A stretch of DNA of 64,000 nucleotides from Dehalococcoidia bacterium (GCA_965261455.1 OZ253453.1:1366374-1430373), one strand, 5' to 3'; counted from the stretch's first letter, positions 1-64,000 are shown. The notes: a model not told the origin generated them from the sequence alone. Made by a program: numbers and translations.

Positions 1-80
1 CGGACATCAACCACGCCTTCGGCCAAGCCGATTGGGCTACGGGGAAGTCCGACGTTATCCGAGCCTACCTCGCCCCTTAG
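1..80 (+). CDS. possible 3' end of an upstream gene (frame 3, ...DINHAFGQADWATGKSDVIRAYLAP, TAG at 78-80); function unknown
   Basis: Open frame from window edge to a TAG stop; protein-like composition but too short to classify. Confidence 0.25.
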   Translation, partial: DINHAFGQADWATGKSDVIRAYLAP

Positions 81-254
81 CTGAGGACTTCCCGCCAAAC
101 GCCGCTCGGACGCCCAACAGGTAAGCTGCCATCTGGTTCCGATTGCCCTCGGCTAGCCCGCCCCTCCATCCCTTGCCGAAGGCGGGTAGGCCCATACGGC
201 GGCGCTCAGGCCAGGCGGTCGGTCAAGGGATCGTGATTCTCGGGAGATAGCAAG

Positions 255-2699
255 ATGCACGGCCTCCGTGTGCTCGATCTCAGTCGCGGCATTGCCGGCG
301 AGTTTTGCGCCCGGCTGCTCTGCGGCTATGGCGCTGAGGTCATCAAGGTCGAGCATCCCCAGCACCCCAGCGCCACGCGCGGCATTCCGCCCTTTCTCCG
401 GGACGAGCCTGGGCTGGACCGGAGTGCGCTCTTTTGGCACCTCAACGGCGGCAAGCAGGGAATTACCCTGGACCTGAGTTCCGCCGCCGGTAGGCATGCG
501 GCGATGGGGCTTGCCGCCATTGCCGACGTGGTTATAGAAGACCTGACGCCTGGCGCCCTCGACGACATGGGCCTGGGCTATGCGTCCCTGCGCCGAGCCA
601 GACCGGACGTCATTCTCACTTCGGTCACGCCCTTTGGGCAAAGCGGGCCCATGCGGGGGCACGAGGCCACGGAGCTGGGGTTGCTGGCCGCCGGAGGGGA
701 GCTCTACATCACTGGCGCCCCGGACCGGGAACCCATCAAGCCGGGGGCGCACCTTGCCTCCCACGCCGGCGGCCTCCAGGCCGTCGTAGCCACTTCCGCC
801 GCCCTGTGCCTTCGTCAGGTGACCGGTATGGGCCGGCATATCGACGTCTCAGTCCAGGAGGCCGTCGGAATGTTCCTCAGCGGGGGGCCTGCCTGGGTCC
901 ACCACTTCGGCCAGACCCAGACTCGCGTCGCAGCTCGTGTGGCCCAAGCGATGGTGCGCCATGCCTACTCCGGCAACATTCTGCAGTGCAGCGACGGTTA
1001 CCTCTGGTTCGGCACGGGGCACAACCAGGACATGATTGGACTACTTGTCGGCAGGGATGACTTGGCATCCCCCGAGCTTTGGCGTCAGCCAGGCCTGCAT
1101 GCCGACGAGATCGATGCCGCCATCGAAGCCTGGACAATCTCGCGGACACGACAAGAAGTCACCGCGCTGGCGCAGGAGCTCAACATCGCCGTCGCCCCGG
1201 TGCTCACCCTCCAAGAGGTCTTGGAGAATCCCCAACACGCCGCCCGAGAATTCTTCCAATCGGCGAGGCATCCCGCTTTCGGCGACTTACTGGCCCTTGG
1301 CGCTCCGGTCCGATGCAAGGAACTAGCCTGGCGCGTGGGACCGGCCCCAGCCCTCGGCGAGCACAATGCCCAGGTCTTCCAGCAAGTCTTGGGCGGTTCC
1401 CCAGCGAACGCCAATCCATCGTCCCAGGGGAAGGGCGACGCCCCACCCACGGCTCCGCTCAAGTCCATCCAGCCACTGGAGCGGCTGCGCGTCCTGGACC
1501 TCACCAACAACGTGGCTGGGCCTTTCGGGACGCTGGCACTCGCCAGCTTGGGCGCCGAGGTCATCAAGGTCGAGCGACCGTGGATCTCGGAGCTGCGCGA
1601 GGGGCGGCGAATAACGCCTCCCGCTAAGCCGGGCGCCCCGGACGAATCCTACAATCGCGTCTTGTGGTTCAACGAGGTCAACAGGGGCAAGCGAAGCGTC
1701 CCCATAGATATATCGTCAGACGAGGGGAGGCGACTCCTTCTCGATCTGGCGTCCGTGAGCGACGTTATCGTGAGCAACTTTTCGACCCGCGTCATGAACA
1801 ACCTCGCCCTCGACTACGAGACCCTCGTTAAGGTAAGGCCGGACATCATCTACGCCACGGTGTCGGGATACGGCTCTACCGGTCCGGCAGCGTCCTGGAG
1901 CGCCGCCGGACCGGCCATCGACGCAGCCTCCGGCATTGCCTGGCTGACCGGCTATCCGGACGGCCCACCTCTGCGTCCGGGAAACTTCGTCCCCGACCCC
2001 ATCGCCGGTCTGTATCTCGCTTGGGCCGTGCTGATGGCCGTCTACCGCCGCCGCGAGTCGGGCAAGGGTGAACGCATCGACCTCTCCATGCTCGAGGGCA
2101 TGGAGCACATCGTCGGCGGAGAGCTAGTAGCGGCCGCGGCCGGAGCCGCCGTTCCCGCCAAGACCGGCAACGACATCGAAGGCATGGCGCCCCACGGCTG
2201 CTTTCCCTGCGCGGGCGACGACGCCTGGATCGTCATAGCCGTCGAGAACGACCGACAGTGGCTGTCGCTCTGCGACGTCATGGGCAGGCCCTCCTGGGGC
2301 CGGGACGAGCGGTGGCGTCACGCCCAAGCCCGGTGGGAACAGCGGGAGAGCCTCCATTGGCTCCTAGCAGACTGGACCGCGTCGCAGGACCGTTTCGATC
2401 TGGCGAACCGCCTCCAGGCGGCCGCCGTTCCCGCCGTGGCCGTGCTGAACTCCGCGGACCTGCTTCAGTCGCCGCACCTGTGGGAGCGGGGATATTTCGA
2501 GTTCGACCAGCATCCCCACGTACCCCCTAGTCCATTCGCCGGGTTCGGCTGGGGGCCCTTCACGTCGGAGCCACAACAGCCCGCCCCCCTCTTCAGCCAG
2601 CATCTTGACGACGTAGTTGAGCTATTGGGTATTTCGGCCCAGCAGGTTGAGCAGCTGCTGGCAGGCAGTGTGATCGTCAGAGGGCCCCGGCATGAATAA
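255..2699 (+). CDS. tandem-fused family III CoA-transferase (two complete CaiB/BaiF-type domains in one 814-aa chain)
   Basis: Both halves begin with the family-III signature (LRVLDLSRGIAGEFCARLLCGYGAEVIKVEHP; LRVLDLTNNVAGPFGTLALASLGAEVIKVERP). A Pro/Ser/Ala linker joins them near aa 390-410. RBS-like gggaga upstream. Confidence 0.85.
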   Translation: MHGLRVLDLSRGIAGEFCARLLCGYGAEVIKVEHPQHPSATRGIPPFLRDEPGLDRSALFWHLNGGKQGITLDLSSAAGRHAAMGLAAIADVVIEDLTPGALDDMGLGYASLRRARPDVILTSVTPFGQSGPMRGHEATELGLLAAGGELYITGAPDREPIKPGAHLASHAGGLQAVVATSAALCLRQVTGMGRHIDVSVQEAVGMFLSGGPAWVHHFGQTQTRVAARVAQAMVRHAYSGNILQCSDGYLWFGTGHNQDMIGLLVGRDDLASPELWRQPGLHADEIDAAIEAWTISRTRQEVTALAQELNIAVAPVLTLQEVLENPQHAAREFFQSARHPAFGDLLALGAPVRCKELAWRVGPAPALGEHNAQVFQQVLGGSPANANPSSQGKGDAPPTAPLKSIQPLERLRVLDLTNNVAGPFGTLALASLGAEVIKVERPWISELREGRRITPPAKPGAPDESYNRVLWFNEVNRGKRSVPIDISSDEGRRLLLDLASVSDVIVSNFSTRVMNNLALDYETLVKVRPDIIYATVSGYGSTGPAASWSAAGPAIDAASGIAWLTGYPDGPPLRPGNFVPDPIAGLYLAWAVLMAVYRRRESGKGERIDLSMLEGMEHIVGGELVAAAAGAAVPAKTGNDIEGMAPHGCFPCAGDDAWIVIAVENDRQWLSLCDVMGRPSWGRDERWRHAQARWEQRESLHWLLADWTASQDRFDLANRLQAAAVPAVAVLNSADLLQSPHLWERGYFEFDQHPHVPPSPFAGFGWGPFTSEPQQPAPLFSQHLDDVVELLGISAQQVEQLLAGSVIVRGPRHE

Positions 2700-2866
2700 G
2701 GCGCCATCTCACAATCGCATGACCTCGGGACTTTCGCCTTCATAGTCCCTCGCCACACCCCCGATTATCGGATCTCGCACCTTGACAGGCTCGGCGCACC
2801 CGACATATAAGGCGGATGGTCAGGCTCGGCGGGACGAAGACGCGGCGGCAAGTGAAAGGTGGAAAA

Positions 2867-3676
2867 CGAGTGCCTATCGAATACGAGAAAAAAGACAAGA
2901 TCGCCTATATCACGATCAACGGCCGCAACGAGGTCAATCCGTTCTCGCCCGAGATGTACCAAGAGCTGTACCACGTCTTCAAAGACTTCCGCGACGACCG
3001 GAAGCTGAGCGTCGCCATCATCACCGGCGAGGGAAGCAAGGCGTTCTCGGTGGGCGGCGACCTCAAACGGATGGTGAAGTCGGCGGACGAATTGGACCAC
3101 CTGGAGATCTTCGAGCGGATCTGGTACCCGCACACCGAGCCCTTGGGCTATCCATCCGCCCTTCACGACGTCTTCAGCCTGCAAATGTGGAAGCCTATCG
3201 TTGCGGCGGTCAACGGCTATTGTCTGGCGGCGGGGCTGGAGATCCTTCTGCTCATGACGGATATTCGCGTCGTTTCGGACGACGCCAAGTTCGGCTTCGC
3301 CGAGGTTTTGCGAGGGCTGGCTGGGGGAGCGAACACTGGAGTTACGATGCAGATTCCCCACTGCATCGCCATGGAGCTGTTGCTGACCGGGGAGATGATG
3401 GACGCCCAGGATGCCTGGCGGTCGGGCCTGGTGAACAAAGTCGTTCCCAAGGACCAAGTGTTGCCCGTGGCCGAGGAGTACGCTCGGAAGCTGAGCAAGA
3501 TCCCTCCCCAAGTCCTGCGCGTGCAGAAGGAGATGGCCGCCGTCACCGGCGATGTGCCGCGAAGCATGGTCCTCCAATACGCGAGGATCCTTGGGGCCAT
3601 GCAGCGCGTGGTCCCGGACGCCTACGAGGGCCAGATCTCCTTCCTCGAGCGGCGCGACCCCGATTACAAGGGCTAA
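2867..3676 (+). CDS. enoyl-CoA hydratase/isomerase (crotonase) family protein
   Basis: KIAYITINGRNEVNPFSPEMYQEL...AIITGEGSKAFSVGGDLK crotonase fold motifs. GTG at 2867 with aggtgg 8 nt upstream. Alternative ATG at 2816. Confidence 0.8.
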   Translation, partial: RVPIEYEKKDKIAYITINGRNEVNPFSPEMYQELYHVFKDFRDDRKLSVAIITGEGSKAFSVGGDLKRMVKSADELDHLEIFERIWYPHTEPLGYPSALHDVFSLQMWKPIVAAVNGYCLAAGLEILLLMTDIRVVSDDAKFGFAEVLRGLAGGANTGVTMQIPHCIAMELLLTGEMMDAQDAWRSGLVNKVVPKDQVLPVAEEYARKLSKIPPQVLRVQKEMAAVTGDVPRSMVLQYARILGAMQRVVPDAYEGQISFLERRDPDYKG

Positions 3677-3920
3677 CAGCCGCTAGCGTAGGAGGGTAGG
3701 CGTTCCCCCTGGCTCTCCCTCATGCCAAGGCCGTCGGCGTTGCCACTGTCGGCGTCTTCGCATCTCCCGGCGAAGCGCCCGGCTCGACGACGCTCCGGCC
3801 TGCACGAGCCCGAATCACGTATACTCCTCGGAAATCGAGCCTAGTCGCCGGGGATACGGCTGACTCATTCCTCCCTCGACCGTGCTCGCAGGCGCCTAGG
3901 CGCTGCAGGGACCTTACTTC

Positions 3921-4877
3921 GTGAAGGCCTATATCGTCCGCCGCCTGTTCCTCACGATTCCCACGCTTTTCCTCGTCTCCGTCTTTATCTTCATCATCTT
4001 GCGACTTCTGCCGGGTGACGTCGCCCTCATCATCCTGACCGGCGGCGGGACCACGCAAATCGACCCCCAGCAGTATGCCGAGCTCCGCCAGCAGTTGGGG
4101 CTCAACGACCCCTGGCACGTGCAGTATTTCGACTGGGTATGGGGCATGCTGCGGCTGGAGGGCGGCGACTCCTTGTGGACCGGCAATCCCGTCTTTGAAG
4201 ACATCTCACGAGCTCTGCCGGCGACGCTTCAGTTGACCATCATGGCGTTGCTCATCTCCCTTGTTATCGCGATTCCCCTTGGCGTCCTGAGCGCCATGTA
4301 CCGCAATAGCCTCTTGGACTACGCCATGAGGATCGTCGCGATCTCGGGGCTGGCCATGCCAGACTTTCTGGTGGGGGCGATGCTCATCTTCATCATGGTC
4401 GTCTTCTTTAACTGGATACCGCCCCTCGACTACGCCGGCTTCTTCGAGAACCCCGCCAGCAATCTGCAGCAGATGATCTGGCCGGCCTTGATTCTGGGAT
4501 ACATCCAAGCGGCGTTCCTGGCCCGGATGATCCGGTCGACGACGCTTGAGGTGCTGGGCCAGGACTACATCCGCACCGCCTGGTCCAAGGGGCTGGGCTC
4601 CCGGCACATCTACATTCGGCACGCCCTGCGCAACGCGCTCCTTCCCGTGGTCACGGTGGCCGGCATTCAAACGACTCAACTCCTTGGCGGGGCCGTCATC
4701 GTCGAGAACATCTTCGCCATACCCGGGCTTGGCTTTAAGCTCCTGGAGGCCATCGTCAACCGGGACTGGGTCACCCTCCAGACCGTGGTGACCCTCTTTG
4801 CCCTTGCCATCCTGCTCATCAATCTGTTCATCGATCTTCTCTACGGTTGGCTCGACCCTCGGATTCGGTACGGGTAA
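3921..4877 (+). CDS. ABC transporter permease, DppB/OppB-like
   Basis: N-terminus MKAYIVRRLFLTIPTLFLVSVFIFIILRLLPGDVA and the EAA-region layout are typical of peptide/opine-family ABC permeases. Confidence 0.85.
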   Translation: MKAYIVRRLFLTIPTLFLVSVFIFIILRLLPGDVALIILTGGGTTQIDPQQYAELRQQLGLNDPWHVQYFDWVWGMLRLEGGDSLWTGNPVFEDISRALPATLQLTIMALLISLVIAIPLGVLSAMYRNSLLDYAMRIVAISGLAMPDFLVGAMLIFIMVVFFNWIPPLDYAGFFENPASNLQQMIWPALILGYIQAAFLARMIRSTTLEVLGQDYIRTAWSKGLGSRHIYIRHALRNALLPVVTVAGIQTTQLLGGAVIVENIFAIPGLGFKLLEAIVNRDWVTLQTVVTLFALAILLINLFIDLLYGWLDPRIRYG

Positions 4878-4895
4878 CAGGGAGGCTGCGCGCCG

Positions 4896-5804
4896 TTGCG
4901 GAACGACCAAGCAATCGGGATCACGGCGAGTCTCTCGGGGAGTGCGTACGCCGCGTTGCACCGCTGGGGGGCGAGAGCCGTCCGCTTCGCTAGGGATAAC
5001 CCTGTGGCGGCGATCGCCGCGTTGATTCTGTTCGTCCTGGGATTCCTGGCCGCCTTTGGGCCGCTCATCTCCCCATTTGACCCCCTGGAATTCCACTCCA
5101 AAGAAAGGTTCGCCAGCCCCTCGGGGACCTACCTCATGGGCACGGATGAGTTCGGCCGCGATCAACTCAGCCGGCTGATCGCAGGGACCCGCTCCATCTT
5201 CACCATCGTCGTGGTCTCCGTGGCTATCGGAGTCACCGCCGGAGCCCTGATCGGCCTCATCAGCGGCTATCGCGGCGGATGGCTGGACAGCATTCTGCAG
5301 CGGTTCATGGACAGCATGATGGCCATCCCGCTTCTGGTCCTGACCCTCGCTATCCTGGCGATGCTGGGGCGCAACGACATCAACGTCATCGGGGCCATCG
5401 CCGCGGTCAACGTGCCCATTGCCAACCGGGTGATCCGCTCGGCGACCTTATCCGCCAAAGAAGAGCTCTACGTCACCGCCGCTAAGGCCCTCGGGGCTTC
5501 CGACTGGCGCATCAGTCTGCGGCACATCGGCCCGAACGTGTTGGCCCCATACTTGGTTGTCGTCACCACCCAGTTGAGCTGGGCGATCATCGTTGCGTCC
5601 GCATTGTCGTTCCTGGGAGTCGCCTCGCCCCCGCCCGAGCCTTCCTGGGGAAGAATGATGTCCGAAGGCGCTCGCGAATTCGCCGAACGGGCGCCATGGC
5701 TCGCCGTCTTTCCCGCGGTCTTCGTATTCTTGACCGTGCTAAGCTTCAACCTTGTGGGCGACGTCCTGCGCGACTCCCTGGACCCCAGACTGCGCGGACG
5801 CTGA
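4896..5804 (+). CDS. ABC transporter permease, DppC/OppC-like
   Basis: LMGTDEFGRDQLSRLIAGTRSIF motif and TM layout typical of DppC-type permeases. Immediately downstream of the DppB-like gene. Confidence 0.85.
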   Translation: MRNDQAIGITASLSGSAYAALHRWGARAVRFARDNPVAAIAALILFVLGFLAAFGPLISPFDPLEFHSKERFASPSGTYLMGTDEFGRDQLSRLIAGTRSIFTIVVVSVAIGVTAGALIGLISGYRGGWLDSILQRFMDSMMAIPLLVLTLAILAMLGRNDINVIGAIAAVNVPIANRVIRSATLSAKEELYVTAAKALGASDWRISLRHIGPNVLAPYLVVVTTQLSWAIIVASALSFLGVASPPPEPSWGRMMSEGAREFAERAPWLAVFPAVFVFLTVLSFNLVGDVLRDSLDPRLRGR

Positions 5805-5823
5805 CGGTCCGCCGAGTACGACG

Positions 5824-6138
5824 ATGGCGAAGCAGTATCCGCTTGCCAAGGTATCGGAGTTGCAGCCGGGCGAGATGAAGCTCGTCGTGGCCAACAGGGA
5901 GCGGCTGCTCCTGGCGAACGTCGACGGCGTGTTCCACGTCATCAGCGACACCTGCACCCACAAGAGGACCTCGCTGTCGCAAGGCATGCTCGAGGGCGCT
6001 CTGGTGGAATGCCCCTTGCACTTCGCTCGCTTCGACGTCCGGACCGGTGCGTTCATCGATGGCCCCTACACGACCAACGTGGCCCGCTACGAGGCCACGG
6101 TCAGGGGAGACACGGTGTACGTCGAAATGGATAGCTAG
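5824..6138 (+). CDS. Rieske [2Fe-2S] ferredoxin-domain protein
   Basis: CTHKRTSL...CPLHFARFDVRTG, the CXH...CXXH Rieske cluster-ligand pattern. ATG 5824 in frame with track ORF 5752. Confidence 0.7.
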   Translation: MAKQYPLAKVSELQPGEMKLVVANRERLLLANVDGVFHVISDTCTHKRTSLSQGMLEGALVECPLHFARFDVRTGAFIDGPYTTNVARYEATVRGDTVYVEMDS

Positions 6139-6265
6139 AGACGACCGCTCGTCACGATAACGCAACAGAAGGGAATTCTTGACATCACCTGAGCGCAATG
6201 CTATACCGTGCCTACTTGCCCGGGCATTCAAGCAGGGGTGGCGGGCGTGACGGAGGGGGTGCCCC

Positions 6266-7429
6266 ATGGGCGACTACAAGGTCATTTCGGCGGACACACA
6301 TATCGTCGAGCCACCCGACCTGTACACCTCGAGGTTCGAGCCGGGGTTGAGAGACCGGGCCCCGCGGATAGAGCGCCGGACGACGAAGGCCGGGCAGGAC
6401 TACGACGTGTGGATCGTGGACGGCCAAGAGGCCGGCATGTTGGGCACCTTCGTCAAGGCCGGTCAGCGGTTCGATGACCCAGAGAAGATCGACTTTCTGG
6501 GCTTCTGGGATGACGTGCGCAAGGCGGCCTACGACCCTCACGAGATGCTCAAAGAGTTGGAGATGGACGGGGTCTGGGCGGCATGCCCGCAACCCAGCCA
6601 GGGCCTCTTCTGGTACCGGTTGGACGACCACGAGATTATCACCGCGACCTGCCGCGCCTACAACGACTGGATAGCCGAGTTCTGCCAGCCCTACCCCGAT
6701 CGGCTCAAAGGCATCGGTGTTCTCAACGTCGACGACGTCGACGAGGCCTGCGCCGAGATGGAGCACTGCGCCGAGATGGGGCTGGTAGGCGTCTTCATCC
6801 CGTCGTCGCCCCTCTGGGAGAGGCCCTACCGCGACCCCATATACGAGAAACTGTGGTGGACCGCCCAGGACGTGGACCTACCCCTGCTGCTGCACATCGG
6901 CAGCAATCGTGGCGGCATCCCGGGCTGCGAGCTCACCATCGACACTGCCGACCTCACGGCGGCCGGCTTCGCCACCATCGACTACTGGGTCAGATACTCC
7001 ATGACCTGCATGATCTTCGCCGGTGTGTTCGACCGCTACCCGAAGTTGAAAGTGGGCTCCGTCGAGCACGAGACGGCGTGGATCCCCCACTGGCTCAAAC
7101 AGATGGACTTTATCTACATGGAACGGCCGGCGCAAAGCCGAAAGCTGGGATGGCGCTCCAAGCAAGGGTTCCTCCCCAGCGACTATTGGCGCGAGAACTT
7201 CTTTGTGGAGTTCATGGAAGACGACGCCGGCATCCAGATGCGTCACCTCATCGGGGTGGACAACATGCTCTGGGGGAACGACTTCCCCCACGCGGAGTCC
7301 ACCTGGCCCCAGTCGATGCAGTTCCTGGACAGGATCTTCCAGGGCGTCCCCGACGAGGAACGCCGCAAGATAACCTCGGAGACGGCAGCCAAGATCTTCA
7401 AATTCACACTGCCATTAGGGTTGGCCTGA
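6266..7429 (+). CDS. Amidohydro_2 (ACMSD/LigW-like metal-dependent hydrolase/decarboxylase) family protein
   Basis: ISADTHIVEPPDLY N-terminal metal-ligand motif, about 385 aa, paralogous to four other ORFs in the window. RBS gacggaggggg. Confidence 0.8.
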   Translation: MGDYKVISADTHIVEPPDLYTSRFEPGLRDRAPRIERRTTKAGQDYDVWIVDGQEAGMLGTFVKAGQRFDDPEKIDFLGFWDDVRKAAYDPHEMLKELEMDGVWAACPQPSQGLFWYRLDDHEIITATCRAYNDWIAEFCQPYPDRLKGIGVLNVDDVDEACAEMEHCAEMGLVGVFIPSSPLWERPYRDPIYEKLWWTAQDVDLPLLLHIGSNRGGIPGCELTIDTADLTAAGFATIDYWVRYSMTCMIFAGVFDRYPKLKVGSVEHETAWIPHWLKQMDFIYMERPAQSRKLGWRSKQGFLPSDYWRENFFVEFMEDDAGIQMRHLIGVDNMLWGNDFPHAESTWPQSMQFLDRIFQGVPDEERRKITSETAAKIFKFTLPLGLA

Positions 7430-7461
7430 GCCGCCACCACGATCAAACGGAGGAAGCCGTA

Positions 7462-9234
7462 ATGAACCAGCGGTCTCGATTCCGGAAGCTGCATTTCATG
7501 ATTGGCGCGACGGCCCTGCTTGCGCTCATCGTGGCCGCCTGCGCGGGACCGGCAGGACCGGCAGGACCGGCGGGCCCCGAAGGACCGGCGGGCCAAGCGG
7601 GAGCGGCGGGCCCCGAAGGCCCACAAGGCCCACAAGGGCCGACCGGGGGCGATGCTCCGGCTCCCCCATCGGCGCCGACTGCGACAGCGGTCCCACCCAC
7701 CGCTACGCCCCTGCCCGCTCCGCCGCCGCCCGGGGACGAACCGAAGTACGGTGGAACACTGATTGCCGCCTCGTCGGGCGACCCCCCGAACCTCGACGTG
7801 GCCCGCGCCACCTCCGTTCAGCTCCTGCACATGTGGGGCCAGGCCTACAGCCAGTTGGTCCGCTACAACTTCGAGGAGCCCCTCGAAGAGATCGTCCCCG
7901 ACCTTGCAACGGGGTGGGAGATAAGCGCCGACTCGAAGGTCTACACATTCAAGCTGCGGCAGGGCGTCAAATGGCACGACGGACAAGACTTCACCGCTGA
8001 AGACGCCAGGTTTGCTGTCCAAGTGCTGAAGGACGAAAACCCTCGCCTCATACCGGAGCTGGAGTCGGTCACCGCTATTGAGGCGGTTGGCGACGACACT
8101 CTGCGGATCAGCCTAAGCGCCCCCAGAGCGTCCCTCGTGGCGGTCCTCGGGATCATCCAGGCCCCGACCATAGCCAAGCACGTTTGGGAGGCCGCAGCCG
8201 GCGACCTGTCGGACGGGCCGACGGTGGGTACCGGGCCCTTCCTAGCAGGCGAGTATGTCCGGGGTGAGTCCGTCGACTTCACTCGATTCGACAGCTACTA
8301 CTTGGAAGGCAAGCCCTACCTGGACGCCATCAGATACCTGATGATCGGCGACGAGTCGACCCGTATCGCGGCCTTCCGGACCGGCAGGGTGGACCTTCTG
8401 GGGCCCGGCGTCACCGACATCAACAAGGTCCAGCTTGCGCAGCTCCAAGGCGACGTGCCCGATCTCAGCCCCAACCCCTACGACCGGCTCTCTTCGAAGA
8501 TCGTCATCATCAACACCGACCGTGAGCCGTTCACTGACGTGCGCGTGAGGCGCGCCATCTTCCTCGCCATCGACCGGTTTGAGGCTCTGGAAGTCCTCGA
8601 CGACGTGACCAGGCCCGCGGGTCCCGCATTCGCGCCGGGGTGGGAGCTGCCCGAAGAGGAGCTGCTTTCCATGCCGGGCTACCGCCAGGGCGCTGAAAAA
8701 CAGAAAGACCTGGACGAGGCGAAGAGGCTGCTCACTGAGGCCGGTTTCCCCGACGGGTTCGATACCGAAGCCGTCACCGTAGGACCCGTGGCACGGCTGG
8801 TGAAGCTGCAAGTCTTCGTCGTAGACCAGCTCGCCAAGGTCGGCATCCGCGTGAAGTCGTCGCCGCTTCCCTTCCCTGAACTCGTCCCCAGAGCGGTCTC
8901 CAACGACTTCGACCTGTTCCCGGTGGAGTCCTCCGTTCTCTACATCGACCCCGACGCCAACTCCTACAACATCTCGGTCCAACCCTTCTCCAACGTCCTG
9001 GTCGACGAACGAACCAACGAGCTCTATGCCCAGCAGCGGGCCGAACAAGACCCCACGAAGCGGCGCGAGTTGGTCTACGAGATGCAACGCCGCATGCTCG
9101 AGACGCTAGGGCAGATTCCCATCGCGTGGGGACAGGGCTTCTGGCCCTCTCAGCCGAGAATCAAGGGGTTCTTCCCACCCCTGGGCGTCTGGCTCCACGC
9201 ACCGCGCTTGGACCACGTATGGATAGACGAGTAA
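7462..9234 (+). CDS. ABC transporter substrate-binding lipoprotein (family 5, DppA/OppA-like) with collagen-like GXY linker
   Basis: Signal peptide plus lipobox LIVAAC. GPAGPAGPAGPEGPAGQAGAAGPEGPQGPQGPTGG repeats, then Ala/Pro/Thr linker, then SBP_bac_5-like body (KYGGTL...). ATG 7462 with aacggaggaag RBS. The track's upstream extension to 6583 overlaps the preceding gene. Confidence 0.85.
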   Translation: MNQRSRFRKLHFMIGATALLALIVAACAGPAGPAGPAGPEGPAGQAGAAGPEGPQGPQGPTGGDAPAPPSAPTATAVPPTATPLPAPPPPGDEPKYGGTLIAASSGDPPNLDVARATSVQLLHMWGQAYSQLVRYNFEEPLEEIVPDLATGWEISADSKVYTFKLRQGVKWHDGQDFTAEDARFAVQVLKDENPRLIPELESVTAIEAVGDDTLRISLSAPRASLVAVLGIIQAPTIAKHVWEAAAGDLSDGPTVGTGPFLAGEYVRGESVDFTRFDSYYLEGKPYLDAIRYLMIGDESTRIAAFRTGRVDLLGPGVTDINKVQLAQLQGDVPDLSPNPYDRLSSKIVIINTDREPFTDVRVRRAIFLAIDRFEALEVLDDVTRPAGPAFAPGWELPEEELLSMPGYRQGAEKQKDLDEAKRLLTEAGFPDGFDTEAVTVGPVARLVKLQVFVVDQLAKVGIRVKSSPLPFPELVPRAVSNDFDLFPVESSVLYIDPDANSYNISVQPFSNVLVDERTNELYAQQRAEQDPTKRRELVYEMQRRMLETLGQIPIAWGQGFWPSQPRIKGFFPPLGVWLHAPRLDHVWIDE

Positions 9235-9252
9235 CGCTCCTGACCTAGCAAC

Positions 9253-9292
9253 CGAATCGCCCCTGTTGCGGCAGGGGCGATTCGCTTTAGGC
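9253..9292 (+). terminator. hairpin terminator candidate after SBP gene (GAATCGCCCCTG-ttgcgg-CAGGGGCGATTC)
   Basis: 12-bp perfect inverted repeat directly after the stop at 9234, followed by a short T-containing tract. Confidence 0.5.
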
Positions 9293-9360
9293 GCCTTTCG
9301 GGACGAGGAAAGAGTACCCTCACCACGGCGATGGGTTGGAGGAGGCGGTAGGAAGGAAGT

Positions 9361-11061
9361 ATGGCGATGTACGATCTGGTTATCCGCGGCGGCACTATCG
9401 TCGATGGGAGAGGCCTTCCCCGGTACAAGGCGGACCTCGCCGTCAAGGACGGCAGAATCGCCATGATCAGTGGGAAGATCAACGCGGGGGGTGCCAGAGA
9501 GCTTGACGCCGGCGGCTGCATCGTGGCCCCCGGCGCCGTCGACCTCCACACCCACTACGACGCCCAGGTCAACTGGGACCCCTATTGCTCCATGTCCGGC
9601 TGGTTCGGCGTGACCTCGCTCACCATCGGTCAGTGCGGCTTCGGCTTCGCGCCCACGCGGCCCGATGACCGAGAGTTGAACATGCGCATGATGAACCGCG
9701 TCGAGGCCATCCCCCTCCACTCGATGCAAAAGGGCATGCGTTGGGACTGGGAGACCTTCCCCGAGTACCTCGATAGCCTGGACCGCCAGGGCCTGGGACT
9801 CAATATCGGAGCGCTGTTTCCCATGTCTCCCATGCGCGGCTACGTCATGGGAATGCTGGAGTCCCGGCAGAGAACGTCGGCGACGGATGCGGAGATCAAT
9901 CAGATCAAACAGATCTTCTATGACGCCATGAAGGCTGGGGCCTTCGGATTCTCCGCCAACAAGAGCGCCGAGGACCGGCCCGACGACGGCGGCTACCTGC
10001 CCACCCACGTCACTTCCGATGAAGAATACCTGGCCATGGCCGAGGTCCTCGGAGAGTTCGGCGTCGGTCACATCGGCTGGACCATCGGCGTCCCTATCTT
10101 TGACGACCGCCCTGCTCAGCACAAGCTGGTGAGCAAAATGATGCGGATTTGCGGGCGTCCGGCGCACATCAACTGCATCTTCGCGACCCCCGAGGACATG
10201 GTCTGGCTGAATGAGTCTCGTGAAGAAGGTCTTCCCCTGCTGATCCAGCAGCCCACCATCTACCCCGACGCCATCTTCAAGCTCTCGGAGTACAACCTCT
10301 TCGATATCTACCCCAACTGGGTGCAACCTCTGGTCGGCGGCGCCGAGGAACGGGCGGCCAAGCTGCGAGACCCGGCGACCCGCGCCGCCATGAAGCGCGA
10401 TGTGGAAGGCCAGAGCGGCATTACCACGCGTACGGATTGGGACACCTTCGCCGTCGTGGAAGTCGCTCACGAGCGAAACCGCAAGTACGAGGGCAAAACG
10501 ATTGAAGAGATAGCCCGGATGGACGGGAAACACCCCCTCGACGCGCTCCTCGATCTCGCCCTCGACGAAAACCTCGAGACTGAATTCATGAACAAGTCGG
10601 GTGCCGGGGACCCTGGGGAAGAAGGGCTTGCGCCCCTCATCAAGCACCCCTACTTCCACATCTCCCTGTCGGATGGAGGGGCCCACACCAGATACTTCAC
10701 CGTGAGCACCTGGCCCGTCAACTTCCTGGCGCACTGGGTCCGAGACAAAGAGCTCATGACCCTGGAAGAGGCCCACGTCAAGATGAGCGCCTACCCTGCA
10801 TGGTTTGCCGACTTCAAAGACCGCGGCACCTTACAACTGGGCGCCTGGGCCGACATCATCGTCTACGACTTCGACAAGCTGGGCTACATGTACCCCAAAC
10901 CCGTCTTCGCCACCGACTTCCCCGGCGGGGAGCGGCGGATCATTCAGAAGCCCACCGGCCTCCGCTACACCATCGTCAACGGCACAGTCACGTTCGAGGA
11001 GAACGACTGCACCGGCGCCCTGCCCGGCAAGCTGCTCCGCAGTTACGACATGGTCGCGTAG
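9361..11061 (+). CDS. D-aminoacylase (N-acyl-D-amino-acid deacylase) family amidohydrolase
   Basis: MAMYDLVIRGGTIVDGRGLP...AVDLHTHYDAQ amidohydrolase-3 type N-terminus, 566 aa. ggaaggaagt RBS. Confidence 0.8.
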   Translation: MAMYDLVIRGGTIVDGRGLPRYKADLAVKDGRIAMISGKINAGGARELDAGGCIVAPGAVDLHTHYDAQVNWDPYCSMSGWFGVTSLTIGQCGFGFAPTRPDDRELNMRMMNRVEAIPLHSMQKGMRWDWETFPEYLDSLDRQGLGLNIGALFPMSPMRGYVMGMLESRQRTSATDAEINQIKQIFYDAMKAGAFGFSANKSAEDRPDDGGYLPTHVTSDEEYLAMAEVLGEFGVGHIGWTIGVPIFDDRPAQHKLVSKMMRICGRPAHINCIFATPEDMVWLNESREEGLPLLIQQPTIYPDAIFKLSEYNLFDIYPNWVQPLVGGAEERAAKLRDPATRAAMKRDVEGQSGITTRTDWDTFAVVEVAHERNRKYEGKTIEEIARMDGKHPLDALLDLALDENLETEFMNKSGAGDPGEEGLAPLIKHPYFHISLSDGGAHTRYFTVSTWPVNFLAHWVRDKELMTLEEAHVKMSAYPAWFADFKDRGTLQLGAWADIIVYDFDKLGYMYPKPVFATDFPGGERRIIQKPTGLRYTIVNGTVTFEENDCTGALPGKLLRSYDMVA

Positions 11062-11126
11062 GGCGCCTACCGGGCAACGAACAAGATAACGCTTACAGCG
11101 CTAGACAATTCCCGAGGAGGCAGGAT

Positions 11127-12917
11127 ATGAAGGGCCGACTAGCTGTTTTCATCGCGGCTGCCGCCATTGTCTCCTTGGTGGTCGCCGCCTGCGCCGGTCC
11201 GGCAGGACCGGCGGGCCCAGCGGGACCGGCGGGCCCGGCAGGACCGGCGGGCGCAGCGGGACCGGCGGGCGCAGCGGGACCGGCAGGCCCCGAGGGCCCA
11301 CAAGGGCCGGCCGGGGGCGATGCTCCGGCCCCCCCACCGGCGCCGACTGCGACAGCGGTCCCACCCACGGCCACGCCCACACCGGAGCCGGCCCCAACGC
11401 CGGCTCCGCCCACGGAGTCCCAGCCTCGCCGGGGCGGTATCTTGACGGTCTCTGGAGGCGATCCGCCCAACATCGACCCCATCAAGGCCGTCACCAGCCA
11501 GTATTACCTGCACTGGGGCAATATCTATAGCGGCCTGGTCCAGTACAACCCAAGGCAGCCGGTGAACCAGATCATTCCAGACCTCGCGGAGAGCTGGGAG
11601 ATAGGCGCCGATCTCACCCGGTACACGTTCAAGATGCGCCCCGGCGTCAATTGGCACGATGGCCAGGCATTCAGCGCCGCCGACGCCAAGTGGAGTCTGG
11701 AGACCCTCATGGCGGAGGGCGGCCACGCCGCCGAACTACCCGCTATCGCTACGATTGAGGCCCCCGACGACGGCACCCTGGTGCTCAATCTGGAGCGGCC
11801 GCAGGCCTCGGTGCTCCAGATACTCGGCCTCATCTTCGTCCCCATCGTGGCTCAGCATGTCTACGAAGCGAACGGCGGGGACCTGTCCAACGGCCCGAAC
11901 ATCGGCACCGGCCCCTTCCTAGAAGCGGAGTACCAGAAGGGTGAGGCCGCGGAGCTCATTCGAAACCCCAATTACTTCGAGACGGTCGACGGCACCCAGT
12001 TGCCCTACCTCGATGGAGTCAAGACGTTCATGATCCGCGACTTGGAGACCAGCTTGGCCGCATTCCGCGCCGGGCGGATCATGCTGCTGGACCCGCGCGT
12101 CGGCATCGACAGGGCCCAAGTGGAGCGGCTGAAGGGAAGCGTCCCCGACCTCAAGCCAACGCCGTGGGACATGCTGCAGATATCGACACTCCTGATAAAC
12201 CCCGACGCCGAACCCTGGAACGACCAGCGCGTGCGGCAGGCCGCCAACTTGGCCATCGACCGGTGGGAGGCCGTGGAGCTCAACGAGAACCTGTACAAGC
12301 CCGCCGGCCCCATCGTCTCACCCGGATGGGGTCTCTCCGACGAGGAGCTCTTTGCACTGCCGGGATTCCGTAAGGGGGCAGACAAGGAGCAAGACCGTGA
12401 AGAGGCTCGGCGACTCCTCGCCGAGGCCGGCTACCCCGACGGCTTTGAAAGCGAGTTGATGCACTTCACCCATGCCGCCTGGATGCAGGACCTCGCGGTG
12501 TTTGCCATAGACCAGTTGGCCAAGGTCGGCATAAGGATGAAGTCCAACGGTCTGCCCTTGGCCGAAGCCCTAGACGCCTGGCAGCAACAGGCGTTCAACG
12601 TGACCACCTTTGGACACAACATCTCCTTCCCCGACCCTGACGCCACCGAGAAAAACGTCAAGCCCAACATCTTCCACTTCCTCGAAGACGCCAGACTCAT
12701 CGAGCTCTTCGACCAGCAGGCGGTGGAGGCCGACCTGGACAAGCGCCGGCAGCTTGTGACCGAAATGCAGCGCCTCATGATGGAGACCTCCGCCGTGATC
12801 TATATCGGCTGGCAGGAGAACTTCTCCCCGGTCGCGCCCCAGGTCGAGGGCCACGAGGGCGGCCTTGGGATATGGAGCCGTATCCGCCACCATTACGTCT
12901 GGCTCTCCGACGGATAG
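11127..12917 (+). CDS. ABC transporter substrate-binding lipoprotein (family 5) with collagen-like GXY linker
   Basis: MKGRLAVFIAAAAIVSLVVAAC lipobox, (GPA)n about 14 triplets, Pro/Thr linker, SBP5 body. gaggagg RBS before ATG 11127. Confidence 0.85.
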   Translation: MKGRLAVFIAAAAIVSLVVAACAGPAGPAGPAGPAGPAGPAGAAGPAGAAGPAGPEGPQGPAGGDAPAPPPAPTATAVPPTATPTPEPAPTPAPPTESQPRRGGILTVSGGDPPNIDPIKAVTSQYYLHWGNIYSGLVQYNPRQPVNQIIPDLAESWEIGADLTRYTFKMRPGVNWHDGQAFSAADAKWSLETLMAEGGHAAELPAIATIEAPDDGTLVLNLERPQASVLQILGLIFVPIVAQHVYEANGGDLSNGPNIGTGPFLEAEYQKGEAAELIRNPNYFETVDGTQLPYLDGVKTFMIRDLETSLAAFRAGRIMLLDPRVGIDRAQVERLKGSVPDLKPTPWDMLQISTLLINPDAEPWNDQRVRQAANLAIDRWEAVELNENLYKPAGPIVSPGWGLSDEELFALPGFRKGADKEQDREEARRLLAEAGYPDGFESELMHFTHAAWMQDLAVFAIDQLAKVGIRMKSNGLPLAEALDAWQQQAFNVTTFGHNISFPDPDATEKNVKPNIFHFLEDARLIELFDQQAVEADLDKRRQLVTEMQRLMMETSAVIYIGWQENFSPVAPQVEGHEGGLGIWSRIRHHYVWLSDG

Positions 12918-13081
12918 CGCGGAATCGAAAGTACACCGGGGCTGCCGCCCTAGGGACGGTAGCCCCGCGTCACGTCCGGCCAATGAGGACTGCATCCCCG
13001 GCGAGTGACGAAACCGCGGATGCGGGCAACGTCTGCTGAGGTCGTCATCGACCCGAATAGTCGCGAACTTCGCGGTTCGCC

Positions 13082-14305
13082 TTGATTCGCCGGATACACC
13101 CCGCCTGGTGGGTCCTATCCCTGATCGTGGCGGCCCTGTTCGCCCTCAACGGAGCGCGGGCGTCCTTCGCCGTCTTGTACGGGCCGCTGGAAGAAGAGGC
13201 CGGATGGAGCCGCGTTTCGGTCGCCGGGGCGGCCACCCTCGGCCAGATTGTTATGGGCGTTTCCTTCATCGTCGCCGGCGTGGCCGTCGACCGCTACGGC
13301 CCGCGGCGGGTGTTGCCCATCTTCGCGCTGCTGCACCTTGGGGGCTACCTCCTAGCGGCCCGCGCTACCGAGGTGTGGCAGCTCTATATCGGCTTCGGCC
13401 TGTTAGGCAGCATTGCCTTCGGTATAGGAGTAGGCCCGCTGCTGGCCATCGTCGCCCGGTGGTTTCACCACCATCAGGGCTTGGCTCTGGGCATCGGCTC
13501 CTCCGCCGGACAGGCGGGAGCCGCCCTCTTCTCACCCATGACGGCGTTGCTCGCCGACGGCGTCGGCTGGCGGTGGACCTTCGCGCTGCTGGGTTTCATC
13601 CCATTCGTGCTCCTTCTCCTCGCGGCTGGATTCTTGTATCGCCGGCCTGAAGAGAAGGGCGGGCACCCCTATGGTGCCGAGTCTTCGGCCAGCGGTGAGA
13701 CCGGCGCTCGCCCAACGGTGCCGCAGCCACCCTTCGGACCGTCAGTCCGGGAAGCGCTCCGCCAAAGAGCCCTGTGGTGGGCATGCCTTGTTTATTTCAG
13801 CGCGAACATCAGTACGGGGCTCATCATATTGCACATCGTGAACCATGGACGGGAAGTGGGGCTCTCCGCGGTGACGGCGGCCGGGCTCCTCTCCGTGGTC
13901 ACTGGCGTGAGCGTGGTGGGGAGGATAGGGGGTGGCGCCATCGCCGACCGGGCGGGCTTCGGCAGACTCCTGCCGGTAAGCTGCGTCGTGATGGCGGCAG
14001 GGGTGGGACTCCTGGCGGCCTTCTCCCATCCGGCCTTGCTGTACCTTTCCGCCGCGATTTATGGCATCGGTCTCGGTGGGGCCGTAGTCCTGCAGACCAT
14101 CGTGATCCGGGCCATCGTCGGCGAGCATATCCTGGGAACGGCCGTCGGGATCATCCTGCTGGCGGTCAACCTTGGGGCCGGACTCGGCGTCTTCCTCGGC
14201 GGGCTGATCGATTCCTACCTCCCCTCATTCCTTATCGGCGCCGGTGGAGCAGGCGTCGCCGCGTTGAGCGCCACGCGGTTGAGCGCGGCGCGCCGCCGGG
14301 CTTGA
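13082..14305 (+). CDS. MFS transporter
   Basis: 12-TM-like hydrophobic profile with MFS-like D-R-x-G-P-R-R loop (VDRYGPRRV). TTG start assumed, so start uncertain. Confidence 0.65.
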   Translation: MIRRIHPAWWVLSLIVAALFALNGARASFAVLYGPLEEEAGWSRVSVAGAATLGQIVMGVSFIVAGVAVDRYGPRRVLPIFALLHLGGYLLAARATEVWQLYIGFGLLGSIAFGIGVGPLLAIVARWFHHHQGLALGIGSSAGQAGAALFSPMTALLADGVGWRWTFALLGFIPFVLLLLAAGFLYRRPEEKGGHPYGAESSASGETGARPTVPQPPFGPSVREALRQRALWWACLVYFSANISTGLIILHIVNHGREVGLSAVTAAGLLSVVTGVSVVGRIGGGAIADRAGFGRLLPVSCVVMAAGVGLLAAFSHPALLYLSAAIYGIGLGGAVVLQTIVIRAIVGEHILGTAVGIILLAVNLGAGLGVFLGGLIDSYLPSFLIGAGGAGVAALSATRLSAARRRA

Positions 14306-14468
14306 GCAGCGGTCAGCGAGCGGCCAGCTTCAGGGAGTGCCGATATGTTGTGAGGCGAGGGGGATTCTGCCATTCTTGTGCTGTCCCCGACATCGCAGGC
14401 GAGACTCGGAGCACGCCCTTGGCCGCGTAACATTGGGCGGCCGTGGCACACATTCAAGGAGGCCCCAA

Positions 14469-15698
14469 ATGAGCGGTCCGCTTCACGGAATACGAGTAGC
14501 CGACCTGACCCACTTCATGGCCGGGCCCGTTTGCACGTCATTACTCCGGGACTTGGGGGCGGAGGTGATTAAGGTCGAGCCGCTACAGGGAGAGGCGGGC
14601 CGGTATGGCGGGGCCTACCCTACTCCCTATGGGGAGAGTCTCACCTTCCAAGTCCACAACCGTGGAAAGATGTCCACGACCGTGGACCTGAAGACCGAAG
14701 AAGGCAAGGCCCTCTTTCGCGATCTGATTCGGGTCTCCGACGCATGCGTAGAGAACTTCCGCCCCGGCGTGATGGCCAGGCTCGGCATCGGGTACGAGGA
14801 CCTCAAGAAGATCAACCCCACGATCGTGCTCGCGTCGATCTCCGGCTTCGGCCAGAGTGGGCCGTATTCCCAACTCCCATGCGTTGACTTCATCGCTCAG
14901 GCGATGAGCGGGCTGATGAGCCTCAACGGCCAGCCCGGCGACCCGCCCACGAAGTACGGCGTCGAAATGGCCGACTACTCCGGGGGCATGTTTGGGGCCC
15001 TCAGTGTCGCGGCGGCCCTCTGTCAGCGGGCCATGTCCGGCCGGAGCGAGCACATCGACGTCGGCATGCTCGACGCCATGGTCTACCAATTGAACTATCA
15101 CCCCATCCGCTACAAGTTCGCCGATCTCTTCTATCAACGGATCGGCAACCGGGTGGCGGGGGCCGGCGTGTCCGGTGCCTATCCATGCAAGGACGGCCAC
15201 ATCGTCATCGCGGGCGGCGGCGACGCGAATTGGCAGCGATTGACCAAGGTCATAGGCCACGCGGAGCTTGCCGATGATCCCCGCTACGCCCGCACGCCGA
15301 AGCGCTGGGAGAACCACGATGATCTCGACGTTTTGATCGAGGAGTGGTCTCGCGAGCTTACCGTCGACGAAGCGCTCGCCGCCCTGCGGGAAGAAGACTT
15401 GGTCGTGGGCCCGGTCCGAGAGCTGCCCGACATCTTCGAGGACGAACACCTCAAGGCCCGCGAGATGTTGGTCGAGGTCGAGCACCCATTGCACGGCGCG
15501 CTGACGGTGCCGGGGCCCGTTCCCAAGTTGCGAAACTCGAAGCTTGCGAAGATAGACTCAGCAGCCCCGCTGGTCGCCGAGCACAACGGCTACGTCGTCA
15601 GCGAGCTGCTGGGCCGGTCGACGCAGGAACTTCGCTCTCTGGAGGAGAACGAAGTCATCTTTCCCAAGGTCCCCGGCGCGTTGGCGCAGGACCCGTAG
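14469..15698 (+). CDS. family III CoA-transferase (CaiB/BaiF/Frc-like)
   Basis: MSGPLHGIRVADLTHFMAGPVCTSLLRDLGAEVIKVEP. Conserved Asp in ADYSGGMFGALSVAAAL. caaggagg RBS. Confidence 0.85.
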   Translation: MSGPLHGIRVADLTHFMAGPVCTSLLRDLGAEVIKVEPLQGEAGRYGGAYPTPYGESLTFQVHNRGKMSTTVDLKTEEGKALFRDLIRVSDACVENFRPGVMARLGIGYEDLKKINPTIVLASISGFGQSGPYSQLPCVDFIAQAMSGLMSLNGQPGDPPTKYGVEMADYSGGMFGALSVAAALCQRAMSGRSEHIDVGMLDAMVYQLNYHPIRYKFADLFYQRIGNRVAGAGVSGAYPCKDGHIVIAGGGDANWQRLTKVIGHAELADDPRYARTPKRWENHDDLDVLIEEWSRELTVDEALAALREEDLVVGPVRELPDIFEDEHLKAREMLVEVEHPLHGALTVPGPVPKLRNSKLAKIDSAAPLVAEHNGYVVSELLGRSTQELRSLEENEVIFPKVPGALAQDP

Positions 15699-15706
15699 CC
15701 TGCAGA

Positions 15707-18004
15707 CTACTTGTCGCTGAGGGCGGTCAGCACCTCGGCCGGCGTGATGGGAAGCCGCGTCATCCGGACCCCGATAGCGTCCGACACGGCGTTGGCTACC
15801 GCTGCCAAGGGCGGGACGATCGAGACCTCGCCGACGCCGCGCATACCGAAGGGATGCTCCTGGCTGGGTATCTCCAGCACCACTGGGTCGATGTTGGGCA
15901 CGTCCAAGCTGGTCGGCATCCGGTAGTCCAAGAAGCTGGCGTTGGCCATGATACCGTCGCTCGTGAAACTGTAGGTCTCGGTCAGCGCCCAGCCGATGCC
16001 CTGCACGGTGCCGCCTTGCATCTGGCCTTCGACGTAGCTGGGGTGCGCCGCTTGGCCAACGTCCTGGAACACGGTGACGCGGAGGATGTTGACCTTCCCG
16101 GTCTCGGGCTCCACTTCCACGTCCACGATATTGCCGGCGACCGCGGGGGCCGCCTTCGCGGGGTGGGCTACGGAGGAAACCGAGATAAGGCCGCCCAAGC
16201 GCGGGAGCTGCTCCGCCAGTTCCTTCCAGGTGATTCGTCGACCCTCGCCCTTCGTGCACACAAACTCGCCGTTATCGAAGGCGACGTCTTTGGCCTCCAC
16301 CTCCCAGAGCAGGGCGGCGCGGGCCATCATATGCCGTTTCGCCTCTTCCGCGGCTTGGAGCGCGGCGCGTCCCGTATCGACCGCGACCCGGCTGCCGCCG
16401 GTGAGGCCCGTCCAGCCCACGGAGTCCGTGTCCACGACGACGGGGTGCACGTCGGCGGCCGCCAGCCCCAAGGCTTCCGCCGCTTGCATGGCAACGGCGG
16501 TTCGTGTTCCGCCGATATCGACGGAGCCGGTGACCAAGCTGATCGTCCCGTCGCTGTTCACGTTTATCGCGGCGCAGGACTGCATACTGGCGTTCTTCCA
16601 GTACCCCAGCGCTATGCCGCGTCCGCGGTTCGGCCCTCCCAGATCGGACTGGTAATGCGGATGCCGCTTCATCGCGTCGATCAGTTGCTCGCCCCCATGC
16701 TGCGGTTGCGGGAGACCGTTCGGCATCCGGTCGCCTTTGTGGGCGAGGTTCTCTTTCCGTAGATCGAGCGGGTCCATGTCGAGCCGGCGGGCCAACTCGT
16801 CGAGGACGCTCTCAACGGCGAAGGCCGCGGCCGGCGTTCCGGGCGCTCGGTAGGCGGCCACCTTCGGCTTGTTGCAGACCACATCGCAACCGTCGATGAG
16901 TATGTTGTCGATCTTGTAGGCAGCCGAGCCGCTCATGGCGCCTTCGCCGACCGGCGAACCTGGAAAGGCTCCTGCTTCGTAGATCATCGAGAGCTCGGCG
17001 GCGGTGATCCGCCCCGTATCGGTGGCCCCGATCTTGGCTCGCAGCTGCGTGGCCGACGTCGGGCCCGACGCCTCTAGGACTTCGGCGCGCGTCATGACGA
17101 GCTTCACGGGCTGGCCGCTCTTTTTGGAAAGGATGGCGGCCACCGGGTCGAGATAGGTATCGAGCTTGCCCCCGAAGCCTCCCCCGATCTCCATCGGAAT
17201 GACTCGTACCAGCGATTCGGGAATGCCCAGGATCATGGCGGTCTCGGCCCGGATCGCAAAGGGCCCCTGCGTGCTCGTCCAGACCGTGACCTGCCCGTCC
17301 GGCGCCCACCACGCGGTCGATGTCTGGGGCTCGATGTAGCCCTGATGCACGGTCTGGGTGGTGAACTCGCGCTCGACGATGACGTCGGCTTCCCTAAAGC
17401 CTTCCTCCACGTCGCCGTTCTTGAACTGAATGCGGAACGACACGTTGCTCTTCACCTCGGTATCGTTCCCCCGCTCCAGAAAAGCGAAGGTCGACCGTGT
17501 GGTCATGTCTTCGTGGAGCAAGGGCGCGTCGGGCCGCATCGCGTCGCGGAGAGTGAGCACCGTGGGCAGCACGTCGTATTCGACGTCGATCAGGCCGAGC
17601 GCCTCCTCGGCGACGTGGGGGCTGGTCGCGGCGACCGCGGCCACGGCGTGGCCCTTATAGAGGACCTTCGACCTCGCGAGGACGTTCTCGGCAAGCATCC
17701 TCGCGTTGCCGCGAATCTCGGCGAAGTCAATGGTCCGGTCGGCAAGAATGGGAAGGTCGGCTGCGGTGGTCACGGCTTTGACGTCCGGGTGCGCTTCCGC
17801 CCTGCTCGTGTCGATGCGGCGGATGCGGGCGTGCGGGTGCGGGCTCCGCAGGATCTTGCCGTGCAAGAGACCGGGCATGTGCACGTCGGCGCCGTAGCGG
17901 GCCCGGCCGGTGACCTTCTCCACGCCGTCGTGCCGGATGGGCCTCGTGCCCACGACCCGAAAGCCGGCGTCTGTTTGGCTGGCGGGTCCAACGTCGGTAG
18001 TCAT
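15707..18004 (-). CDS. xanthine dehydrogenase/aldehyde oxidase family molybdopterin-binding subunit (CoxL/XdhB-like)
   Basis: N-terminus RVVGTRPIRHDGVEKVTGRARYGADV typical of the MoCo large subunit, about 765 aa. No FAD or FeS subunit genes adjacent. Confidence 0.8.
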   Translation of the reverse strand: MTTDVGPASQTDAGFRVVGTRPIRHDGVEKVTGRARYGADVHMPGLLHGKILRSPHPHARIRRIDTSRAEAHPDVKAVTTAADLPILADRTIDFAEIRGNARMLAENVLARSKVLYKGHAVAAVAATSPHVAEEALGLIDVEYDVLPTVLTLRDAMRPDAPLLHEDMTTRSTFAFLERGNDTEVKSNVSFRIQFKNGDVEEGFREADVIVEREFTTQTVHQGYIEPQTSTAWWAPDGQVTVWTSTQGPFAIRAETAMILGIPESLVRVIPMEIGGGFGGKLDTYLDPVAAILSKKSGQPVKLVMTRAEVLEASGPTSATQLRAKIGATDTGRITAAELSMIYEAGAFPGSPVGEGAMSGSAAYKIDNILIDGCDVVCNKPKVAAYRAPGTPAAAFAVESVLDELARRLDMDPLDLRKENLAHKGDRMPNGLPQPQHGGEQLIDAMKRHPHYQSDLGGPNRGRGIALGYWKNASMQSCAAINVNSDGTISLVTGSVDIGGTRTAVAMQAAEALGLAAADVHPVVVDTDSVGWTGLTGGSRVAVDTGRAALQAAEEAKRHMMARAALLWEVEAKDVAFDNGEFVCTKGEGRRITWKELAEQLPRLGGLISVSSVAHPAKAAPAVAGNIVDVEVEPETGKVNILRVTVFQDVGQAAHPSYVEGQMQGGTVQGIGWALTETYSFTSDGIMANASFLDYRMPTSLDVPNIDPVVLEIPSQEHPFGMRGVGEVSIVPPLAAVANAVSDAIGVRMTRLPITPAEVLTALSDK

Positions 18005-18032
18005 GACTGTGTCCTTTCTACCGTCGGTCGCG

Positions 18033-18962
18033 TCATCGCATGCGCGGGTCAAGATAGTCGCGGCCCGCGTCGCCCAACAGTGTAAAGCCCAGGATGGTGG
18101 TAAAGATGAAGACGGCCGGACCGATCACCAGCCAAGGCGCTTGCGTCGAATACTGGTCGACACCTTCGGAGAGCATCAGTCCCCAGGAGGGAGTCGGAGG
18201 CGAGTCCGATACGCCGAGGAAGCTCAGCGCCGCGGCGATGATGATGGCGAAGGAGATCCGGTTCGTAACAACGACGAGGAGGGGCGGGATCAGGCTCGGC
18301 CCCACGTGGCGGAACATGACCCTGGCGCTGGAGGCCCCAATCGCCCGAGCGGCTTCCACGTAAGTTTCCTCTTTACTTGACAGCGTGACGGCTCGGGCTA
18401 GGCGGTTGGCTATCGGTATGTTGATCGTCGCGATGGCGATGCCCACGTTGACATCTCCGCGACCCAGCACGGTAACCAGGGCCAACGCGAGAATCAGCGT
18501 CGGCATCGACAGGAGCCCGTCCATTATCCGCTGCGCGGTCAGATCGAGCCATCCTCCGGTGAAACCGCTGACGATCCCGATCAAGCCGCCGAGAATGCTG
18601 CCGATGAGCACGGAGGCGATGGACACGAAGATTGCGGGCCGCGCCCCCGAGATCAAGCGGCTGAACTGGTCTCTCCCCAAGTAGTCGGTGCCGAGAAGGA
18701 AGTCGCCGCCGGGACGCCGGAAGAGGTCGTTGAAGTTCGTGTCCAACGGTCCATACGGCTGTATCCAAGGACCGAAGACCGCCAACACGACCATCGCAAG
18801 GACCATGCCGGCCCCGAGGGCCCCCGCGGGCGAAGTCCGGGCGAACTGATAGGTACGCGTCCCCATCCATTGGAGCCGGCCCAAGGCCCACGACGGCGCC
18901 GCCATGCTCACCGCGGAGCTCACGCCGTTCCGCCTCCGAGGCGGATTCGCGGGTCCAGCCAC
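18033..18962 (-). CDS. ABC transporter permease, DppC/OppC-like
   Basis: LLGTDYLGRDQFSRLISGARPAIF motif. Start may be the internal Met (18905), which would avoid the 43-nt overlap with the upstream permease. Confidence 0.8.
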   Translation of the reverse strand: MAGPANPPRRRNGVSSAVSMAAPSWALGRLQWMGTRTYQFARTSPAGALGAGMVLAMVVLAVFGPWIQPYGPLDTNFNDLFRRPGGDFLLGTDYLGRDQFSRLISGARPAIFVSIASVLIGSILGGLIGIVSGFTGGWLDLTAQRIMDGLLSMPTLILALALVTVLGRGDVNVGIAIATINIPIANRLARAVTLSSKEETYVEAARAIGASSARVMFRHVGPSLIPPLLVVVTNRISFAIIIAAALSFLGVSDSPPTPSWGLMLSEGVDQYSTQAPWLVIGPAVFIFTTILGFTLLGDAGRDYLDPRMR

Positions 18963-19888
18963 CCATAGAGCAGGTCGAGGGCAACGTTGAGCGGCAGGAT
19001 CGAGAGGGCAAAGATCGTGACGATCGTCTGGACGGTCACCCAGTCGCGCACCTCAATGGCCTTGAGGAGTTGGAATCCGATCCCAGGCAACACGAAGATC
19101 CTCTCGACGATGATCGAACCGCCGAGAAGGAAGCCAACCTCCAGTCCGGCAAGCGTCACCAGCGGCAGCAGGGCGTTACGCAATGAGTGCCGCCGCACGA
19201 CGAGGCCCGGGGGGAGGCCCTTGGCCCTGGCGGTTCGAACATAGTCCTGGCGAAGGACCTCCAACATGGAGGAGCGGGTAATCCTGGCCAGCACCGCCGA
19301 TGACGCGAAGCCGAGCACCAGCGCTGGGAAGATCATCTGTTGTAGGTTCGCCACTGGATCTTCGAAGAAGGGCGTGAACTCAAGTGGCGGAATCCAACTG
19401 AATTGGTTGACGAGCAGGAGGAGCAGGAGGGCGCCTGCCAGGAAGCTGGGCATGGCGAGGCCGATGGTCGTAAAGAACCTTCCGGAGAGGTCCCATACGC
19501 CGTTTTGATTGATTGCGCCGATCACGCCCACGGGCACGGCGATACCGACTCCTATGGCGATGGAGAGGACCGCAAGCTCGAGGGTGATCGGCAACGTTCG
19601 CCGAAGGTCGGAGAAGACCGAACTCCGGGTGACCAACGACGTACCGCCGTCGAGCCGGACTAGGTCCCAGAGCCAGCCGCCATACTGGACCATGAGGGGA
19701 TCGTTGAGACCGAGCTCGTCGCGAAGTTCCTGGTACTCCACCGGATCGACGGTCTTGCGTCCATCGTCGGAGAGGATGTTGAGCGCTACGTCGCCGGGCA
19801 GCAGCCGGAAGATCAGAAAGATCGCGAAGGAGATGATGATCACCGTGGGGATGATCAAGAGAAGGCGGCTTACCAGGTAGCGTTGCAC
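18920..19888 (-). CDS. ABC transporter permease, DppB/OppB-like
   Basis: MQRYLVSRLLLIIPTVIIISFAIFLIFRLLPGDVA. Paralogue (about 55% identity by eye) of 3921-4877. Confidence 0.85.
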   Translation of the reverse strand: MQRYLVSRLLLIIPTVIIISFAIFLIFRLLPGDVALNILSDDGRKTVDPVEYQELRDELGLNDPLMVQYGGWLWDLVRLDGGTSLVTRSSVFSDLRRTLPITLELAVLSIAIGVGIAVPVGVIGAINQNGVWDLSGRFFTTIGLAMPSFLAGALLLLLLVNQFSWIPPLEFTPFFEDPVANLQQMIFPALVLGFASSAVLARITRSSMLEVLRQDYVRTARAKGLPPGLVVRRHSLRNALLPLVTLAGLEVGFLLGGSIIVERIFVLPGIGFQLLKAIEVRDWVTVQTIVTIFALSILPLNVALDLLYGWLDPRIRLGGGTA

Positions 19889-20128
19889 GGGTGGGGCCTT
19901 CGTCCTCAGCTATTCAACGATGCGGCCACTACTCACGGGCCGACAATACTGTGCGGCTTGATGCCGGAATGGCAAGGCCAGAACGGCAAGGCCAGACAAG
20001 GCATGAGCTTCGCTCTCGACCGCCGAAGGCTTGATTCCCCGGGCCGAACGCTGCTCCTGGGCCGATCACCGGCCCCGGGGCGGTTCGGTGGCGGTCGGTG
20101 TCTTGAATCGCCCGCCGCTCGGACGACC

Positions 20129-21817
20129 CTAACGGGCCATATCGTAGCTGCGAAGGAGCTTTCCGGGTAGCGCCCCGGTGCACTGATTCTCCTCGAACGT
20201 CACGCTGCCGTTGACGAGGGTGTACCGTAACCCCTTCGGCTTCTGGATCAGGCGGCGCTCACCTCCGGGGAAGTCGTTGGAGTAGACCGGGTCTTCGTTG
20301 AGGACGCCCAGCTCGTCGAGGTTGTAGACCATGATGTCCGCTGCCCGCCCGACGGCCAGGGTCCCGCGGTCGGTGTAGCCGGCGATCCATGCCGGGTAGG
20401 CGCTCATCTTGTAGTGCCCTTGCTCCAGCGACATGATCTCCTTATCGCGGATCCAATAGGCGAGCATGTCCACCACCCACCGCGCGTTCGCCTGGAAGCG
20501 GGTGTGGGCCCCGCCGTCGGACGTGGAGATGTGCGTCGAAGGGTCGCAGAGGTCCGCGATCTTGCTGGCGAGTTCGCCGTCGTCCTCGTAGGACTCTTGA
20601 TTGCTGAATTCGGTGAGGAGGTCCTCGTCGAGCGACAAGTCGAGCAGGGCGTCTACGGGATGCTTGCCCATCATCGCCGCCACTTGCCGCATGGACTTCC
20701 CTTCGTAGGGATAGTTCCGTTCGTCGACGACCTGAAGCACCCTGACGGAGTCCCAGTCGGTCCGGCTGTCCGGCTGCGCTTCGACGGCCCGCTTCATCGC
20801 CTCCCGGACTCCAGGCGCGCGGAGTTTGTCCGCCCGAACGGACGGGGAGCCGACAAGCGGATCGACCCAGGACGGCATATAGTCGAAGAGGTTGTACTCG
20901 GCGAGGGACCATCGGCCGGCAATCCGAAGCGGCGTTTTCTGCGGCGCCACCGGAAGCCCTTCCTCCCGGCACCGCCGATACCACTCGGGGCCGCTGTCGT
21001 TCCGGTCCAAGACCACGTGCAGGGGCCTTCCGCTGGCCCGCAACATCTTCGTGACCATTCGCTCCTGGGCGTCGTGGTTTACCGACCGGATCATCGTCCA
21101 GCCCATCATGCCGACGCCGAACCCGCCGAGCACTTCGGCCAGACCGACGACCTCCGCTTCCGAAGCCATGTGGGTGGGAATCGGGCTGCCGTCCTCGCAG
21201 CGGTCCTCCTCGCTTCGATCGATGGCGAAGCCGAACGAGCCCGCCTGCATCCCCTCGTGGAACAGCTCCTTCAGGCGGTTGAGCTCTTGGTCGGTGACCG
21301 AGGTGCGTTCCCGGGCGGGGATCATCCCCAAGACATAGCCCCGAAGCGAGCAGAAGGGAAGCAAGGAGCCTATGTTGACTCCGAGGCCCTGACGATCGAG
21401 GCTGTCGAGGTATTCGGGGTACGTCTCCCAGTCCCACCGCATGCCCTTGCGCATCGAATCGAGCGGGATTGCCTCGATGCGGTTCATCATGCGCATATTG
21501 AGGTCGCGGTCTTCGGCCCTTGTCGGCGCGAAGCCGAACCCGCACTGGCCGATGGTCATCGTGGTCTGCCCGAACCACCCGTCCAGCGTGGCGTACGGGT
21601 CCCAGTTGAGCTGGGCGTCGTAGTGGGTATGGAGGTTGATGGCGCCCGGCGCCACGATACATCCGCCGGCATCGAGCTCGGTGGCGGAGCCGGCCGAAAT
21701 GTGTCCGCTGACCTTGGCGATCCGTCCGTCCTTGATAGCCAAGTCGGCGCGGTAGCGGGGTACGCCAGTCCCTTCGATGACCGTGCCGCCGCGGATTACG
21801 AGGTCATACTCGGCCAT
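20129..21817 (-). CDS. D-aminoacylase family amidohydrolase (paralogue of 9361-11061)
   Basis: MAEYDLVIRGGTVIEGTGVP...AINLHTHYDAQ. About 75% identical by eye to the plus-strand copy. Confidence 0.8.
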   Translation of the reverse strand: MAEYDLVIRGGTVIEGTGVPRYRADLAIKDGRIAKVSGHISAGSATELDAGGCIVAPGAINLHTHYDAQLNWDPYATLDGWFGQTTMTIGQCGFGFAPTRAEDRDLNMRMMNRIEAIPLDSMRKGMRWDWETYPEYLDSLDRQGLGVNIGSLLPFCSLRGYVLGMIPARERTSVTDQELNRLKELFHEGMQAGSFGFAIDRSEEDRCEDGSPIPTHMASEAEVVGLAEVLGGFGVGMMGWTMIRSVNHDAQERMVTKMLRASGRPLHVVLDRNDSGPEWYRRCREEGLPVAPQKTPLRIAGRWSLAEYNLFDYMPSWVDPLVGSPSVRADKLRAPGVREAMKRAVEAQPDSRTDWDSVRVLQVVDERNYPYEGKSMRQVAAMMGKHPVDALLDLSLDEDLLTEFSNQESYEDDGELASKIADLCDPSTHISTSDGGAHTRFQANARWVVDMLAYWIRDKEIMSLEQGHYKMSAYPAWIAGYTDRGTLAVGRAADIMVYNLDELGVLNEDPVYSNDFPGGERRLIQKPKGLRYTLVNGSVTFEENQCTGALPGKLLRSYDMAR

Positions 21818-21859
21818 GGCTTGTCTCCTCGGGCCGGCTTCAGCGGCCTACCTCTGAGG

Positions 21860-23002
21860 CTAGTTGAACCCAAATACCCTCGCAACGTTGTCGTGGGTCA
21901 TCTTTCGCACCTCATCCTCGGGGACATCGCTGAAGATGTCGCTAATGACGCGGCGCGAGTCGGGCCAGGTGCCTTCGGTGTGCGGATAGTCGGAGCCCCA
22001 CATGAGGTTCTCGACGCCGATCACGTCACGCTCGCGGACCGCCCCCCAGTCCTCCTGGAAGCTCAGGAAGACGTTGCGATGGAAGAAGTCGCTCGGCTTC
22101 ATGTCGTTCTTGAACCGCGGCCACAGCATGCCGCGGTCTCTGTGGTGGAGGTCCATCATGTAAAGGAGGTGCGGGGCCCATCCCGCGTTGTTCTCCACAC
22201 TGGCGACCTTGAGGTCCGGGTACCGCTCGAAGACCTTCGACCAGATCATCGAAGCGATGGACCGCATGATCCGGTACTGCTGCGTGCAGTACATGACCCC
22301 AAGGGGATTGTTGGGGTCTTCGTCGTTGAACTGGTCCATGGGCACGCCGTCGCGGTGGGAGCCCGAGTGGAGGCAAAGGGGCATCCCCAACTCCTGGGCG
22401 GCCGCCCAGAGTGGCTCGTACTCAGGGTTGTGGTACTGCCGCTCGTGCTTCGGGTAGACAGTGATGAGGGCGGCGGTGAGCCCAAGGTCGCGGGCCCGGT
22501 AAAGCTCTCGCACGCCTTCCTCGACGACGTCGAGGTTCAGCATCGCGACGCCCTTAAGGCGATCGGGATAGGGCTTGCAGAAGTCGGCGATCCACTCGTT
22601 GTAGAGGCTGCAGACCACATTGAGCAGGCCGGTATCCTCGATGCGCCAGATCCCGCCGACGCCGGCAGTGGGAAAGATCGTCCCGCCGAACACGCCGTCG
22701 TATTCCATGTCGGCCAACGATTCGTGTGGATCGTAGGCGCCCCGCCGAACGCTTTCCCAGCGCCCCTTGGCGGTCATCTTGTGCGGTTCGTCGCTGGTGT
22801 ACCTATTGCCGGCTTGCGTCGTGTTGCCGATGGATCCCATCGACTGGTTGCCCTCGACACACCACCAATCGAACTCCTCGCCTTTCACGAGCCTGGGCAC
22901 CCGTTCCAGGTACTCCGCGCCGGCGCGGGCCGTCCACAGATCGGGAGGCTCGACGATGTGGTTGTCCGCGGACAGCAGCACCGTCTGGGTGTCGGTGGTC
23001 AT
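21860..23002 (-). CDS. Amidohydro_2 family protein
   Basis: LSADNHIVEPPDLW N-terminal motif, 380 aa. Confidence 0.8.
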   Translation of the reverse strand: MTTDTQTVLLSADNHIVEPPDLWTARAGAEYLERVPRLVKGEEFDWWCVEGNQSMGSIGNTTQAGNRYTSDEPHKMTAKGRWESVRRGAYDPHESLADMEYDGVFGGTIFPTAGVGGIWRIEDTGLLNVVCSLYNEWIADFCKPYPDRLKGVAMLNLDVVEEGVRELYRARDLGLTAALITVYPKHERQYHNPEYEPLWAAAQELGMPLCLHSGSHRDGVPMDQFNDEDPNNPLGVMYCTQQYRIMRSIASMIWSKVFERYPDLKVASVENNAGWAPHLLYMMDLHHRDRGMLWPRFKNDMKPSDFFHRNVFLSFQEDWGAVRERDVIGVENLMWGSDYPHTEGTWPDSRRVISDIFSDVPEDEVRKMTHDNVARVFGFN

Positions 23003-23074
23003 GTCCCAACCCTCCTCAAACCCAGGTGTTTTCCTATCGCCGCAGCGGACCGAGGTTCGCTGCGGCGGCGCTCG

Positions 23075-24826
23075 CTATTGGTCGAGCCAGACGCGGTCCC
23101 AAATGACGTTCCCCCACTGCCCAAGCGGCGACGTGTAGTTCTGGACTTCGGGACGTCCGGGCCAGAACGAGCCGAGCCAGCTCACCGGCACGAAGGGGAT
23201 GGTCTCGAACATGCGCTCCTGCATCTCGATGACGAGCTGGCGCCGTTTCGCCGGGTCGGTCTCGCCACGCTGTTGGGCGAACAGGTCGGCGGTCTGCGCA
23301 TCCACGAGCTTGACGAAGATGCCCGGAATGATCGAGAGGATCGCCCCGTTGGGGTCGGCGTAGTTCATTGCCGGAGAATCGACGTTGAGCGTGAAGTCTC
23401 CGTTGGTCTTGGCCGCGGCGTGCTCGGCGAAGGGCAACTGTACGCCGGTCGCGTTGATGCCCACGGTCTTCAGCTGGTCTTGGGCGAATTGCCAGAATGT
23501 TCCGTTGTACGTGGTGCCGGATACGACCACGTTCTCCACGTCGAGACCATCCGCGAATCCGGCCTCCGCGAGCAACCTCTTGGCCTCGGCGCGGTCCGCC
23601 TCCAGGTCGGCGCCCGAACGGAAGCCGGGCCTCGTGAGCAGCTCGCTTTCGGAGATCCCCCATCCCGGCGGCCCGACCTGGAAGCCGGCAGTCAGGACGT
23701 GCTCGGGGAGCACGTTGAGAGCGACCTGGTGGTCGAACGCGAGGAATGCCGCGCGCCGTACCCGGATGTCGTCCCAAGGCGCCCGCGCGGTATTGAAGAA
23801 GATGCCGGCTACCTCGAGTGAGAAGAACTCGTTCTCGTTCAGGTCGGGAACGGTGCTCTTGAGGTCCGCGATGACCGGCGCCGAGACCGTCGTGGCCCCC
23901 GGGCCGAGGACATGCAGCCTTCCGGCCTTGAACGCCGCGACTCTGGTTCCCTCCTCTGGGATGTACAAGAACTTCACCGCGTCGAGGTAGGGAATGCCGG
24001 GAACGTGGTAGTCCGGATTGGCGGACAGGTCCATGCTCACGTCCGGCGTGAACTCCTCGTACAGGTACGGGCCGGTCCCTATCTGCGGCGCGTTTATGGG
24101 CTCGCCGCTGTAAGCCTCCAGCACGTGCTCCGCGTAGATCGGCGAAAGCTGCATCGCAAGCGGGGCAAGGAAGTTGGAGTTCGGCTCGGCCAGGTTGACG
24201 ACGAGGGTCGTGTCATCCGGCGTGTCGACGCTGCCGATGATCGCGTACTCGGGAGCGACGCGGCCCGACTGGTTCTCCAACGAGTATTTGGCGTCGGAGG
24301 CAGTGAAGGCCTCGCCGTCATGCCACCTGACGCCGGACTTGAGATTGAAGGTGTAACGGTCGGCGGCCGAGCTGATCTCCCAGCTTTCGGCTAGGTGGGG
24401 GAGGATCTCATCTTTCGGATCGCCCCAGTTCCAGCGCACCAGCTTGTCGTAGACGTGGCTGAACATCTGGTTCCCGGAGTAGAACCCAGCTTCGCTTGGC
24501 AGGAACGCCCGAGGGCCGCTCCGCTGCGGGACGAGGAAGGTCCCGCCCCGTTTGACCCCTTCATCGGCCGGAGCTGCGGGCATGGCCGTCGGCGCCGGCA
24601 TGGCCGTTGCCGTCGGCGCCGGTGCCATCGTGGCAGCCGGAGCGGCGCCCCCGGCCGGTCCTTGAGAGCCCGCCGGCCCTTCGGCTCCTGCGGGGCCGGC
24701 CGGTCCTGCGGGGCCAGCCGGTCCTGCGGGCCCTGGCGGCCCTTGCGCGCCCCCACAAGCGGCGACAAGCAAGGCGACGACAATTCCCACGGTAACAAAT
24801 AGAGAAAGTCGCATGGTGCGTCTCAT
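23075..24826 (-). CDS. ABC transporter substrate-binding lipoprotein (family 5) with collagen-like GXY linker
   Basis: MRLSLFVTVGIVVALLVAAC lipobox, GPPGPAGPAGPAGPAGPAGAEGPAGSQGPAGG, Ala/Pro/Thr/Met linker, SBP5 body. Confidence 0.8.
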   Translation of the reverse strand: MRRTMRLSLFVTVGIVVALLVAACGGAQGPPGPAGPAGPAGPAGPAGAEGPAGSQGPAGGAAPAATMAPAPTATAMPAPTAMPAAPADEGVKRGGTFLVPQRSGPRAFLPSEAGFYSGNQMFSHVYDKLVRWNWGDPKDEILPHLAESWEISSAADRYTFNLKSGVRWHDGEAFTASDAKYSLENQSGRVAPEYAIIGSVDTPDDTTLVVNLAEPNSNFLAPLAMQLSPIYAEHVLEAYSGEPINAPQIGTGPYLYEEFTPDVSMDLSANPDYHVPGIPYLDAVKFLYIPEEGTRVAAFKAGRLHVLGPGATTVSAPVIADLKSTVPDLNENEFFSLEVAGIFFNTARAPWDDIRVRRAAFLAFDHQVALNVLPEHVLTAGFQVGPPGWGISESELLTRPGFRSGADLEADRAEAKRLLAEAGFADGLDVENVVVSGTTYNGTFWQFAQDQLKTVGINATGVQLPFAEHAAAKTNGDFTLNVDSPAMNYADPNGAILSIIPGIFVKLVDAQTADLFAQQRGETDPAKRRQLVIEMQERMFETIPFVPVSWLGSFWPGRPEVQNYTSPLGQWGNVIWDRVWLDQ

Positions 24827-25078
24827 GGTGGGCCCTCCCAAATGGCGGCGCCGCGCCGGAGCAACGCTGAGCGTCCGCAGGTACGTCTACTCCGAGAACG
24901 AACCGCTTTATCCGGGGGAGACGTGTGGCGACTCTAACATAGCGCGAGAATCAGGGTCAACACGACGAAAGTCGGCGCGACAGAAACCGGATGAGCGGGA
25001 AGACGACGCAATCGAGCCGCAGGTGCTCGAAGCAAGCGGCGGCGGCGGCTTGCGGAATGAGGCCTGCCGCGGGCGCCG

Positions 25079-25870
25079 CTAGCCGCGGTCTCGACCCCTG
25101 CCCTGACTCGTCTTCCAATCGGCCTCTCGCTCGCGCCAATCGGGGTGAGAATGACCGGCGATCGCGGTGTGTCGTCCGGAGACGAACGCGCCGTCCGGGC
25201 CGCCCATGTTGAACCAAATGCGGTTCATCATCTCGCGCTGCATCGCCATGACGTCCGGCGGAATCTCGGCGATGTCCTCGGCCGTTCGCCAGGCCTCGTC
25301 CATGAGTTGATCGGATGGGACGATTCTGCTAACCAGTCCAATCTCCTTCGCGGTCTTGGCATCCACCTTTGCCCGCCCGATGATGATGTCCTTCGCCCAG
25401 GCGACCGACACGAACTTGTAGAGCAGGGCGCCCATCGTCGGCATGCTCGGGTAACCGTAAGCGATCTGGGGCACGTAGAATTTTGCGTCTTCCGACGCGA
25501 TGAGGATGTCGCTGCAGAGCGCCATACCCAAGGCTCCGCCGGCGCACCACCCGTTTATGGCGGCGATGACAGGCTGGCGAAGCCGGAACAGGGTCTCGCA
25601 GACCTCGCTATGGATGCGTCCGGGGGAATGCCGGCTCAGCCACGCTTCGCCGTCCGGCTGCGGTTCGGACGTGTCGTGCCCGGAGGAAAAGCTGCGGCCC
25701 GCTCCGGTCAGGATGACGCAATGAATGTCTCCATCCTTGTCAATCGCGTCCAGGGCGTCCTTCATTTCAAAGTTCGTTTGCGTCCTGAACGCATTGAGCT
25801 TTTCAGGCCGGTTCATCGTTACGGTGCATATGTGATCGCGGGTCTCCACGATAATGTCATCGAAGTCCAT
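25079..25870 (-). CDS. enoyl-CoA hydratase/isomerase (crotonase) family protein
   Basis: IIVETRDHICTVTMNRPEKLNAF...VILTGAGRSFSSGHD. Confidence 0.8.
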   Translation of the reverse strand: MDFDDIIVETRDHICTVTMNRPEKLNAFRTQTNFEMKDALDAIDKDGDIHCVILTGAGRSFSSGHDTSEPQPDGEAWLSRHSPGRIHSEVCETLFRLRQPVIAAINGWCAGGALGMALCSDILIASEDAKFYVPQIAYGYPSMPTMGALLYKFVSVAWAKDIIIGRAKVDAKTAKEIGLVSRIVPSDQLMDEAWRTAEDIAEIPPDVMAMQREMMNRIWFNMGGPDGAFVSGRHTAIAGHSHPDWREREADWKTSQGRGRDRG

Positions 25871-25890
25871 AGCCGTTACCTCCGGTACTA

Positions 25891-26460
25891 CTAACCAGCG
25901 AGCGCTTCCTGGAATTCACCCACGGTGATCACCTTCGCATGCATCGGCAGCACCTTTTCCATGAGCAGGCGATGCACTTCGGGGTCTTTGTCGGCGCAGC
26001 AGTCCGACAGCACGTACAGATCGTAGTCGAGATCGACCCCGGCCCTCACGGCCGAGAGCACCTGCCCGCCCGTGCTGATCCCCATCAAGGCAAGCGTGTC
26101 GATGTTCTTCGCCCTGAGGACCGCATCGAGATCGGTGGACGCGAAGAGCCCGCTGCGCCGCCTGCGTATGACGGTCTCCCCCGGTTGCGGAGCCAAGTCG
26201 GGGTGCACCTCGACGTCCGGCGTTCCCTTTCGGAAGACCCCGCTGTTCTTCAGCCGATTGAAGCTCCAGTTGCGGGGATGGACCACGGGAAAGTCGTCGG
26301 AGAACTCAACGACCCCGTAGATGATTGAGACGCCCGCCGCGCGGCCGGCCTCGATGGCCGTCTTGGCATTCCTCAGCGCGTCTTCGTCTGGGACCATCCT
26401 CGTGACGGCAACTTCATAGTCCATCACCAGGATCGCGGTTGTGGCGGGATCGATGCCCAT
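25891..26460 (-). CDS. isochorismatase-family cysteine hydrolase
   Basis: AILVMDYEV...LMGISTGGQV...YVLSDCCAD, the D/K/C triad layout of the isochorismatase fold. Confidence 0.7.
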   Translation of the reverse strand: MGIDPATTAILVMDYEVAVTRMVPDEDALRNAKTAIEAGRAAGVSIIYGVVEFSDDFPVVHPRNWSFNRLKNSGVFRKGTPDVEVHPDLAPQPGETVIRRRRSGLFASTDLDAVLRAKNIDTLALMGISTGGQVLSAVRAGVDLDYDLYVLSDCCADKDPEVHRLLMEKVLPMHAKVITVGEFQEALAG

Positions 26461-26586
26461 TGATGACGCTCCTTTGGCTCGCGGTGAGCACGATTATAGT
26501 CCACCCGCCCGTTCCGCCGCGCGTGGAACAAATCGGCCGCCTCGCGCGTCTTAGGCATGTGCGAACACTCCACCGGAGGTCCAGAC

Positions 26587-28557
26587 ATGCCGGCTCGACG
26601 CATCTTCTCGACGCTCAGTTTGATTCTCGGAATAGCCCTCGTCCTCGCGGCGTGCGGCACAGACTCGAACGAAACGATGCCGACCGCAGCCCCGACAGCG
26701 ACGCCGGTGGCAATGCCGACGGGGTTACCGATGGCATCGGCAGTACCGCAAAGCGGGCCATCGGGCCCCAGAGGGGCGACCGGAGCAGATGGCGTCAGCG
26801 GCCCTCAGGGAGAACAAGGCCTCCAGGGAGAACAAGGCCTCGCAGGGTCTCAAGGCAGCTCCCAGGTCACGATGGCGCCGGCGGCGGCGGGCGCCCCAAG
26901 CCCAAGGACGATGAGGGAACCGACGTCGCAGGCAATGATGCCGAAGCCAAGGGCGACAGCGATGGCGGCCCCGACGGCGACGCCGGCGCCAATGATGATG
27001 CAGCCGACGGGGGCGCCGATGGCAACGGCCGCACCACAAGCCGCGCCTTATTCGAGCGGGTCTAGCGGGGCACAAGGAGCGTCGGGACCCAGAGGCGCCC
27101 AGGGCAGCCCCGGGGCGACGACCTTCCAAGATTACCCGCGCTCGCCGGCGGTCGCGACGGCTGAAGACCGGACGTCGACCTTTAGCCTCGATACCGACCG
27201 CACGTCCTACTACCTCGCGCTCAACTGGGCCCAATCGGGCTTCGAGATTGACCCCGCTTCCGTTCGCGCCGAGGAGTGGGTCAACAGCTTCAACTACGCC
27301 TACGAACCGCCGAGCTCCGAGGACCGCTTCGCCATCTCCACCGACATCTTCAGGCATCCGCTGGACGACGGAAAGCGCCTCGCGCGCTTGGCCTTCCAGG
27401 CGCCGGATCTGCACGGAGGCGAGAGAGCGCTCAACGTGACACTCGTGCTCGACGCCTCGGGGTCCATGGGGGACGGCAACCGGGTGGCCATCGCCCGCGA
27501 GGCCGCCGAGAGCATCCGGCGAAGCCTGCGCAGCCACGACCGCATCTCCGTGGTGCACTTCACCACAAACGTTATCCATGAGTACACCGTCGGGCCGCTG
27601 CGACCGGACCACCGCGACGTGAAGTGGTCGATCGCGCAATTGGGGCCGCACGGTTCGACCAACGTGCAGGCCGGTCTCGACCTCGGCGTCCGGCTCGCCG
27701 ACCAAGCCCGCCGCGAACGCCCCGACGCGTTCAACTACGTCGTGCTGATGTCGGACGGCGTGGCGAACGTCGACGCCACCGACCCCTTCGCTATCCTGGA
27801 GTCCACCGGCGGCCGCGACGACGGGAACCCGCTGCGACTCATCACGGTGGGCGTCGGGATCAACAACTACAACGACTATCTGCTGGAGCAGCTCGCCCAG
27901 CACGGCAACGGTTGGTACCGCTACCTCAGCACCACCGCCCAGGCACGGGAGACGTTCGGCCATGGCGCCTGGCTTGCGCTCTCGCTTCCCTTCGCCGATC
28001 AGACCCGCGCCCAGGTGACCTGGGACCCCGATCTCGTCCGGTCGTGGCGCATCATCGGCTACGAGAACCGCATCACGTCCGACGAGTCGTTCACCCAAGA
28101 CCGGAAGGAGTTCGCGGAGATTCCCTCAGGCGCCGCCACCACGGTCTTCTACGAGCTCGATCTCGTGGAAGGCGTGGACGCAAGAAGCGCGGGCGGCGCG
28201 AAGCTGGGCGACATCGAACTGCGCTGGGTCACGCCGGTGAGCGAAGCGTCGGTCCGGCAGCACGCGCCGATCTGGGGCCATTGGGGCACGGACTTCGGCG
28301 CCATGGATGACGCGCGGCTGCGGCTCGGCACCATCGCGGCACTTGCCGCCGACCGCTACGGCGCGCTCCCCTATGCCGACGGCAGGTACGCGCCGGAGGT
28401 CCGCCGCGACCTCTCCGTCCTCATGGACGAGCTCCGGCGCCTGGAGCGCGACCTTGGAACGCTGGAGGCCTACCGCGACTTCGCCTTCCTGCTCGACCAC
28501 ATCGTCCACAGCCTTCCCGCCGAGTCCCGGCCGGGCGATTCGGGATACAGCCGCTAG
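26587..28557 (+). CDS. von Willebrand factor type A (vWA) domain lipoprotein with collagen-like repeats
   Basis: Lipobox LVLAAC. Two GXY runs (GPSGPRGATGADGVSGPQGEQGLQGEQGLAGSQG; GSSGAQGASGPRGAQGSPG) separated by a Met/Ala/Pro-rich tract. MIDAS motif LVLDASGSMGDG. Confidence 0.75.
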   Translation: MPARRIFSTLSLILGIALVLAACGTDSNETMPTAAPTATPVAMPTGLPMASAVPQSGPSGPRGATGADGVSGPQGEQGLQGEQGLAGSQGSSQVTMAPAAAGAPSPRTMREPTSQAMMPKPRATAMAAPTATPAPMMMQPTGAPMATAAPQAAPYSSGSSGAQGASGPRGAQGSPGATTFQDYPRSPAVATAEDRTSTFSLDTDRTSYYLALNWAQSGFEIDPASVRAEEWVNSFNYAYEPPSSEDRFAISTDIFRHPLDDGKRLARLAFQAPDLHGGERALNVTLVLDASGSMGDGNRVAIAREAAESIRRSLRSHDRISVVHFTTNVIHEYTVGPLRPDHRDVKWSIAQLGPHGSTNVQAGLDLGVRLADQARRERPDAFNYVVLMSDGVANVDATDPFAILESTGGRDDGNPLRLITVGVGINNYNDYLLEQLAQHGNGWYRYLSTTAQARETFGHGAWLALSLPFADQTRAQVTWDPDLVRSWRIIGYENRITSDESFTQDRKEFAEIPSGAATTVFYELDLVEGVDARSAGGAKLGDIELRWVTPVSEASVRQHAPIWGHWGTDFGAMDDARLRLGTIAALAADRYGALPYADGRYAPEVRRDLSVLMDELRRLERDLGTLEAYRDFAFLLDHIVHSLPAESRPGDSGYSR

Positions 28558-28608
28558 CCCGCCCCCGTTTCTAGCCGGGGGCGCGGCGCGGCTATCGCCC
28601 GCCCCCGG

Positions 28609-29790
28609 CTAGCCCCGCGGAAGCCCCAGGCCGCGCGTGGCGATGATGTGCTGCTGGACTTCCGTGGTGCCGCCCTGGATCGTGTTCGAGAGCGTATAGA
28701 GGTACTCGCCGGCGGGAAGGCCGGCGAGTACCGCGCCCCGCGACCCTTTGAGCGGCTGGCCGTAGAGGCCCAACATCCGCATGCCCACCTGCGCTATGCG
28801 CTGCGATAGCTGGGAGGAGAGCAACTTGGAGGCCGAGGCTTCCTGGTTCGGTATGAGACCCTCGGCCTGCATCGAGGCGATCCGGTAGGCCAGCATTACG
28901 CCCGCCTGATTGGCGATGGCTGTTTCCGCCAGCGCGTGCCGCAGCGCGGCGGGAAGCGGCGGGCCGCCGTTCGCCGCCTTCCTTCGGGCGAACGCCGCCA
29001 GATCGTCGATGGAGCGCTGGTTGTTGGCGAACCAGCCGACCCCAGAACGCTCGAAGTCGAGCGTCGTGGCGGCGACGTACCAGCCGCGGTTCTCCTCGCC
29101 GAGCATCATCTCCCGCGAGATGCGGACGTCGTCGAAGAAGACCTGATTGAAGTAGTGCACGTCCATCATGTTCACGATCGGGCGCACGGTGATCCCTGGC
29201 AGGTCCATCGGGATGAGGAAGGCGGTGACGCCGCGGTGCTTCGGAGCGTTTGGATCCGTGCGCGTCAGGAGAATCGCGCGGTTGGAGCGGTGCGCGCCGC
29301 TCGTCCATATCTTCGAGCCGTTGACGACGTAGTCGTCGCCGTCCCGCACCGCGGCGCACTGGAGTGACGCGAGGTCCGACCCCGATTCCGGCTCGCTGAA
29401 GCCCTGGCAGTAGACGTGTTCGCCCGACGCGATGGGCGGCAGGAAGACGCGCCTCTGCTCCTCCGTGCCGTGGACCATCAACGTCGGGGCGACGAGATTG
29501 ACCCCTACGACAAGGTCGCGGTCGGGAGCGCGGCGGTAGGCAAGCTCTTGCTTATAGACGACTTGCTCCATGACCGAAGCGCCGCGTCCGCCGTACTCCT
29601 CCGGCCACCCCATGATGGGCCAACCCTGGGCGAGGAGCTTCGCCGAGAAACCGCGCACGAAGTCCCAGTACTCGTCCTCGAACTCCGCGTCGGGGTAGAC
29701 GCCGCTCCAGCCGGGAGGAAGCTCGCGGTCGAAGAAGGCGCGCAACTCCCGCCGGAACGCCTCCTCCCGCTCGGTGAACCGAAACTCCAT
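28609..29790 (-). CDS. acyl-CoA dehydrogenase
   Basis: YCQGFSEPESGSDLASL...GSKIWTSGA ACAD middle and C-terminal signatures, 393 aa. Confidence 0.85.
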   Translation of the reverse strand: MEFRFTEREEAFRRELRAFFDRELPPGWSGVYPDAEFEDEYWDFVRGFSAKLLAQGWPIMGWPEEYGGRGASVMEQVVYKQELAYRRAPDRDLVVGVNLVAPTLMVHGTEEQRRVFLPPIASGEHVYCQGFSEPESGSDLASLQCAAVRDGDDYVVNGSKIWTSGAHRSNRAILLTRTDPNAPKHRGVTAFLIPMDLPGITVRPIVNMMDVHYFNQVFFDDVRISREMMLGEENRGWYVAATTLDFERSGVGWFANNQRSIDDLAAFARRKAANGGPPLPAALRHALAETAIANQAGVMLAYRIASMQAEGLIPNQEASASKLLSSQLSQRIAQVGMRMLGLYGQPLKGSRGAVLAGLPAGEYLYTLSNTIQGGTTEVQQHIIATRGLGLPRG

Positions 29791-29800
29791 CGATGCGGTG

Positions 29801-30589
29801 CTAGGAGTCCTGGTACCACTGGATCGCGCCGCGGAGCCCCCGCTCGTCGATCATGCGGCGGACCTCGCGGACGCCGTCGGTCTGGTGGGAAATGGAGTCC
29901 CACTCCGCGCCGTACATGATGGCGGCGCGGAAACCGTTGAGGTCCATGACGCGGTTCACCGCCGTCTTCTTGATGCGTAGAAGATCGGCGGGCACCTTGG
30001 CGATGCGGGCGGCGTAGCTGTAGGTCTCCGCTTCCAGCGCGTCGGGGGCGAAGGCGCGGGTGGCGAAGCCGAAGGCCTCGGCGTCCTTGCCCGATATCTG
30101 GCTGTTGGGGAGGAACGACATGTACTTGGCGCGGTGGGGCCCGACGTGCCACATCCACGTCTGCCCGATCAGGCCGGCGCCGGCGGGAATCGAAGGGAAG
30201 CCGATCTTGGCGTCCTCGGCGGTGAAGATGACGTCGCAGCAGACGCAGAGCTGCGTCGCTCCCGCGAGGCAGTGGCCGTGAATCATGGCGATCACCGGCT
30301 TCGCTAGGTCGCGGACGCGCAGCCAACGCTCCAGGTTCGCCTGCAGCCGGAGGCGGTCGGCCTCGAGGGAATCGTCCGCGGGGCGGGTGAGGTCGTAACC
30401 CGACGAGAAGGAGCGTCCCGCGCCGCGAATCACCAGTACCTTGATGGAATCGTCGCGCCCCGCCTCGGCGAGGCGCTCATCGAAGGCCGCGAGGACCAGC
30501 GGACTCATCGCGTTGAGCTTCTCGGGCCGGTTCAGCGTGAGCGTGCCCACGCCGCCCTCCTGTTCGAGCAGCACGAGATCGTCAGACAT
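29801..30589 (-). CDS. enoyl-CoA hydratase/isomerase (crotonase) family protein
   Basis: GGVGTLTLNRPEKLNAM...VIRGAGRSFSSGYD. Confidence 0.8.
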   Translation of the reverse strand: MSDDLVLLEQEGGVGTLTLNRPEKLNAMSPLVLAAFDERLAEAGRDDSIKVLVIRGAGRSFSSGYDLTRPADDSLEADRLRLQANLERWLRVRDLAKPVIAMIHGHCLAGATQLCVCCDVIFTAEDAKIGFPSIPAGAGLIGQTWMWHVGPHRAKYMSFLPNSQISGKDAEAFGFATRAFAPDALEAETYSYAARIAKVPADLLRIKKTAVNRVMDLNGFRAAIMYGAEWDSISHQTDGVREVRRMIDERGLRGAIQWYQDS

Positions 30590-30660
30590 GTCGCCCCCCT
30601 ATTCGTCGCGGTCTGGAATGGGCCGAAGGTTAGAGACGCCGGAATGGCGCGTCAACCGGG

Positions 30661-30840
30661 GCCTGCTTCCCCTTCGGCGTCTCCCCCTGGAGACCTTTGC
30701 AAAACCGACTGGGGTTCTGGCGGGGGGAGCGGAGGTGGCATTCACTTAAACCTCTCCCCTGTGGGGGAGACTGAGAGAGGGCACGCGCCGTCAGGCGCGC
30801 AGCGCCCAAGGGGCGCTCCCCCCTCCGCGGCGCAGCTACG
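30661..30840. repeat. modular intergenic hairpin repeat (modules M1+M2), one of at least 9 copies in window
   Basis: Near-identical to 40885-41062, 47703-48070 and 49725-49880. Contains CTCTCCCC-tgt-GGGGGAGA hairpin and GC hairpins. Confidence 0.8.
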
Positions 30841-30844
30841 GCCC

Positions 30845-30850
30845 TATAAT
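30845..30850 (+). promoter_or_regulatory. TATAAT -10 hexamer 36 nt upstream of ATG 30887
   Basis: Perfect sigma-70-type -10 in an otherwise GC-rich context. Good RBS ggagga at 30875. Confidence 0.4.
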
Positions 30851-30886
30851 GCTGCCCACGCCCAAGGAGCGCACGGAGGACGACGC

Positions 30887-31678
30887 ATGCTCAGTCACGA
30901 AAGCCTAGTCGAGGCGCTGCGCTCGGAGTACGAGCGGCTGGCGCGGCATCTGCGCTCGCTCGACGCGGACGGACTCGCCGCGCCCAGCACCTGCGAGGGG
31001 TGGAGCTCCGCCGACGTGGCGGCCCACCTGGCCTGGAACGCCCGGCTCTACATCCGCTCTCTCGGCATGGGGCTCGCGGGTGAGCCGCCCCCGCCGGCTC
31101 CGGCCCCCGGCGGCACGCCCAAGATCACCGCCGACTTCGTCCGCGACCGCGCCGTCGAGCTTCGCGAGAAGCTGGGAGACGGCCTCCTGCAATCGTTCGA
31201 GGAGCACAACGTCGGCTTCATCGACATGCTCGACGCCCTCGACCCGGAGGTCCAAGACACCCTCACCGTCCCCTTTCTTAACGACACGATCCCGCTGCGG
31301 CGGCTCATCGGCCTGCGCATCAACGAGGTGGCGCTCCATTCCTGGGACGTGCGCAGCCCCGGCGACGACCAGGCGGCGCTGGTCGAAGACGCCGCGCTGG
31401 CGTCAATCGAGTTGTGGCGCGACACCATCGGACGCCGGCTGCGGGCCGGACCGGACGCCCGCGTACGCATCGAGCCCGCCGGCAGCGGCGCCTTCGACGT
31501 GACCGGCGGCGATTCGCCCTCCGCCGACCTTCCCTCAGGCGACACGGACGCCGCGCTGATGGGGACAGCGAGCGCCATCGCGCTCTTCCTCAGCGGGCGG
31601 GCGGACCTCGGCGCCGTCGAGGTCGGCGGCGACCGCGCCTCGGCGGAGTCCTTCGCTGCGCGCCTCGTCATCTCCTAA
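30887..31678 (+). CDS. DinB-superfamily / mycothiol-dependent maleylpyruvate isomerase N-terminal-domain family protein
   Basis: STCEGWSSADVAAHLAW motif. ATG 30887 preferred over track start 30644 because the upstream part is the repeat element. Confidence 0.6.
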   Translation: MLSHESLVEALRSEYERLARHLRSLDADGLAAPSTCEGWSSADVAAHLAWNARLYIRSLGMGLAGEPPPPAPAPGGTPKITADFVRDRAVELREKLGDGLLQSFEEHNVGFIDMLDALDPEVQDTLTVPFLNDTIPLRRLIGLRINEVALHSWDVRSPGDDQAALVEDAALASIELWRDTIGRRLRAGPDARVRIEPAGSGAFDVTGGDSPSADLPSGDTDAALMGTASAIALFLSGRADLGAVEVGGDRASAESFAARLVIS

Positions 31679-31698
31679 CCACGTCCGGCGCGGTGTTT

Positions 31699-31704
31699 TA
31701 TAAT
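31699..31704 (+). promoter_or_regulatory. TATAAT -10 hexamer 42 nt upstream of ATG 31747
   Basis: gtgttttataatgggcc. Isolated AT-rich hexamer directly upstream of the Prx gene. Confidence 0.4.
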
Positions 31705-31746
31705 GGGCCGCGCATTCGAGACCACGCAGGATAAAGGCCCATCCCC

Positions 31747-32202
31747 ATGCTGAACATCGGCGACTCCGCCCCCGACTTCACCGCCACCGACCACACCGGC
31801 GCCCAGATGCGCCTCTCCGACCTTCGCGGCAAGAAGGTCTGGCTCTGGTTCTATACCTCTCCCGGAGGCGGGAACTGAACCCGCCACAGTCACGGGTACC
31901 GTGACAACTGGACGGCTTGGCAGGAAAAGGGCGTCGAGGTCTTCGGGGTGAACGACCGGAGTGCCGAGGACGCCGCGGCGTGGGTCGAGCGCGAGCAGCT
32001 CCCCTTCCGCATCCTCGTCGACGCCGACCGCGCCATCGGAACGGCCTTCGGCGTCTCGCAGCCCACCGCCGAGAAGTACGTGGCGAACAACGCCGAGGGC
32101 AGGCGTCCCGGCGTGCTGATCGACGAGGAAGGGAAGATCGCGCTTGCGCTTCCCGACCTCCGCAACGTCGAGGGGCAAGTCGAGGCGCTGAGCGGAATCT
32201 AG
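31747..32202 (+). CDS. Bcp-type peroxiredoxin (AhpC/TSA family) with in-frame TGA at the peroxidatic Cys position (candidate selenoprotein)
   Basis: Aligns to E. coli Bcp across the TGA at 31876 (FYTSPGGGN-U-TRHSHGYRDNW...VNDRS vs [21 protein letters not shown]...ISTDK). The 31948-32202 track ORF continues in the same frame. SECIS-like stem-loop 31884-31911 begins 11 nt after the UGA. Confidence 0.6.
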
Positions 32203-33194
32203 CTCGGGGCCAGCGCCTCGATCGTCCGCGCCATCTGCGCCGGGCTCGCCTGGGCCGGCAGCCGGATGAGCGTGACGTCCCAGCCGGAGGCCGCGCGCCG
32301 CTCGATCCCTTCAAGGATCTCCTCGCGGGAGCCGTAGAGGCAGAAGGCGTCCACCATCGCGTCGGTGACCGCCGCGACAGCCTCGTCGCGGCGCCGGGCG
32401 CGCCAGAGCTCGATCATGCGGCCAACCTCCTCGGCGAAGCCGGCCCGTGCGGCGCGGCGCCCGAAATAGGCCCCCCGCCCGCTCATCGAACGCGCCATCG
32501 TCGCGCGCATCATGTTCCGCGCCTCCGGCTTGTCGTCCGCGACCAGCGCGAGAACGTCAGGGGCCACCACGATGTCCTCGGCAACGCGGCCCGCCGACTC
32601 CGCGCCGGCGCGGAGGGCCTCGAAGTCGCTGCCCATCGCATCCGGCGCGTTCAACACCGGTATCCAGCCGTCCGCGATCTCGCCGGTCAGCCGCACCGCC
32701 TTGGGGCCCAGCGCGCCGACGTAGATCGGGATACGGTCGCGGAGCGGCGTCACCTCGATGACGTGGCCGCCGAGGCGCAGCACCTCGCCTTCGTGCTGTA
32801 CCCGCCAGCCTCCGACGATCTGCCGGATGATCTCGACGTACTCGCGAAGGCGCTGGTAGGGCCGGTGAAAGGGCAGGCCGTGCCAGTCTTCGACGACGAT
32901 CCGGCCGCTCACGCCGAGGCCGAGAAGCAGCCGTCCCTCCGACATGCGGTCGAGCGTCACGGCTGCGGTGGCGATCGCCGCCGGCGTGCGGCTGAAGACG
33001 TTGACCACCGCCGAGCCCAACAGGATTCGCTCGGTGTGGAAGGCCAACTCGGCCAGGGAAAGGAAGATATCGGGAGCGAAGCGCTCGCCCGCCCACAGCG
33101 AGTGATAGCCCAAGCGGTCGGCCCGGGCGAAGAGCTCGATAGCGTCGGCGCGGGCGAGTGAGCCGGGTCCGGTGAACTTGAGTCCGATCTGCAT
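32199..33194 (-). CDS. LLM-class (luciferase-like) F420-dependent oxidoreductase
   Basis: LGYHSLWAGERF...SRTPAAIATAAVTLDRMSEGRLLLGLGVSG, closely parallel to the 54166 paralogue. Start taken at MQIGLKF (33194). Confidence 0.8.
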   Translation of the reverse strand: MQIGLKFTGPGSLARADAIELFARADRLGYHSLWAGERFAPDIFLSLAELAFHTERILLGSAVVNVFSRTPAAIATAAVTLDRMSEGRLLLGLGVSGRIVVEDWHGLPFHRPYQRLREYVEIIRQIVGGWRVQHEGEVLRLGGHVIEVTPLRDRIPIYVGALGPKAVRLTGEIADGWIPVLNAPDAMGSDFEALRAGAESAGRVAEDIVVAPDVLALVADDKPEARNMMRATMARSMSGRGAYFGRRAARAGFAEEVGRMIELWRARRRDEAVAAVTDAMVDAFCLYGSREEILEGIERRAASGWDVTLIRLPAQASPAQMARTIEALAPS

Positions 33195-33234
33195 CTGGAT
33201 GGGTAGCGGGCCCGGGCGACGGCGCGTCTGGAAG

Positions 33235-33440
33235 AGTATACAGACCCGCGACACTCGGTCGGCGCCACCGAGGGGAGGCCTTTGCGCAACCCGCCTGTGC
33301 GCAAGCATGGGTGGGGCCGGGAGGTCTTGCCTCTTCTCCCGTGGGGAGAAGATTGAGATGAGGGGCACCCTCGCAACCGCCACGGGTTATCGAAGCCCGC
33401 CACCTTCACGGTCAGTCAGCCCGGTTACGCAAAAGCCTTG
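33235..33440. repeat. modular intergenic repeat (module M3, hairpin CTTCTCCC-gt-GGGGAGAAG)
   Basis: Copies at 47575-47640, 49440-49600, 49900-50010. Confidence 0.75.
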
Positions 33441-33442
33441 AG

Positions 33443-33451
33443 TGGTAGAAT
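33443..33451 (+). promoter_or_regulatory. extended -10 promoter TGGTAGAAT, 43 nt before ATG 33495
   Basis: TGn plus TAGAAT. The same element recurs at identical spacing before each tandem paralogue. Confidence 0.5.
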
Positions 33452-33494
33452 CCGGCGCAGGGCTTGGCTGGCGGCCCGATACGGGAGGGAAACT

Positions 33495-34979
33495 ATGGCG
33501 GCGGTTTCGAGCAAGTCGGCGGCGATTCGCGCAAAGCTCGATCATCCGATCATCGACTCCGACGGCCACCTCATCGAGGTGACCCCCGTGCTCTACGACT
33601 ACATCCGCGACGAGGGCGGCGAGCAGGCGCTCGCAAGATACAAGGCGGCCATAGAGCCACACTGGACGCACCTCTCGTCCGAAGAACGGCGCGACGGCCG
33701 TGTCACCGCCAATACCTGGTGGCTTGCGCCCACCAAGAACGGCCTCGACCGTGCTACGGCCATGATCCCGCGCCTCCTTTCCGAGCGCCTCGACGATCTC
33801 GGCCTCGACTTCTCCGTCCTGTACCCCTCAGCGGGCTTGCTCTACCCAAGGTGGGCCGAAGAGGACGTCCGGCGCGTCAGCTGCCGGGCTTACAACAGGT
33901 ACGTCGCCGACGCCTACGGCCCCTATTCGTCGCGACTGGCCCCGGCGGCACTCGTCCCGATGCACACCCCGGAAGAGGCCATCGAGGAGATGGAGTTCGC
34001 CGTGCGGGAGCTCGGGCTGAAGGCCGCCATGATCGCGGGCCACGTCCGCCGGCCGGTCGGCAAGGTCCAGTCGCGGCATCCCGGCGCCGTGGCGGGGTAC
34101 GGCTGGTGGTTCGACGCGTTCGGCGAGGATAGCGAGTACGACTACGACCCCGTCTGGGCCAAGGCCATCGAGCTTGGCCTCCCCCTGGCGACGCACCACG
34201 GCGGCTTCGGCTTCACCAACAACTCGAACACCAACAACTTCATGCAAAACCATCTCGGCCACTTCGCCAACGCGGCCAATCTGCTCTGCAAGTCGTTGTT
34301 CTTCAGCGGCGTCACTCACCGCTTCCCCAAGCTCCGCATGGGCTTCCTGGAATGCGGCGCGGGATGGGCCGCCGACCTCTACGGCGGCATCGTCGCCCGC
34401 TGGGAGAAGCGCAACCCCGAGGCGCTGCAACACGTCGACCCGAGACTGCTCGACGAGGACCGCGTCATGGATCTCTTCGCCGCCTACGGCGACGAGAAGG
34501 CGGTGGGCAAGCTCGAAGAGATCAAGGAGTCGCTGCGCGCGCCCAGCGTGTTCGCCGCGCAAAACGCCCCGGAGGAGCTCAACGAATTCGCCCGCGCGGG
34601 CATCACCAAGCCCGAAGACATCCGCGACCGCTTCATCCCCAACTTCTTCTTCGGCTGTGAGGCCGACGACCCCATGAACGCCTCCGCGTTCAACACCAAG
34701 ATCACCCCCTTCGGCGCGAAGATCGGGGCCATGCTCAGCTCCGACATCGGCCACTGGGACGTCCTCGACATGCGCGACGTCGTCGAGGAAGCCTACGAAA
34801 TGGTCGAGCACGGCCTCATGACCGGCGACGACTTCCGCGACTTCACCTTCAACAACCCCCTCCGCTTCTTCACCGACCTCAACCCCACCTTCTTCGACGG
34901 CACCGCCATCGAGGACGCGGCGAAGGCGGCCCTCGCCCCTCCCTCCTCCAACCTCTCCCCCGCGGGGGGAGCACCTTAA
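33495..34979 (+). CDS. Amidohydro_2-superfamily protein, tandem paralogue 1 of 4 (about 495 aa)
   Basis: IIDSDGHLIEVTPV metal-ligand N-terminus, gggaggga RBS. C-terminal tail ...PPSSNLSPAGGAP and stop lie inside the downstream hairpin repeat. Confidence 0.8.
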   Translation: MAAVSSKSAAIRAKLDHPIIDSDGHLIEVTPVLYDYIRDEGGEQALARYKAAIEPHWTHLSSEERRDGRVTANTWWLAPTKNGLDRATAMIPRLLSERLDDLGLDFSVLYPSAGLLYPRWAEEDVRRVSCRAYNRYVADAYGPYSSRLAPAALVPMHTPEEAIEEMEFAVRELGLKAAMIAGHVRRPVGKVQSRHPGAVAGYGWWFDAFGEDSEYDYDPVWAKAIELGLPLATHHGGFGFTNNSNTNNFMQNHLGHFANAANLLCKSLFFSGVTHRFPKLRMGFLECGAGWAADLYGGIVARWEKRNPEALQHVDPRLLDEDRVMDLFAAYGDEKAVGKLEEIKESLRAPSVFAAQNAPEELNEFARAGITKPEDIRDRFIPNFFFGCEADDPMNASAFNTKITPFGAKIGAMLSSDIGHWDVLDMRDVVEEAYEMVEHGLMTGDDFRDFTFNNPLRFFTDLNPTFFDGTAIEDAAKAALAPPSSNLSPAGGAP

Positions 34980-35112
34980 GCCCCCCGCAAGGGGAGCACC
35001 TTAAGTCCCCCGCAGGGGGAGCACCTTAAGCCTCTCCCCCTCTGGGGGAGACTGAGAGAGGGCGCGCGCCGCAGGCGCGCGGGTGCCCGGAGGGCGCCCC
35101 TCCCCTCCGCCG
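34952..35112. repeat. tandem 24-bp hairpin units (CCCCCGCAGGGGGAGCACCTTAAG x3) plus 3-hairpin module M2
   Basis: Directly seen. Conserved after paralogues 1-3 (3, 2 and 1 unit respectively). Confidence 0.85.
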
Positions 35113-35114
35113 GG

Positions 35115-35123
35115 TGATAGAAT
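35115..35123 (+). promoter_or_regulatory. extended -10 promoter TGATAGAAT, 44 nt before ATG 35168
   Basis: Same position relative to ATG as the other three copies. Confidence 0.5.
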
Positions 35124-35167
35124 CCGCCGCAGTAGGGGGCCAACGGCCCCGATCGGAGGCGGAAGCC

Positions 35168-36655
35168 ATGGCGGCAACATCGAGCAAGTCGGCGGCGATT
35201 CGCGCAAAGCTAGACCACCCGATCATCGACTCCGACGGCCACCTCATCGAGGTAACGCCCGTCCTGCACGACTACATCCGCGCCGAGGGCGGCGAGAGCG
35301 TCCTCCAACGGGTCAAGAAGAACGCGGATTTCGCGCACTGGACGCAGCTCTCCGCCGACGAGCGGAGCGACGCGCGAACGACCGCCATCACCTGGTGGCT
35401 CGCTCCCACCAAGAACGGCCTCGACCGGGCCACCGCCATGATCCCCCGCCTCCTCGCCGAGCGTCTTGACGACCTGGGGCTGGACTTCTGCGCGCTCTAC
35501 CCCTCGGGGGGCTTGGGCTATCCCCGGCTGCCCGACGAAGAGCTTCGCCGGGTCTGCTGCCGCGCCTACAACAAGTACGTCGCCGACACCTACGGCCCCT
35601 ATTCGTCGCGCATGACGCCCGCGGCGCTGATCCCGCTGCACAACCCCGAAGAGGGCATCGAGGAGATGGAGTTCGCCGTGCGGGAGCTCGGCCTCAAGGT
35701 CGCTATGATCGCGGGCCACGTCCGGCGCCCTATCGGCAAGGTCCGACGCGAGCACCCCGGCGCCGTGGCGGAGTACGGCTCGTGGTACGACGTCTTCGGC
35801 GAGGACAGCGAGCACGACTACGACCCCTTCTGGGCCAAGTCCATCGAGCTTGGCATGCCCCTGGCCACGCACACCGGCGGCTTCGGCTTCACCAACAATT
35901 CCAACATCAACAACTTCATGCAGAACCACCTCGGCCACTTCGCCAACGCCGGCAACCTGCTCTGCAAGTCGCTCTTCTTCAGCGGCGTCACCCGCCGCCT
36001 CCCCAAGCTCCGCATGGCCTTCCTGGAGTGCGGCGCGGGATGGGCCGCCGACCTCTACGCCGGCATCATCGCCCGCTGGGAGAAACGAAACCCCGAGGCG
36101 CTGCAAAACGTCGACCCCCGGCACCTCGACGAGGACCGCATCATGGATCTCTTCGCCGCCTACGGCGACGAGAAGGCGGTGGGCAAGCTCGAAGAAATCA
36201 AGGAGTCGCTGCGCTCGCCGAGCATGTTCGCCACCCACAACGCGCCGGAGGAACTCAACGACTTCGCCCGCGCCGGTATCACCAAGCCCGAAGATGTCCG
36301 CGACCGCTTCATCCCCAACTTCTTCTTCGGTTGCGAGGCCGACGACCCCATGAACGCCGCCGCGTTCAACACCAAGATCACCCCCTTCGGCGCGAAGGTC
36401 GGCGCAATGCTCAGTTCCGACATCGGCCACTGGGACGTCCTCGACATGCGCGACGTCGTCGACGAGGCCTACGAACTGGTCGAGGACGGCCTCATGACCG
36501 GCGACGACTTCCGCGACTTCACCTTCAACAACCCCCTCCGCTTCTTCACCGACCTCAACCCCGCCTTCTTCGACGGCACCGCCATCGAGGACGCGGCCAA
36601 GGCGGCCCTCGCCCCTCCCTCCTCCAACCTCTCCCCCGCGGGGGGAGCACCTTAA
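35168..36655 (+). CDS. Amidohydro_2-superfamily protein, tandem paralogue 2 of 4
   Basis: About 85% identical to paralogue 1 by eye. ggaggcggaag RBS. Confidence 0.8.
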   Translation: MAATSSKSAAIRAKLDHPIIDSDGHLIEVTPVLHDYIRAEGGESVLQRVKKNADFAHWTQLSADERSDARTTAITWWLAPTKNGLDRATAMIPRLLAERLDDLGLDFCALYPSGGLGYPRLPDEELRRVCCRAYNKYVADTYGPYSSRMTPAALIPLHNPEEGIEEMEFAVRELGLKVAMIAGHVRRPIGKVRREHPGAVAEYGSWYDVFGEDSEHDYDPFWAKSIELGMPLATHTGGFGFTNNSNINNFMQNHLGHFANAGNLLCKSLFFSGVTRRLPKLRMAFLECGAGWAADLYAGIIARWEKRNPEALQNVDPRHLDEDRIMDLFAAYGDEKAVGKLEEIKESLRSPSMFATHNAPEELNDFARAGITKPEDVRDRFIPNFFFGCEADDPMNAAAFNTKITPFGAKVGAMLSSDIGHWDVLDMRDVVDEAYELVEDGLMTGDDFRDFTFNNPLRFFTDLNPAFFDGTAIEDAAKAALAPPSSNLSPAGGAP

Positions 36656-36764
36656 GTCCCCCGCAGGGGGAGCACCTTAAGCCTCTCCCCCTCTGGGGGA
36701 GACTGAGAGAGGGCGCGCGCCGCAGGCACGCGGGTGCCCGGAGGGCGCCCCTCCCCTCCGCCGG
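36628..36764. repeat. 24-bp hairpin units x2 plus module M2
   Basis: Near-identical to 34952-35112. Confidence 0.85.
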
Positions 36765-36765
36765 G

Positions 36766-36774
36766 TGGTAGAAT
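36766..36774 (+). promoter_or_regulatory. extended -10 promoter TGGTAGAAT, 44 nt before ATG 36819
   Basis: Conserved spacing. Confidence 0.5.
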
Positions 36775-36818
36775 CCGGCGCAGTACGGGGCCAACGGCCC
36801 CGATCGGAGGCGGAAGCC

Positions 36819-38303
36819 ATGGCGGCAACATCGAGCAAGTCGGCGGAGATTCGCGCGAAGCTGACGCACCCGATCATCGACTCGGACGGCCACCTCATCG
36901 AGGTGACGCCGGTGCTCTACGACTACATCCGCGCCGAGGGCGGCGAGCAGGTGCTGGAGCGGTTCAAGGCCCAGGGAGGGCCGCACTGGACGCAGGTATC
37001 GCTCGACCAGCGCCGCGACGCGCGGATGACCGCGAGCACCTGGTGGCTCGTCCCCACCAAGAACGGCCTCGACCGCGCCACGGCGATGATCCCCCGCCTT
37101 CTCGCCGAGCGCCTCGACGAGCTCGGTCTGGACTTCTGCGTGCTCTATCCCTCGACGGCGCTGCCCTTCCCGAGCCTCGCCGACGAGGAGCTCCGCCGCG
37201 TCTGCTGTCGGGCGTACAACAAGTACGCCGCCGAAATGTACGCCCCCTACGCGCGGCAGATGACTCCCGCGGCGCTGATCCCGATGCACACGCCCGAGGA
37301 GGGGATCGAGGAGCTGGAGTTCGCCTCGCGGGAGCTTGGCCTGAAGGTGGCCGCGATGGCGGGCTACGTCCGCCGGCCCATCAAGAAGTTGCAGCGCGAG
37401 TTCCCAGGGGCGTCGGGACAGTTCAGCGTCTGGCACGACGTCTACGGCGAGGACAGCGAGTACGACTACGACCCCTTCTGGGCCAAGGCCATCGAGCTTG
37501 GCATGCCGTTGTCGACGCATTCGGCGGGCTTCGGCTTCACCAACAACTCCAACATCAACAACTTCATGCAGAACCACCTCGGCCACTTCGCCAACGCCGC
37601 CAACGTGCTCTGCAAGTCGATGTTCTTTAGCGGCGTGACCCGCCGCTTCCCCGCGCTCCGCATGGCCTTCCTCGAGTGCGGTGCGGGCTGGGCCGCCGAC
37701 CTCTACGCCGGCATCATCGCCCGCTGGGAGAAGCGCAACCCCGAGACCCTGCAGGGCGTCGACCCGAGCCTCATGGACGAGGACCGGATCATGGAGCTCT
37801 TCGCGGCCTACGGCGACGCGCGCGCGGTGAGCAAGCTCGAAGAAATCAAGGAGTCGTTAGTCGGGACCGGAGTCCTCGCCGGGCGGAACGCGCCGGAAGA
37901 CCTCAACGACTTCTCCCGGTCCGGCGTAACCAAGCCGGAAGACATCCGCGACCAGTTCGTCCCCAACTTCTTCTTCGGCTGCGAGGCCGACGACCCCATG
38001 AACGCCATCGCGTTCGACTCCAAGATCGCTCCCCTCCGCGCGCGCGTCGGAGCCATGCTCAGCTCCGACATCGGCCACTGGGACGTCATCGACATGCGCG
38101 ACGTAGTCGAGGAAGCCTACGAGCTGGTGGAGGACGGCGTGATGACCGCCGACGACTTCCGCGACTTCACCTTCGCCAACCCCCTCCGCTTCTTCACCGA
38201 CCTCAACCCCGCCTTCTTCGACGGCACCGTCATCGAAGCCGAGGCCAAGGCGGCCCTCGCCCCTCCCTCCTCCAACCTCTCCCCCGCAGGGGGAGCACCT
38301 TAA
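36819..38303 (+). CDS. Amidohydro_2-superfamily protein, tandem paralogue 3 of 4
   Basis: MAATSSKSAEIRAKLTHPIIDSDGHLIEVTPV.... Confidence 0.8.
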   Translation: MAATSSKSAEIRAKLTHPIIDSDGHLIEVTPVLYDYIRAEGGEQVLERFKAQGGPHWTQVSLDQRRDARMTASTWWLVPTKNGLDRATAMIPRLLAERLDELGLDFCVLYPSTALPFPSLADEELRRVCCRAYNKYAAEMYAPYARQMTPAALIPMHTPEEGIEELEFASRELGLKVAAMAGYVRRPIKKLQREFPGASGQFSVWHDVYGEDSEYDYDPFWAKAIELGMPLSTHSAGFGFTNNSNINNFMQNHLGHFANAANVLCKSMFFSGVTRRFPALRMAFLECGAGWAADLYAGIIARWEKRNPETLQGVDPSLMDEDRIMELFAAYGDARAVSKLEEIKESLVGTGVLAGRNAPEDLNDFSRSGVTKPEDIRDQFVPNFFFGCEADDPMNAIAFDSKIAPLRARVGAMLSSDIGHWDVIDMRDVVEEAYELVEDGVMTADDFRDFTFANPLRFFTDLNPAFFDGTVIEAEAKAALAPPSSNLSPAGGAP

Positions 38304-38387
38304 GCCTCTCCCCCTCTGGGGGAGACTGAGAGAGGGCGCGCGCCGCAGGCGCGCGGGTGCCCGGAGGGCGCCCCTCCCCTCCGCCGG
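38266..38387. repeat. 24-bp hairpin unit x1 plus module M2
   Basis: Near-identical to the preceding two intergenic modules. Confidence 0.85.
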
Positions 38388-38388
38388 G

Positions 38389-38397
38389 TGGTAGAAT
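38389..38397 (+). promoter_or_regulatory. extended -10 promoter TGGTAGAAT, 44 nt before ATG 38442
   Basis: Conserved spacing. Confidence 0.5.
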
Positions 38398-38441
38398 CCG
38401 GCGCAGTACGGGGCCAACGGCCCCGATCGGAGGCGGAAGCC

Positions 38442-39899
38442 ATGGCGGCGGCTTCGAGCAAATCGGCGGCGATTCGCGCAAAGCTGACGCATCCGATCAT
38501 CGATGCGGACGGCCACCTCATCGAGGTCACGCCGGTGCTCTACGACTATGTCCGCGCCGAGGGCGGCGAGGGAGTGGTCCGGCGGCTCAAGGCGGAGATT
38601 GAGCAGTCTCACTGGACGCGGCTCTCGCCCGGCGAACGGCGCGGCGCGCGGGTGCCCGCCATCACGTGGTGGCTTGTCCCCGCCAAGAACGGTCTCGACC
38701 GGGCGACGGCAATGATCCCCCGCCTTCTCGCCGAGCGTCTCGACGGTCTCGGTCTCGACTTCTGCGTCCTCTACCCCTCGCTAGGGCTGGACTTCCCCCA
38801 TCTGGCCGACGAGGAGCTCCGGCGGGTCTCCTGCCGGGCCTACAACAAGTACGTCGCCGAGATGTACGCCCCCTATGCGCGGCAAATGACGACGGCTGCG
38901 GTGATTCCGATGCACACCCCCGAAGAGGGGATCGAGGAGCTTGAGTTCGCCTCGCGGACGCTTGGCCTGAAGACCGCCATGATCGCGGGCCACGTCCACC
39001 GCCCCATCGGCGAGGCCCGGCGCGAGCATCTGGGGGCGATTGGGCAATACGGCCCTCAGCGCGGCTCGTGGTACGACACCTTCGGCGAGGACAGCGAGTA
39101 CGACTACGATCCCTTCTGGGCCAAGGCCGTCGAGCTAGGGATGCCTCTGGCGGCGCACTCGTCCGGTTTTGGGTTCACCAACAACTCCAACGTCAACAAT
39201 TTCATGCAGAACCACCTCGGCCACTTCGCCAATGCGGCCAACCTACTGTGCAAGTCGCTGTTCTTTAGTGGAGTAACCCATCGCTTCCCCGCGCTCCGCA
39301 TCGCCTTCCTGGAATGTGGAGCGGGTTGGGCCGCCGACCTCTACGCCGGCATCATCGCCCGCTGGGAGAAGCGCAACCCCGAGGCCCTGCAAGGCATCGA
39401 CCCTCGCCAGCTTGACGAGGACCGTGTCATGGAGCTTTTCGCGGCCTACGGCGACGAGAAGACCGCGGGCAGGGTCGAAGAGATCAAGGCGTCGCTTCGT
39501 TCGCCGAGCCTGTTCGCCGCGCAGAACGCGCCCGATGATCTCAACGACTTCTCCCGGTCCGGCATCACGAAGCCGGAGGACATCCACGACCGCTTCGTCC
39601 CCAACTTCTTCTTCGGCTGCGAGGCCGACGACCCCATGAACGCCGTCGCCTTCGACTCCAAGATCGCCCCGTTCGGCGCGCGCGTCGGCGCAATGCTCAG
39701 CTCCGACATCGGCCACTGGGACGTCATCGACATGCGTGACGTAGTCGAGGAAGCCTACGAGATGGTCGAGCACGGCCTCATGACCGCCGACGACTTCCGC
39801 GACTTCACCTTCGCCAACCCCCTCCGCTTCTTCACCGACCTCAACCCCGCCTTCTTCGACGGCACCGTCATCGAAGCCGAGGCCAAGGCCGCGCGGTAA
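38442..39899 (+). CDS. Amidohydro_2-superfamily protein, tandem paralogue 4 of 4 (lacks the repeat-encoded C-terminal tail)
   Basis: MAAASSKSAAIRAKLTHPIIDADGHLIEVTPV.... Ends ...AEAKAAR. Confidence 0.8.
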   Translation: MAAASSKSAAIRAKLTHPIIDADGHLIEVTPVLYDYVRAEGGEGVVRRLKAEIEQSHWTRLSPGERRGARVPAITWWLVPAKNGLDRATAMIPRLLAERLDGLGLDFCVLYPSLGLDFPHLADEELRRVSCRAYNKYVAEMYAPYARQMTTAAVIPMHTPEEGIEELEFASRTLGLKTAMIAGHVHRPIGEARREHLGAIGQYGPQRGSWYDTFGEDSEYDYDPFWAKAVELGMPLAAHSSGFGFTNNSNVNNFMQNHLGHFANAANLLCKSLFFSGVTHRFPALRIAFLECGAGWAADLYAGIIARWEKRNPEALQGIDPRQLDEDRVMELFAAYGDEKTAGRVEEIKASLRSPSLFAAQNAPDDLNDFSRSGITKPEDIHDRFVPNFFFGCEADDPMNAVAFDSKIAPFGARVGAMLSSDIGHWDVIDMRDVVEEAYEMVEHGLMTADDFRDFTFANPLRFFTDLNPAFFDGTVIEAEAKAAR

Positions 39900-39935
39900 G
39901 CAAGGCCACCGCACAACCGTGCCGACCCTCTCGTA

Positions 39936-39957
39936 GGGGCGAGTCGCGACTCGCCCT
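39936..39957. terminator. bidirectional hairpin terminator candidate between convergent genes (GGGCGAGTC-gc-GACTCGCCC)
   Basis: 9-bp perfect stem located between the stop at 39899 (+) and the stop at 39967 (-). Confidence 0.45.
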
Positions 39958-39966
39958 CCCCCGCCG

Positions 39967-40806
39967 CTACGCCTTCCAGGGCGTGGCAAGCTCCTCCGGG
40001 GTAGCGAGCCCCATCTCCTCGACGAACGGGCGGGCGACGATCGACTTGCCGGTGAACGCGATGGGGTTGGCGCAGGTGGCGATGTAGGCCGCGGCCTTCG
40101 CCGGTATCCACACGCCGTGCGTGTCCGACCTATCGATATTGACGTTCGACACATTGCCGCCCTGGGTGTCGGTGTGGCGCTCGGTGAGCGTGTGGCCCGG
40201 GTCGAGGTTGAGCACGGCAATGTTGTGCTCCGCGACCTCCTTGGCGAGGGCCGGGGCGATCCGGTGCGACGCCGCCTTGGTCACGGGATAGCCGATGCCC
40301 GTCGAGCCCTTGCCCGGCATGCCCGCGGTGTCGTGCTGCGCGGCCCCCGAGGTCAGGTTGATGATGACGCCGCCTCCCTGCTCGATCATCACCGGCAGGC
40401 AAAGGTGATGGAAGAGAAGGACGGCACGGAAGTTCGTGTCGATCATCGCTTCGAGGTCGCTCCAGTCGGTATCGACGAGCTTGCTCACGTAGCCGCTGTC
40501 GGCGTAGCGCGCGTTGTTCACCATCACGTCGAGGCGCCCAAGCTGGCTGATCGTGTCATCGAAGACTTGGCGGACATTGTCCATGTCACGCAGGTCGAGG
40601 CGCATGGGAACGGCCCGCCCGCCCGCGGCCTCGACCTCCTCAGCGGTCTGCCCGATCGTGCCCGGCCAGTTATTCACCGCACGCTCCGCCACAGACCGCG
40701 CCGTCACGACGACCGTGAACCCCAGCCGCCCAAGCTCAATCGAGATTCCCTTGCCCACGCCCCGGCTCGCGCCGGTCACCAACGCCACCTTTGATTCGTT
40801 CGCCAT
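39967..40806 (-). CDS. SDR-family (short-chain dehydrogenase/reductase) oxidoreductase
   Basis: VALVTGASRGVGKGI (TGxxxGxG) and YPVTKAA (YxxxK). Confidence 0.8.
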   Translation of the reverse strand: MANESKVALVTGASRGVGKGISIELGRLGFTVVVTARSVAERAVNNWPGTIGQTAEEVEAAGGRAVPMRLDLRDMDNVRQVFDDTISQLGRLDVMVNNARYADSGYVSKLVDTDWSDLEAMIDTNFRAVLLFHHLCLPVMIEQGGGVIINLTSGAAQHDTAGMPGKGSTGIGYPVTKAASHRIAPALAKEVAEHNIAVLNLDPGHTLTERHTDTQGGNVSNVNIDRSDTHGVWIPAKAAAYIATCANPIAFTGKSIVARPFVEEMGLATPEELATPWKA

Positions 40807-40884
40807 AGCATCCCTCCGCAATCGCATTGCTCCAGACCGCCCCTATGCTATAGTCAGCCCGCAACCCCTTCAAGAAGCCGGCGC

Positions 40885-41062
40885 GAAGTCTTTACTCCTC
40901 TCCCTCTGGAGACCCTTGCAAAACCGACTGGGGTCCTGGCGGGGGGAGCGGAGGTGGCATTCACTTAAACCTCTCCCCCTCTGGGGGAGACTGAGAGAGG
41001 GTGGGGGAGGCGGGGGCCGTGCGACCTTGCTGAAGCCCGCCCGTCGAGTTACGCAAAGGTCT
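40885..41062. repeat. modular intergenic hairpin repeat (M1+M2 variant)
   Basis: ctctccctctggagacccttgcaaaaccgactggggtcctggcggggggagcggaggtggcattcacttaaacctctccccctctgggggagactgagagaggg..., matching the 30661 copy. Confidence 0.8.
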
Positions 41063-41091
41063 CCTCTGGGAGCGGGTTGGGGCGAGAGCAC

Positions 41092-42243
41092 ATGCACTAC
41101 GAAGTCATCTCGACCGACGACCACCTGCAGGAATCTTCGACGGTGTGGACCGACCGCATGTCGAAGAGCAAGTGGGGCGGCAAGGTCCCCCACATACGTG
41201 AAGTCGAGGGCGGCAACGAGCGGTGGCACATCTGGGACATCCCGATGCAGCGGAGCCTGGGCACCGTGCAAGGCGCCGTCGCCGGTGAGTTCCCCGACGG
41301 ACTCGGCCCCGACCGCTGGGAGGACATGCCCAGGAAGACCTACGTCCCCACGGAGCGCCTCAAGGCGATGGAAGAGGACGGCGTCGACGTCCACACGTTC
41401 TTCAGCAACATCGCCGGCGTCGCCGGGCAGACGTTCAGCAACCCCATCTATGCGGACGTCGACTTCCGCATGGAGTGCATCCGCGCCTACAACGATTGGC
41501 AGATCGAAGAATGGGCCGATCCCTACCCCGGACGCTTCATCACCATCGCGCTCGTGCCGCTGTGGGACGCCGAGCTCGCCGCCGCCGAAGTCCGCCGGAT
41601 GCACGAGCGCGGCGTGAAGGCGATCTCCTTCTCCTTCCCCCAGCAGTTCAACTATCCCCACATCTCCGACCCATTCTGGGACCCGTTCTGGCAGGCGGCG
41701 CAGGACGCCGGCCTGTCGGTCAACCTCCACATCGGCTCGGGCGGCAGCATCGGCATCATCAACGAAAGCTGGAGCGGACGGGGCCGCATGGTGCAGGTCG
41801 CCGACGGCAGCACCAAGGGGCTGGCGTCGAACATCCAGGTGATGAGCACCCTCCTCTACTCCGGCATCTTCGACCGCTTCCCCACCCTCAAATTCGTCTC
41901 ATCGGAAAGCGGCCTGGGGTGGGCGCCCTATCTGCTGGAGACCGCCGACCACCAGTGGGAGTCGCAGCGCCTCTACAAGCACGGCATGCCCACCAAGCCG
42001 AGCGAGCTCTTCCACCGCCAGTGTTACATCAACTTCTGGTATGAAGAGACCGGCATCGCCCTCCGCCACGCCATCGGCATCGACAACATCATGTGGGAGT
42101 CCGACTTCCCCCACCCCACCGGCTCCTACCCCAACTCGCGCGCCTACATCGAGCGCACCCTCGCCGGCGTTCCCGAGGACGAGCGGCGCAAGATGCTCGT
42201 CGAGAACGCCATCCGCGTCTTCAACCTCGACGCGCAAGCCTAG
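41092..42243 (+). CDS. Amidohydro_2 family protein
   Basis: ISTDDHLQESSTVW N-terminal motif. ATG 41092 preferred over TTG 41077. Confidence 0.8.
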   Translation: MHYEVISTDDHLQESSTVWTDRMSKSKWGGKVPHIREVEGGNERWHIWDIPMQRSLGTVQGAVAGEFPDGLGPDRWEDMPRKTYVPTERLKAMEEDGVDVHTFFSNIAGVAGQTFSNPIYADVDFRMECIRAYNDWQIEEWADPYPGRFITIALVPLWDAELAAAEVRRMHERGVKAISFSFPQQFNYPHISDPFWDPFWQAAQDAGLSVNLHIGSGGSIGIINESWSGRGRMVQVADGSTKGLASNIQVMSTLLYSGIFDRFPTLKFVSSESGLGWAPYLLETADHQWESQRLYKHGMPTKPSELFHRQCYINFWYEETGIALRHAIGIDNIMWESDFPHPTGSYPNSRAYIERTLAGVPEDERRKMLVENAIRVFNLDAQA

Positions 42244-42336
42244 CCGGAACGGAGGCGCGGCCCTTGGCGCAACTCTCACGGGACGTGAAGGTCGTGGAGT
42301 CGGGAGAATCTATACGGCAGACGGCGGCGGCGATAT

Positions 42337-43356
42337 CTAAACGGCTGGGGCGGCCCAGTCGGCCAAGGCCTGGAGATCATGCGCCCAGAAGAGTATCAAT
42401 CCTTGCTTTTGGGCGGCCTGGAGATTGTGCACTTTGTAGACGCCGCTCAACACCGCGACTGGTACGATCTGACGTTCGCCGAACTCACGGAGCCACACTT
42501 CGGCCTTCGCAGCCGCGTCGTTGTTCAGCCTCTTAACTGAGTTGGTTGACGAATTCGACACCTTGCACTCGATCGCCACCAGACGGCTGTCCCGCAGAGT
42601 CACGACAAAGTCCGCCTTTCGGCTCCCAAGCAGGCTTTCGCCACAGAACTCACCCGGTCTCGGCGCGTTCGACATCGTTGTGATCGTCCTCTGCTCGACC
42701 TGAGTGAATCCATTGGAAGAAAAAAGCTCCCCAACCTTCTTCTCCTGCGCTTCCTTCCCCTCGCTGCGCCTCTTGGTCGCCGCGCGGCTCGCGGCGATGA
42801 GCGCCGCCGACGCCAAGACCGCGCCTTCCCGCTCAGGCCCAGTTGGGCCGCGGCCCTCAGACACCCAAGCGAAACGGCGGCGATCTAGCGCCTGAAGCAC
42901 TACCTCGACGATTCGCTGTGCGAGGTCTGGGTCTTCGCGAAGACGCTTCGCGGAGAGAGAACCTTCTACGAGGACTTTCAAGTCGTCCACGGAAATCGGC
43001 GGGCCCGCGAGATAGCGGACCGCATCCAACAAGTGTTCGTCGGTGAGAACTTGGACAGCTTGCTCTTGAAGCTCCGCGAGGTCGTCCGTTGTCTCCAGCA
43101 GTGTTTTGATGTGCTTTTCGTACGCATCAAACGCTTGGAGGTAGCCCTCCAACGACTCGTCTAGGCGCTCCGTGCGGAATTGCTCTATGGCGAGGAGCCG
43201 GTCGCGCTCTAACTCCTCAGCACTCCAGCGGGGCGGGCTCTGCCGGCTAACCAACCGTAACAACTCCAGAAGCCAGCATCTCGGGAGCCGGAACGAGGAC
43301 TCGCTCCATCTCTTTCGGCTCGAACTTGACGAGCCCGCCGGCGTAGGTCCGTCCAT
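42337..43356 (-). CDS. type II restriction endonuclease candidate (PD-(D/E)xK fold), partner of adjacent MTase
   Basis: RKADFVVTLRDSRLVAIECKVSNSS fits D...(E/D)xK. Overlaps the 3' end of the MTase gene. AT-rich codons (tta, ata, aaa). Start uncertain (43374/43356, or TTG near 43240). Confidence 0.55.
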   Translation of the reverse strand: MDGPTPAGSSSSSRKRWSESSFRLPRCWLLELLRLVSRQSPPRWSAEELERDRLLAIEQFRTERLDESLEGYLQAFDAYEKHIKTLLETTDDLAELQEQAVQVLTDEHLLDAVRYLAGPPISVDDLKVLVEGSLSAKRLREDPDLAQRIVEVVLQALDRRRFAWVSEGRGPTGPEREGAVLASAALIAASRAATKRRSEGKEAQEKKVGELFSSNGFTQVEQRTITTMSNAPRPGEFCGESLLGSRKADFVVTLRDSRLVAIECKVSNSSTNSVKRLNNDAAAKAEVWLREFGERQIVPVAVLSGVYKVHNLQAAQKQGLILFWAHDLQALADWAAPAV

Positions 43357-44971
43357 CGCTGAGACGCACCTCATTCGACAGGTAGTCGCGGAGCGTTTCC
43401 AAGGCGAGCGGCGACAGGGGCTCCCTCGGATATATTCCGTGCGCGATGTTGAGAAGCCGCGCCCCGATGGGATTCAGGGCAAAGGCCGGCGGGCGCCTCG
43501 CCATATAGGTAGCGACGATCGGCGCGGGAGGGCGCAAGTTCACCGCCCACCAGCACTTCCGGTTCTTCGCCACGTAGCCTTCGTGAGCGCCCAAGAGTCG
43601 GGCAACGTGCAGGAATCGTTCGACGGACTTTCGGTCCTCTGTATCAAGGACATCAAGGCCCTCCGGCAGATCAATTACGTACCGGAGGCGCGCCGCATCC
43701 GTCAATACCCCCGACGAGTCGATGATTTCTCTGGCCCTCGTAACGGTGGGGGTGAGGACCCTCGCCGGAAGGCCCTGACTGTGGGCTCCCGCTATCCAAA
43801 CGCGGTTGCTCCCCGTCACAGACCCCCTATGTACACGGCACAACTCGCCAAGCTCGACAAAACCGGCGGGTGCCGCCCGGCGCTTCCCAGGCAGATTGCT
43901 CCAGCGCCTTTCAGTTGCTAGCTGCTCCCGGGGAACGGGATGGCCAGTCTCTAGGTTGCCAAGGTCGTCAATGGTGCCGACCTTTCGGAACCTCACATGC
44001 TCGGAAGGGCTCCCCACCTTGAACGTGGTAATGACGCCCGTTGTGGCTGCGTCGGGAAACGGCTGCGCGGCAGGGTCTACGATCGTGAGCGTCTGCGCGT
44101 GCAAAGACCTGACCAACAGGTCTCGCACGAGCCGTCCATAGTTGACGTCGAGCCACTCCGCCGCGGTAACGAATACGCCATAGTCGCCAGGCTGCGCTTT
44201 TAGTAACGTCGAGAGGAAGAAGTGTGCGTGCAGTCCAGCTAGCTGGCTCGCTCGGAAATCCCGCGCGTCTGCCTCGCGCGTAAGCCATTCCTTCCACTGC
44301 GAATCGATTAGGTGATGCCTAACGTACGGAGGGTTGCCGACAAACAACGTCGGCCCGTCGGCTAGAGGAATCTCAACGCTCCTGTAGTCCTCGACGAGGA
44401 CACTGCTTCGCTGCGAGAAGCCGGCGAGGGCCAGATTGGCGCGGGACACCATGGCGGCCAAGGGATCCACCTCGACGCCGACGAGGTCCGCCTTCGGGAA
44501 GGCGCTACCGGCGGCTAGCAGGAAGCGGCCGGACCCGGCGCCGACATCTACGACGCGATCCGGCGGGCCGTGTCGCCGCCCCCAAGCGATCATCGCTTCG
44601 ACAATCGGCCATGGCGTATAGGTGGCCCCCAACTTGCGGCGCTCGGCGCGGCTCCGGACGATAGCGAAGGCTGCACCCAATGGATCACCGCCCGCAAGCA
44701 CGCGGCGGCGCACTTCGTTCAACTCCGGTGCGGATGGCCGCCACTGCGAGGCAGCCAAGAACGGCGACTCATGCGCTCCGGCGGCAAGGGCGGCCGTTAT
44801 TGCTAGGCGCTCCTCGGTCGCCGCGCAACTCAGCGCGCTTTCCAGACCTTCCGAGGCCGACGCCTCAGCAGTGGACCTCCAGGATTCGAGCGGCGTAAGA
44901 AGGGGCGGACGAAAGACGCCAGTCGCCAAAGCCGAGCGATCGGATTCGGTTGCCGCTGTGAGCCTCGCCAT
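43247..44971 (-). CDS. gamma-class N6-adenine DNA methyltransferase (Eco57I/TaqI-like N6_Mtase with C-terminal target-recognition region)
   Basis: Motif I VVDVGAGSGRFLL and motif IV LFVGNPPYVRH in gamma order. 574 aa. Confidence 0.8.
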   Translation of the reverse strand: MARLTAATESDRSALATGVFRPPLLTPLESWRSTAEASASEGLESALSCAATEERLAITAALAAGAHESPFLAASQWRPSAPELNEVRRRVLAGGDPLGAAFAIVRSRAERRKLGATYTPWPIVEAMIAWGRRHGPPDRVVDVGAGSGRFLLAAGSAFPKADLVGVEVDPLAAMVSRANLALAGFSQRSSVLVEDYRSVEIPLADGPTLFVGNPPYVRHHLIDSQWKEWLTREADARDFRASQLAGLHAHFFLSTLLKAQPGDYGVFVTAAEWLDVNYGRLVRDLLVRSLHAQTLTIVDPAAQPFPDAATTGVITTFKVGSPSEHVRFRKVGTIDDLGNLETGHPVPREQLATERRWSNLPGKRRAAPAGFVELGELCRVHRGSVTGSNRVWIAGAHSQGLPARVLTPTVTRAREIIDSSGVLTDAARLRYVIDLPEGLDVLDTEDRKSVERFLHVARLLGAHEGYVAKNRKCWWAVNLRPPAPIVATYMARRPPAFALNPIGARLLNIAHGIYPREPLSPLALETLRDYLSNEVRLSDGRTYAGGLVKFEPKEMERVLVPAPEMLASGVVTVG

Positions 44972-45131
44972 TCTCGTTCAGCCCTGCTCGAACTTGATTG
45001 CCCCAGCTCTCGCAGCTTCTCATCGAGCCAAGGTTACGGCGCCAGCTTGCGAGAGCTGGGCCGCTTCGTCAAGGGCGACGTGTCAACGCCGTAACATGGT
45101 ACGCGGCGGTGTTACCCACCACCCCGCGCTA

Positions 45132-46271
45132 CTACGCGCTGATGCCGTACAGCCCCGCGGCGTTGTCGTGGAGGATCGCGCGGCGCTCGTCAGCGGCGAC
45201 GTCGGCGTAGTTCTTTTCCAGCGTCTTCGCGGAGTCGGGGAAGGTCGAGCTCTCCAGGGGAAACTCGGAGTACCACATCACGTTCTTGGCCCCGATGACG
45301 TACAGCAGCTTCAGGCCCACCTGGTCGAACGACGTTGTCACGAAGCCCTGGCGATGGAAGATCTCGCTGGGCGCGGTCTTCATCTCGACGTTCTCGCTCT
45401 TCAGGCAGATGCGCTCCCACTCGTGATCGGACACTTCGAGCATGAACGCGAACCAATCGATGCCGGTGGCGCTAAACACGAACTTCACGTCCGGGTGGCG
45501 CTCGCCGACGCCGGAGAAGAGGAAGCGGCAGACGATCATGCCGCTGCTCGAAGGACGGCGCACCACGTCGAACGCCTTGGCCACGGCGGGGTCGAAGCCC
45601 TCGTAGATATGCATCATCAGACTCGGCACGCTGCCCGAGTGGAAGCAGACCGGTACGTCGAGGTCGCCAATCTGCTTCCAGAACAGGTCCCAGTCGGGGT
45701 CGTAGAGGTGCGGCGTGCCGTCGTTGATACGCCACGGAGCCGCGGGGAGAACGATCCCCTTATGACCAGCCTTCACGGCCTTGACCGCGCCCGCCCTCGC
45801 CGCCTCGATTGAGCTGATCGGCACCAGCGCCTGCGGGACGAGGCGGTCGCTGCTCCATGTCTCCAGGAGCCAATCGTTATAGGCGTCGACGCAGGCGGCT
45901 TGGAGCTCGGGGTCTTTGATCGCACCGAGAATCTCGCCGCCGAGGCCCGCGATGTAGGGGTAGAGCACGGCGGCGGCGATGCCGTCCTCGTCCATGGCCT
46001 TCAGGCGCTCGGCGGGATCGTAGCTCGCCGCGGGGACCTGGTCCCACGTCTCGATGTCGAGGTACCGGTCGCCGTTAGAGATAGCGCGGGCGCGGGAGAC
46101 GGGCCACTCGGCCAGGACTTCGCCATCGACCAGCCAGCGGTCACGGCCGTCGGATTGGCGCTCAATGCGGGGGCCGCGCTCCGCCAGGCTCTTGGGCAAG
46201 CGCGACATCCAGAGGTCGGGCGGCTCCTGCACGTGGTCGTCTGAGGAGATGATCGGGAAGTCGAGAGCCAT
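45132..46271 (-). CDS. Amidohydro_2 family protein
   Basis: ISSDDHVQEPPDLW N-terminal motif, 379 aa. Confidence 0.8.
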   Translation of the reverse strand: MALDFPIISSDDHVQEPPDLWMSRLPKSLAERGPRIERQSDGRDRWLVDGEVLAEWPVSRARAISNGDRYLDIETWDQVPAASYDPAERLKAMDEDGIAAAVLYPYIAGLGGEILGAIKDPELQAACVDAYNDWLLETWSSDRLVPQALVPISSIEAARAGAVKAVKAGHKGIVLPAAPWRINDGTPHLYDPDWDLFWKQIGDLDVPVCFHSGSVPSLMMHIYEGFDPAVAKAFDVVRRPSSSGMIVCRFLFSGVGERHPDVKFVFSATGIDWFAFMLEVSDHEWERICLKSENVEMKTAPSEIFHRQGFVTTSFDQVGLKLLYVIGAKNVMWYSEFPLESSTFPDSAKTLEKNYADVAADERRAILHDNAAGLYGISA

Positions 46272-46306
46272 GAGTCGCGCCCCTTCGCCGGCGAGTCGCC
46301 GCGGTG

Positions 46307-47437
46307 TTAGTTGAGCTTGAAGACCTTCTTAGGGTTCTCCACCAGTATCTGGTACTGCTCCTCCTCCGGCACGTTCTGGAACGCCTTGGCCACGAACTCG
46401 TTGGTGTTGGGCCACAGGGAGGTCGGATGGGGGAAGTCGGTCTCCCACATGATCCGGTCGACGCCGATGACGTGGCGGTAGTGTTCCACCGCCGAGCGCT
46501 CGTACCAGAAGTCGACGTAGCAATGCTGCTTGAAGAGGTCGGTGGGACGGGTGGGCAGGCCCTTGTTCCACAACTGGCCCTGCTCCCAAGCGTAATCGCA
46601 GGATTCGAGGAGCCAGGGGAGCCAGCCGATGCCGGTCTCGGCAGCGACCAGGGTGAGCGTGGGGTAGCGGTCGAAGACGCCCGCGAACAGGAAGTTGGCG
46701 AAGTACTGGGGCTGGATGCTGAAGCCCGAGGCGGCGAGCGCGGCGTCGTTGCGGCGATGCTCCTGCGTGGCGTGCTTCTCAATGCGCATGCTCTGCGGGG
46801 CCGCGCCCGAGCCGTGGACGGTGAGCACGAGGTCGAGATCGACGACCGTCTGCCACAGCGGCTCCCAGTAGGGCGAGCTGTAGTTTTCCAGCCCGCGGGT
46901 GTGCGGCGTCCCCACCAGCATCACACCGCGGTGCCCGTTCTTCGCGTTGTGATGGACCTCTTCCAGCGTCTTCTCCATCGAGTAGTAGACAGGGACGGTG
47001 AGGGCCACGAACCGGTTGGGGTTGACGTTGACCCACTCCTCGGTCTGGTAGTCGTTATACACGCGGACGCACGCGGCCTCGAACTCGGGGTCGAGGCCCT
47101 GGAAGCGGTCACCCGAGACGCCCGTCGTGTTGGCGTACATGACCTGGCAGTCGGTGCCCTCGGAGTCCATCGCCTTCATGCGTTCCTCAGCGACGTACAC
47201 GGACGGGGGGATCATGTCCCACCGGTTCGGGTTGGTGACGCGGTCGGGCATGACGGCGGGGCACGTCGAGAGATAGCCCGTCGGCTTGCCATCCACCCAC
47301 CACTCATCACGCTCGGCACTCTGGCGGATGTGGGGGATGCGGTCGCCCCATTTCTCTTTCGACATGCGGCTGGTCCAGGTGTTGGGTTTTTCCTGAATAT
47401 GCGAATCGACGTCGATCCTGCGATAGGGATAGCCCAC
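46307..47437 (-). CDS. Amidohydro_2 family protein
   Basis: IDVDSHIQEKPNTW motif. GTG 47437 with AGGAGG 8 nt upstream. The track's upstream extension to 47692 runs into the repeat element. Confidence 0.75.
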   Translation of the reverse strand: MGYPYRRIDVDSHIQEKPNTWTSRMSKEKWGDRIPHIRQSAERDEWWVDGKPTGYLSTCPAVMPDRVTNPNRWDMIPPSVYVAEERMKAMDSEGTDCQVMYANTTGVSGDRFQGLDPEFEAACVRVYNDYQTEEWVNVNPNRFVALTVPVYYSMEKTLEEVHHNAKNGHRGVMLVGTPHTRGLENYSSPYWEPLWQTVVDLDLVLTVHGSGAAPQSMRIEKHATQEHRRNDAALAASGFSIQPQYFANFLFAGVFDRYPTLTLVAAETGIGWLPWLLESCDYAWEQGQLWNKGLPTRPTDLFKQHCYVDFWYERSAVEHYRHVIGVDRIMWETDFPHPTSLWPNTNEFVAKAFQNVPEEEQYQILVENPKKVFKLN

Positions 47438-47506
47438 GGTATTCCTCCTGAATTGCGGCCCGCGTTCCCGCGCTCTGATTCGGCCCGCCTGCGCCCCTGA
47501 GAGTAG

Positions 47507-48255
47507 CATAATCCGGCAGCGGAAACCACGACGAACGCCGCCCTTCCCCTCCTGTCTCCTCTCTCCCTCTGGAGACCTTGCGCAACCCGCCCGCGGGCAA
47601 GCATGGGTGGGGCCGGGAGCTCTTGCCTCTTCTCCCGTGGGAGGCCTTTGCAAAACCGACTGGGGTTCTGGCGGGGGGAGCGGAGGTGGCATTCACTTAA
47701 ACCTCTCCCCCTCTGGAGACCTTGCAAAACCGACTGGGGTCCTGGCGGGGGGAGCGGGGGTGGCATTCACTTAAACCTCTCCCCCTCTGGAGACCTTTGC
47801 AAAACCGACTGGGGTCCTGGCGGGGGGAGCGGGGGTGGCATTCACTTAAACCTCTCCCTCACGGAGACCTTTGCAAAACCGACTGGGGTCCTGGCGGGGG
47901 GAGCGGGGGTGGCATTCACTTAAACCTCTCCCCCTCTGGAGACCTTTCCAAAACCGACTGGGGTCCTGGCGGGGGGAGCGGGGGTGGCATTCACTTAAAC
48001 CTCTCCCCCTCTGGGGGAGACTGAGAGAGGGCGGGGGGAGGCGGGGGCCGCGCGACCTTGCTGAAGCCCGCCCGCCGAGTTACGCAAAAGTCTCCTCTCG
48101 GGGAAACTGAAAGAAGGCACACGCCCCAGGCGCGTTGGAGGCGGGCGGGGGCGGCCAGCGGCGCGCCAAAGCCCATCGAAGCCCGCCCCCTTCCGCTCTC
48201 TCCCCCTCTGGAGGACACTGAGAGAGAGCGCCGCCGCGCCCGCCTCCAAGGCCGC
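47507..48255. repeat. composite repeat block: M3 fragment, then 75-bp direct tandem repeat x about 5 (47641-48001), then M2-type hairpin modules
   Basis: Unit ctctccccctctggagacctttgcaaaaccgactggggtcctggcggggggagcgggggtggcattcacttaaac repeated head-to-tail with 1-3 mismatches. No unique spacers between copies. Confidence 0.85.
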
Positions 48256-48285
48256 CGAAAGAGCAGAGAAAGCAAGACTCCCTTG

Positions 48286-49374
48286 ATGCAGCAAGACGTA
48301 CGCGCGATCGTTTTCACCGGCGACGGACGGCACGAAGTGCGGCGGTTCGCCAAGCCCGACCCGCCGGAGGGCGGGCTCGTGCTGCGCGTCGAGGCCGTGG
48401 GCCTCTGCGGCAGCGACGCCGCCCAGCTTCACGGCCATCGCCTCGTCGGCAACGCCGTCTTCCCCGTCGTTCCCGGCCACGAGACCATCGGCCGGGTGGA
48501 GCGCATCGACCCCGCCGGCGACTGGACCGTGCGCGAGGGCGACCGCGTCGCCGTGGACGAAGTGCTCCGCTGCGGAACGTGCCGCTTCTGCCGCGCCGCT
48601 AGCACCCGCTGCGAGCGGCTCAAAGTCTACGGCTACTCCTTCGGCGCGGACGACGGCCCCGGCCTGTGGGGCGGCTTCGGCGAGTACATGGCGATTCTCC
48701 CCGGCACACACCTCATACCGGCGACGGACGCCATGCCCGCCGAGGAGCTCACCCTCTTCGAGCCCCTCGCCAACGCGCTCAACTGGGCCGGCATCGCACG
48801 CATCGCGCCCGGCGACACCGTCGTCGTCCAGGGCCCGGGCCACCAAGGGCTCTGCTGCGCCGCGGCGGCGCAACTCGCGGGCGCCGCCGAGATCATCGTG
48901 ACCGGCACGGGCCGGGACGGTCTCCGCCTCGAAACCGCCGCCGCCGCCTTCGACGCCAAGACCATCGACGTCGACGCGGCAGACCCCGTCCAGCGCGTCG
49001 CCGAGCTCACCGGCGGGGTCATGGCCGACGTGGTCATGGACCTCGCCGACGGCGCCCCCTCGACGGTGCCCCTAGCGGTCAAGATGGCGCGCCGAGGAGG
49101 CCGGGTGCTGCTCGCGGGACTCAAGCACGGCAAGCCCGTCGATGGCCTGTCGAGCGACGAAATCGTCAGCAAGATGCTCACCATTAACGGAGGCGCGGGC
49201 GCGACCCCAGAGACGATGGAGCGCGCCGTGCGCCTCCTCGGCGCGGGCCGCATCCCCTCGAAAGCCCTCCTCGGCAACGTCTACTCCATCGACGACGTAG
49301 ACACCGCCATAGCAGCCCTAGAACGCCGCATCCCCGCCAAAGACGCCGTCCGCGTAAGCCTCAAGCTAAGCTGA
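48286..49374 (+). CDS. zinc-binding alcohol dehydrogenase (MDR) family oxidoreductase
   Basis: GHETIGRV catalytic-zinc motif and CGTCRFCRAASTRC structural-zinc motif. ATG 48286. The track's upstream extension lies in the repeats. Confidence 0.8.
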   Translation: MQQDVRAIVFTGDGRHEVRRFAKPDPPEGGLVLRVEAVGLCGSDAAQLHGHRLVGNAVFPVVPGHETIGRVERIDPAGDWTVREGDRVAVDEVLRCGTCRFCRAASTRCERLKVYGYSFGADDGPGLWGGFGEYMAILPGTHLIPATDAMPAEELTLFEPLANALNWAGIARIAPGDTVVVQGPGHQGLCCAAAAQLAGAAEIIVTGTGRDGLRLETAAAAFDAKTIDVDAADPVQRVAELTGGVMADVVMDLADGAPSTVPLAVKMARRGGRVLLAGLKHGKPVDGLSSDEIVSKMLTINGGAGATPETMERAVRLLGAGRIPSKALLGNVYSIDDVDTAIAALERRIPAKDAVRVSLKLS

Positions 49375-49384
49375 GCGAGGGCGC

Positions 49385-50010
49385 TGGAGCGCGGCGCGGC
49401 GGCGCTGGGGCGCGGCGGAGAGGTCTTGCCCCCTCTCCCGCTGGAGACCTTTGCGTAACCCCCCGCGGGCTCAAGCATGGGTGGGGCCGGCAGGTCTTGC
49501 CTCTTCTCCCCACGGGAGAAGATTGAGATGAGGGGCCCCCTCGCAACCACCACGGGTTAACGAAGTCCGCCACCCTCGCGGTCAGCCCCTCCGCCAACGC
49601 CAAGTCCTCGCCGAAGTGCACCTTCAACCTTTCCCCCTCTGGGGGAAACTGAAAGAGGGCACGCGCCCCAGGCGCGTCGGAGGCGGGCGGGGGGCGGCCA
49701 GCGGCGCGCCAAAGCCCATCGAAGCCCGCCCCCTTCCGCTCTCTCCCTCTGGAGACCTTTGCAAAACCGACTGGGGTCCTGGCGGGGGGAGCGGGGGTGG
49801 CATTCACTTAAACCTCTCCCCCTCTGGGGGAGACTGAGAGAGGGCGGGGGGAGGCGGGGGCCGCGCGACCTTGCTGAAACCCGCCCGCCGGTTACGCAAA
49901 GGTCTCCCCACGGGAGAAGATTGAGATGAGGGGCCCCCTCGCAACCACCACGGGTTATCGAAGCCCGCCACCTTCGCGGTCAGTCACCCCGGTTGCGCAA
50001 AGGCCTCCGC
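49385..50010. repeat. composite block of M1, M3, M2-variant and M3 modules
   Basis: Direct match to modules at 30661, 33235 and 47507-48255. Confidence 0.8.
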
Positions 50011-50194
50011 TGGGAGAGGGTTAGCATGACGGCGCAGCATGGCGGGGTTCGTCGAACGCCAAACCTCACGGCCCGACACTACGCCGAGCTCCTCCCAGGC
50101 TTAGAGGTGGGGTATGCTATCCAGCCGTAGAGGGCAACACGACAGAACAAGGTTGGGGCATTGAAGGAGATGGCAAAGCCAGAGGGACAGGTCA

Positions 50195-51208
50195 ATGTCA
50201 AGCAAGATAGAAGAGTGCATCATTTGGCCGGGGTCTTTCGCGATCGGAGAGCATTTGCCATCAACTGGAATTTATCGTGTGCCCTATTCTTTCCGAGCGG
50301 CTGGAGCATACGAGGTTGCAGACAATCCAAGCTTGATAGATGCACTCAAGGATCTAACCGATGAAGAACGGTCACGTCTGACTACCTGGCTTATTGATCA
50401 AAGGTCGCTGGGTGTTAGGCGTCCCATAGTAACCCAAGAAATCATCGATTACGCTAAGCATCGCCGCCCATTCCTGGTTCACGAGAGAGCCAATAGACTC
50501 TTGAGGTACCTTGTAGAACAAACGAACTCGATAGGTCAGGAAATAGAGATTGGCTGCGAAGGTTCTCGCAATAATTTTGGAGAGTGGCTTCCGTCTGATT
50601 CTCAAAGCCTCTGGAGCGCGACGGCTTGGTCTGAGTCAGTACAGTCGAGCGAAGTCAAACCCTTCGCCAAATATCTAGAGGAAAAGGGCTGGATTACATT
50701 TTCCCTCGCTGGCAGATGCGGACGATTGACTGTAACAGTCGACGGATACAGCCACATTGAAGATATCGCAACGAGAACTGACTCCGCACAGGCCTTCGTC
50801 GCCATGTGGTTTCACGACGAAATGAATGAGGCCTATAAGAAGGGTATCGAGCCAGGTATAGAAGCGGCGGGCTACAAAGCACTGAGAATCGATCAGAAAG
50901 AACACACGAATAAGATCGACGACGAGATCATTGCCGGAATTAGGCGCTCGCGGTTCTTGGTAGCCGACTTCACTCAAGGAGAAGACGGGGCACGAGGTGG
51001 TGTCTACTTTGAGGCAGGTTTCGCGTTTGGACTGAACATCCCCATCATCTACACTTGCCGAAAGGACGTGAAGGACAAACTGGCCTTCGATACCAGGCAA
51101 TACAACCACATCCTGTGGGAAACGCCCGAAGAACTGCGGGATGCCCTAACCAAGCGGATTGGCGCCGTGATCGAAGACGGCCCGCTGCTACAAAATGAGC
51201 TCCCATAG
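50195..51208 (+). CDS. two-domain protein: unrecognised N-terminal domain (about 190 aa) plus C-terminal TIR-like/SLOG (NDT-like Rossmannoid) domain; candidate defence or nucleotide-processing effector
   Basis: C-terminus FVAMWFHDEM...RFLVADFTQGEDGARGGVYFEAGFAFGLNIPIIYT matches the F-I-x-H-G-H ... a-R-x-N-V-x-F-E-x-G-y-f-x-G-x-L signature of TIR-like (DUF2321-type) / nucleoside 2-deoxyribosyltransferase-like domains. The gene is visibly AT-richer (about 50% GC, aga/ata/tta codons) than its flanks. Confidence 0.6.
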   Translation: MSSKIEECIIWPGSFAIGEHLPSTGIYRVPYSFRAAGAYEVADNPSLIDALKDLTDEERSRLTTWLIDQRSLGVRRPIVTQEIIDYAKHRRPFLVHERANRLLRYLVEQTNSIGQEIEIGCEGSRNNFGEWLPSDSQSLWSATAWSESVQSSEVKPFAKYLEEKGWITFSLAGRCGRLTVTVDGYSHIEDIATRTDSAQAFVAMWFHDEMNEAYKKGIEPGIEAAGYKALRIDQKEHTNKIDDEIIAGIRRSRFLVADFTQGEDGARGGVYFEAGFAFGLNIPIIYTCRKDVKDKLAFDTRQYNHILWETPEELRDALTKRIGAVIEDGPLLQNELP

Positions 51209-51394
51209 ACCCCCCCACGCGCCATCCGCCCCTTCCCCATCCCCACCCCCGCCCCCTACCATGTCCCCATGCGAAACCAGCCCATTGGCGCCGGCCGAGA
51301 CGGCCGTGGGCGCGCGAGCGCGAGAGAGCTCCTTCGGGAAGCTCCCGCGCGTAGGCGCGCCGAGCGCTGACCCGTCGGCGCCTTGAGCGAGTCG

Positions 51395-51420
51395 GACGCT
51401 GACCTCAGCGTCCGACTTGA
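51395..51420 (+). terminator. strong hairpin (GTCGGACGCTGA-cc-TCAGCGTCCGAC) downstream of the TIR-like gene
   Basis: 12-bp perfect stem. A second 9-bp hairpin sits at 51527-51551. Confidence 0.4.
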
Positions 51421-51710
51421 AGAACTTCAGCGTGGCCGGTCTCCTAGGGACCAACAAGGCCACGCCGGAGTTGCAGAGCGGAGTTTAGAGAGACGGCCCC
51501 CCGCGGCTATCCCCCCGCCGGGCCCGTGACCGCCACCGCGCGGCGGTCACTCCCCAAACTCAGCTGAAAAGAGTACGCGTTGGCCCCCCTATGCCTTCCG
51601 TGGCTCTTTCTCCTCTAGTGGACCGGCCTCATGTTGCCGCCGCCCTCCATACCACGTAACATCTGCCCATATCCGGCGAGGCCGCGTTCAGCGGCGCGAA
51701 AGGAAGCGTC

Positions 51711-52253
51711 ATGGCGAAGATCGAGCTGCTCGACCCTACCGGCGTCATGCCCAAGTTGGACAAGACCGACACCCCCACCCTCGACACCATCGACGGGAAG
51801 CGGATCGGCTTCCGCGTGGACTGGGCCAACTTCGATGTCTTCTGTGACGAGGTCGACGCCCACCTCAAGGAGAACTACGAGCCCCTCGAGGTCAAGCACT
51901 ACTACCCGAGCGGCCGGAGCCAGACCGACTCGGGCGCCCAGGAACTGGCCGACTTCGTAGAAAGCGTGGATGCCGTCGCCGTCGGCCTCGCGGCCTGAGG
52001 CTCCTGCACAGCGTGGAGTGTCCACGACACAATTGCCGTCAACGAGTTGGGTAAGCCGGCGGTCCTCATGGTGACCTCCGAGTTCGTCAAGCTGGCCGAG
52101 AGCCTGCTGCGCGCCCGCAACCGCAGCGACATCCCGATGGTCGTCCTGCCTCATCCCTTCGAGCCCCTGCCCAAGGACGACATCAAGGCGCTGGCCAAAG
52201 AGAAGTACGAGGCCGTGGCCAGGGCGCTGACCGACGGCGAGACGAGCGCTTAG
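51711..52253 (+). CDS. UGSC-motif protein with single in-frame TGA (candidate selenoprotein, 180 aa)
   Basis: ATG 51711 with aggaag RBS. The 51711-51998 and 52047-52253 track ORFs are one frame interrupted only by TGA 51996-51998, giving ...AVGLAA-U-GSCTAW.... Stem-loop CGTGGA-gtg-TCCACG at 52012-52026 lies 13 nt after the UGA. Confidence 0.55.
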
Positions 52254-52262
52254 GAGGCCCCG

Positions 52263-53321
52263 ATGCCGGACCCAACCCTGACGGCGGAGATCGTCGCCCT
52301 CGACGACGACTCAATCGAGGCCGTCTACGAGCGCGCCGCGGAACTCGGCTGGATCGACGGCCTGCCCATCATCCCGCCGACCCCGGACCGCGTGAAGCGG
52401 ATGATGGCGGGCGTCAACCGCGAACCGCAGGACAACGTCGCCAACATCCCGCCCAACAACGCCCCGGCGACCATCGAGAAGATCGCCATCAACGCGGTGA
52501 TGGCGGGCTGCAAGCCGGAGTACATGCCGGTCGTGGTCGGCGCCATCGAGGCCTGCGCCGACCCGCAGTTCAACCTCTACGCGCTCAACACCACGACGAG
52601 CAGCGTAGGCCAGTTGCTCATCGTCAACGGCCCCATCCGCAACGAGCTGGAGATCAACTGCGGCTACAGCGTGTTCGGCGGGGCCAACGCCCGCGCCAAC
52701 ACCACCATCGGGCGCGCCGTGCGCCTGGTGATGCGGAACGTGGGCGGCTCCATCGAGGGCATCGTCAGCAAGAGCACGATGGGCAACCCGCTGCGCATCA
52801 CGGGCTGCGTCGGCGAGTGGGAGGAGCAGAGCCCCTGGCCGGCGCTCAGCGTCCAGCGCGGCCTCGCCGAAGGCCAGGACGCGGTCACCGTCTTCGGCGC
52901 GCAGGGCACGCTCAACCTGCAGGACGTCGCATGCAAGACGGCGGCGGGCCTGCTGACCGTCCTGGCGCACTCCATCGACTGCTCGGCCACCAACATGGTG
53001 CTCGGCAAGCTGGAGTCGGCGCAGATCCTGCTCGCGCTGTGCCCCGACTTCGCCTACATCGTGTCGCGCGACGGCTGGTCGGTCGAGGACGCGCGCCAGT
53101 TCATCTTCGAACAGACAAGCGCGGTCCCGCTCGACCGCTGGCCCGAGGAGCTGCACGGCCCCATGGAGGAGCGCGGGCGCATCGTCAACGGCGTCGTGCC
53201 CATGGCGGCAAACCCCGATCAGTTCCTCATCATCGTCAACGGCGGCCTCGGCGGGCTGCACGCCATCGCGTGCCACTCCTTCGCGGAGACGGACGCGGTG
53301 ACCCGCCCCATCGTGCGGTAG
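52263..53321 (+). CDS. hypothetical protein (352 aa), translationally coupled to the UGSC gene
   Basis: Starts 9 nt after the UGSC stop with gaggcc RBS-like sequence. Cys-containing, no recognisable family. Confidence 0.55.
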   Translation: MPDPTLTAEIVALDDDSIEAVYERAAELGWIDGLPIIPPTPDRVKRMMAGVNREPQDNVANIPPNNAPATIEKIAINAVMAGCKPEYMPVVVGAIEACADPQFNLYALNTTTSSVGQLLIVNGPIRNELEINCGYSVFGGANARANTTIGRAVRLVMRNVGGSIEGIVSKSTMGNPLRITGCVGEWEEQSPWPALSVQRGLAEGQDAVTVFGAQGTLNLQDVACKTAAGLLTVLAHSIDCSATNMVLGKLESAQILLALCPDFAYIVSRDGWSVEDARQFIFEQTSAVPLDRWPEELHGPMEERGRIVNGVVPMAANPDQFLIIVNGGLGGLHAIACHSFAETDAVTRPIVR

Positions 53322-53367
53322 CGCGCCGCGCCGGGCCCAAGACGAACGCACAGCCTAGGAGGCAATC

Positions 53368-54159
53368 ATGGCGGATTCACTGCTCGGCTTGGAGGATAAG
53401 GTCTGCCTCGTCACCGGTTCGGGGCAGGGGATGGGCGAAGGGATCGCCACCGTCCTCGCCGAGGCCGGCTGCCACGCGGCGGTCGTCGATCTGAACCCGG
53501 AAAAGGCCGAGCGCGTCGCCGCCAAGATCCGCGGCATGGGCCGCCGGGCCATCGCCCTCACCGCCGACGCGCGGTCGGAGGACGCCGTCCGCAAAATGGT
53601 GGAAGACACCGTGGCCGAGCTCGGCGGGCTGGACATCGGCGTGTGCAACATCGGCGGGCTGAGCCAGGAGCACCCCGCGCTGGTGGTCGACTCATCGCTC
53701 GAGTTCTGGGACTACGTGGTCAATCAGAACCTGCGCTCGACGTACCTCTGCTCCCGCGAAATGGCCCGGTCTATGGTCGAGCGCGGCGTGAAGGGCGCCA
53801 TCGTCAACATCGCCTCGATCAGCGGGCTGCGGGCGTCCGCGCGGCTCTCGCCCTACGGCGCGTCGAAGGCGGGGATCATGCACTACACCCAGACGCTGGC
53901 CATGGAACTCGCCCCGCGCGGCATCCGCGTGAACTGCGTCTCGCCGGCGTCGATCAACACGCCGGAGGCGCTGGGGCACTCGGGCCGGACGGAGATGGAC
54001 GCCTCGGTCATCCCTATCGGGCGCGCGGGGCAGCCGGAGGACATCGGCTTCCTCGTCGCCATGCTCGCCTCCGACCGCGCCGGCTACGTCGGCCAGACCA
54101 TCCACGCCGACGGCGGCCTCAGCTGCACCTCGGCCCGCCCCCAGATGGCCGGCGGCTAG
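53368..54159 (+). CDS. SDR-family oxidoreductase
   Basis: VCLVTGSGQGMGEGIA and YGASKAG motifs. Confidence 0.85.
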   Translation: MADSLLGLEDKVCLVTGSGQGMGEGIATVLAEAGCHAAVVDLNPEKAERVAAKIRGMGRRAIALTADARSEDAVRKMVEDTVAELGGLDIGVCNIGGLSQEHPALVVDSSLEFWDYVVNQNLRSTYLCSREMARSMVERGVKGAIVNIASISGLRASARLSPYGASKAGIMHYTQTLAMELAPRGIRVNCVSPASINTPEALGHSGRTEMDASVIPIGRAGQPEDIGFLVAMLASDRAGYVGQTIHADGGLSCTSARPQMAGG

Positions 54160-54165
54160 CGCGGC

Positions 54166-55176
54166 ATGCTCGAACGCATCGGGGTCAACCTCACGCTGCG
54201 GGAGGACCGCCCGGTCCCCGAGATCGTCGAGTTCGTCCAGCGGCTCGAAGGGGCGGGCTACGACTCGGTGTGGGTGGGGGAGTCGTGGGGGCGGGAGCTG
54301 TTCGTCATGCTCACCGCGCTGGCGTGCCACACCTCGCGCATCCAGATCGCGGCGGGCATCGCCAACGTCTACAGCCGCACCCCCGCGCTGGTGGCGCAGT
54401 GCGCCGCGACCCTCGACGAAGTCTCCGGCAAGCGGGCCATCCTCGGCCTCGGAACCAGCGGGGCGAAGGTTATCCGTGACTGGCACGGCGTCCCCTACGA
54501 CAGGCCCCTGCAGCGCACGCGGGAGTACGTCGAGATCGTCCGGCTGGCGCTGAGCGGTCAGCGGGTCAACTACGACGGCGAGATCTACAAGCTGCGCGAC
54601 TTCCGGATCGCGACGAAGCCGCCCCGCTCCGACACGCCCATCTTCGTCGCCTCGCTGGGCCCGAAGAACGTCCGCTTGACCGGCGAGCTCGCCGACGGAT
54701 GGGCGCCGCTCTACGTCTCGCCCAACTATCTGCCCCAGTTGCAGGCCTGGCTGGCCGAGGGCGCGACACGGGCCGGACGCGACCCGCGCGAGGTGGACCT
54801 GCGCCCCTACGTCGTCGCCTGCGTGGACGACGACCCCCAGGTGGCGCGCAAGCTCATCAAGGGGCACCTCGCCTTCTACATCGGCGGGATGGGCCGGTAC
54901 TACCGCGACCTCATCGCGCGGTACGGCTACGTCGAGGAGACCGACCGCATCACCGACCTGTGGTCGAAGCGCGAGCGCGCACAGGCCGCCGACGTCGTCA
55001 CCGACGCCATGGTCGACGAGTTCTGCGCCGGCGGCACACCGGAACAGGCACGGCAGAAGCTGGCCGACCTCGCGGACAAGGGGCTGGACTCGCCCGTCCT
55101 CTACGTACCTAACGGCTCGCCGATGGAGACGATGCTGCGGACCGTCGACGAGCTGGCGCCGGCGAAGTTCCGCTAG
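54166..55176 (+). CDS. LLM-class F420-dependent oxidoreductase
   Basis: GYDSVWVGESWGRE...SRTPALVAQCAATLDEVSGKRAILGLGTSG luciferase-like TIM-barrel signature. Confidence 0.85.
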   Translation: MLERIGVNLTLREDRPVPEIVEFVQRLEGAGYDSVWVGESWGRELFVMLTALACHTSRIQIAAGIANVYSRTPALVAQCAATLDEVSGKRAILGLGTSGAKVIRDWHGVPYDRPLQRTREYVEIVRLALSGQRVNYDGEIYKLRDFRIATKPPRSDTPIFVASLGPKNVRLTGELADGWAPLYVSPNYLPQLQAWLAEGATRAGRDPREVDLRPYVVACVDDDPQVARKLIKGHLAFYIGGMGRYYRDLIARYGYVEETDRITDLWSKRERAQAADVVTDAMVDEFCAGGTPEQARQKLADLADKGLDSPVLYVPNGSPMETMLRTVDELAPAKFR

Positions 55177-55186
55177 CCCGCGCGTC

Positions 55187-56488
55187 TTGGACCTCTCCTC
55201 ACTTCGCTTGACGCCGCCGGAGTCGATCCTGGGGCGCCACGTCTTCTACGGATGGTGGATCGTCACCGCCGTCTTCGGCCTGACCTCGATGGTATCGGGC
55301 TTCTACTTCCTCGGCTTCTCCGCCTTCGTGCTCCCCCTCTCTGAGACGTTCGACGTGGGGCGCGACAGCGTCGGGCTCCTCTTTGGCGTCTCAAGCTCCG
55401 TCGCCGCCGTCTTCGGGCTGGCGGCGGCGCGAATAAGTCCCCGCGTCATGACCTTCGCCGGCGTGCTCATGATGGGCGTCGGTTTCCTGCTCCTGGGGCG
55501 GGCGGAGTCGTTCCTGGCCTACGCCTTCATCCAAGCGCCGCTGGTGGCCACGGGCGGCTTCCTAATCGTGATGTACGGCTCGGGGACGATCATTAACAAC
55601 TGGTTCTCCAAGCGGCGCGGGCTCGCCTTCGCCATCGGGATGACGGGAGTGAGCTTCGGAGCGCTGCTGGTCAACCTGACGCAGTTCCTCATCGACGGCA
55701 TGGGGTGGCGCGACACGACGCTGGTGCTCGGCATCATCGTGCTCACCGCGGGGTTGCCCCTGGCGGCGATCATGCGAACGCGCCCCGAGGATGAGGGGCT
55801 GCTGCCTGACGGAGAGCAGCCGCGCCCCGGCGTCCAAGCCCCCGCAACGTCCGCCGCCGTGCCAGTCCTGCCTGCCGACAGCGGCCACACGGTGCGTCAG
55901 GCCCTGGCTACGCGGACGTTTTGGGTGATGAGCCTCGCGTTCATGGCGCGGAACTTCGTCACCACCGGCCTCGGCGGACACTTCATCCCCGCCATCGAAG
56001 ACAAGGGCTTCACCGCCGCTGCCGCCGCCGCGCTGCTGATCGCCTTCGCGGCGATGACCGTGCCCAGCCGGCTGACCTCCGGGTACCTCGGCGACCGTTG
56101 GCGGCGCAACATCATCGCGGGCGTTCTCATGGTGGTCATCGCGGGCTCGATGCTGATCATGATCTGGGCCCAGGCGCTGGCACTCATCATCGTCTTCGTG
56201 CTCCTCTACGGCGCCGCCTGGGGCGGCATCGGCGGCGCGATGTCGATGGCGCTCCGCGGCGAGTTCTTCGGACGGCGCGACTTCGCCGCCATCGCCAGCG
56301 TCACCACGCTCGTCATCGGGCTCGGCGAGATCTCCGGCCCTTTCGTGGCCGGGCGCATCTTCGAGGAGACCGGCTCCTACCGGCTGGCCTACGTCGCCTT
56401 CGCCGTGGCAGCCCTCATCTCCGCGATCGGCCTCCTCTCCCTGCGCCCGCCCCAGCGCGGTACGCCGACGGAACCGGTGACGGACTAG
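55187..56488 (+). CDS. MFS transporter
   Basis: 12-TM profile, 433 aa. TTG start assumed. Its last about 55 bp are duplicated at 57283-57345. Confidence 0.75.
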   Translation: MDLSSLRLTPPESILGRHVFYGWWIVTAVFGLTSMVSGFYFLGFSAFVLPLSETFDVGRDSVGLLFGVSSSVAAVFGLAAARISPRVMTFAGVLMMGVGFLLLGRAESFLAYAFIQAPLVATGGFLIVMYGSGTIINNWFSKRRGLAFAIGMTGVSFGALLVNLTQFLIDGMGWRDTTLVLGIIVLTAGLPLAAIMRTRPEDEGLLPDGEQPRPGVQAPATSAAVPVLPADSGHTVRQALATRTFWVMSLAFMARNFVTTGLGGHFIPAIEDKGFTAAAAAALLIAFAAMTVPSRLTSGYLGDRWRRNIIAGVLMVVIAGSMLIMIWAQALALIIVFVLLYGAAWGGIGGAMSMALRGEFFGRRDFAAIASVTTLVIGLGEISGPFVAGRIFEETGSYRLAYVAFAVAALISAIGLLSLRPPQRGTPTEPVTD

Positions 56489-56520
56489 CGCTGCCTAGAC
56501 ACGCCTTGCTGCTGTTACTA

Positions 56521-56540
56521 CTATTATCTAATAATAGAAT
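56521..56540 (+). promoter_or_regulatory. AT-rich palindromic operator (CTATTAT-cta-ATAATAG) overlapping a TAGAAT -10, upstream of hicB
   Basis: Perfect 7-bp inverted repeat in a locally AT-rich stretch, 15 nt before ATG 56555. Confidence 0.5.
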
Positions 56541-56554
56541 CGAGGGTTGGCGAG

Positions 56555-57055
56555 ATGAACTTCCAGATAGGCGGCAAGCGTTATGAGGTGGCCCGGGACG
56601 ACGTGATAAACGCCACGCGCGGGAGGACTCCCACGACGACCGACGGGCGTCACAAGTACTTCGTCCAGCTCCACGGTCGTCACTACCCCATCAAGCAGGT
56701 CGTCCAACTGGCCACCGGCTTGACGCCGCCCGAATTCACCTCGCAATACGCGCATGGGATTCTCACCGCGCTGGATTTCGACATCTCCGACCGTTCCTCA
56801 CCCGGTTCGGTGTCCGCCGATGACTCCAATGGAGAGCAATCGCTGAAGCTTCTCGTCGTATTCGAGACCGATGAGGACGGCTGGGAGGTTGCGAGCTGTC
56901 CGACACTCCCAGGGTGTCACAGCCAGGGCCGGACGAGAAGCGAAGCGCTGGCGAACATCCAAGAGGCCATCAGGGGCTACCTGGCGAGTATGCGCGAGCA
57001 CGGCGCCCCCCCGCCTTCCTCGTCCGAGTTCCAAGTCGTGGACGCGACCGCCTAG
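56555..57055 (+). CDS. hicB: HicB-family antitoxin with about 90-aa N-terminal extension
   Basis: C-terminal half LKLLVVFETDEDGWEVASCPTLPGCHSQGRTRSEALANIQEAIRGYL is HicB/UPF0150-like. The N-terminal half is unassigned. Confidence 0.7.
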   Translation: MNFQIGGKRYEVARDDVINATRGRTPTTTDGRHKYFVQLHGRHYPIKQVVQLATGLTPPEFTSQYAHGILTALDFDISDRSSPGSVSADDSNGEQSLKLLVVFETDEDGWEVASCPTLPGCHSQGRTRSEALANIQEAIRGYLASMREHGAPPPSSSEFQVVDATA

Positions 57056-57276
57056 TGGCCCGCTTGCCTCTGCTGTCGGGCGACGAGTTCGTCCGGGCCG
57101 TCGCCAAGATCGGATTCGCCCTCGACCGCACCGAGGGCTGCCACATGATCTTGCTAGGCCCGGCGGGACGAAGGCTCTCGGTCCCTCGTCACAAGGAGTT
57201 AGGCCGCGGCCTGTTGCGGGCGCTGATTCGCGACGCCGGCCTGACGAGGGAAGAGTTCCTGGACCTACTCCCCTGA
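57055..57276 (+). CDS. hicA: HicA-family mRNA-interferase toxin
   Basis: LSGDEFVRAVAKIGFALDRTEGCHMILLGPAGRRLSVPRHKELGRGLLRALIRDAGL. GTG overlaps the hicB stop by 1 nt. Confidence 0.75.
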   Translation: MARLPLLSGDEFVRAVAKIGFALDRTEGCHMILLGPAGRRLSVPRHKELGRGLLRALIRDAGLTREEFLDLLP

Positions 57277-57282
57277 ACCTTC

Positions 57283-57345
57283 GGGCACCTTCGCCATCGC
57301 CGCGCTCATCTCCGCCATCGGCCTCCTCTCCCTGCGCCCGCCGCG
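57283..57345 (+). repeat. direct duplicate of the MFS gene 3' end (matches about 56393-56450) flanking the hicBA cassette
   Basis: cttcgccatcgccgcgctcatctccgccatcggcctcctctccctgcgcccgcc vs cttcgccgtggcagccctcatctccgcgatcggcctcctctccctgcgcccgcc. Confidence 0.8.
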
Positions 57346-57390
57346 CCGCCGTTGACCCCACCCCGCGCGAGCCGGTAGGGTGACCACGTC

Positions 57391-58497
57391 ATGCGCGTCG
57401 AACGGCTCGCCGTCACCACCATCGATCTGCCCATCGACCTCGACTTGGGGTCGAAGTACGGCACGCTCTCCATCTTGCGCTACGTCGTCGTCGGTCTCAC
57501 CGGCTCGGGCGGCGAGCAGGGCGTGGGCTTCACCTTCGCCATGCGGCCGGACGGCGGGGACGCCATCGCCCGCACCCTCGCAGCGGTCGAGGACGCGGTC
57601 GTGGGGCTCGACCCCTCCAACACCGAGGCGAACTGGGCCGCGCTGCGCGCCGAGGTCGAGCGCGCCGTCGCGGCAGAAGGGGGCGGGCCGGAGGAACGCG
57701 AGGCGGGCGCTGCGGCCACGCTGTCGGCGCTCGACATCGCCCTGTGGGACCTTCTCGGCAAGGCCGAGGGCGCGCCGGTGCATCGCCTCCTCGGAGCGCG
57801 TCGGGAGTCGGTTCCCACCTACGCCAGCTACGACATGTGGGAGTCCGTCCCCGACCAAGAAGCGGCGCGCGCCGCCAAACGCTTCGTCGATGAAGGCTTC
57901 CAGGCCGTCAAGATCCGCACCGGCGGCTCGAAGGACCCCGACGCCGAGGCCCGCCGCGTCGCCATCGTGCGCGACGCCATCGGCCCCGACGTGCAGCTCA
58001 TGTACGACGCCTTGCAGTACTACACCGAGGACGAGGCGGTCGCCATCGCCCGGGCCCTGGAGCTCTACGACCTGACGTGGGTCGAAGACCTGCTGCCGGA
58101 GCGCAATGTCGAGGGCTATGCGCGGGTCCGCGAGGCCGTCGGCGTTCCCATCACCACCGGGGAGAGCACGCGCTTCCCCGAAGGCCTGCGGCGGCTCGTG
58201 GAGGCGGAGGCCGTCGATATCCTCATGATCGACGGCAAGGAAGCGGGCGGGATCACACCCTGGATGCGCGTGGCGCGGGAGTCGGGCGGTCTGCCCATCA
58301 TCAGCCACATCATGCCCGAGATCAGCGCCCCGGTCATCGCGGCGCTCCCCAACGGAATGATCCTCGAGTGGTTCCCCTGGAGCTTCGGCCTCTTCGAGAC
58401 GCCCCCGGCCGCCGAGCGCGGCCTCTACCGTCTCCCCGCCGAGCCCGGCTTCGGCCTGCGCTACCGCCCCGACCTCCTCGGCCGCCTGTTCGGCTAG
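57391..58497 (+). CDS. enolase-superfamily enzyme (mandelate racemase/muconate-lactonizing enzyme family)
   Basis: N-terminal capping domain plus KIRTGG...D..E..D metal-ligand layout. 368 aa. Confidence 0.8.
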   Translation: MRVERLAVTTIDLPIDLDLGSKYGTLSILRYVVVGLTGSGGEQGVGFTFAMRPDGGDAIARTLAAVEDAVVGLDPSNTEANWAALRAEVERAVAAEGGGPEEREAGAAATLSALDIALWDLLGKAEGAPVHRLLGARRESVPTYASYDMWESVPDQEAARAAKRFVDEGFQAVKIRTGGSKDPDAEARRVAIVRDAIGPDVQLMYDALQYYTEDEAVAIARALELYDLTWVEDLLPERNVEGYARVREAVGVPITTGESTRFPEGLRRLVEAEAVDILMIDGKEAGGITPWMRVARESGGLPIISHIMPEISAPVIAALPNGMILEWFPWSFGLFETPPAAERGLYRLPAEPGFGLRYRPDLLGRLFG

Positions 58498-58696
58498 CGC
58501 TGCCCCCTAATAGAGACCCTTGCATAACTTGATGCAGGGGCGGGGCTCTTACCCCCTTGTATCTTGGGGAGGAGAGCGGTAGACCGATACCCCCCTGGTC
58601 CAAGAAAGACCGTGGGAGAGCGATGGTCGCCGCTCCTACTCCAAGGAAGAGCCCGAACAGTTGCCAGGGCATGCAAAGCCCGAATCTGCAAGGTAG

Positions 58697-59686
<990 letters not shown>

Positions 59687-59689
59687 CTT

Positions 59690-59835
59690 TCAACACAGTT
59701 GCTCTCCCGCTGGGAGAGGGTTGGGGTGAGGGCGGGGGGCGGCGGGGCGCGCCAAGGTGGACGAAGCGCGCCGCTATCAAGGATGGACGCTTAGAGGGCG
59801 CCACAGGGCGGCGCCCCTCCCGTCCCTGAGAGTGT
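59690..59835. repeat. REP-like hairpin module copy (CTCTCCC-gct-GGGAGAG; GGGCGCC...GGCGCCC) abutting the IS110 3' end
   Basis: Related to M1/M2 modules elsewhere in the window. Confidence 0.6.
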
Positions 59836-59848
59836 CTTGCAAAAGCCC

Positions 59849-60880
59849 CTAGTAGCCCTTCTCCTTGTCCACGACGTGGCGCATGGGCTCGCCGTCGATG
59901 TAGCGGCGGAGGTTGGCGGCGAACTCCTTGGCCACCTGGTAGCCGTAGTCACTGACGGAGGCGGACGCGTGGGGCGTGATGATGACGTTGTCGAGGTCCC
60001 ACAGCGGGCTTTCTTTGTCCAGCGGCTCGTTCTCCACGACGTCGATGGCCGCGCCGGCGATCTCGCCGTTCTTGAGCGCCTCGGCCATCTCGGCTTCAAC
60101 AACCTGCACCCCGCGCGCGACGTTGATGAAGACGGCGGACGACTTCATGGCGCGGAACTCCTCCGCGCCGATGATGTCGATCGTCTCCGGTATCGAAGGG
60201 AGGGCGAGGACGACGTAGTCGGACTCCCCAAGCATCTCGTGGAGCCCGTCGGGGCCGTACAGCCGGTCGACGTAGGGCGGCGGCTCACCGGGCGAGCGCC
60301 GGTTGGCGAGCACACGCATGCCGACCCCCTTGCACAGCTTGGCCGCCTCGGTGCCGATGCGTCCCAGGCCGATCACGCCCACCGTCCGGCCAGCGACCAT
60401 GACGCTGCGGCTCCGCTTCCAAAGGTGACTCTGCTGGTTAATCACGTACCCTCGGATCCCCTTCGAGAAGACGATGATCATCCCCAGCGCGTACTCTGCG
60501 ATGGCGCGGGAGTTGAAGCCGCCCATGTTGGTCAGGATGATGGGGTTCTCCCAGACGCCGGAGCCGCGGTCTTCGAAGTACTGCTCGATGCCCGCGCCGA
60601 TGTTCTGCACCCAACGAAGGTTGGGCGAGCCTGCCACGGCGTTATGGGGAAGCACTAGGCTGACGATGACCTCCGCCTCGGCCATCGCTTCGAGCATCCC
60701 GTCGGGCAAGTCCTCGTTGGCCGGCGGACCGGCGAGGCCCGCGTGGCGCGCCTGCCTGCGCTCCACCGATTCGTAGTAGGGAACGCGCGTGATGACCGCC
60801 TCGGGGCAGACCTCGGAGATCACCTCCACGGCATCCTCTCCAAGCATTGGCGCGACGATCAGCACGTTGACGCGGCGCAT
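59849..60880 (-). CDS. D-isomer-specific 2-hydroxyacid dehydrogenase family (NAD-binding)
   Basis: VGVIGLGRIGTEAAKL GxGxxG and catalytic R/E/H layout. 343 aa. Confidence 0.8.
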   Translation of the reverse strand: MRRVNVLIVAPMLGEDAVEVISEVCPEAVITRVPYYESVERRQARHAGLAGPPANEDLPDGMLEAMAEAEVIVSLVLPHNAVAGSPNLRWVQNIGAGIEQYFEDRGSGVWENPIILTNMGGFNSRAIAEYALGMIIVFSKGIRGYVINQQSHLWKRSRSVMVAGRTVGVIGLGRIGTEAAKLCKGVGMRVLANRRSPGEPPPYVDRLYGPDGLHEMLGESDYVVLALPSIPETIDIIGAEEFRAMKSSAVFINVARGVQVVEAEMAEALKNGEIAGAAIDVVENEPLDKESPLWDLDNVIITPHASASVSDYGYQVAKEFAANLRRYIDGEPMRHVVDKEKGY

Positions 60881-60962
60881 GACGCCTCCTCGATTCGAGT
60901 ATCGGAGCTAGGGTAGCCAGGCACGGGGGCCGCGTCCACTCCCGCGCTTTCCCGCCCGTATA

Positions 60963-63900
60963 ATGGCGACGAGACGATCACTGGACGGAAGAAACAAGGA
61001 CTTGGGTTCAGGGACAGAACGACTAGAAACGGTCAACCGCGCGGTAGACCGGTGGAAAGAACAGTTGGTAGACGTCTCCGGACGCAACCGACTGCTGAAC
61101 TACCGCGACCTGCAGCGGGGGACGCTGGATCTAACGCCTCGCTGGAACGCGGGCGTCGATCCCCGCGTCCTAGACTCCCTGCTTGGCGGGGATACGGTCC
61201 GGCTGACCCGCCTTCTCCCGAACGAGGAGTCCCAGACCGACGCCCGCAAGCGGTTGACGGTGATCCAACGAAAGACCCAAGAGCACTTGGAAGAGAAGGG
61301 CATCGACACCCTGTTCGCCGCCGCGGGTCTGGCGTCGTGGGCGGTGGAAAGCGGGGCCACACCCAGGGCCCCGGTCTTGCTGTTGCCCCTCGCCGTGCAC
61401 CCCGAAGGCGCCGCGCGGCGGGATTTCACGATCGAGCTGTCCAGCGAGCCGCATCTCAATCCGGTGCTCGCGCATGTGCTCCGAACCCAACAAGGCATCG
61501 GTCCCGGAGTAGAGGAAGGCGGCCTTGACGACGACGTCAACGCGGCATTTTCCGAGATAACCCAGTTCGGCTTGGGTAAGCAGCGGGCGTCATCGGTTAC
61601 CGACGACATTCCCAAGTCCTATGCCGGAATAACTGACTTCTTGCGGGAATTAGAGGTTCAATGGTCGAAGGTCCAAGGCTTGAGCATCGAGCCCCGCTTG
61701 GTGGTGAGTAACTTCCGGTACGCCACCATGCCGATGGTGGCCGACCTCGAACGCAGCCGCGAAACCATTGCCGGCAACGACCTCCTCGCCGCTATCGCCG
61801 GCGTGGACGAAGCCCGCCGGGCCCTCGCCGACAGAATCCACGACCCCTCCCCCAATCGGCCCGATATCGACCCGCCCGAGTCGGAGTTCCTCGTGCTCGA
61901 CGCCGACTCAAGCCAGCACCGGGCGATCAATCGTGCCTTGGGCGGCGAGTCTGTGGTGATCTGGGGACCGCCGGGGACGGGAAAGTCGCAGACCATCGCG
62001 AACTTGATCGCCGCCCTCATCGCCCAAGGAAAACGCATTCTGTTTGTGGCCGAAAAGCGGGCCGCCATCGACATGGTGGTCGGACGCCTCCGGCGCGCGG
62101 GGCTGTCGGATCTCGTCCTCGACGTCCACGGAGGCGGCAAGTCGAAACGCGAGTTCGCCCAAAGCATGGCCGCCTCAATTCGCAGCATCGGATCGATTCC
62201 CGAGCCCGACCATGCCATCCTTCACCGCCAACTTTCGGAGCGCCGCAGCGAGCTCATTGCTCACAAGGACGCGCTTCACGAGCCTCTGTTCCCCTGGAAT
62301 GTAACCTTGTTCGACGTGCAGAATGGCTTAATCGGCGCCCCAGAAGCCGCCCAGACGAGTTTTCGGCTTCCGTCCGGCAAGGCACGAAAACTAGACAGGG
62401 AGAAGGCCGATCGGCTCAAAGAGCAAATAACGGAATGGGTCCGGCTAGAGGGTCCGTATGTGAGAACCCGCTATGCCGACTGGGCACGGCTCTCCGCAAC
62501 AACGCCAGAAGAAGCCCGCGACGCATTCGAGTTGGTCAGAGGCTTAGCCGACGATCTCCCTAACACGCAGCGGCGGCTGGCTGACGACGTTGGTGAGCTG
62601 GGTCTGGCTTGCCCCGGAACGGTAGCGGACTGGTCTGAGCTCGCGGAAGACCTATCGGTACTGTTCCCCAACATCAGGCGTCTGCTCGAATGCTTCAGCC
62701 CCGAGATTTACGACCGAAAACGCGCGGGCCAGTTGGTAGGACACCTGTCCGTCGACTTCTCCAAAGCACGCTGCTCGCTTTCCGCCACCGCCGACGAGGA
62801 AGTTCCCGCTCTAGGGCAATCGGTCAACTGGCCTGAGCTTGTTGACAAGTTGTCGGCATTGTTCCAAGACATTGAGCGCCTGCTCACGCGCTTCGGATTC
62901 GAGATTTACGACCGCGAACGCGCGGACCAGTTGGTAGGACACCCGTCCGCCGACTTCTCCAAGGTGCGCCGTTTGCTTCCCGTCGCCGACGAGGAAGGTT
63001 CTGTTCCAGGAGAATCGGTCAACTGGCCCAATCGAGCGGCCGAGCTATCGGCGTTGTTCGCGGACATTGCACGCTTGCTTGAACGTTTCGGAACCGACAT
63101 CTATGAACTCGACCACGCCGCCTTGTCGGCCGCGCTGGCGCCGTCCAAGAGTTGGCGGGGCCTGATTGCGGGCCTTCTCTCGAAGGACTACCGCGCCGCC
63201 AGAGACTCGGTGCGAGCCGTCCACCGGGCCCCGCAGAGCATCTCCGCCGCCGAAGCACTCAGCGCTGTCGAGGAAGCGGCGCGTCATCGTCTGGAATGGC
63301 GACGGCTGGGCGCGGCCCACGCCCTCAATGCTATTGAAGAAGCCACGCGACACCGTCTGGAATGGGAGCGGCTGGGCGCGGCCCACGCGCTTGACGCCGT
63401 CGAGGAGGCAGCACGCCACTGGCGCGAATGGGAACGCCTAGGCGCCAATGGCAACCCTCGAGTGTCACCGGACCTCGAAAACGTCCGGAAAGCCGTCGAT
63501 TCCCTGAGGGGGCGCCTCGCCAAGCTGCGGGACTTGCTGTCATGCAAAGACCTAACGCGCGAGCCTTACGGAGAGGTGGAGCAAAAGCTGCAACGCATGG
63601 CCTCCCAACAGAACGTGGCGGCGAACTTGCCGCGCATCCAGGCGCTGGAGCGCCAGTTCAAGAAGGCCGGTATCGACAAGATCGCCGCCGCCGTAGGAGG
63701 AGAAATCCTACCGGAGTACGCCGCCGAAGCCTTCGAATACGCCTGGCTGCGGACGATATGGGACGACAAGCTCTTCGATGATTCCAACTTGGCTAGCTTC
63801 ACGAGCGACGGGCACAATCGCCGAGAGGAGGCATTCGCCGGCCTCGACCGTCACCACTTGGAGATCACCCCTCAGCGGATCAAGCGGGCGGCCGCCGAAG

Positions 63901-64000
63901 CCGCAATTCAGGTGATGAACGAACACTCGATAGAAACCGATCTTGTGAGGAGGGAAGCGGCAAAGAAGAGCCGCCACCTTCCGGTTCGACGACTGTTCAC
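60963..64000 (+). CDS. large SF1 (Upf1/DNA2-like) helicase-family protein with DUF4011-like N-terminus; 5' partial, runs off window end (over 1012 aa). Absent from the supplied ORF track.
   Basis: Manual translation of frame 0 from ATG 60963 has no stop to 64000. N-terminus WKEQLVDVSGRNRLLNYRDLQRGTLDL (DUF4011-like). Walker A VVIWGPPGTGKSQTIANLIAAL. Internal 45-aa and 20-aa tandem repeats at about 62600-63450. Confidence 0.7.
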   Translation, partial: MATRRSLDGRNKDLGSGTERLETVNRAVDRWKEQLVDVSGRNRLLNYRDLQRGTLDLTPRWNAGVDPRVLDSLLGGDTVRLTRLLPNEESQTDARKRLTVIQRKTQEHLEEKGIDTLFAAAGLASWAVESGATPRAPVLLLPLAVHPEGAARRDFTIELSSEPHLNPVLAHVLRTQQGIGPGVEEGGLDDDVNAAFSEITQFGLGKQRASSVTDDIPKSYAGITDFLRELEVQWSKVQGLSIEPRLVVSNFRYATMPMVADLERSRETIAGNDLLAAIAGVDEARRALADRIHDPSPNRPDIDPPESEFLVLDADSSQHRAINRALGGESVVIWGPPGTGKSQTIANLIAALIAQGKRILFVAEKRAAIDMVVGRLRRAGLSDLVLDVHGGGKSKREFAQSMAASIRSIGSIPEPDHAILHRQLSERRSELIAHKDALHEPLFPWNVTLFDVQNGLIGAPEAAQTSFRLPSGKARKLDREKADRLKEQITEWVRLEGPYVRTRYADWARLSATTPEEARDAFELVRGLADDLPNTQRRLADDVGELGLACPGTVADWSELAEDLSVLFPNIRRLLECFSPEIYDRKRAGQLVGHLSVDFSKARCSLSATADEEVPALGQSVNWPELVDKLSALFQDIERLLTRFGFEIYDRERADQLVGHPSADFSKVRRLLPVADEEGSVPGESVNWPNRAAELSALFADIARLLERFGTDIYELDHAALSAALAPSKSWRGLIAGLLSKDYRAARDSVRAVHRAPQSISAAEALSAVEEAARHRLEWRRLGAAHALNAIEEATRHRLEWERLGAAHALDAVEEAARHWREWERLGANGNPRVSPDLENVRKAVDSLRGRLAKLRDLLSCKDLTREPYGEVEQKLQRMASQQNVAANLPRIQALERQFKKAGIDKIAAAVGGEILPEYAAEAFEYAWLRTIWDDKLFDDSNLASFTSDGHNRREEAFAGLDRHHLEITPQRIKRAAAEAAIQVMNEHSIETDLVRREAAKKSRHLPVRRLF

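What the first reader, a model, noticed from the sequence alone, without database searches (positions are those of the whole stretch)
60963..64000. Giant DUF4011-like/SF1-helicase ORF missing from the ORF track, with internal coding tandem repeats
Frame 0 from ATG 60963 is open to the window end, so the supplied track (which needs a stop) omits it. The product begins with a DUF4011-like motif (VSGRNRLLNYRDLQRGTLDL). It carries a Walker-A P-loop in Upf1/DNA2-type context (FLVLDADSSQHRAINRALGGESVVIWGPPGTGKSQTIANLIAALIAQGKRILFVAEKRAAIDMV). It then contains three roughly 45-aa repeats (..VNWPELVDKLSALFQDIERLLTRFGFEIYDRERADQLVGHPSADFSK..) followed by three 20-aa repeats (A[LI]xA[VI]EEAARHRLEW[RE]RLGAAHAL). 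DUF4011-helicase-DUF3320 proteins are poorly characterised, and Upf1-like helicases are a recurrent component of anti-phage systems. The gene lies next to an IS110 element and its own promoter-like TATAAT abuts the ATG. The intragenic repeats suggest a variable region.
Basis: partly seen in the sequence, partly recalled or inferred. Interest (0 to 1): 0.6.

Follow-up and report, generated by a model that had tools for sequence, protein, structure and literature searches.

The report
Accessory Hhe-like helicase–nuclease gene with repeats
The window ends inside an intact gene of about 1,670 codons for a single-protein helicase fused to a DNA-cutting domain, from a family catalogued as (candidate) anti-phage defence; the gene is a present-or-absent 5-kb cassette in related genomes, and its internal repeats lengthen a helical arm that has grown or shrunk in matched steps in many relatives.

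Summary
The ORF is real, open to the window end and intact. A 100%-identical database protein continues to 1652 aa. Its domain order is DUF4011, a Upf1-like SF1B helicase, an MTES_1575/Vsr-like endonuclease and a Top1-type zinc ribbon. It has no DUF3320 and no partner nuclease gene, because the nuclease is fused. The best profiles are PADLOC PDC-S37 (940 bits), NCBIfam ProA (878 bits, cutoff 1500) and Hhe (610 bits, cutoff 2000). So it is a relative, not an equivalog, of the two named anti-phage proteins.

Both repeat sets exist, but the periods are 66/65 aa and 22 aa. The copies are old (68–76% DNA identity) and fixed at 3+3 in this clade. A ~75%-identical relative has 1+1.

Across 118 homologues, all length change between Walker A and motif II falls at these two sites. 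Copy number is matched between the sites in every lineage, which suggests an extensible helical arm.

The gene sits in a 5.07-kb promoter-bearing cassette. It is present in three related Dehalococcoidia genomes and precisely absent in four others. The likely start is TTG 61002, not ATG 60963. The IS110 is one gene away and unrelated.

Verdict: a new member of a known, poorly understood kind, of moderate interest.

The parts
60948..64000 (+). Left boundary and first ~3.05 kb of a ~5.07-kb single-gene cassette that continues past the window end
   Evidence: The empty site in L008 aligns to L001 up to 9985 (= window 60947) and resumes at L001 15050. The cassette is occupied in the window, L001 and L005, and empty in L008, L009, L010 and L011.
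60959..60964 (+). TATAAT, a -10-like element inside the cassette, 11 nt from its left edge
   Evidence: CCGTATAATGGCG is invariant in the window, L001 and L005. The consensus scan finds no matching -35. Promoter function is inferred.
60963..60965 (+).
   Evidence: L001 has TAG 10 codons downstream in frame. The following ~30 nt diverge without codon periodicity.
61002..61004 (+). TTG, the most likely start codon (product ~1673 aa)
   Evidence: It is invariant in three genomes, and third-position-dominated change starts here. The database call at TTG 61065 would remove a conserved, confidently modelled N-terminal helix.
61002..61841 (+). N-terminal alpha/beta domain containing Pfam DUF4011 (Pfam match = 61065-61481)
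   Evidence: PF13195 E 1.9e-13, above the gathering score. In the AF2 model the ~280-residue N-terminal region is mostly pLDDT >90 apart from two short low-confidence loops. No significant PDB fold match.
61905..62096 (+). First part of helicase RecA1 (AAA_11), with Walker A GPPGTGKS at 61965-61988 and motif Ia
   Evidence: PF13086 E 4.5e-12. PDB sequence hits to IGHMBP2, DNA2 and Upf1. Walker A is invariant in 92 homologues.
62145..64000 (+). All-helical insertion between motif Ia and motif II. It is ~714 aa here and ~537 aa in most relatives; motif II (DEASQ) lies just beyond the window end.
   Evidence: 548 clusters at 50% identity share it, matching only its two ends and skipping the middle.
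62592..63182 (+). Site 1: three 66/65-aa 'A' units (about 62592-62789, 62790-62987, 62985-63182), each predicted as a helix pair. A3 is the ancestral-type copy.
   Evidence: DNA repeat 62629-62797 / 62827-62995, 75% identical, period 198. Protein periods 66, 65 and 131. Unit alignment. Secondary structure.
63245..63442 (+). Site 2: three 22-aa 'B' units (63245-63310, 63311-63376, 63377-63442), predicted as essentially one long helix. B3 is the ancestral-type copy.
   Evidence: 66-nt period, 68-76% identity.. One 67-residue helix in the arm-only model, two adjoining helices (43 + 20 residues) in the larger model, both at low confidence.

Best explanation
This is the first ~60% of an intact gene for a stand-alone helicase-nuclease of the Hhe/ProA/PDC-S37 superfamily.

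Domain order, N- to C-terminus:
- a DUF4011 domain
- a Upf1-like SF1B ATPase/helicase whose RecA1 domain is split by a very large helical insertion
- an MTES_1575/Vsr-like endonuclease
- a conserved winged-helix-like tail
- a Top1-type zinc ribbon

It most likely acts alone as an accessory nucleic-acid-targeting defence enzyme. The motor would load on and translocate along foreign DNA, and the fused nuclease would cut it. DUF4011 and the helical insertion would act as sensing or autoinhibitory parts.

Shown here: the domains and intact motifs, purifying selection, the absence of conserved partner genes, presence/absence as a promoter-bearing 5.07-kb cassette, and faster evolution than its neighbours.

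Inferred: the defence role (from profile similarity and from published Hhe data), 5'-3' DNA translocation (from SF1B membership), and the roles of DUF4011 and the arm.

The intragenic repeats are extra structural modules of the helical insertion. Each extra module is one A helix-pair at site 1 plus one B helix at site 2, so each pair would lengthen an out-and-back helical arm by one bundle segment. This is inferred from the matched copy numbers.
For: Architecture and integrity:
- Pfam DUF4011, split AAA_11, AAA_12, MTES_1575 (E 6e-34) and Zn_ribbon_Top1 on the 100%-identical full-length P0001.
- Helicase motifs I, Ia, II (DEASQ), III (GDDRQLPPT), IV, V and VI are readable in the sequence, and nearly all are >=90% conserved in 92 homologues.
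- The nuclease motif D...E-A-D-G..YH is equally conserved.

Family:
- PDC-S37 E 7e-283; ProA E 1.5e-263; Hhe E 7e-183.
- Published work: E. coli hhe protects against lambda, T3, T7 and PhiV-1, and a nuclease point mutant (E1731A) loses the activity (bioRxiv 10.1101/2022.06.16.496414).

Accessory nature:
- Precise empty sites in L008, L009, L010 and L011, against occupied sites in the window, L001 and L005.
- L008 is as close to L001 as L005 is (MBL protein 97.4% vs 93.1%).
- A related allele sits at a different locus, another lies beside TrwB-like and Replic_Relax genes, and there are 532 plasmid records with distant homologues.

Evolution:
- dN/dS 0.24, so the gene is functional. dS is 0.49 against 0.17-0.26 in four flanking genes.
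- Protein identity is 76-82% where the flanking proteins compared are 92-96% identical.
- GC3 is 0.74 against 0.88-0.95 in the neighbours.
- No conserved neighbours across four different contexts.

Arm:
- All 25 long homologues have repeats at the same two sites with lineage-specific periods, and almost none of the 93 others do.
- Added lengths at site 1 / site 2 are +57/+65, +88/+70, +96/+97, +92/+121, +128/+130 and +190/+207, and here +134/+43. The flanking segments are constant at 169 and 161 aa.
- The short class has paired deletions at both sites.
- A units are predicted as helix pairs and B1-B3 as essentially one long helix.
Against: - The scores are below NCBI's curated cutoffs for ProA (878 vs 1500) and Hhe (610 vs 2000), and the first 447 ProA profile positions are unmatched.
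- PDC-S37 is only a candidate, and I found no paper on it or on ProA.
- The gene is not in a defence island. Its neighbours are metabolic genes, and the locus is syntenic in three genomes.
- A large DUF4011 gene is a conserved core gene in all P. aeruginosa isolates (PMC10250203), so DUF4011 helicases are not necessarily defence genes.
- The higher dS and lower GC3 could reflect weak codon-usage selection rather than allele exchange. GC3 of 0.74 lies in the lower tail of the window's genes but is not an outlier.
- The arm geometry is untested. The clade-specific repeats are modelled below pLDDT 50, and the arm-only model has mean pLDDT 46.
Confidence: 0.6

Rival explanations
1. It is a housekeeping DNA repair, recombination or replication-restart helicase-nuclease, analogous to DNA2 or AddAB. 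It would be vertically inherited in this lineage and simply lost in some relatives.
For: The locus is syntenic with metabolic genes in three genomes at 71-77% protein identity. Selection is purifying. The ATPase core matches DNA2, IGHMBP2 and Upf1. A DUF4011 gene is core in P. aeruginosa. The Top1-type Zn ribbon is typical of DNA-metabolism enzymes.
Against: The gene is precisely absent in four related genomes, one of which is as close as an occupied one. It evolves faster than its flanks and has lower GC3. Related alleles sit at other loci, next to mobile-element genes and on plasmids. The best profile matches are defence-family models.
Confidence: 0.2
2. It is a selfish single-gene mobile cassette whose helicase-nuclease mainly serves its own spread or maintenance, for example homing-like cleavage of empty sites or addiction.
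For: The 5.07-kb insertion/deletion has clean boundaries, its own TATAAT and no recombinase. The CCCGCCCG 8-mer occurs at both ends in L001. Alleles occur at different loci. The Vsr/MTES_1575 fold belongs to a restriction-endonuclease-like superfamily.
Against: The end repeat is short, GC-rich and not conserved in L005, so it could be chance. No terminal inverted repeats or integrase were seen. A 1670-aa motor protein is far larger than known homing endonucleases. The empty-site sequence is not what a simple repeat-mediated excision of the L001 allele would leave.
Confidence: 0.1
3. The repeats are a hypervariable or contingency region that changes copy number rapidly by slippage to vary specificity.
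For: Tandem in-frame repeats are present. The 1+1 and 3+3 alleles are ~75% identical elsewhere. B1 and B2 in L005 are homogenised at 61/66 nt.
Against: Copies are only 68-76% identical in DNA, and TRF finds nothing. All five closest proteins have 3+3. For A units, orthologous identity (67-88%) far exceeds paralogous identity (26-53%). dN/dS is ~0.38.
Confidence: 0.05
4. It is a decaying pseudogene or an artefact of a long chance ORF in GC-rich DNA.
For: None beyond the missing stop within the window.
Against: The full-length 1652-aa product is in the database. Five orthologues at 66-81% identity have all motifs. dN/dS is 0.24.
Confidence: 0.01

Closest known systems
PADLOC PDC-S37 (single-gene phage-defence candidate)
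   Same: This is the best-scoring profile: E 7e-283, 940 bits. It matches from about profile position 200 to 1445 of 1550 in two stretches that break at the extra A repeats. The overall architecture is the same.
   Different: PDC-S37 is an unvalidated candidate, and I found no literature on it. The profile appears to be of the basal single-copy type. The window protein adds 2+2 extra modules and a C-terminal Zn ribbon.
NCBIfam NF058533 'anti-phage protein ProA'
   Same: E 1.5e-263. The alignment spans P0001 residues 52-1528 against profile 448-1834, so it covers the helicase, the helical insertion and the nuclease.
   Different: The score of 878 bits is below the 1500 cutoff. About 447 N-terminal profile positions have no counterpart. 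I could not trace the source publication.
Hhe (DUF4011 helicase + Vsr-like endonuclease; Gao et al. 2020 as cited in bioRxiv 10.1101/2022.06.16.496414)
   Same: It is a single polypeptide with DUF4011, an SF1 helicase and a Vsr-like nuclease. NCBIfam gives E 7e-183 and PADLOC E 1.4e-142, aligned over the second half of the helicase and the nuclease. Hhe's nuclease Glu is essential for defence. By profile offset it falls near the conserved E of AIEADG here (approximate inference).
   Different: The score of 610 bits is well below the 2000 cutoff. Only the P-loop region and the C-terminal ~580 residues align. Plasmid relatives at ~32% identity are annotated as DUF3320 proteins, and that domain is absent here.
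Upf1-like SF1B helicases (IGHMBP2/SMUBP-2, DNA2, Upf1/NAM7)
   Same: They are the closest solved structures by sequence for the P-loop region (E 5e-13 to 5e-4). The motif set is the same (DEAxQ, GDxxQLPP, QGxExD, RRLNVAxTRA). Like them, this protein has accessory domains inserted in RecA1.
   Different: The insertion here is ~540-935 aa and all-helical, far larger than the 1B/1C domains. It is fused to a Vsr-like rather than a DNA2-type nuclease. There is no whole-protein structural match.
SMC/Rad50/MukB/JetC-type ATPases with long antiparallel coiled-coil arms (analogy only)
   Same: A P-loop ATPase domain is interrupted by a long helical out-and-back insertion. These proteins are the nominal top Foldseek hits.
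   Different: The hits are not significant (E >=0.04, TM <0.1). The ATPase class differs (SF1 helicase vs ABC-type). This is an analogy for the arm idea, not homology.

Membership tests
Pfam DUF4011 (PF13195) | Profile match above the gathering score at the N-terminus | tested here: met
   51.1 bits against a cutoff of 22.2, E 1.9e-13, covering profile positions 2-158 of 158. The same holds in P0001 and L001.
SF1B Upf1-like helicase | AAA_11 + AAA_12 above the gathering score, and motifs I, Ia, II, III, IV, V and VI intact | tested here: met
   AAA_11 72 bits and AAA_12 44 bits on P0001. The motifs are read from the sequence and are invariant or nearly so in 92 homologues. PDB sequence hits to IGHMBP2, DNA2 and Upf1. 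Motifs II-VI lie beyond the window end.
SF1B Upf1-like helicase | ATP-dependent 5'-3' translocation or unwinding | not testable with these tools
   Needs biochemistry.
MTES_1575 / Vsr-like endonuclease (PF18741, PF04480) | Profile match above the gathering score, with a conserved acidic active-site motif | tested here: met
   PF18741 116 bits against 38.2. DUF559 22.3 bits against 20.6. The D...EADG..YH columns are >=90% conserved. The domain lies beyond the window end.
   There is no PF11784 hit on the full protein at E<=0.01, nor on the C-terminal 251 aa at E<=10.
NCBIfam ProA (NF058533, equivalog) | Whole-protein score >= 1500 bits with full-length profile coverage | tested here: not met
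   878 bits. Profile positions 1-447 are unmatched.
NCBIfam Hhe (NF042953, equivalog) | Whole-protein score >= 2000 bits | tested here: not met
   610 bits. The best stretch covers only P0001 830-1406.
PADLOC PDC-S37 | Strong, near-full-length match to the single-gene model | tested here: met
   E 7e-283, 940 bits, covering about profile positions 200-1445 of 1550. This tool does not give PADLOC's own coverage rule.
Anti-phage defence system (generic) | Experimentally shown protection against phage | not testable with these tools
   Protection is published only for E. coli Hhe.
Anti-phage defence system (generic) | Location in a defence island or next to other defence genes | tested here: not met
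   The neighbours are dehydrogenase, racemase, MFS, MBL, CoA-transferase and amidohydrolase genes. A HicAB pair lies ~4 kb upstream.
Anti-phage defence system (generic) | Accessory gene: presence/absence among close relatives, with faster evolution than the flanks | tested here: met
   Empty sites in L008-L011. dS 0.49 against 0.17-0.26. Protein identity 76-82% against 92-96% for the flanks.
IS110-associated or composite element | The IS element is adjacent to the gene and co-occurs with it | tested here: not met
   The IS110 (58499-59847) is separated by one gene and is absent from L001 and L005, which keep the helicase.

The most novel reading that the evidence does not exclude
The giant helical insertion in the helicase's RecA1 domain is a length-tunable out-and-back arm built from bundle modules (one A helix-pair plus one B helix here). 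Evolution has lengthened or shortened it at least eight times independently by matched insertions or deletions at two separated sites. Arm length would then be a functional 'ruler' or specificity determinant of a stand-alone immune helicase-nuclease. The whole gene travels as a promoter-bearing single-gene cassette without any recombinase of its own.
Probability: 0.3. Interest if true: 0.6.

Novelty: new member of a known kind. Interest (0 to 1): 0.4.

Why it matters
DUF4011 helicase-nucleases (Hhe, ProA, PDC-S37) are widespread, but I found no mechanistic study or solved structure of a close relative.

This locus offers a clean natural experiment. One chromosomal site is found with and without the gene in related genomes, and alleles that are ~75% identical elsewhere carry 1+1 or 3+3 arm modules.

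The family-wide rule that the two repeat sites always change together gives a concrete structural prediction: an extensible helical arm. It can be tested directly by cryo-EM and by swapping arm lengths. If arm length sets target or sensing specificity, that would explain why this part of the protein is the hot spot of change.

Practically, the result corrects two things. The start codon used by the database gene calls is probably wrong. The DUF3320, partner-nuclease and IS110 ideas do not apply here.

Tried and rejected
- Tandem Repeats Finder found only a trivial 10-nt repeat, because the units are too diverged.
- An exact look-up of P0001's contig failed with 'not on record'. The window's own downstream DNA was therefore not obtained, and I used the orthologous loci L001 and L005 instead.
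- Literature searches for ProA and PDC-S37 found nothing relevant.
- Foldseek against the PDB gave no hit with E<=0.001. The top nominal hits were coiled-coil ATPases at TM <0.1.
- The AF2 model of the 999-aa fragment is good for the conserved parts but below pLDDT 50 on the clade-specific repeat copies.
- The arm-only AF2 model with five sequences has mean pLDDT 46 and is unusable, so I ran no fold search on it. Coordinates are not exposed, so A-B packing could not be checked.
- blastp of each insertion against itself returned only the diagonal, so I replaced it with an ungapped BLOSUM62 diagonal scan.
- Regex anchors for the two sites worked in only 33 of 118 proteins, and one (P0090) was mis-anchored.
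- The sigma-70 consensus scan found no full promoter, and Rfam found nothing in the conserved intergenic DNA.
- Rejected ideas: pseudogene, an IS110-linked element, DUF3320 architecture, a downstream partner nuclease, and a slippage-type contingency locus.
Full report
**1. The observation**

Translating 60963-64000 in frame 1 gives 1012 codons with no stop. The mechanical ORF list omits it only because it runs off the window. The quoted N-terminal motif lies in a Pfam DUF4011 match above the gathering score (E 1.9e-13). The P-loop segment matches AAA_11 (E 4.5e-12), the IGHMBP2-family model and the solved structures of IGHMBP2, DNA2 and Upf1.

Both repeat sets are present. A 198-nt (66-aa) repeat has copies at 62629-62797 and 62827-62995 (75% identical), with a third, more diverged copy 65 aa further on. 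A 66-nt (22-aa) repeat has three copies at 63245-63442 (68-76% identical). Tandem Repeats Finder does not detect them.

**2. The whole gene**

A database protein, P0001, is 100% identical over the window part and runs to 1652 aa. It carries these Pfam domains:
- DUF4011
- AAA_11, split into two stretches
- AAA_12
- MTES_1575, a restriction-endonuclease-like domain (E 6e-34, with a weaker DUF559 match)
- a Top1-type C4 zinc ribbon at the extreme C-terminus

Helicase motifs I, Ia, II (DEASQ), III (GDDRQLPPT), IV, V and VI, and the nuclease motif (IDF...AIEADG..YH), can be read in the sequence. Nearly all are conserved in at least 90% of 92 homologues. So the pseudogene refutation criterion is not met.

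DUF3320 is absent, even at E<=10 on the C-terminal 251 residues. The nuclease is fused, and no partner nuclease gene follows in the orthologous loci.

**3. The start codon**

The database calls for P0001-P0003 start at an internal TTG (window 61065). Three orthologous loci were aligned: the window, L001 and L005. In all three, CCGTATAATGGCG and a TTG at window 61002 are invariant. The ~30 nt between them diverge without codon periodicity, and in L001 they contain an in-frame TAG. From the TTG onward, changes are mostly at third positions.

The residues just after this TTG (TERLETVNRAVDRWKEQ) are conserved across the family and form a helix modelled with moderate to high confidence.

I therefore take TTG 61002 as the start, giving ~1673 aa. 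TATAAT (60959-60964) would be a conserved -10-like element. No -35 consensus and no Rfam family were found there.

**4. Family placement**

| Library | Model | Score | Curated cutoff | Note |
|---|---|---|---|---|
| NCBIfam | anti-phage protein ProA | 878 bits | 1500 | profile positions 1-447 unmatched |
| NCBIfam | Hhe | 610 bits | 2000 | |
| PADLOC | PDC-S37 | 940 bits (E 7e-283) | not given by this tool | |
| PADLOC | Hhe | 475 bits | not given by this tool | |

Weaker hits go to the Mokosh helicases. The protein is thus a clear relative of these families. It is closest to the unvalidated candidate PDC-S37, and it is not an equivalog of ProA or Hhe.

The one functional anchor I found is that E. 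coli hhe protects against lambda, T3, T7 and PhiV-1, and a nuclease point mutant (E1731A) abolishes this. I could not find the ProA or PDC-S37 source literature. Distant (~32%) homologues occur on 532 plasmid records, annotated as DUF4011 or DUF3320 proteins.

**5. Genomic context**

The closest genome locus, L001 (a Dehalococcoidia MAG), and L005 share the same gene order:

short-chain dehydrogenase, luciferase-like monooxygenase, MFS transporter, enolase-superfamily enzyme, 2-hydroxyacid dehydrogenase (divergent), **helicase**, MBL-fold hydrolase, MFS transporter, CoA-transferase, amidohydrolase.

The IS110 element (~58499-59847) is a window-specific insertion between the enolase-superfamily gene and the dehydrogenase gene. 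It is absent from L001 and L005.

Searching with the neighbouring dehydrogenase found four related loci without the helicase:
- In L008 the dehydrogenase is next to the MBL gene, separated by 123 nt.
- In L009, L010 and L011 it is next to the MFS gene.

L008 aligns to L001 up to position 9985 and again from 15050. This defines a 5064-nt cassette that begins at window 60948, 11 nt before TATAAT, and ends ~45 nt after the stop.

L008 is as close to L001 as the occupied L005 is: the MBL protein is 97.4% vs 93.1% identical, and the enolase-superfamily protein 92.2% vs 91.0%. The polymorphism therefore lies among close relatives.

No integrase or terminal inverted repeats were seen. The 8-mer CCCGCCCG at both ends in L001 is GC-rich and is not conserved in L005.

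Other alleles sit elsewhere:
- P0006 is next to acyl-CoA metabolism genes.
- P0042 is beside NucS-like, TrwB-like and Replic_Relax genes.
- P0007 is among housekeeping genes.

There is no conserved partner.

**6. Selection and composition (window vs L001)**

| Measure | Helicase | Four flanking genes |
|---|---|---|
| dN/dS | 0.24 (0.08 at the P-loop, ~0.38 in the repeats) | 0.11-0.30 |
| dS | 0.49 | 0.17-0.26 |
| Protein identity to orthologues | 76-82% (full length) | 92-96% (three of the four; the MFS protein is 86% vs L001) |
| GC3 | 0.74 | 0.88-0.95 |

 The window's median GC3 is 0.83, and a few other genes fall near 0.72-0.79.

This pattern fits an accessory gene with an older or exchanged allele. 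Weak codon-usage selection is an alternative explanation.

**7. What the repeats are**

In 118 homologues the Walker A to motif II distance is 530-545 aa in 77. It is 481 aa in 13 and ~560 aa in 3. In the other 25 it falls into discrete longer classes: 660, 696, 715 (this clade), 730, 751, 796, 905 and 935 aa.

Every one of the 25 long proteins has internal repeats at the same two sites. The periods are lineage-specific: 62/65, 88/70, 66/22, 96/95, 62/64 and 96/110. Only 1 of the 93 others has a repeat.

All length change lies between two anchors, and the flanking segments are constant at 169 and 161 aa. The added lengths at the two sites are:

| Lineage | Site 1 | Site 2 |
|---|---|---|
| P0038/P0044 | +57 | +65 |
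| P0028 | +88 | +70 |
| P0049/P0051 | +96 | +97 |
| P0073 | +92 | +121 |
| P0033/P0056 | +128 | +130 |
| P0042/P0046/P0058 | +190 | +207 |
| window clade | +134 | +43 |

Copy number is equal at both sites in every lineage (the anchors resolved only 33 proteins). The 481-aa class has paired deletions at the same two sites.

The exhaustive search with the insertion alone found 548 clusters at 50% identity. They match its two ends (query 1-190 and ~410-618) and skip the middle.

AF2 predicts the whole insertion as helical. Each A unit is a pair of ~22-26-residue helices, and B1-B3 form essentially one long helix: one 67-residue helix in the arm-only model, two adjoining helices of 43 and 20 residues in the larger one.

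My inference is that one A helix-pair packs on one 22-residue stretch of the B helix to form a bundle segment. The unequal residue counts here would then still add equal physical length to both limbs of an out-and-back arm.

**8. How dynamic the repeats are**

Within the five closest proteins the copy number is always 3+3. A units are much more similar to their orthologues (67-88%) than to each other (26-53%), so the triplication is old. B units show some concerted evolution: in L005, B1 and B2 are 61/66 nt identical, against 47-55/66 for orthologous units.

P0006 is ~75% identical outside the repeats and has 1+1, exactly 176 aa fewer. The region is therefore variable on an evolutionary scale. 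It is not a slippage-type contingency locus.

**9. Verdict**

The feature is a new member of a known but poorly understood kind: a stand-alone DUF4011/SF1B helicase fused to a Vsr-like nuclease.

It is most likely an accessory defence enzyme (confidence ~0.6). A housekeeping repair role (~0.2) and a selfish-cassette role (~0.1) are the main rivals.

Three results go beyond routine annotation:
- the clean occupied/empty cassette
- the revised start codon
- the family-wide coupling of length changes at two sites of the helical insertion

Noticed in passing
window 58499-59847 (transposase ORF 58715-59686, +): An IS110-family element (DEDD_Tnp_IS110 + Transposase_20) is inserted between the enolase-superfamily gene and the 2-hydroxyacid dehydrogenase gene. 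It is absent from the orthologous loci L001, L005, L006 and L008, where those two genes are only about 10 bp (L001, L005, L006) to ~210 bp (L008) apart.
   Followed up: partly
window 56555-57276 (+): A HicB antitoxin (56555-57055) and HicA toxin (57055-57276) pair sits inside the metabolic gene cluster. Window 56495-56813 has no blastn match in L001. HicA/HicB are called in L006 and L009, and only HicB in L008.
   Followed up: partly
window 60881-60947: The divergent intergenic DNA between the dehydrogenase start and the cassette edge is almost identical in the window and L001 (3 differences in ~67 nt). It is also retained in the empty-site genome L008, so it belongs to the flank, probably as the dehydrogenase's promoter or leader. 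Rfam finds nothing there.
   Followed up: partly
window 61065 (database start of P0001-P0003): Public gene calls for this protein and two orthologues start at an internal TTG. This removes a conserved N-terminal helix; calls for P0004 and P0005 start further upstream.
   Followed up: yes
window 33438-39899 (+): Four tandem paralogous ORFs of 503-513 aa each match Amidohydro_2. This is a local gene-family expansion.
   Followed up: no
window 26557-28557 (+): A 666-aa ORF has vWF_A/VWA and YfbK_C domains and a short collagen-like triple-helix repeat near the N-terminus.
   Followed up: no
L005 8001-12974 (B units of P0005): B1 and B2 are 100% identical in protein and 61/66 nt identical, closer than any orthologous pair. 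This points to gene conversion or re-duplication in that lineage.
   Followed up: yes
L002 / L003 (P0042 locus): The 1746-aa allele with the longest arm lies between a NucS_C-domain gene and TrwB-like and Replic_Relax genes, with a UvrD/PDDEXK helicase-nuclease and an HTH gene upstream. This looks like an integrated mobile element or defence-rich region.
   Followed up: no
L008 12045-13025; L006 8390-9046; L009 6614-7510: Related loci carry other accessory genes near the same metabolic cluster: a GmrSD_N-domain gene (L008), a GIY-YIG gene (L006) and a P63C-domain gene in place of the MBL gene (L009). This suggests the neighbourhood tolerates insertions.
   Followed up: no
L012 2-334 and 273-4112 (P0006): The 1+1-module allele is split at its N-terminus into a 110-aa ORF and the 1279-aa ORF, and it abuts a contig end. 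This reflects either a frameshift (sequencing error or real) or truncation, so whether this allele is functional is uncertain.
   Followed up: no
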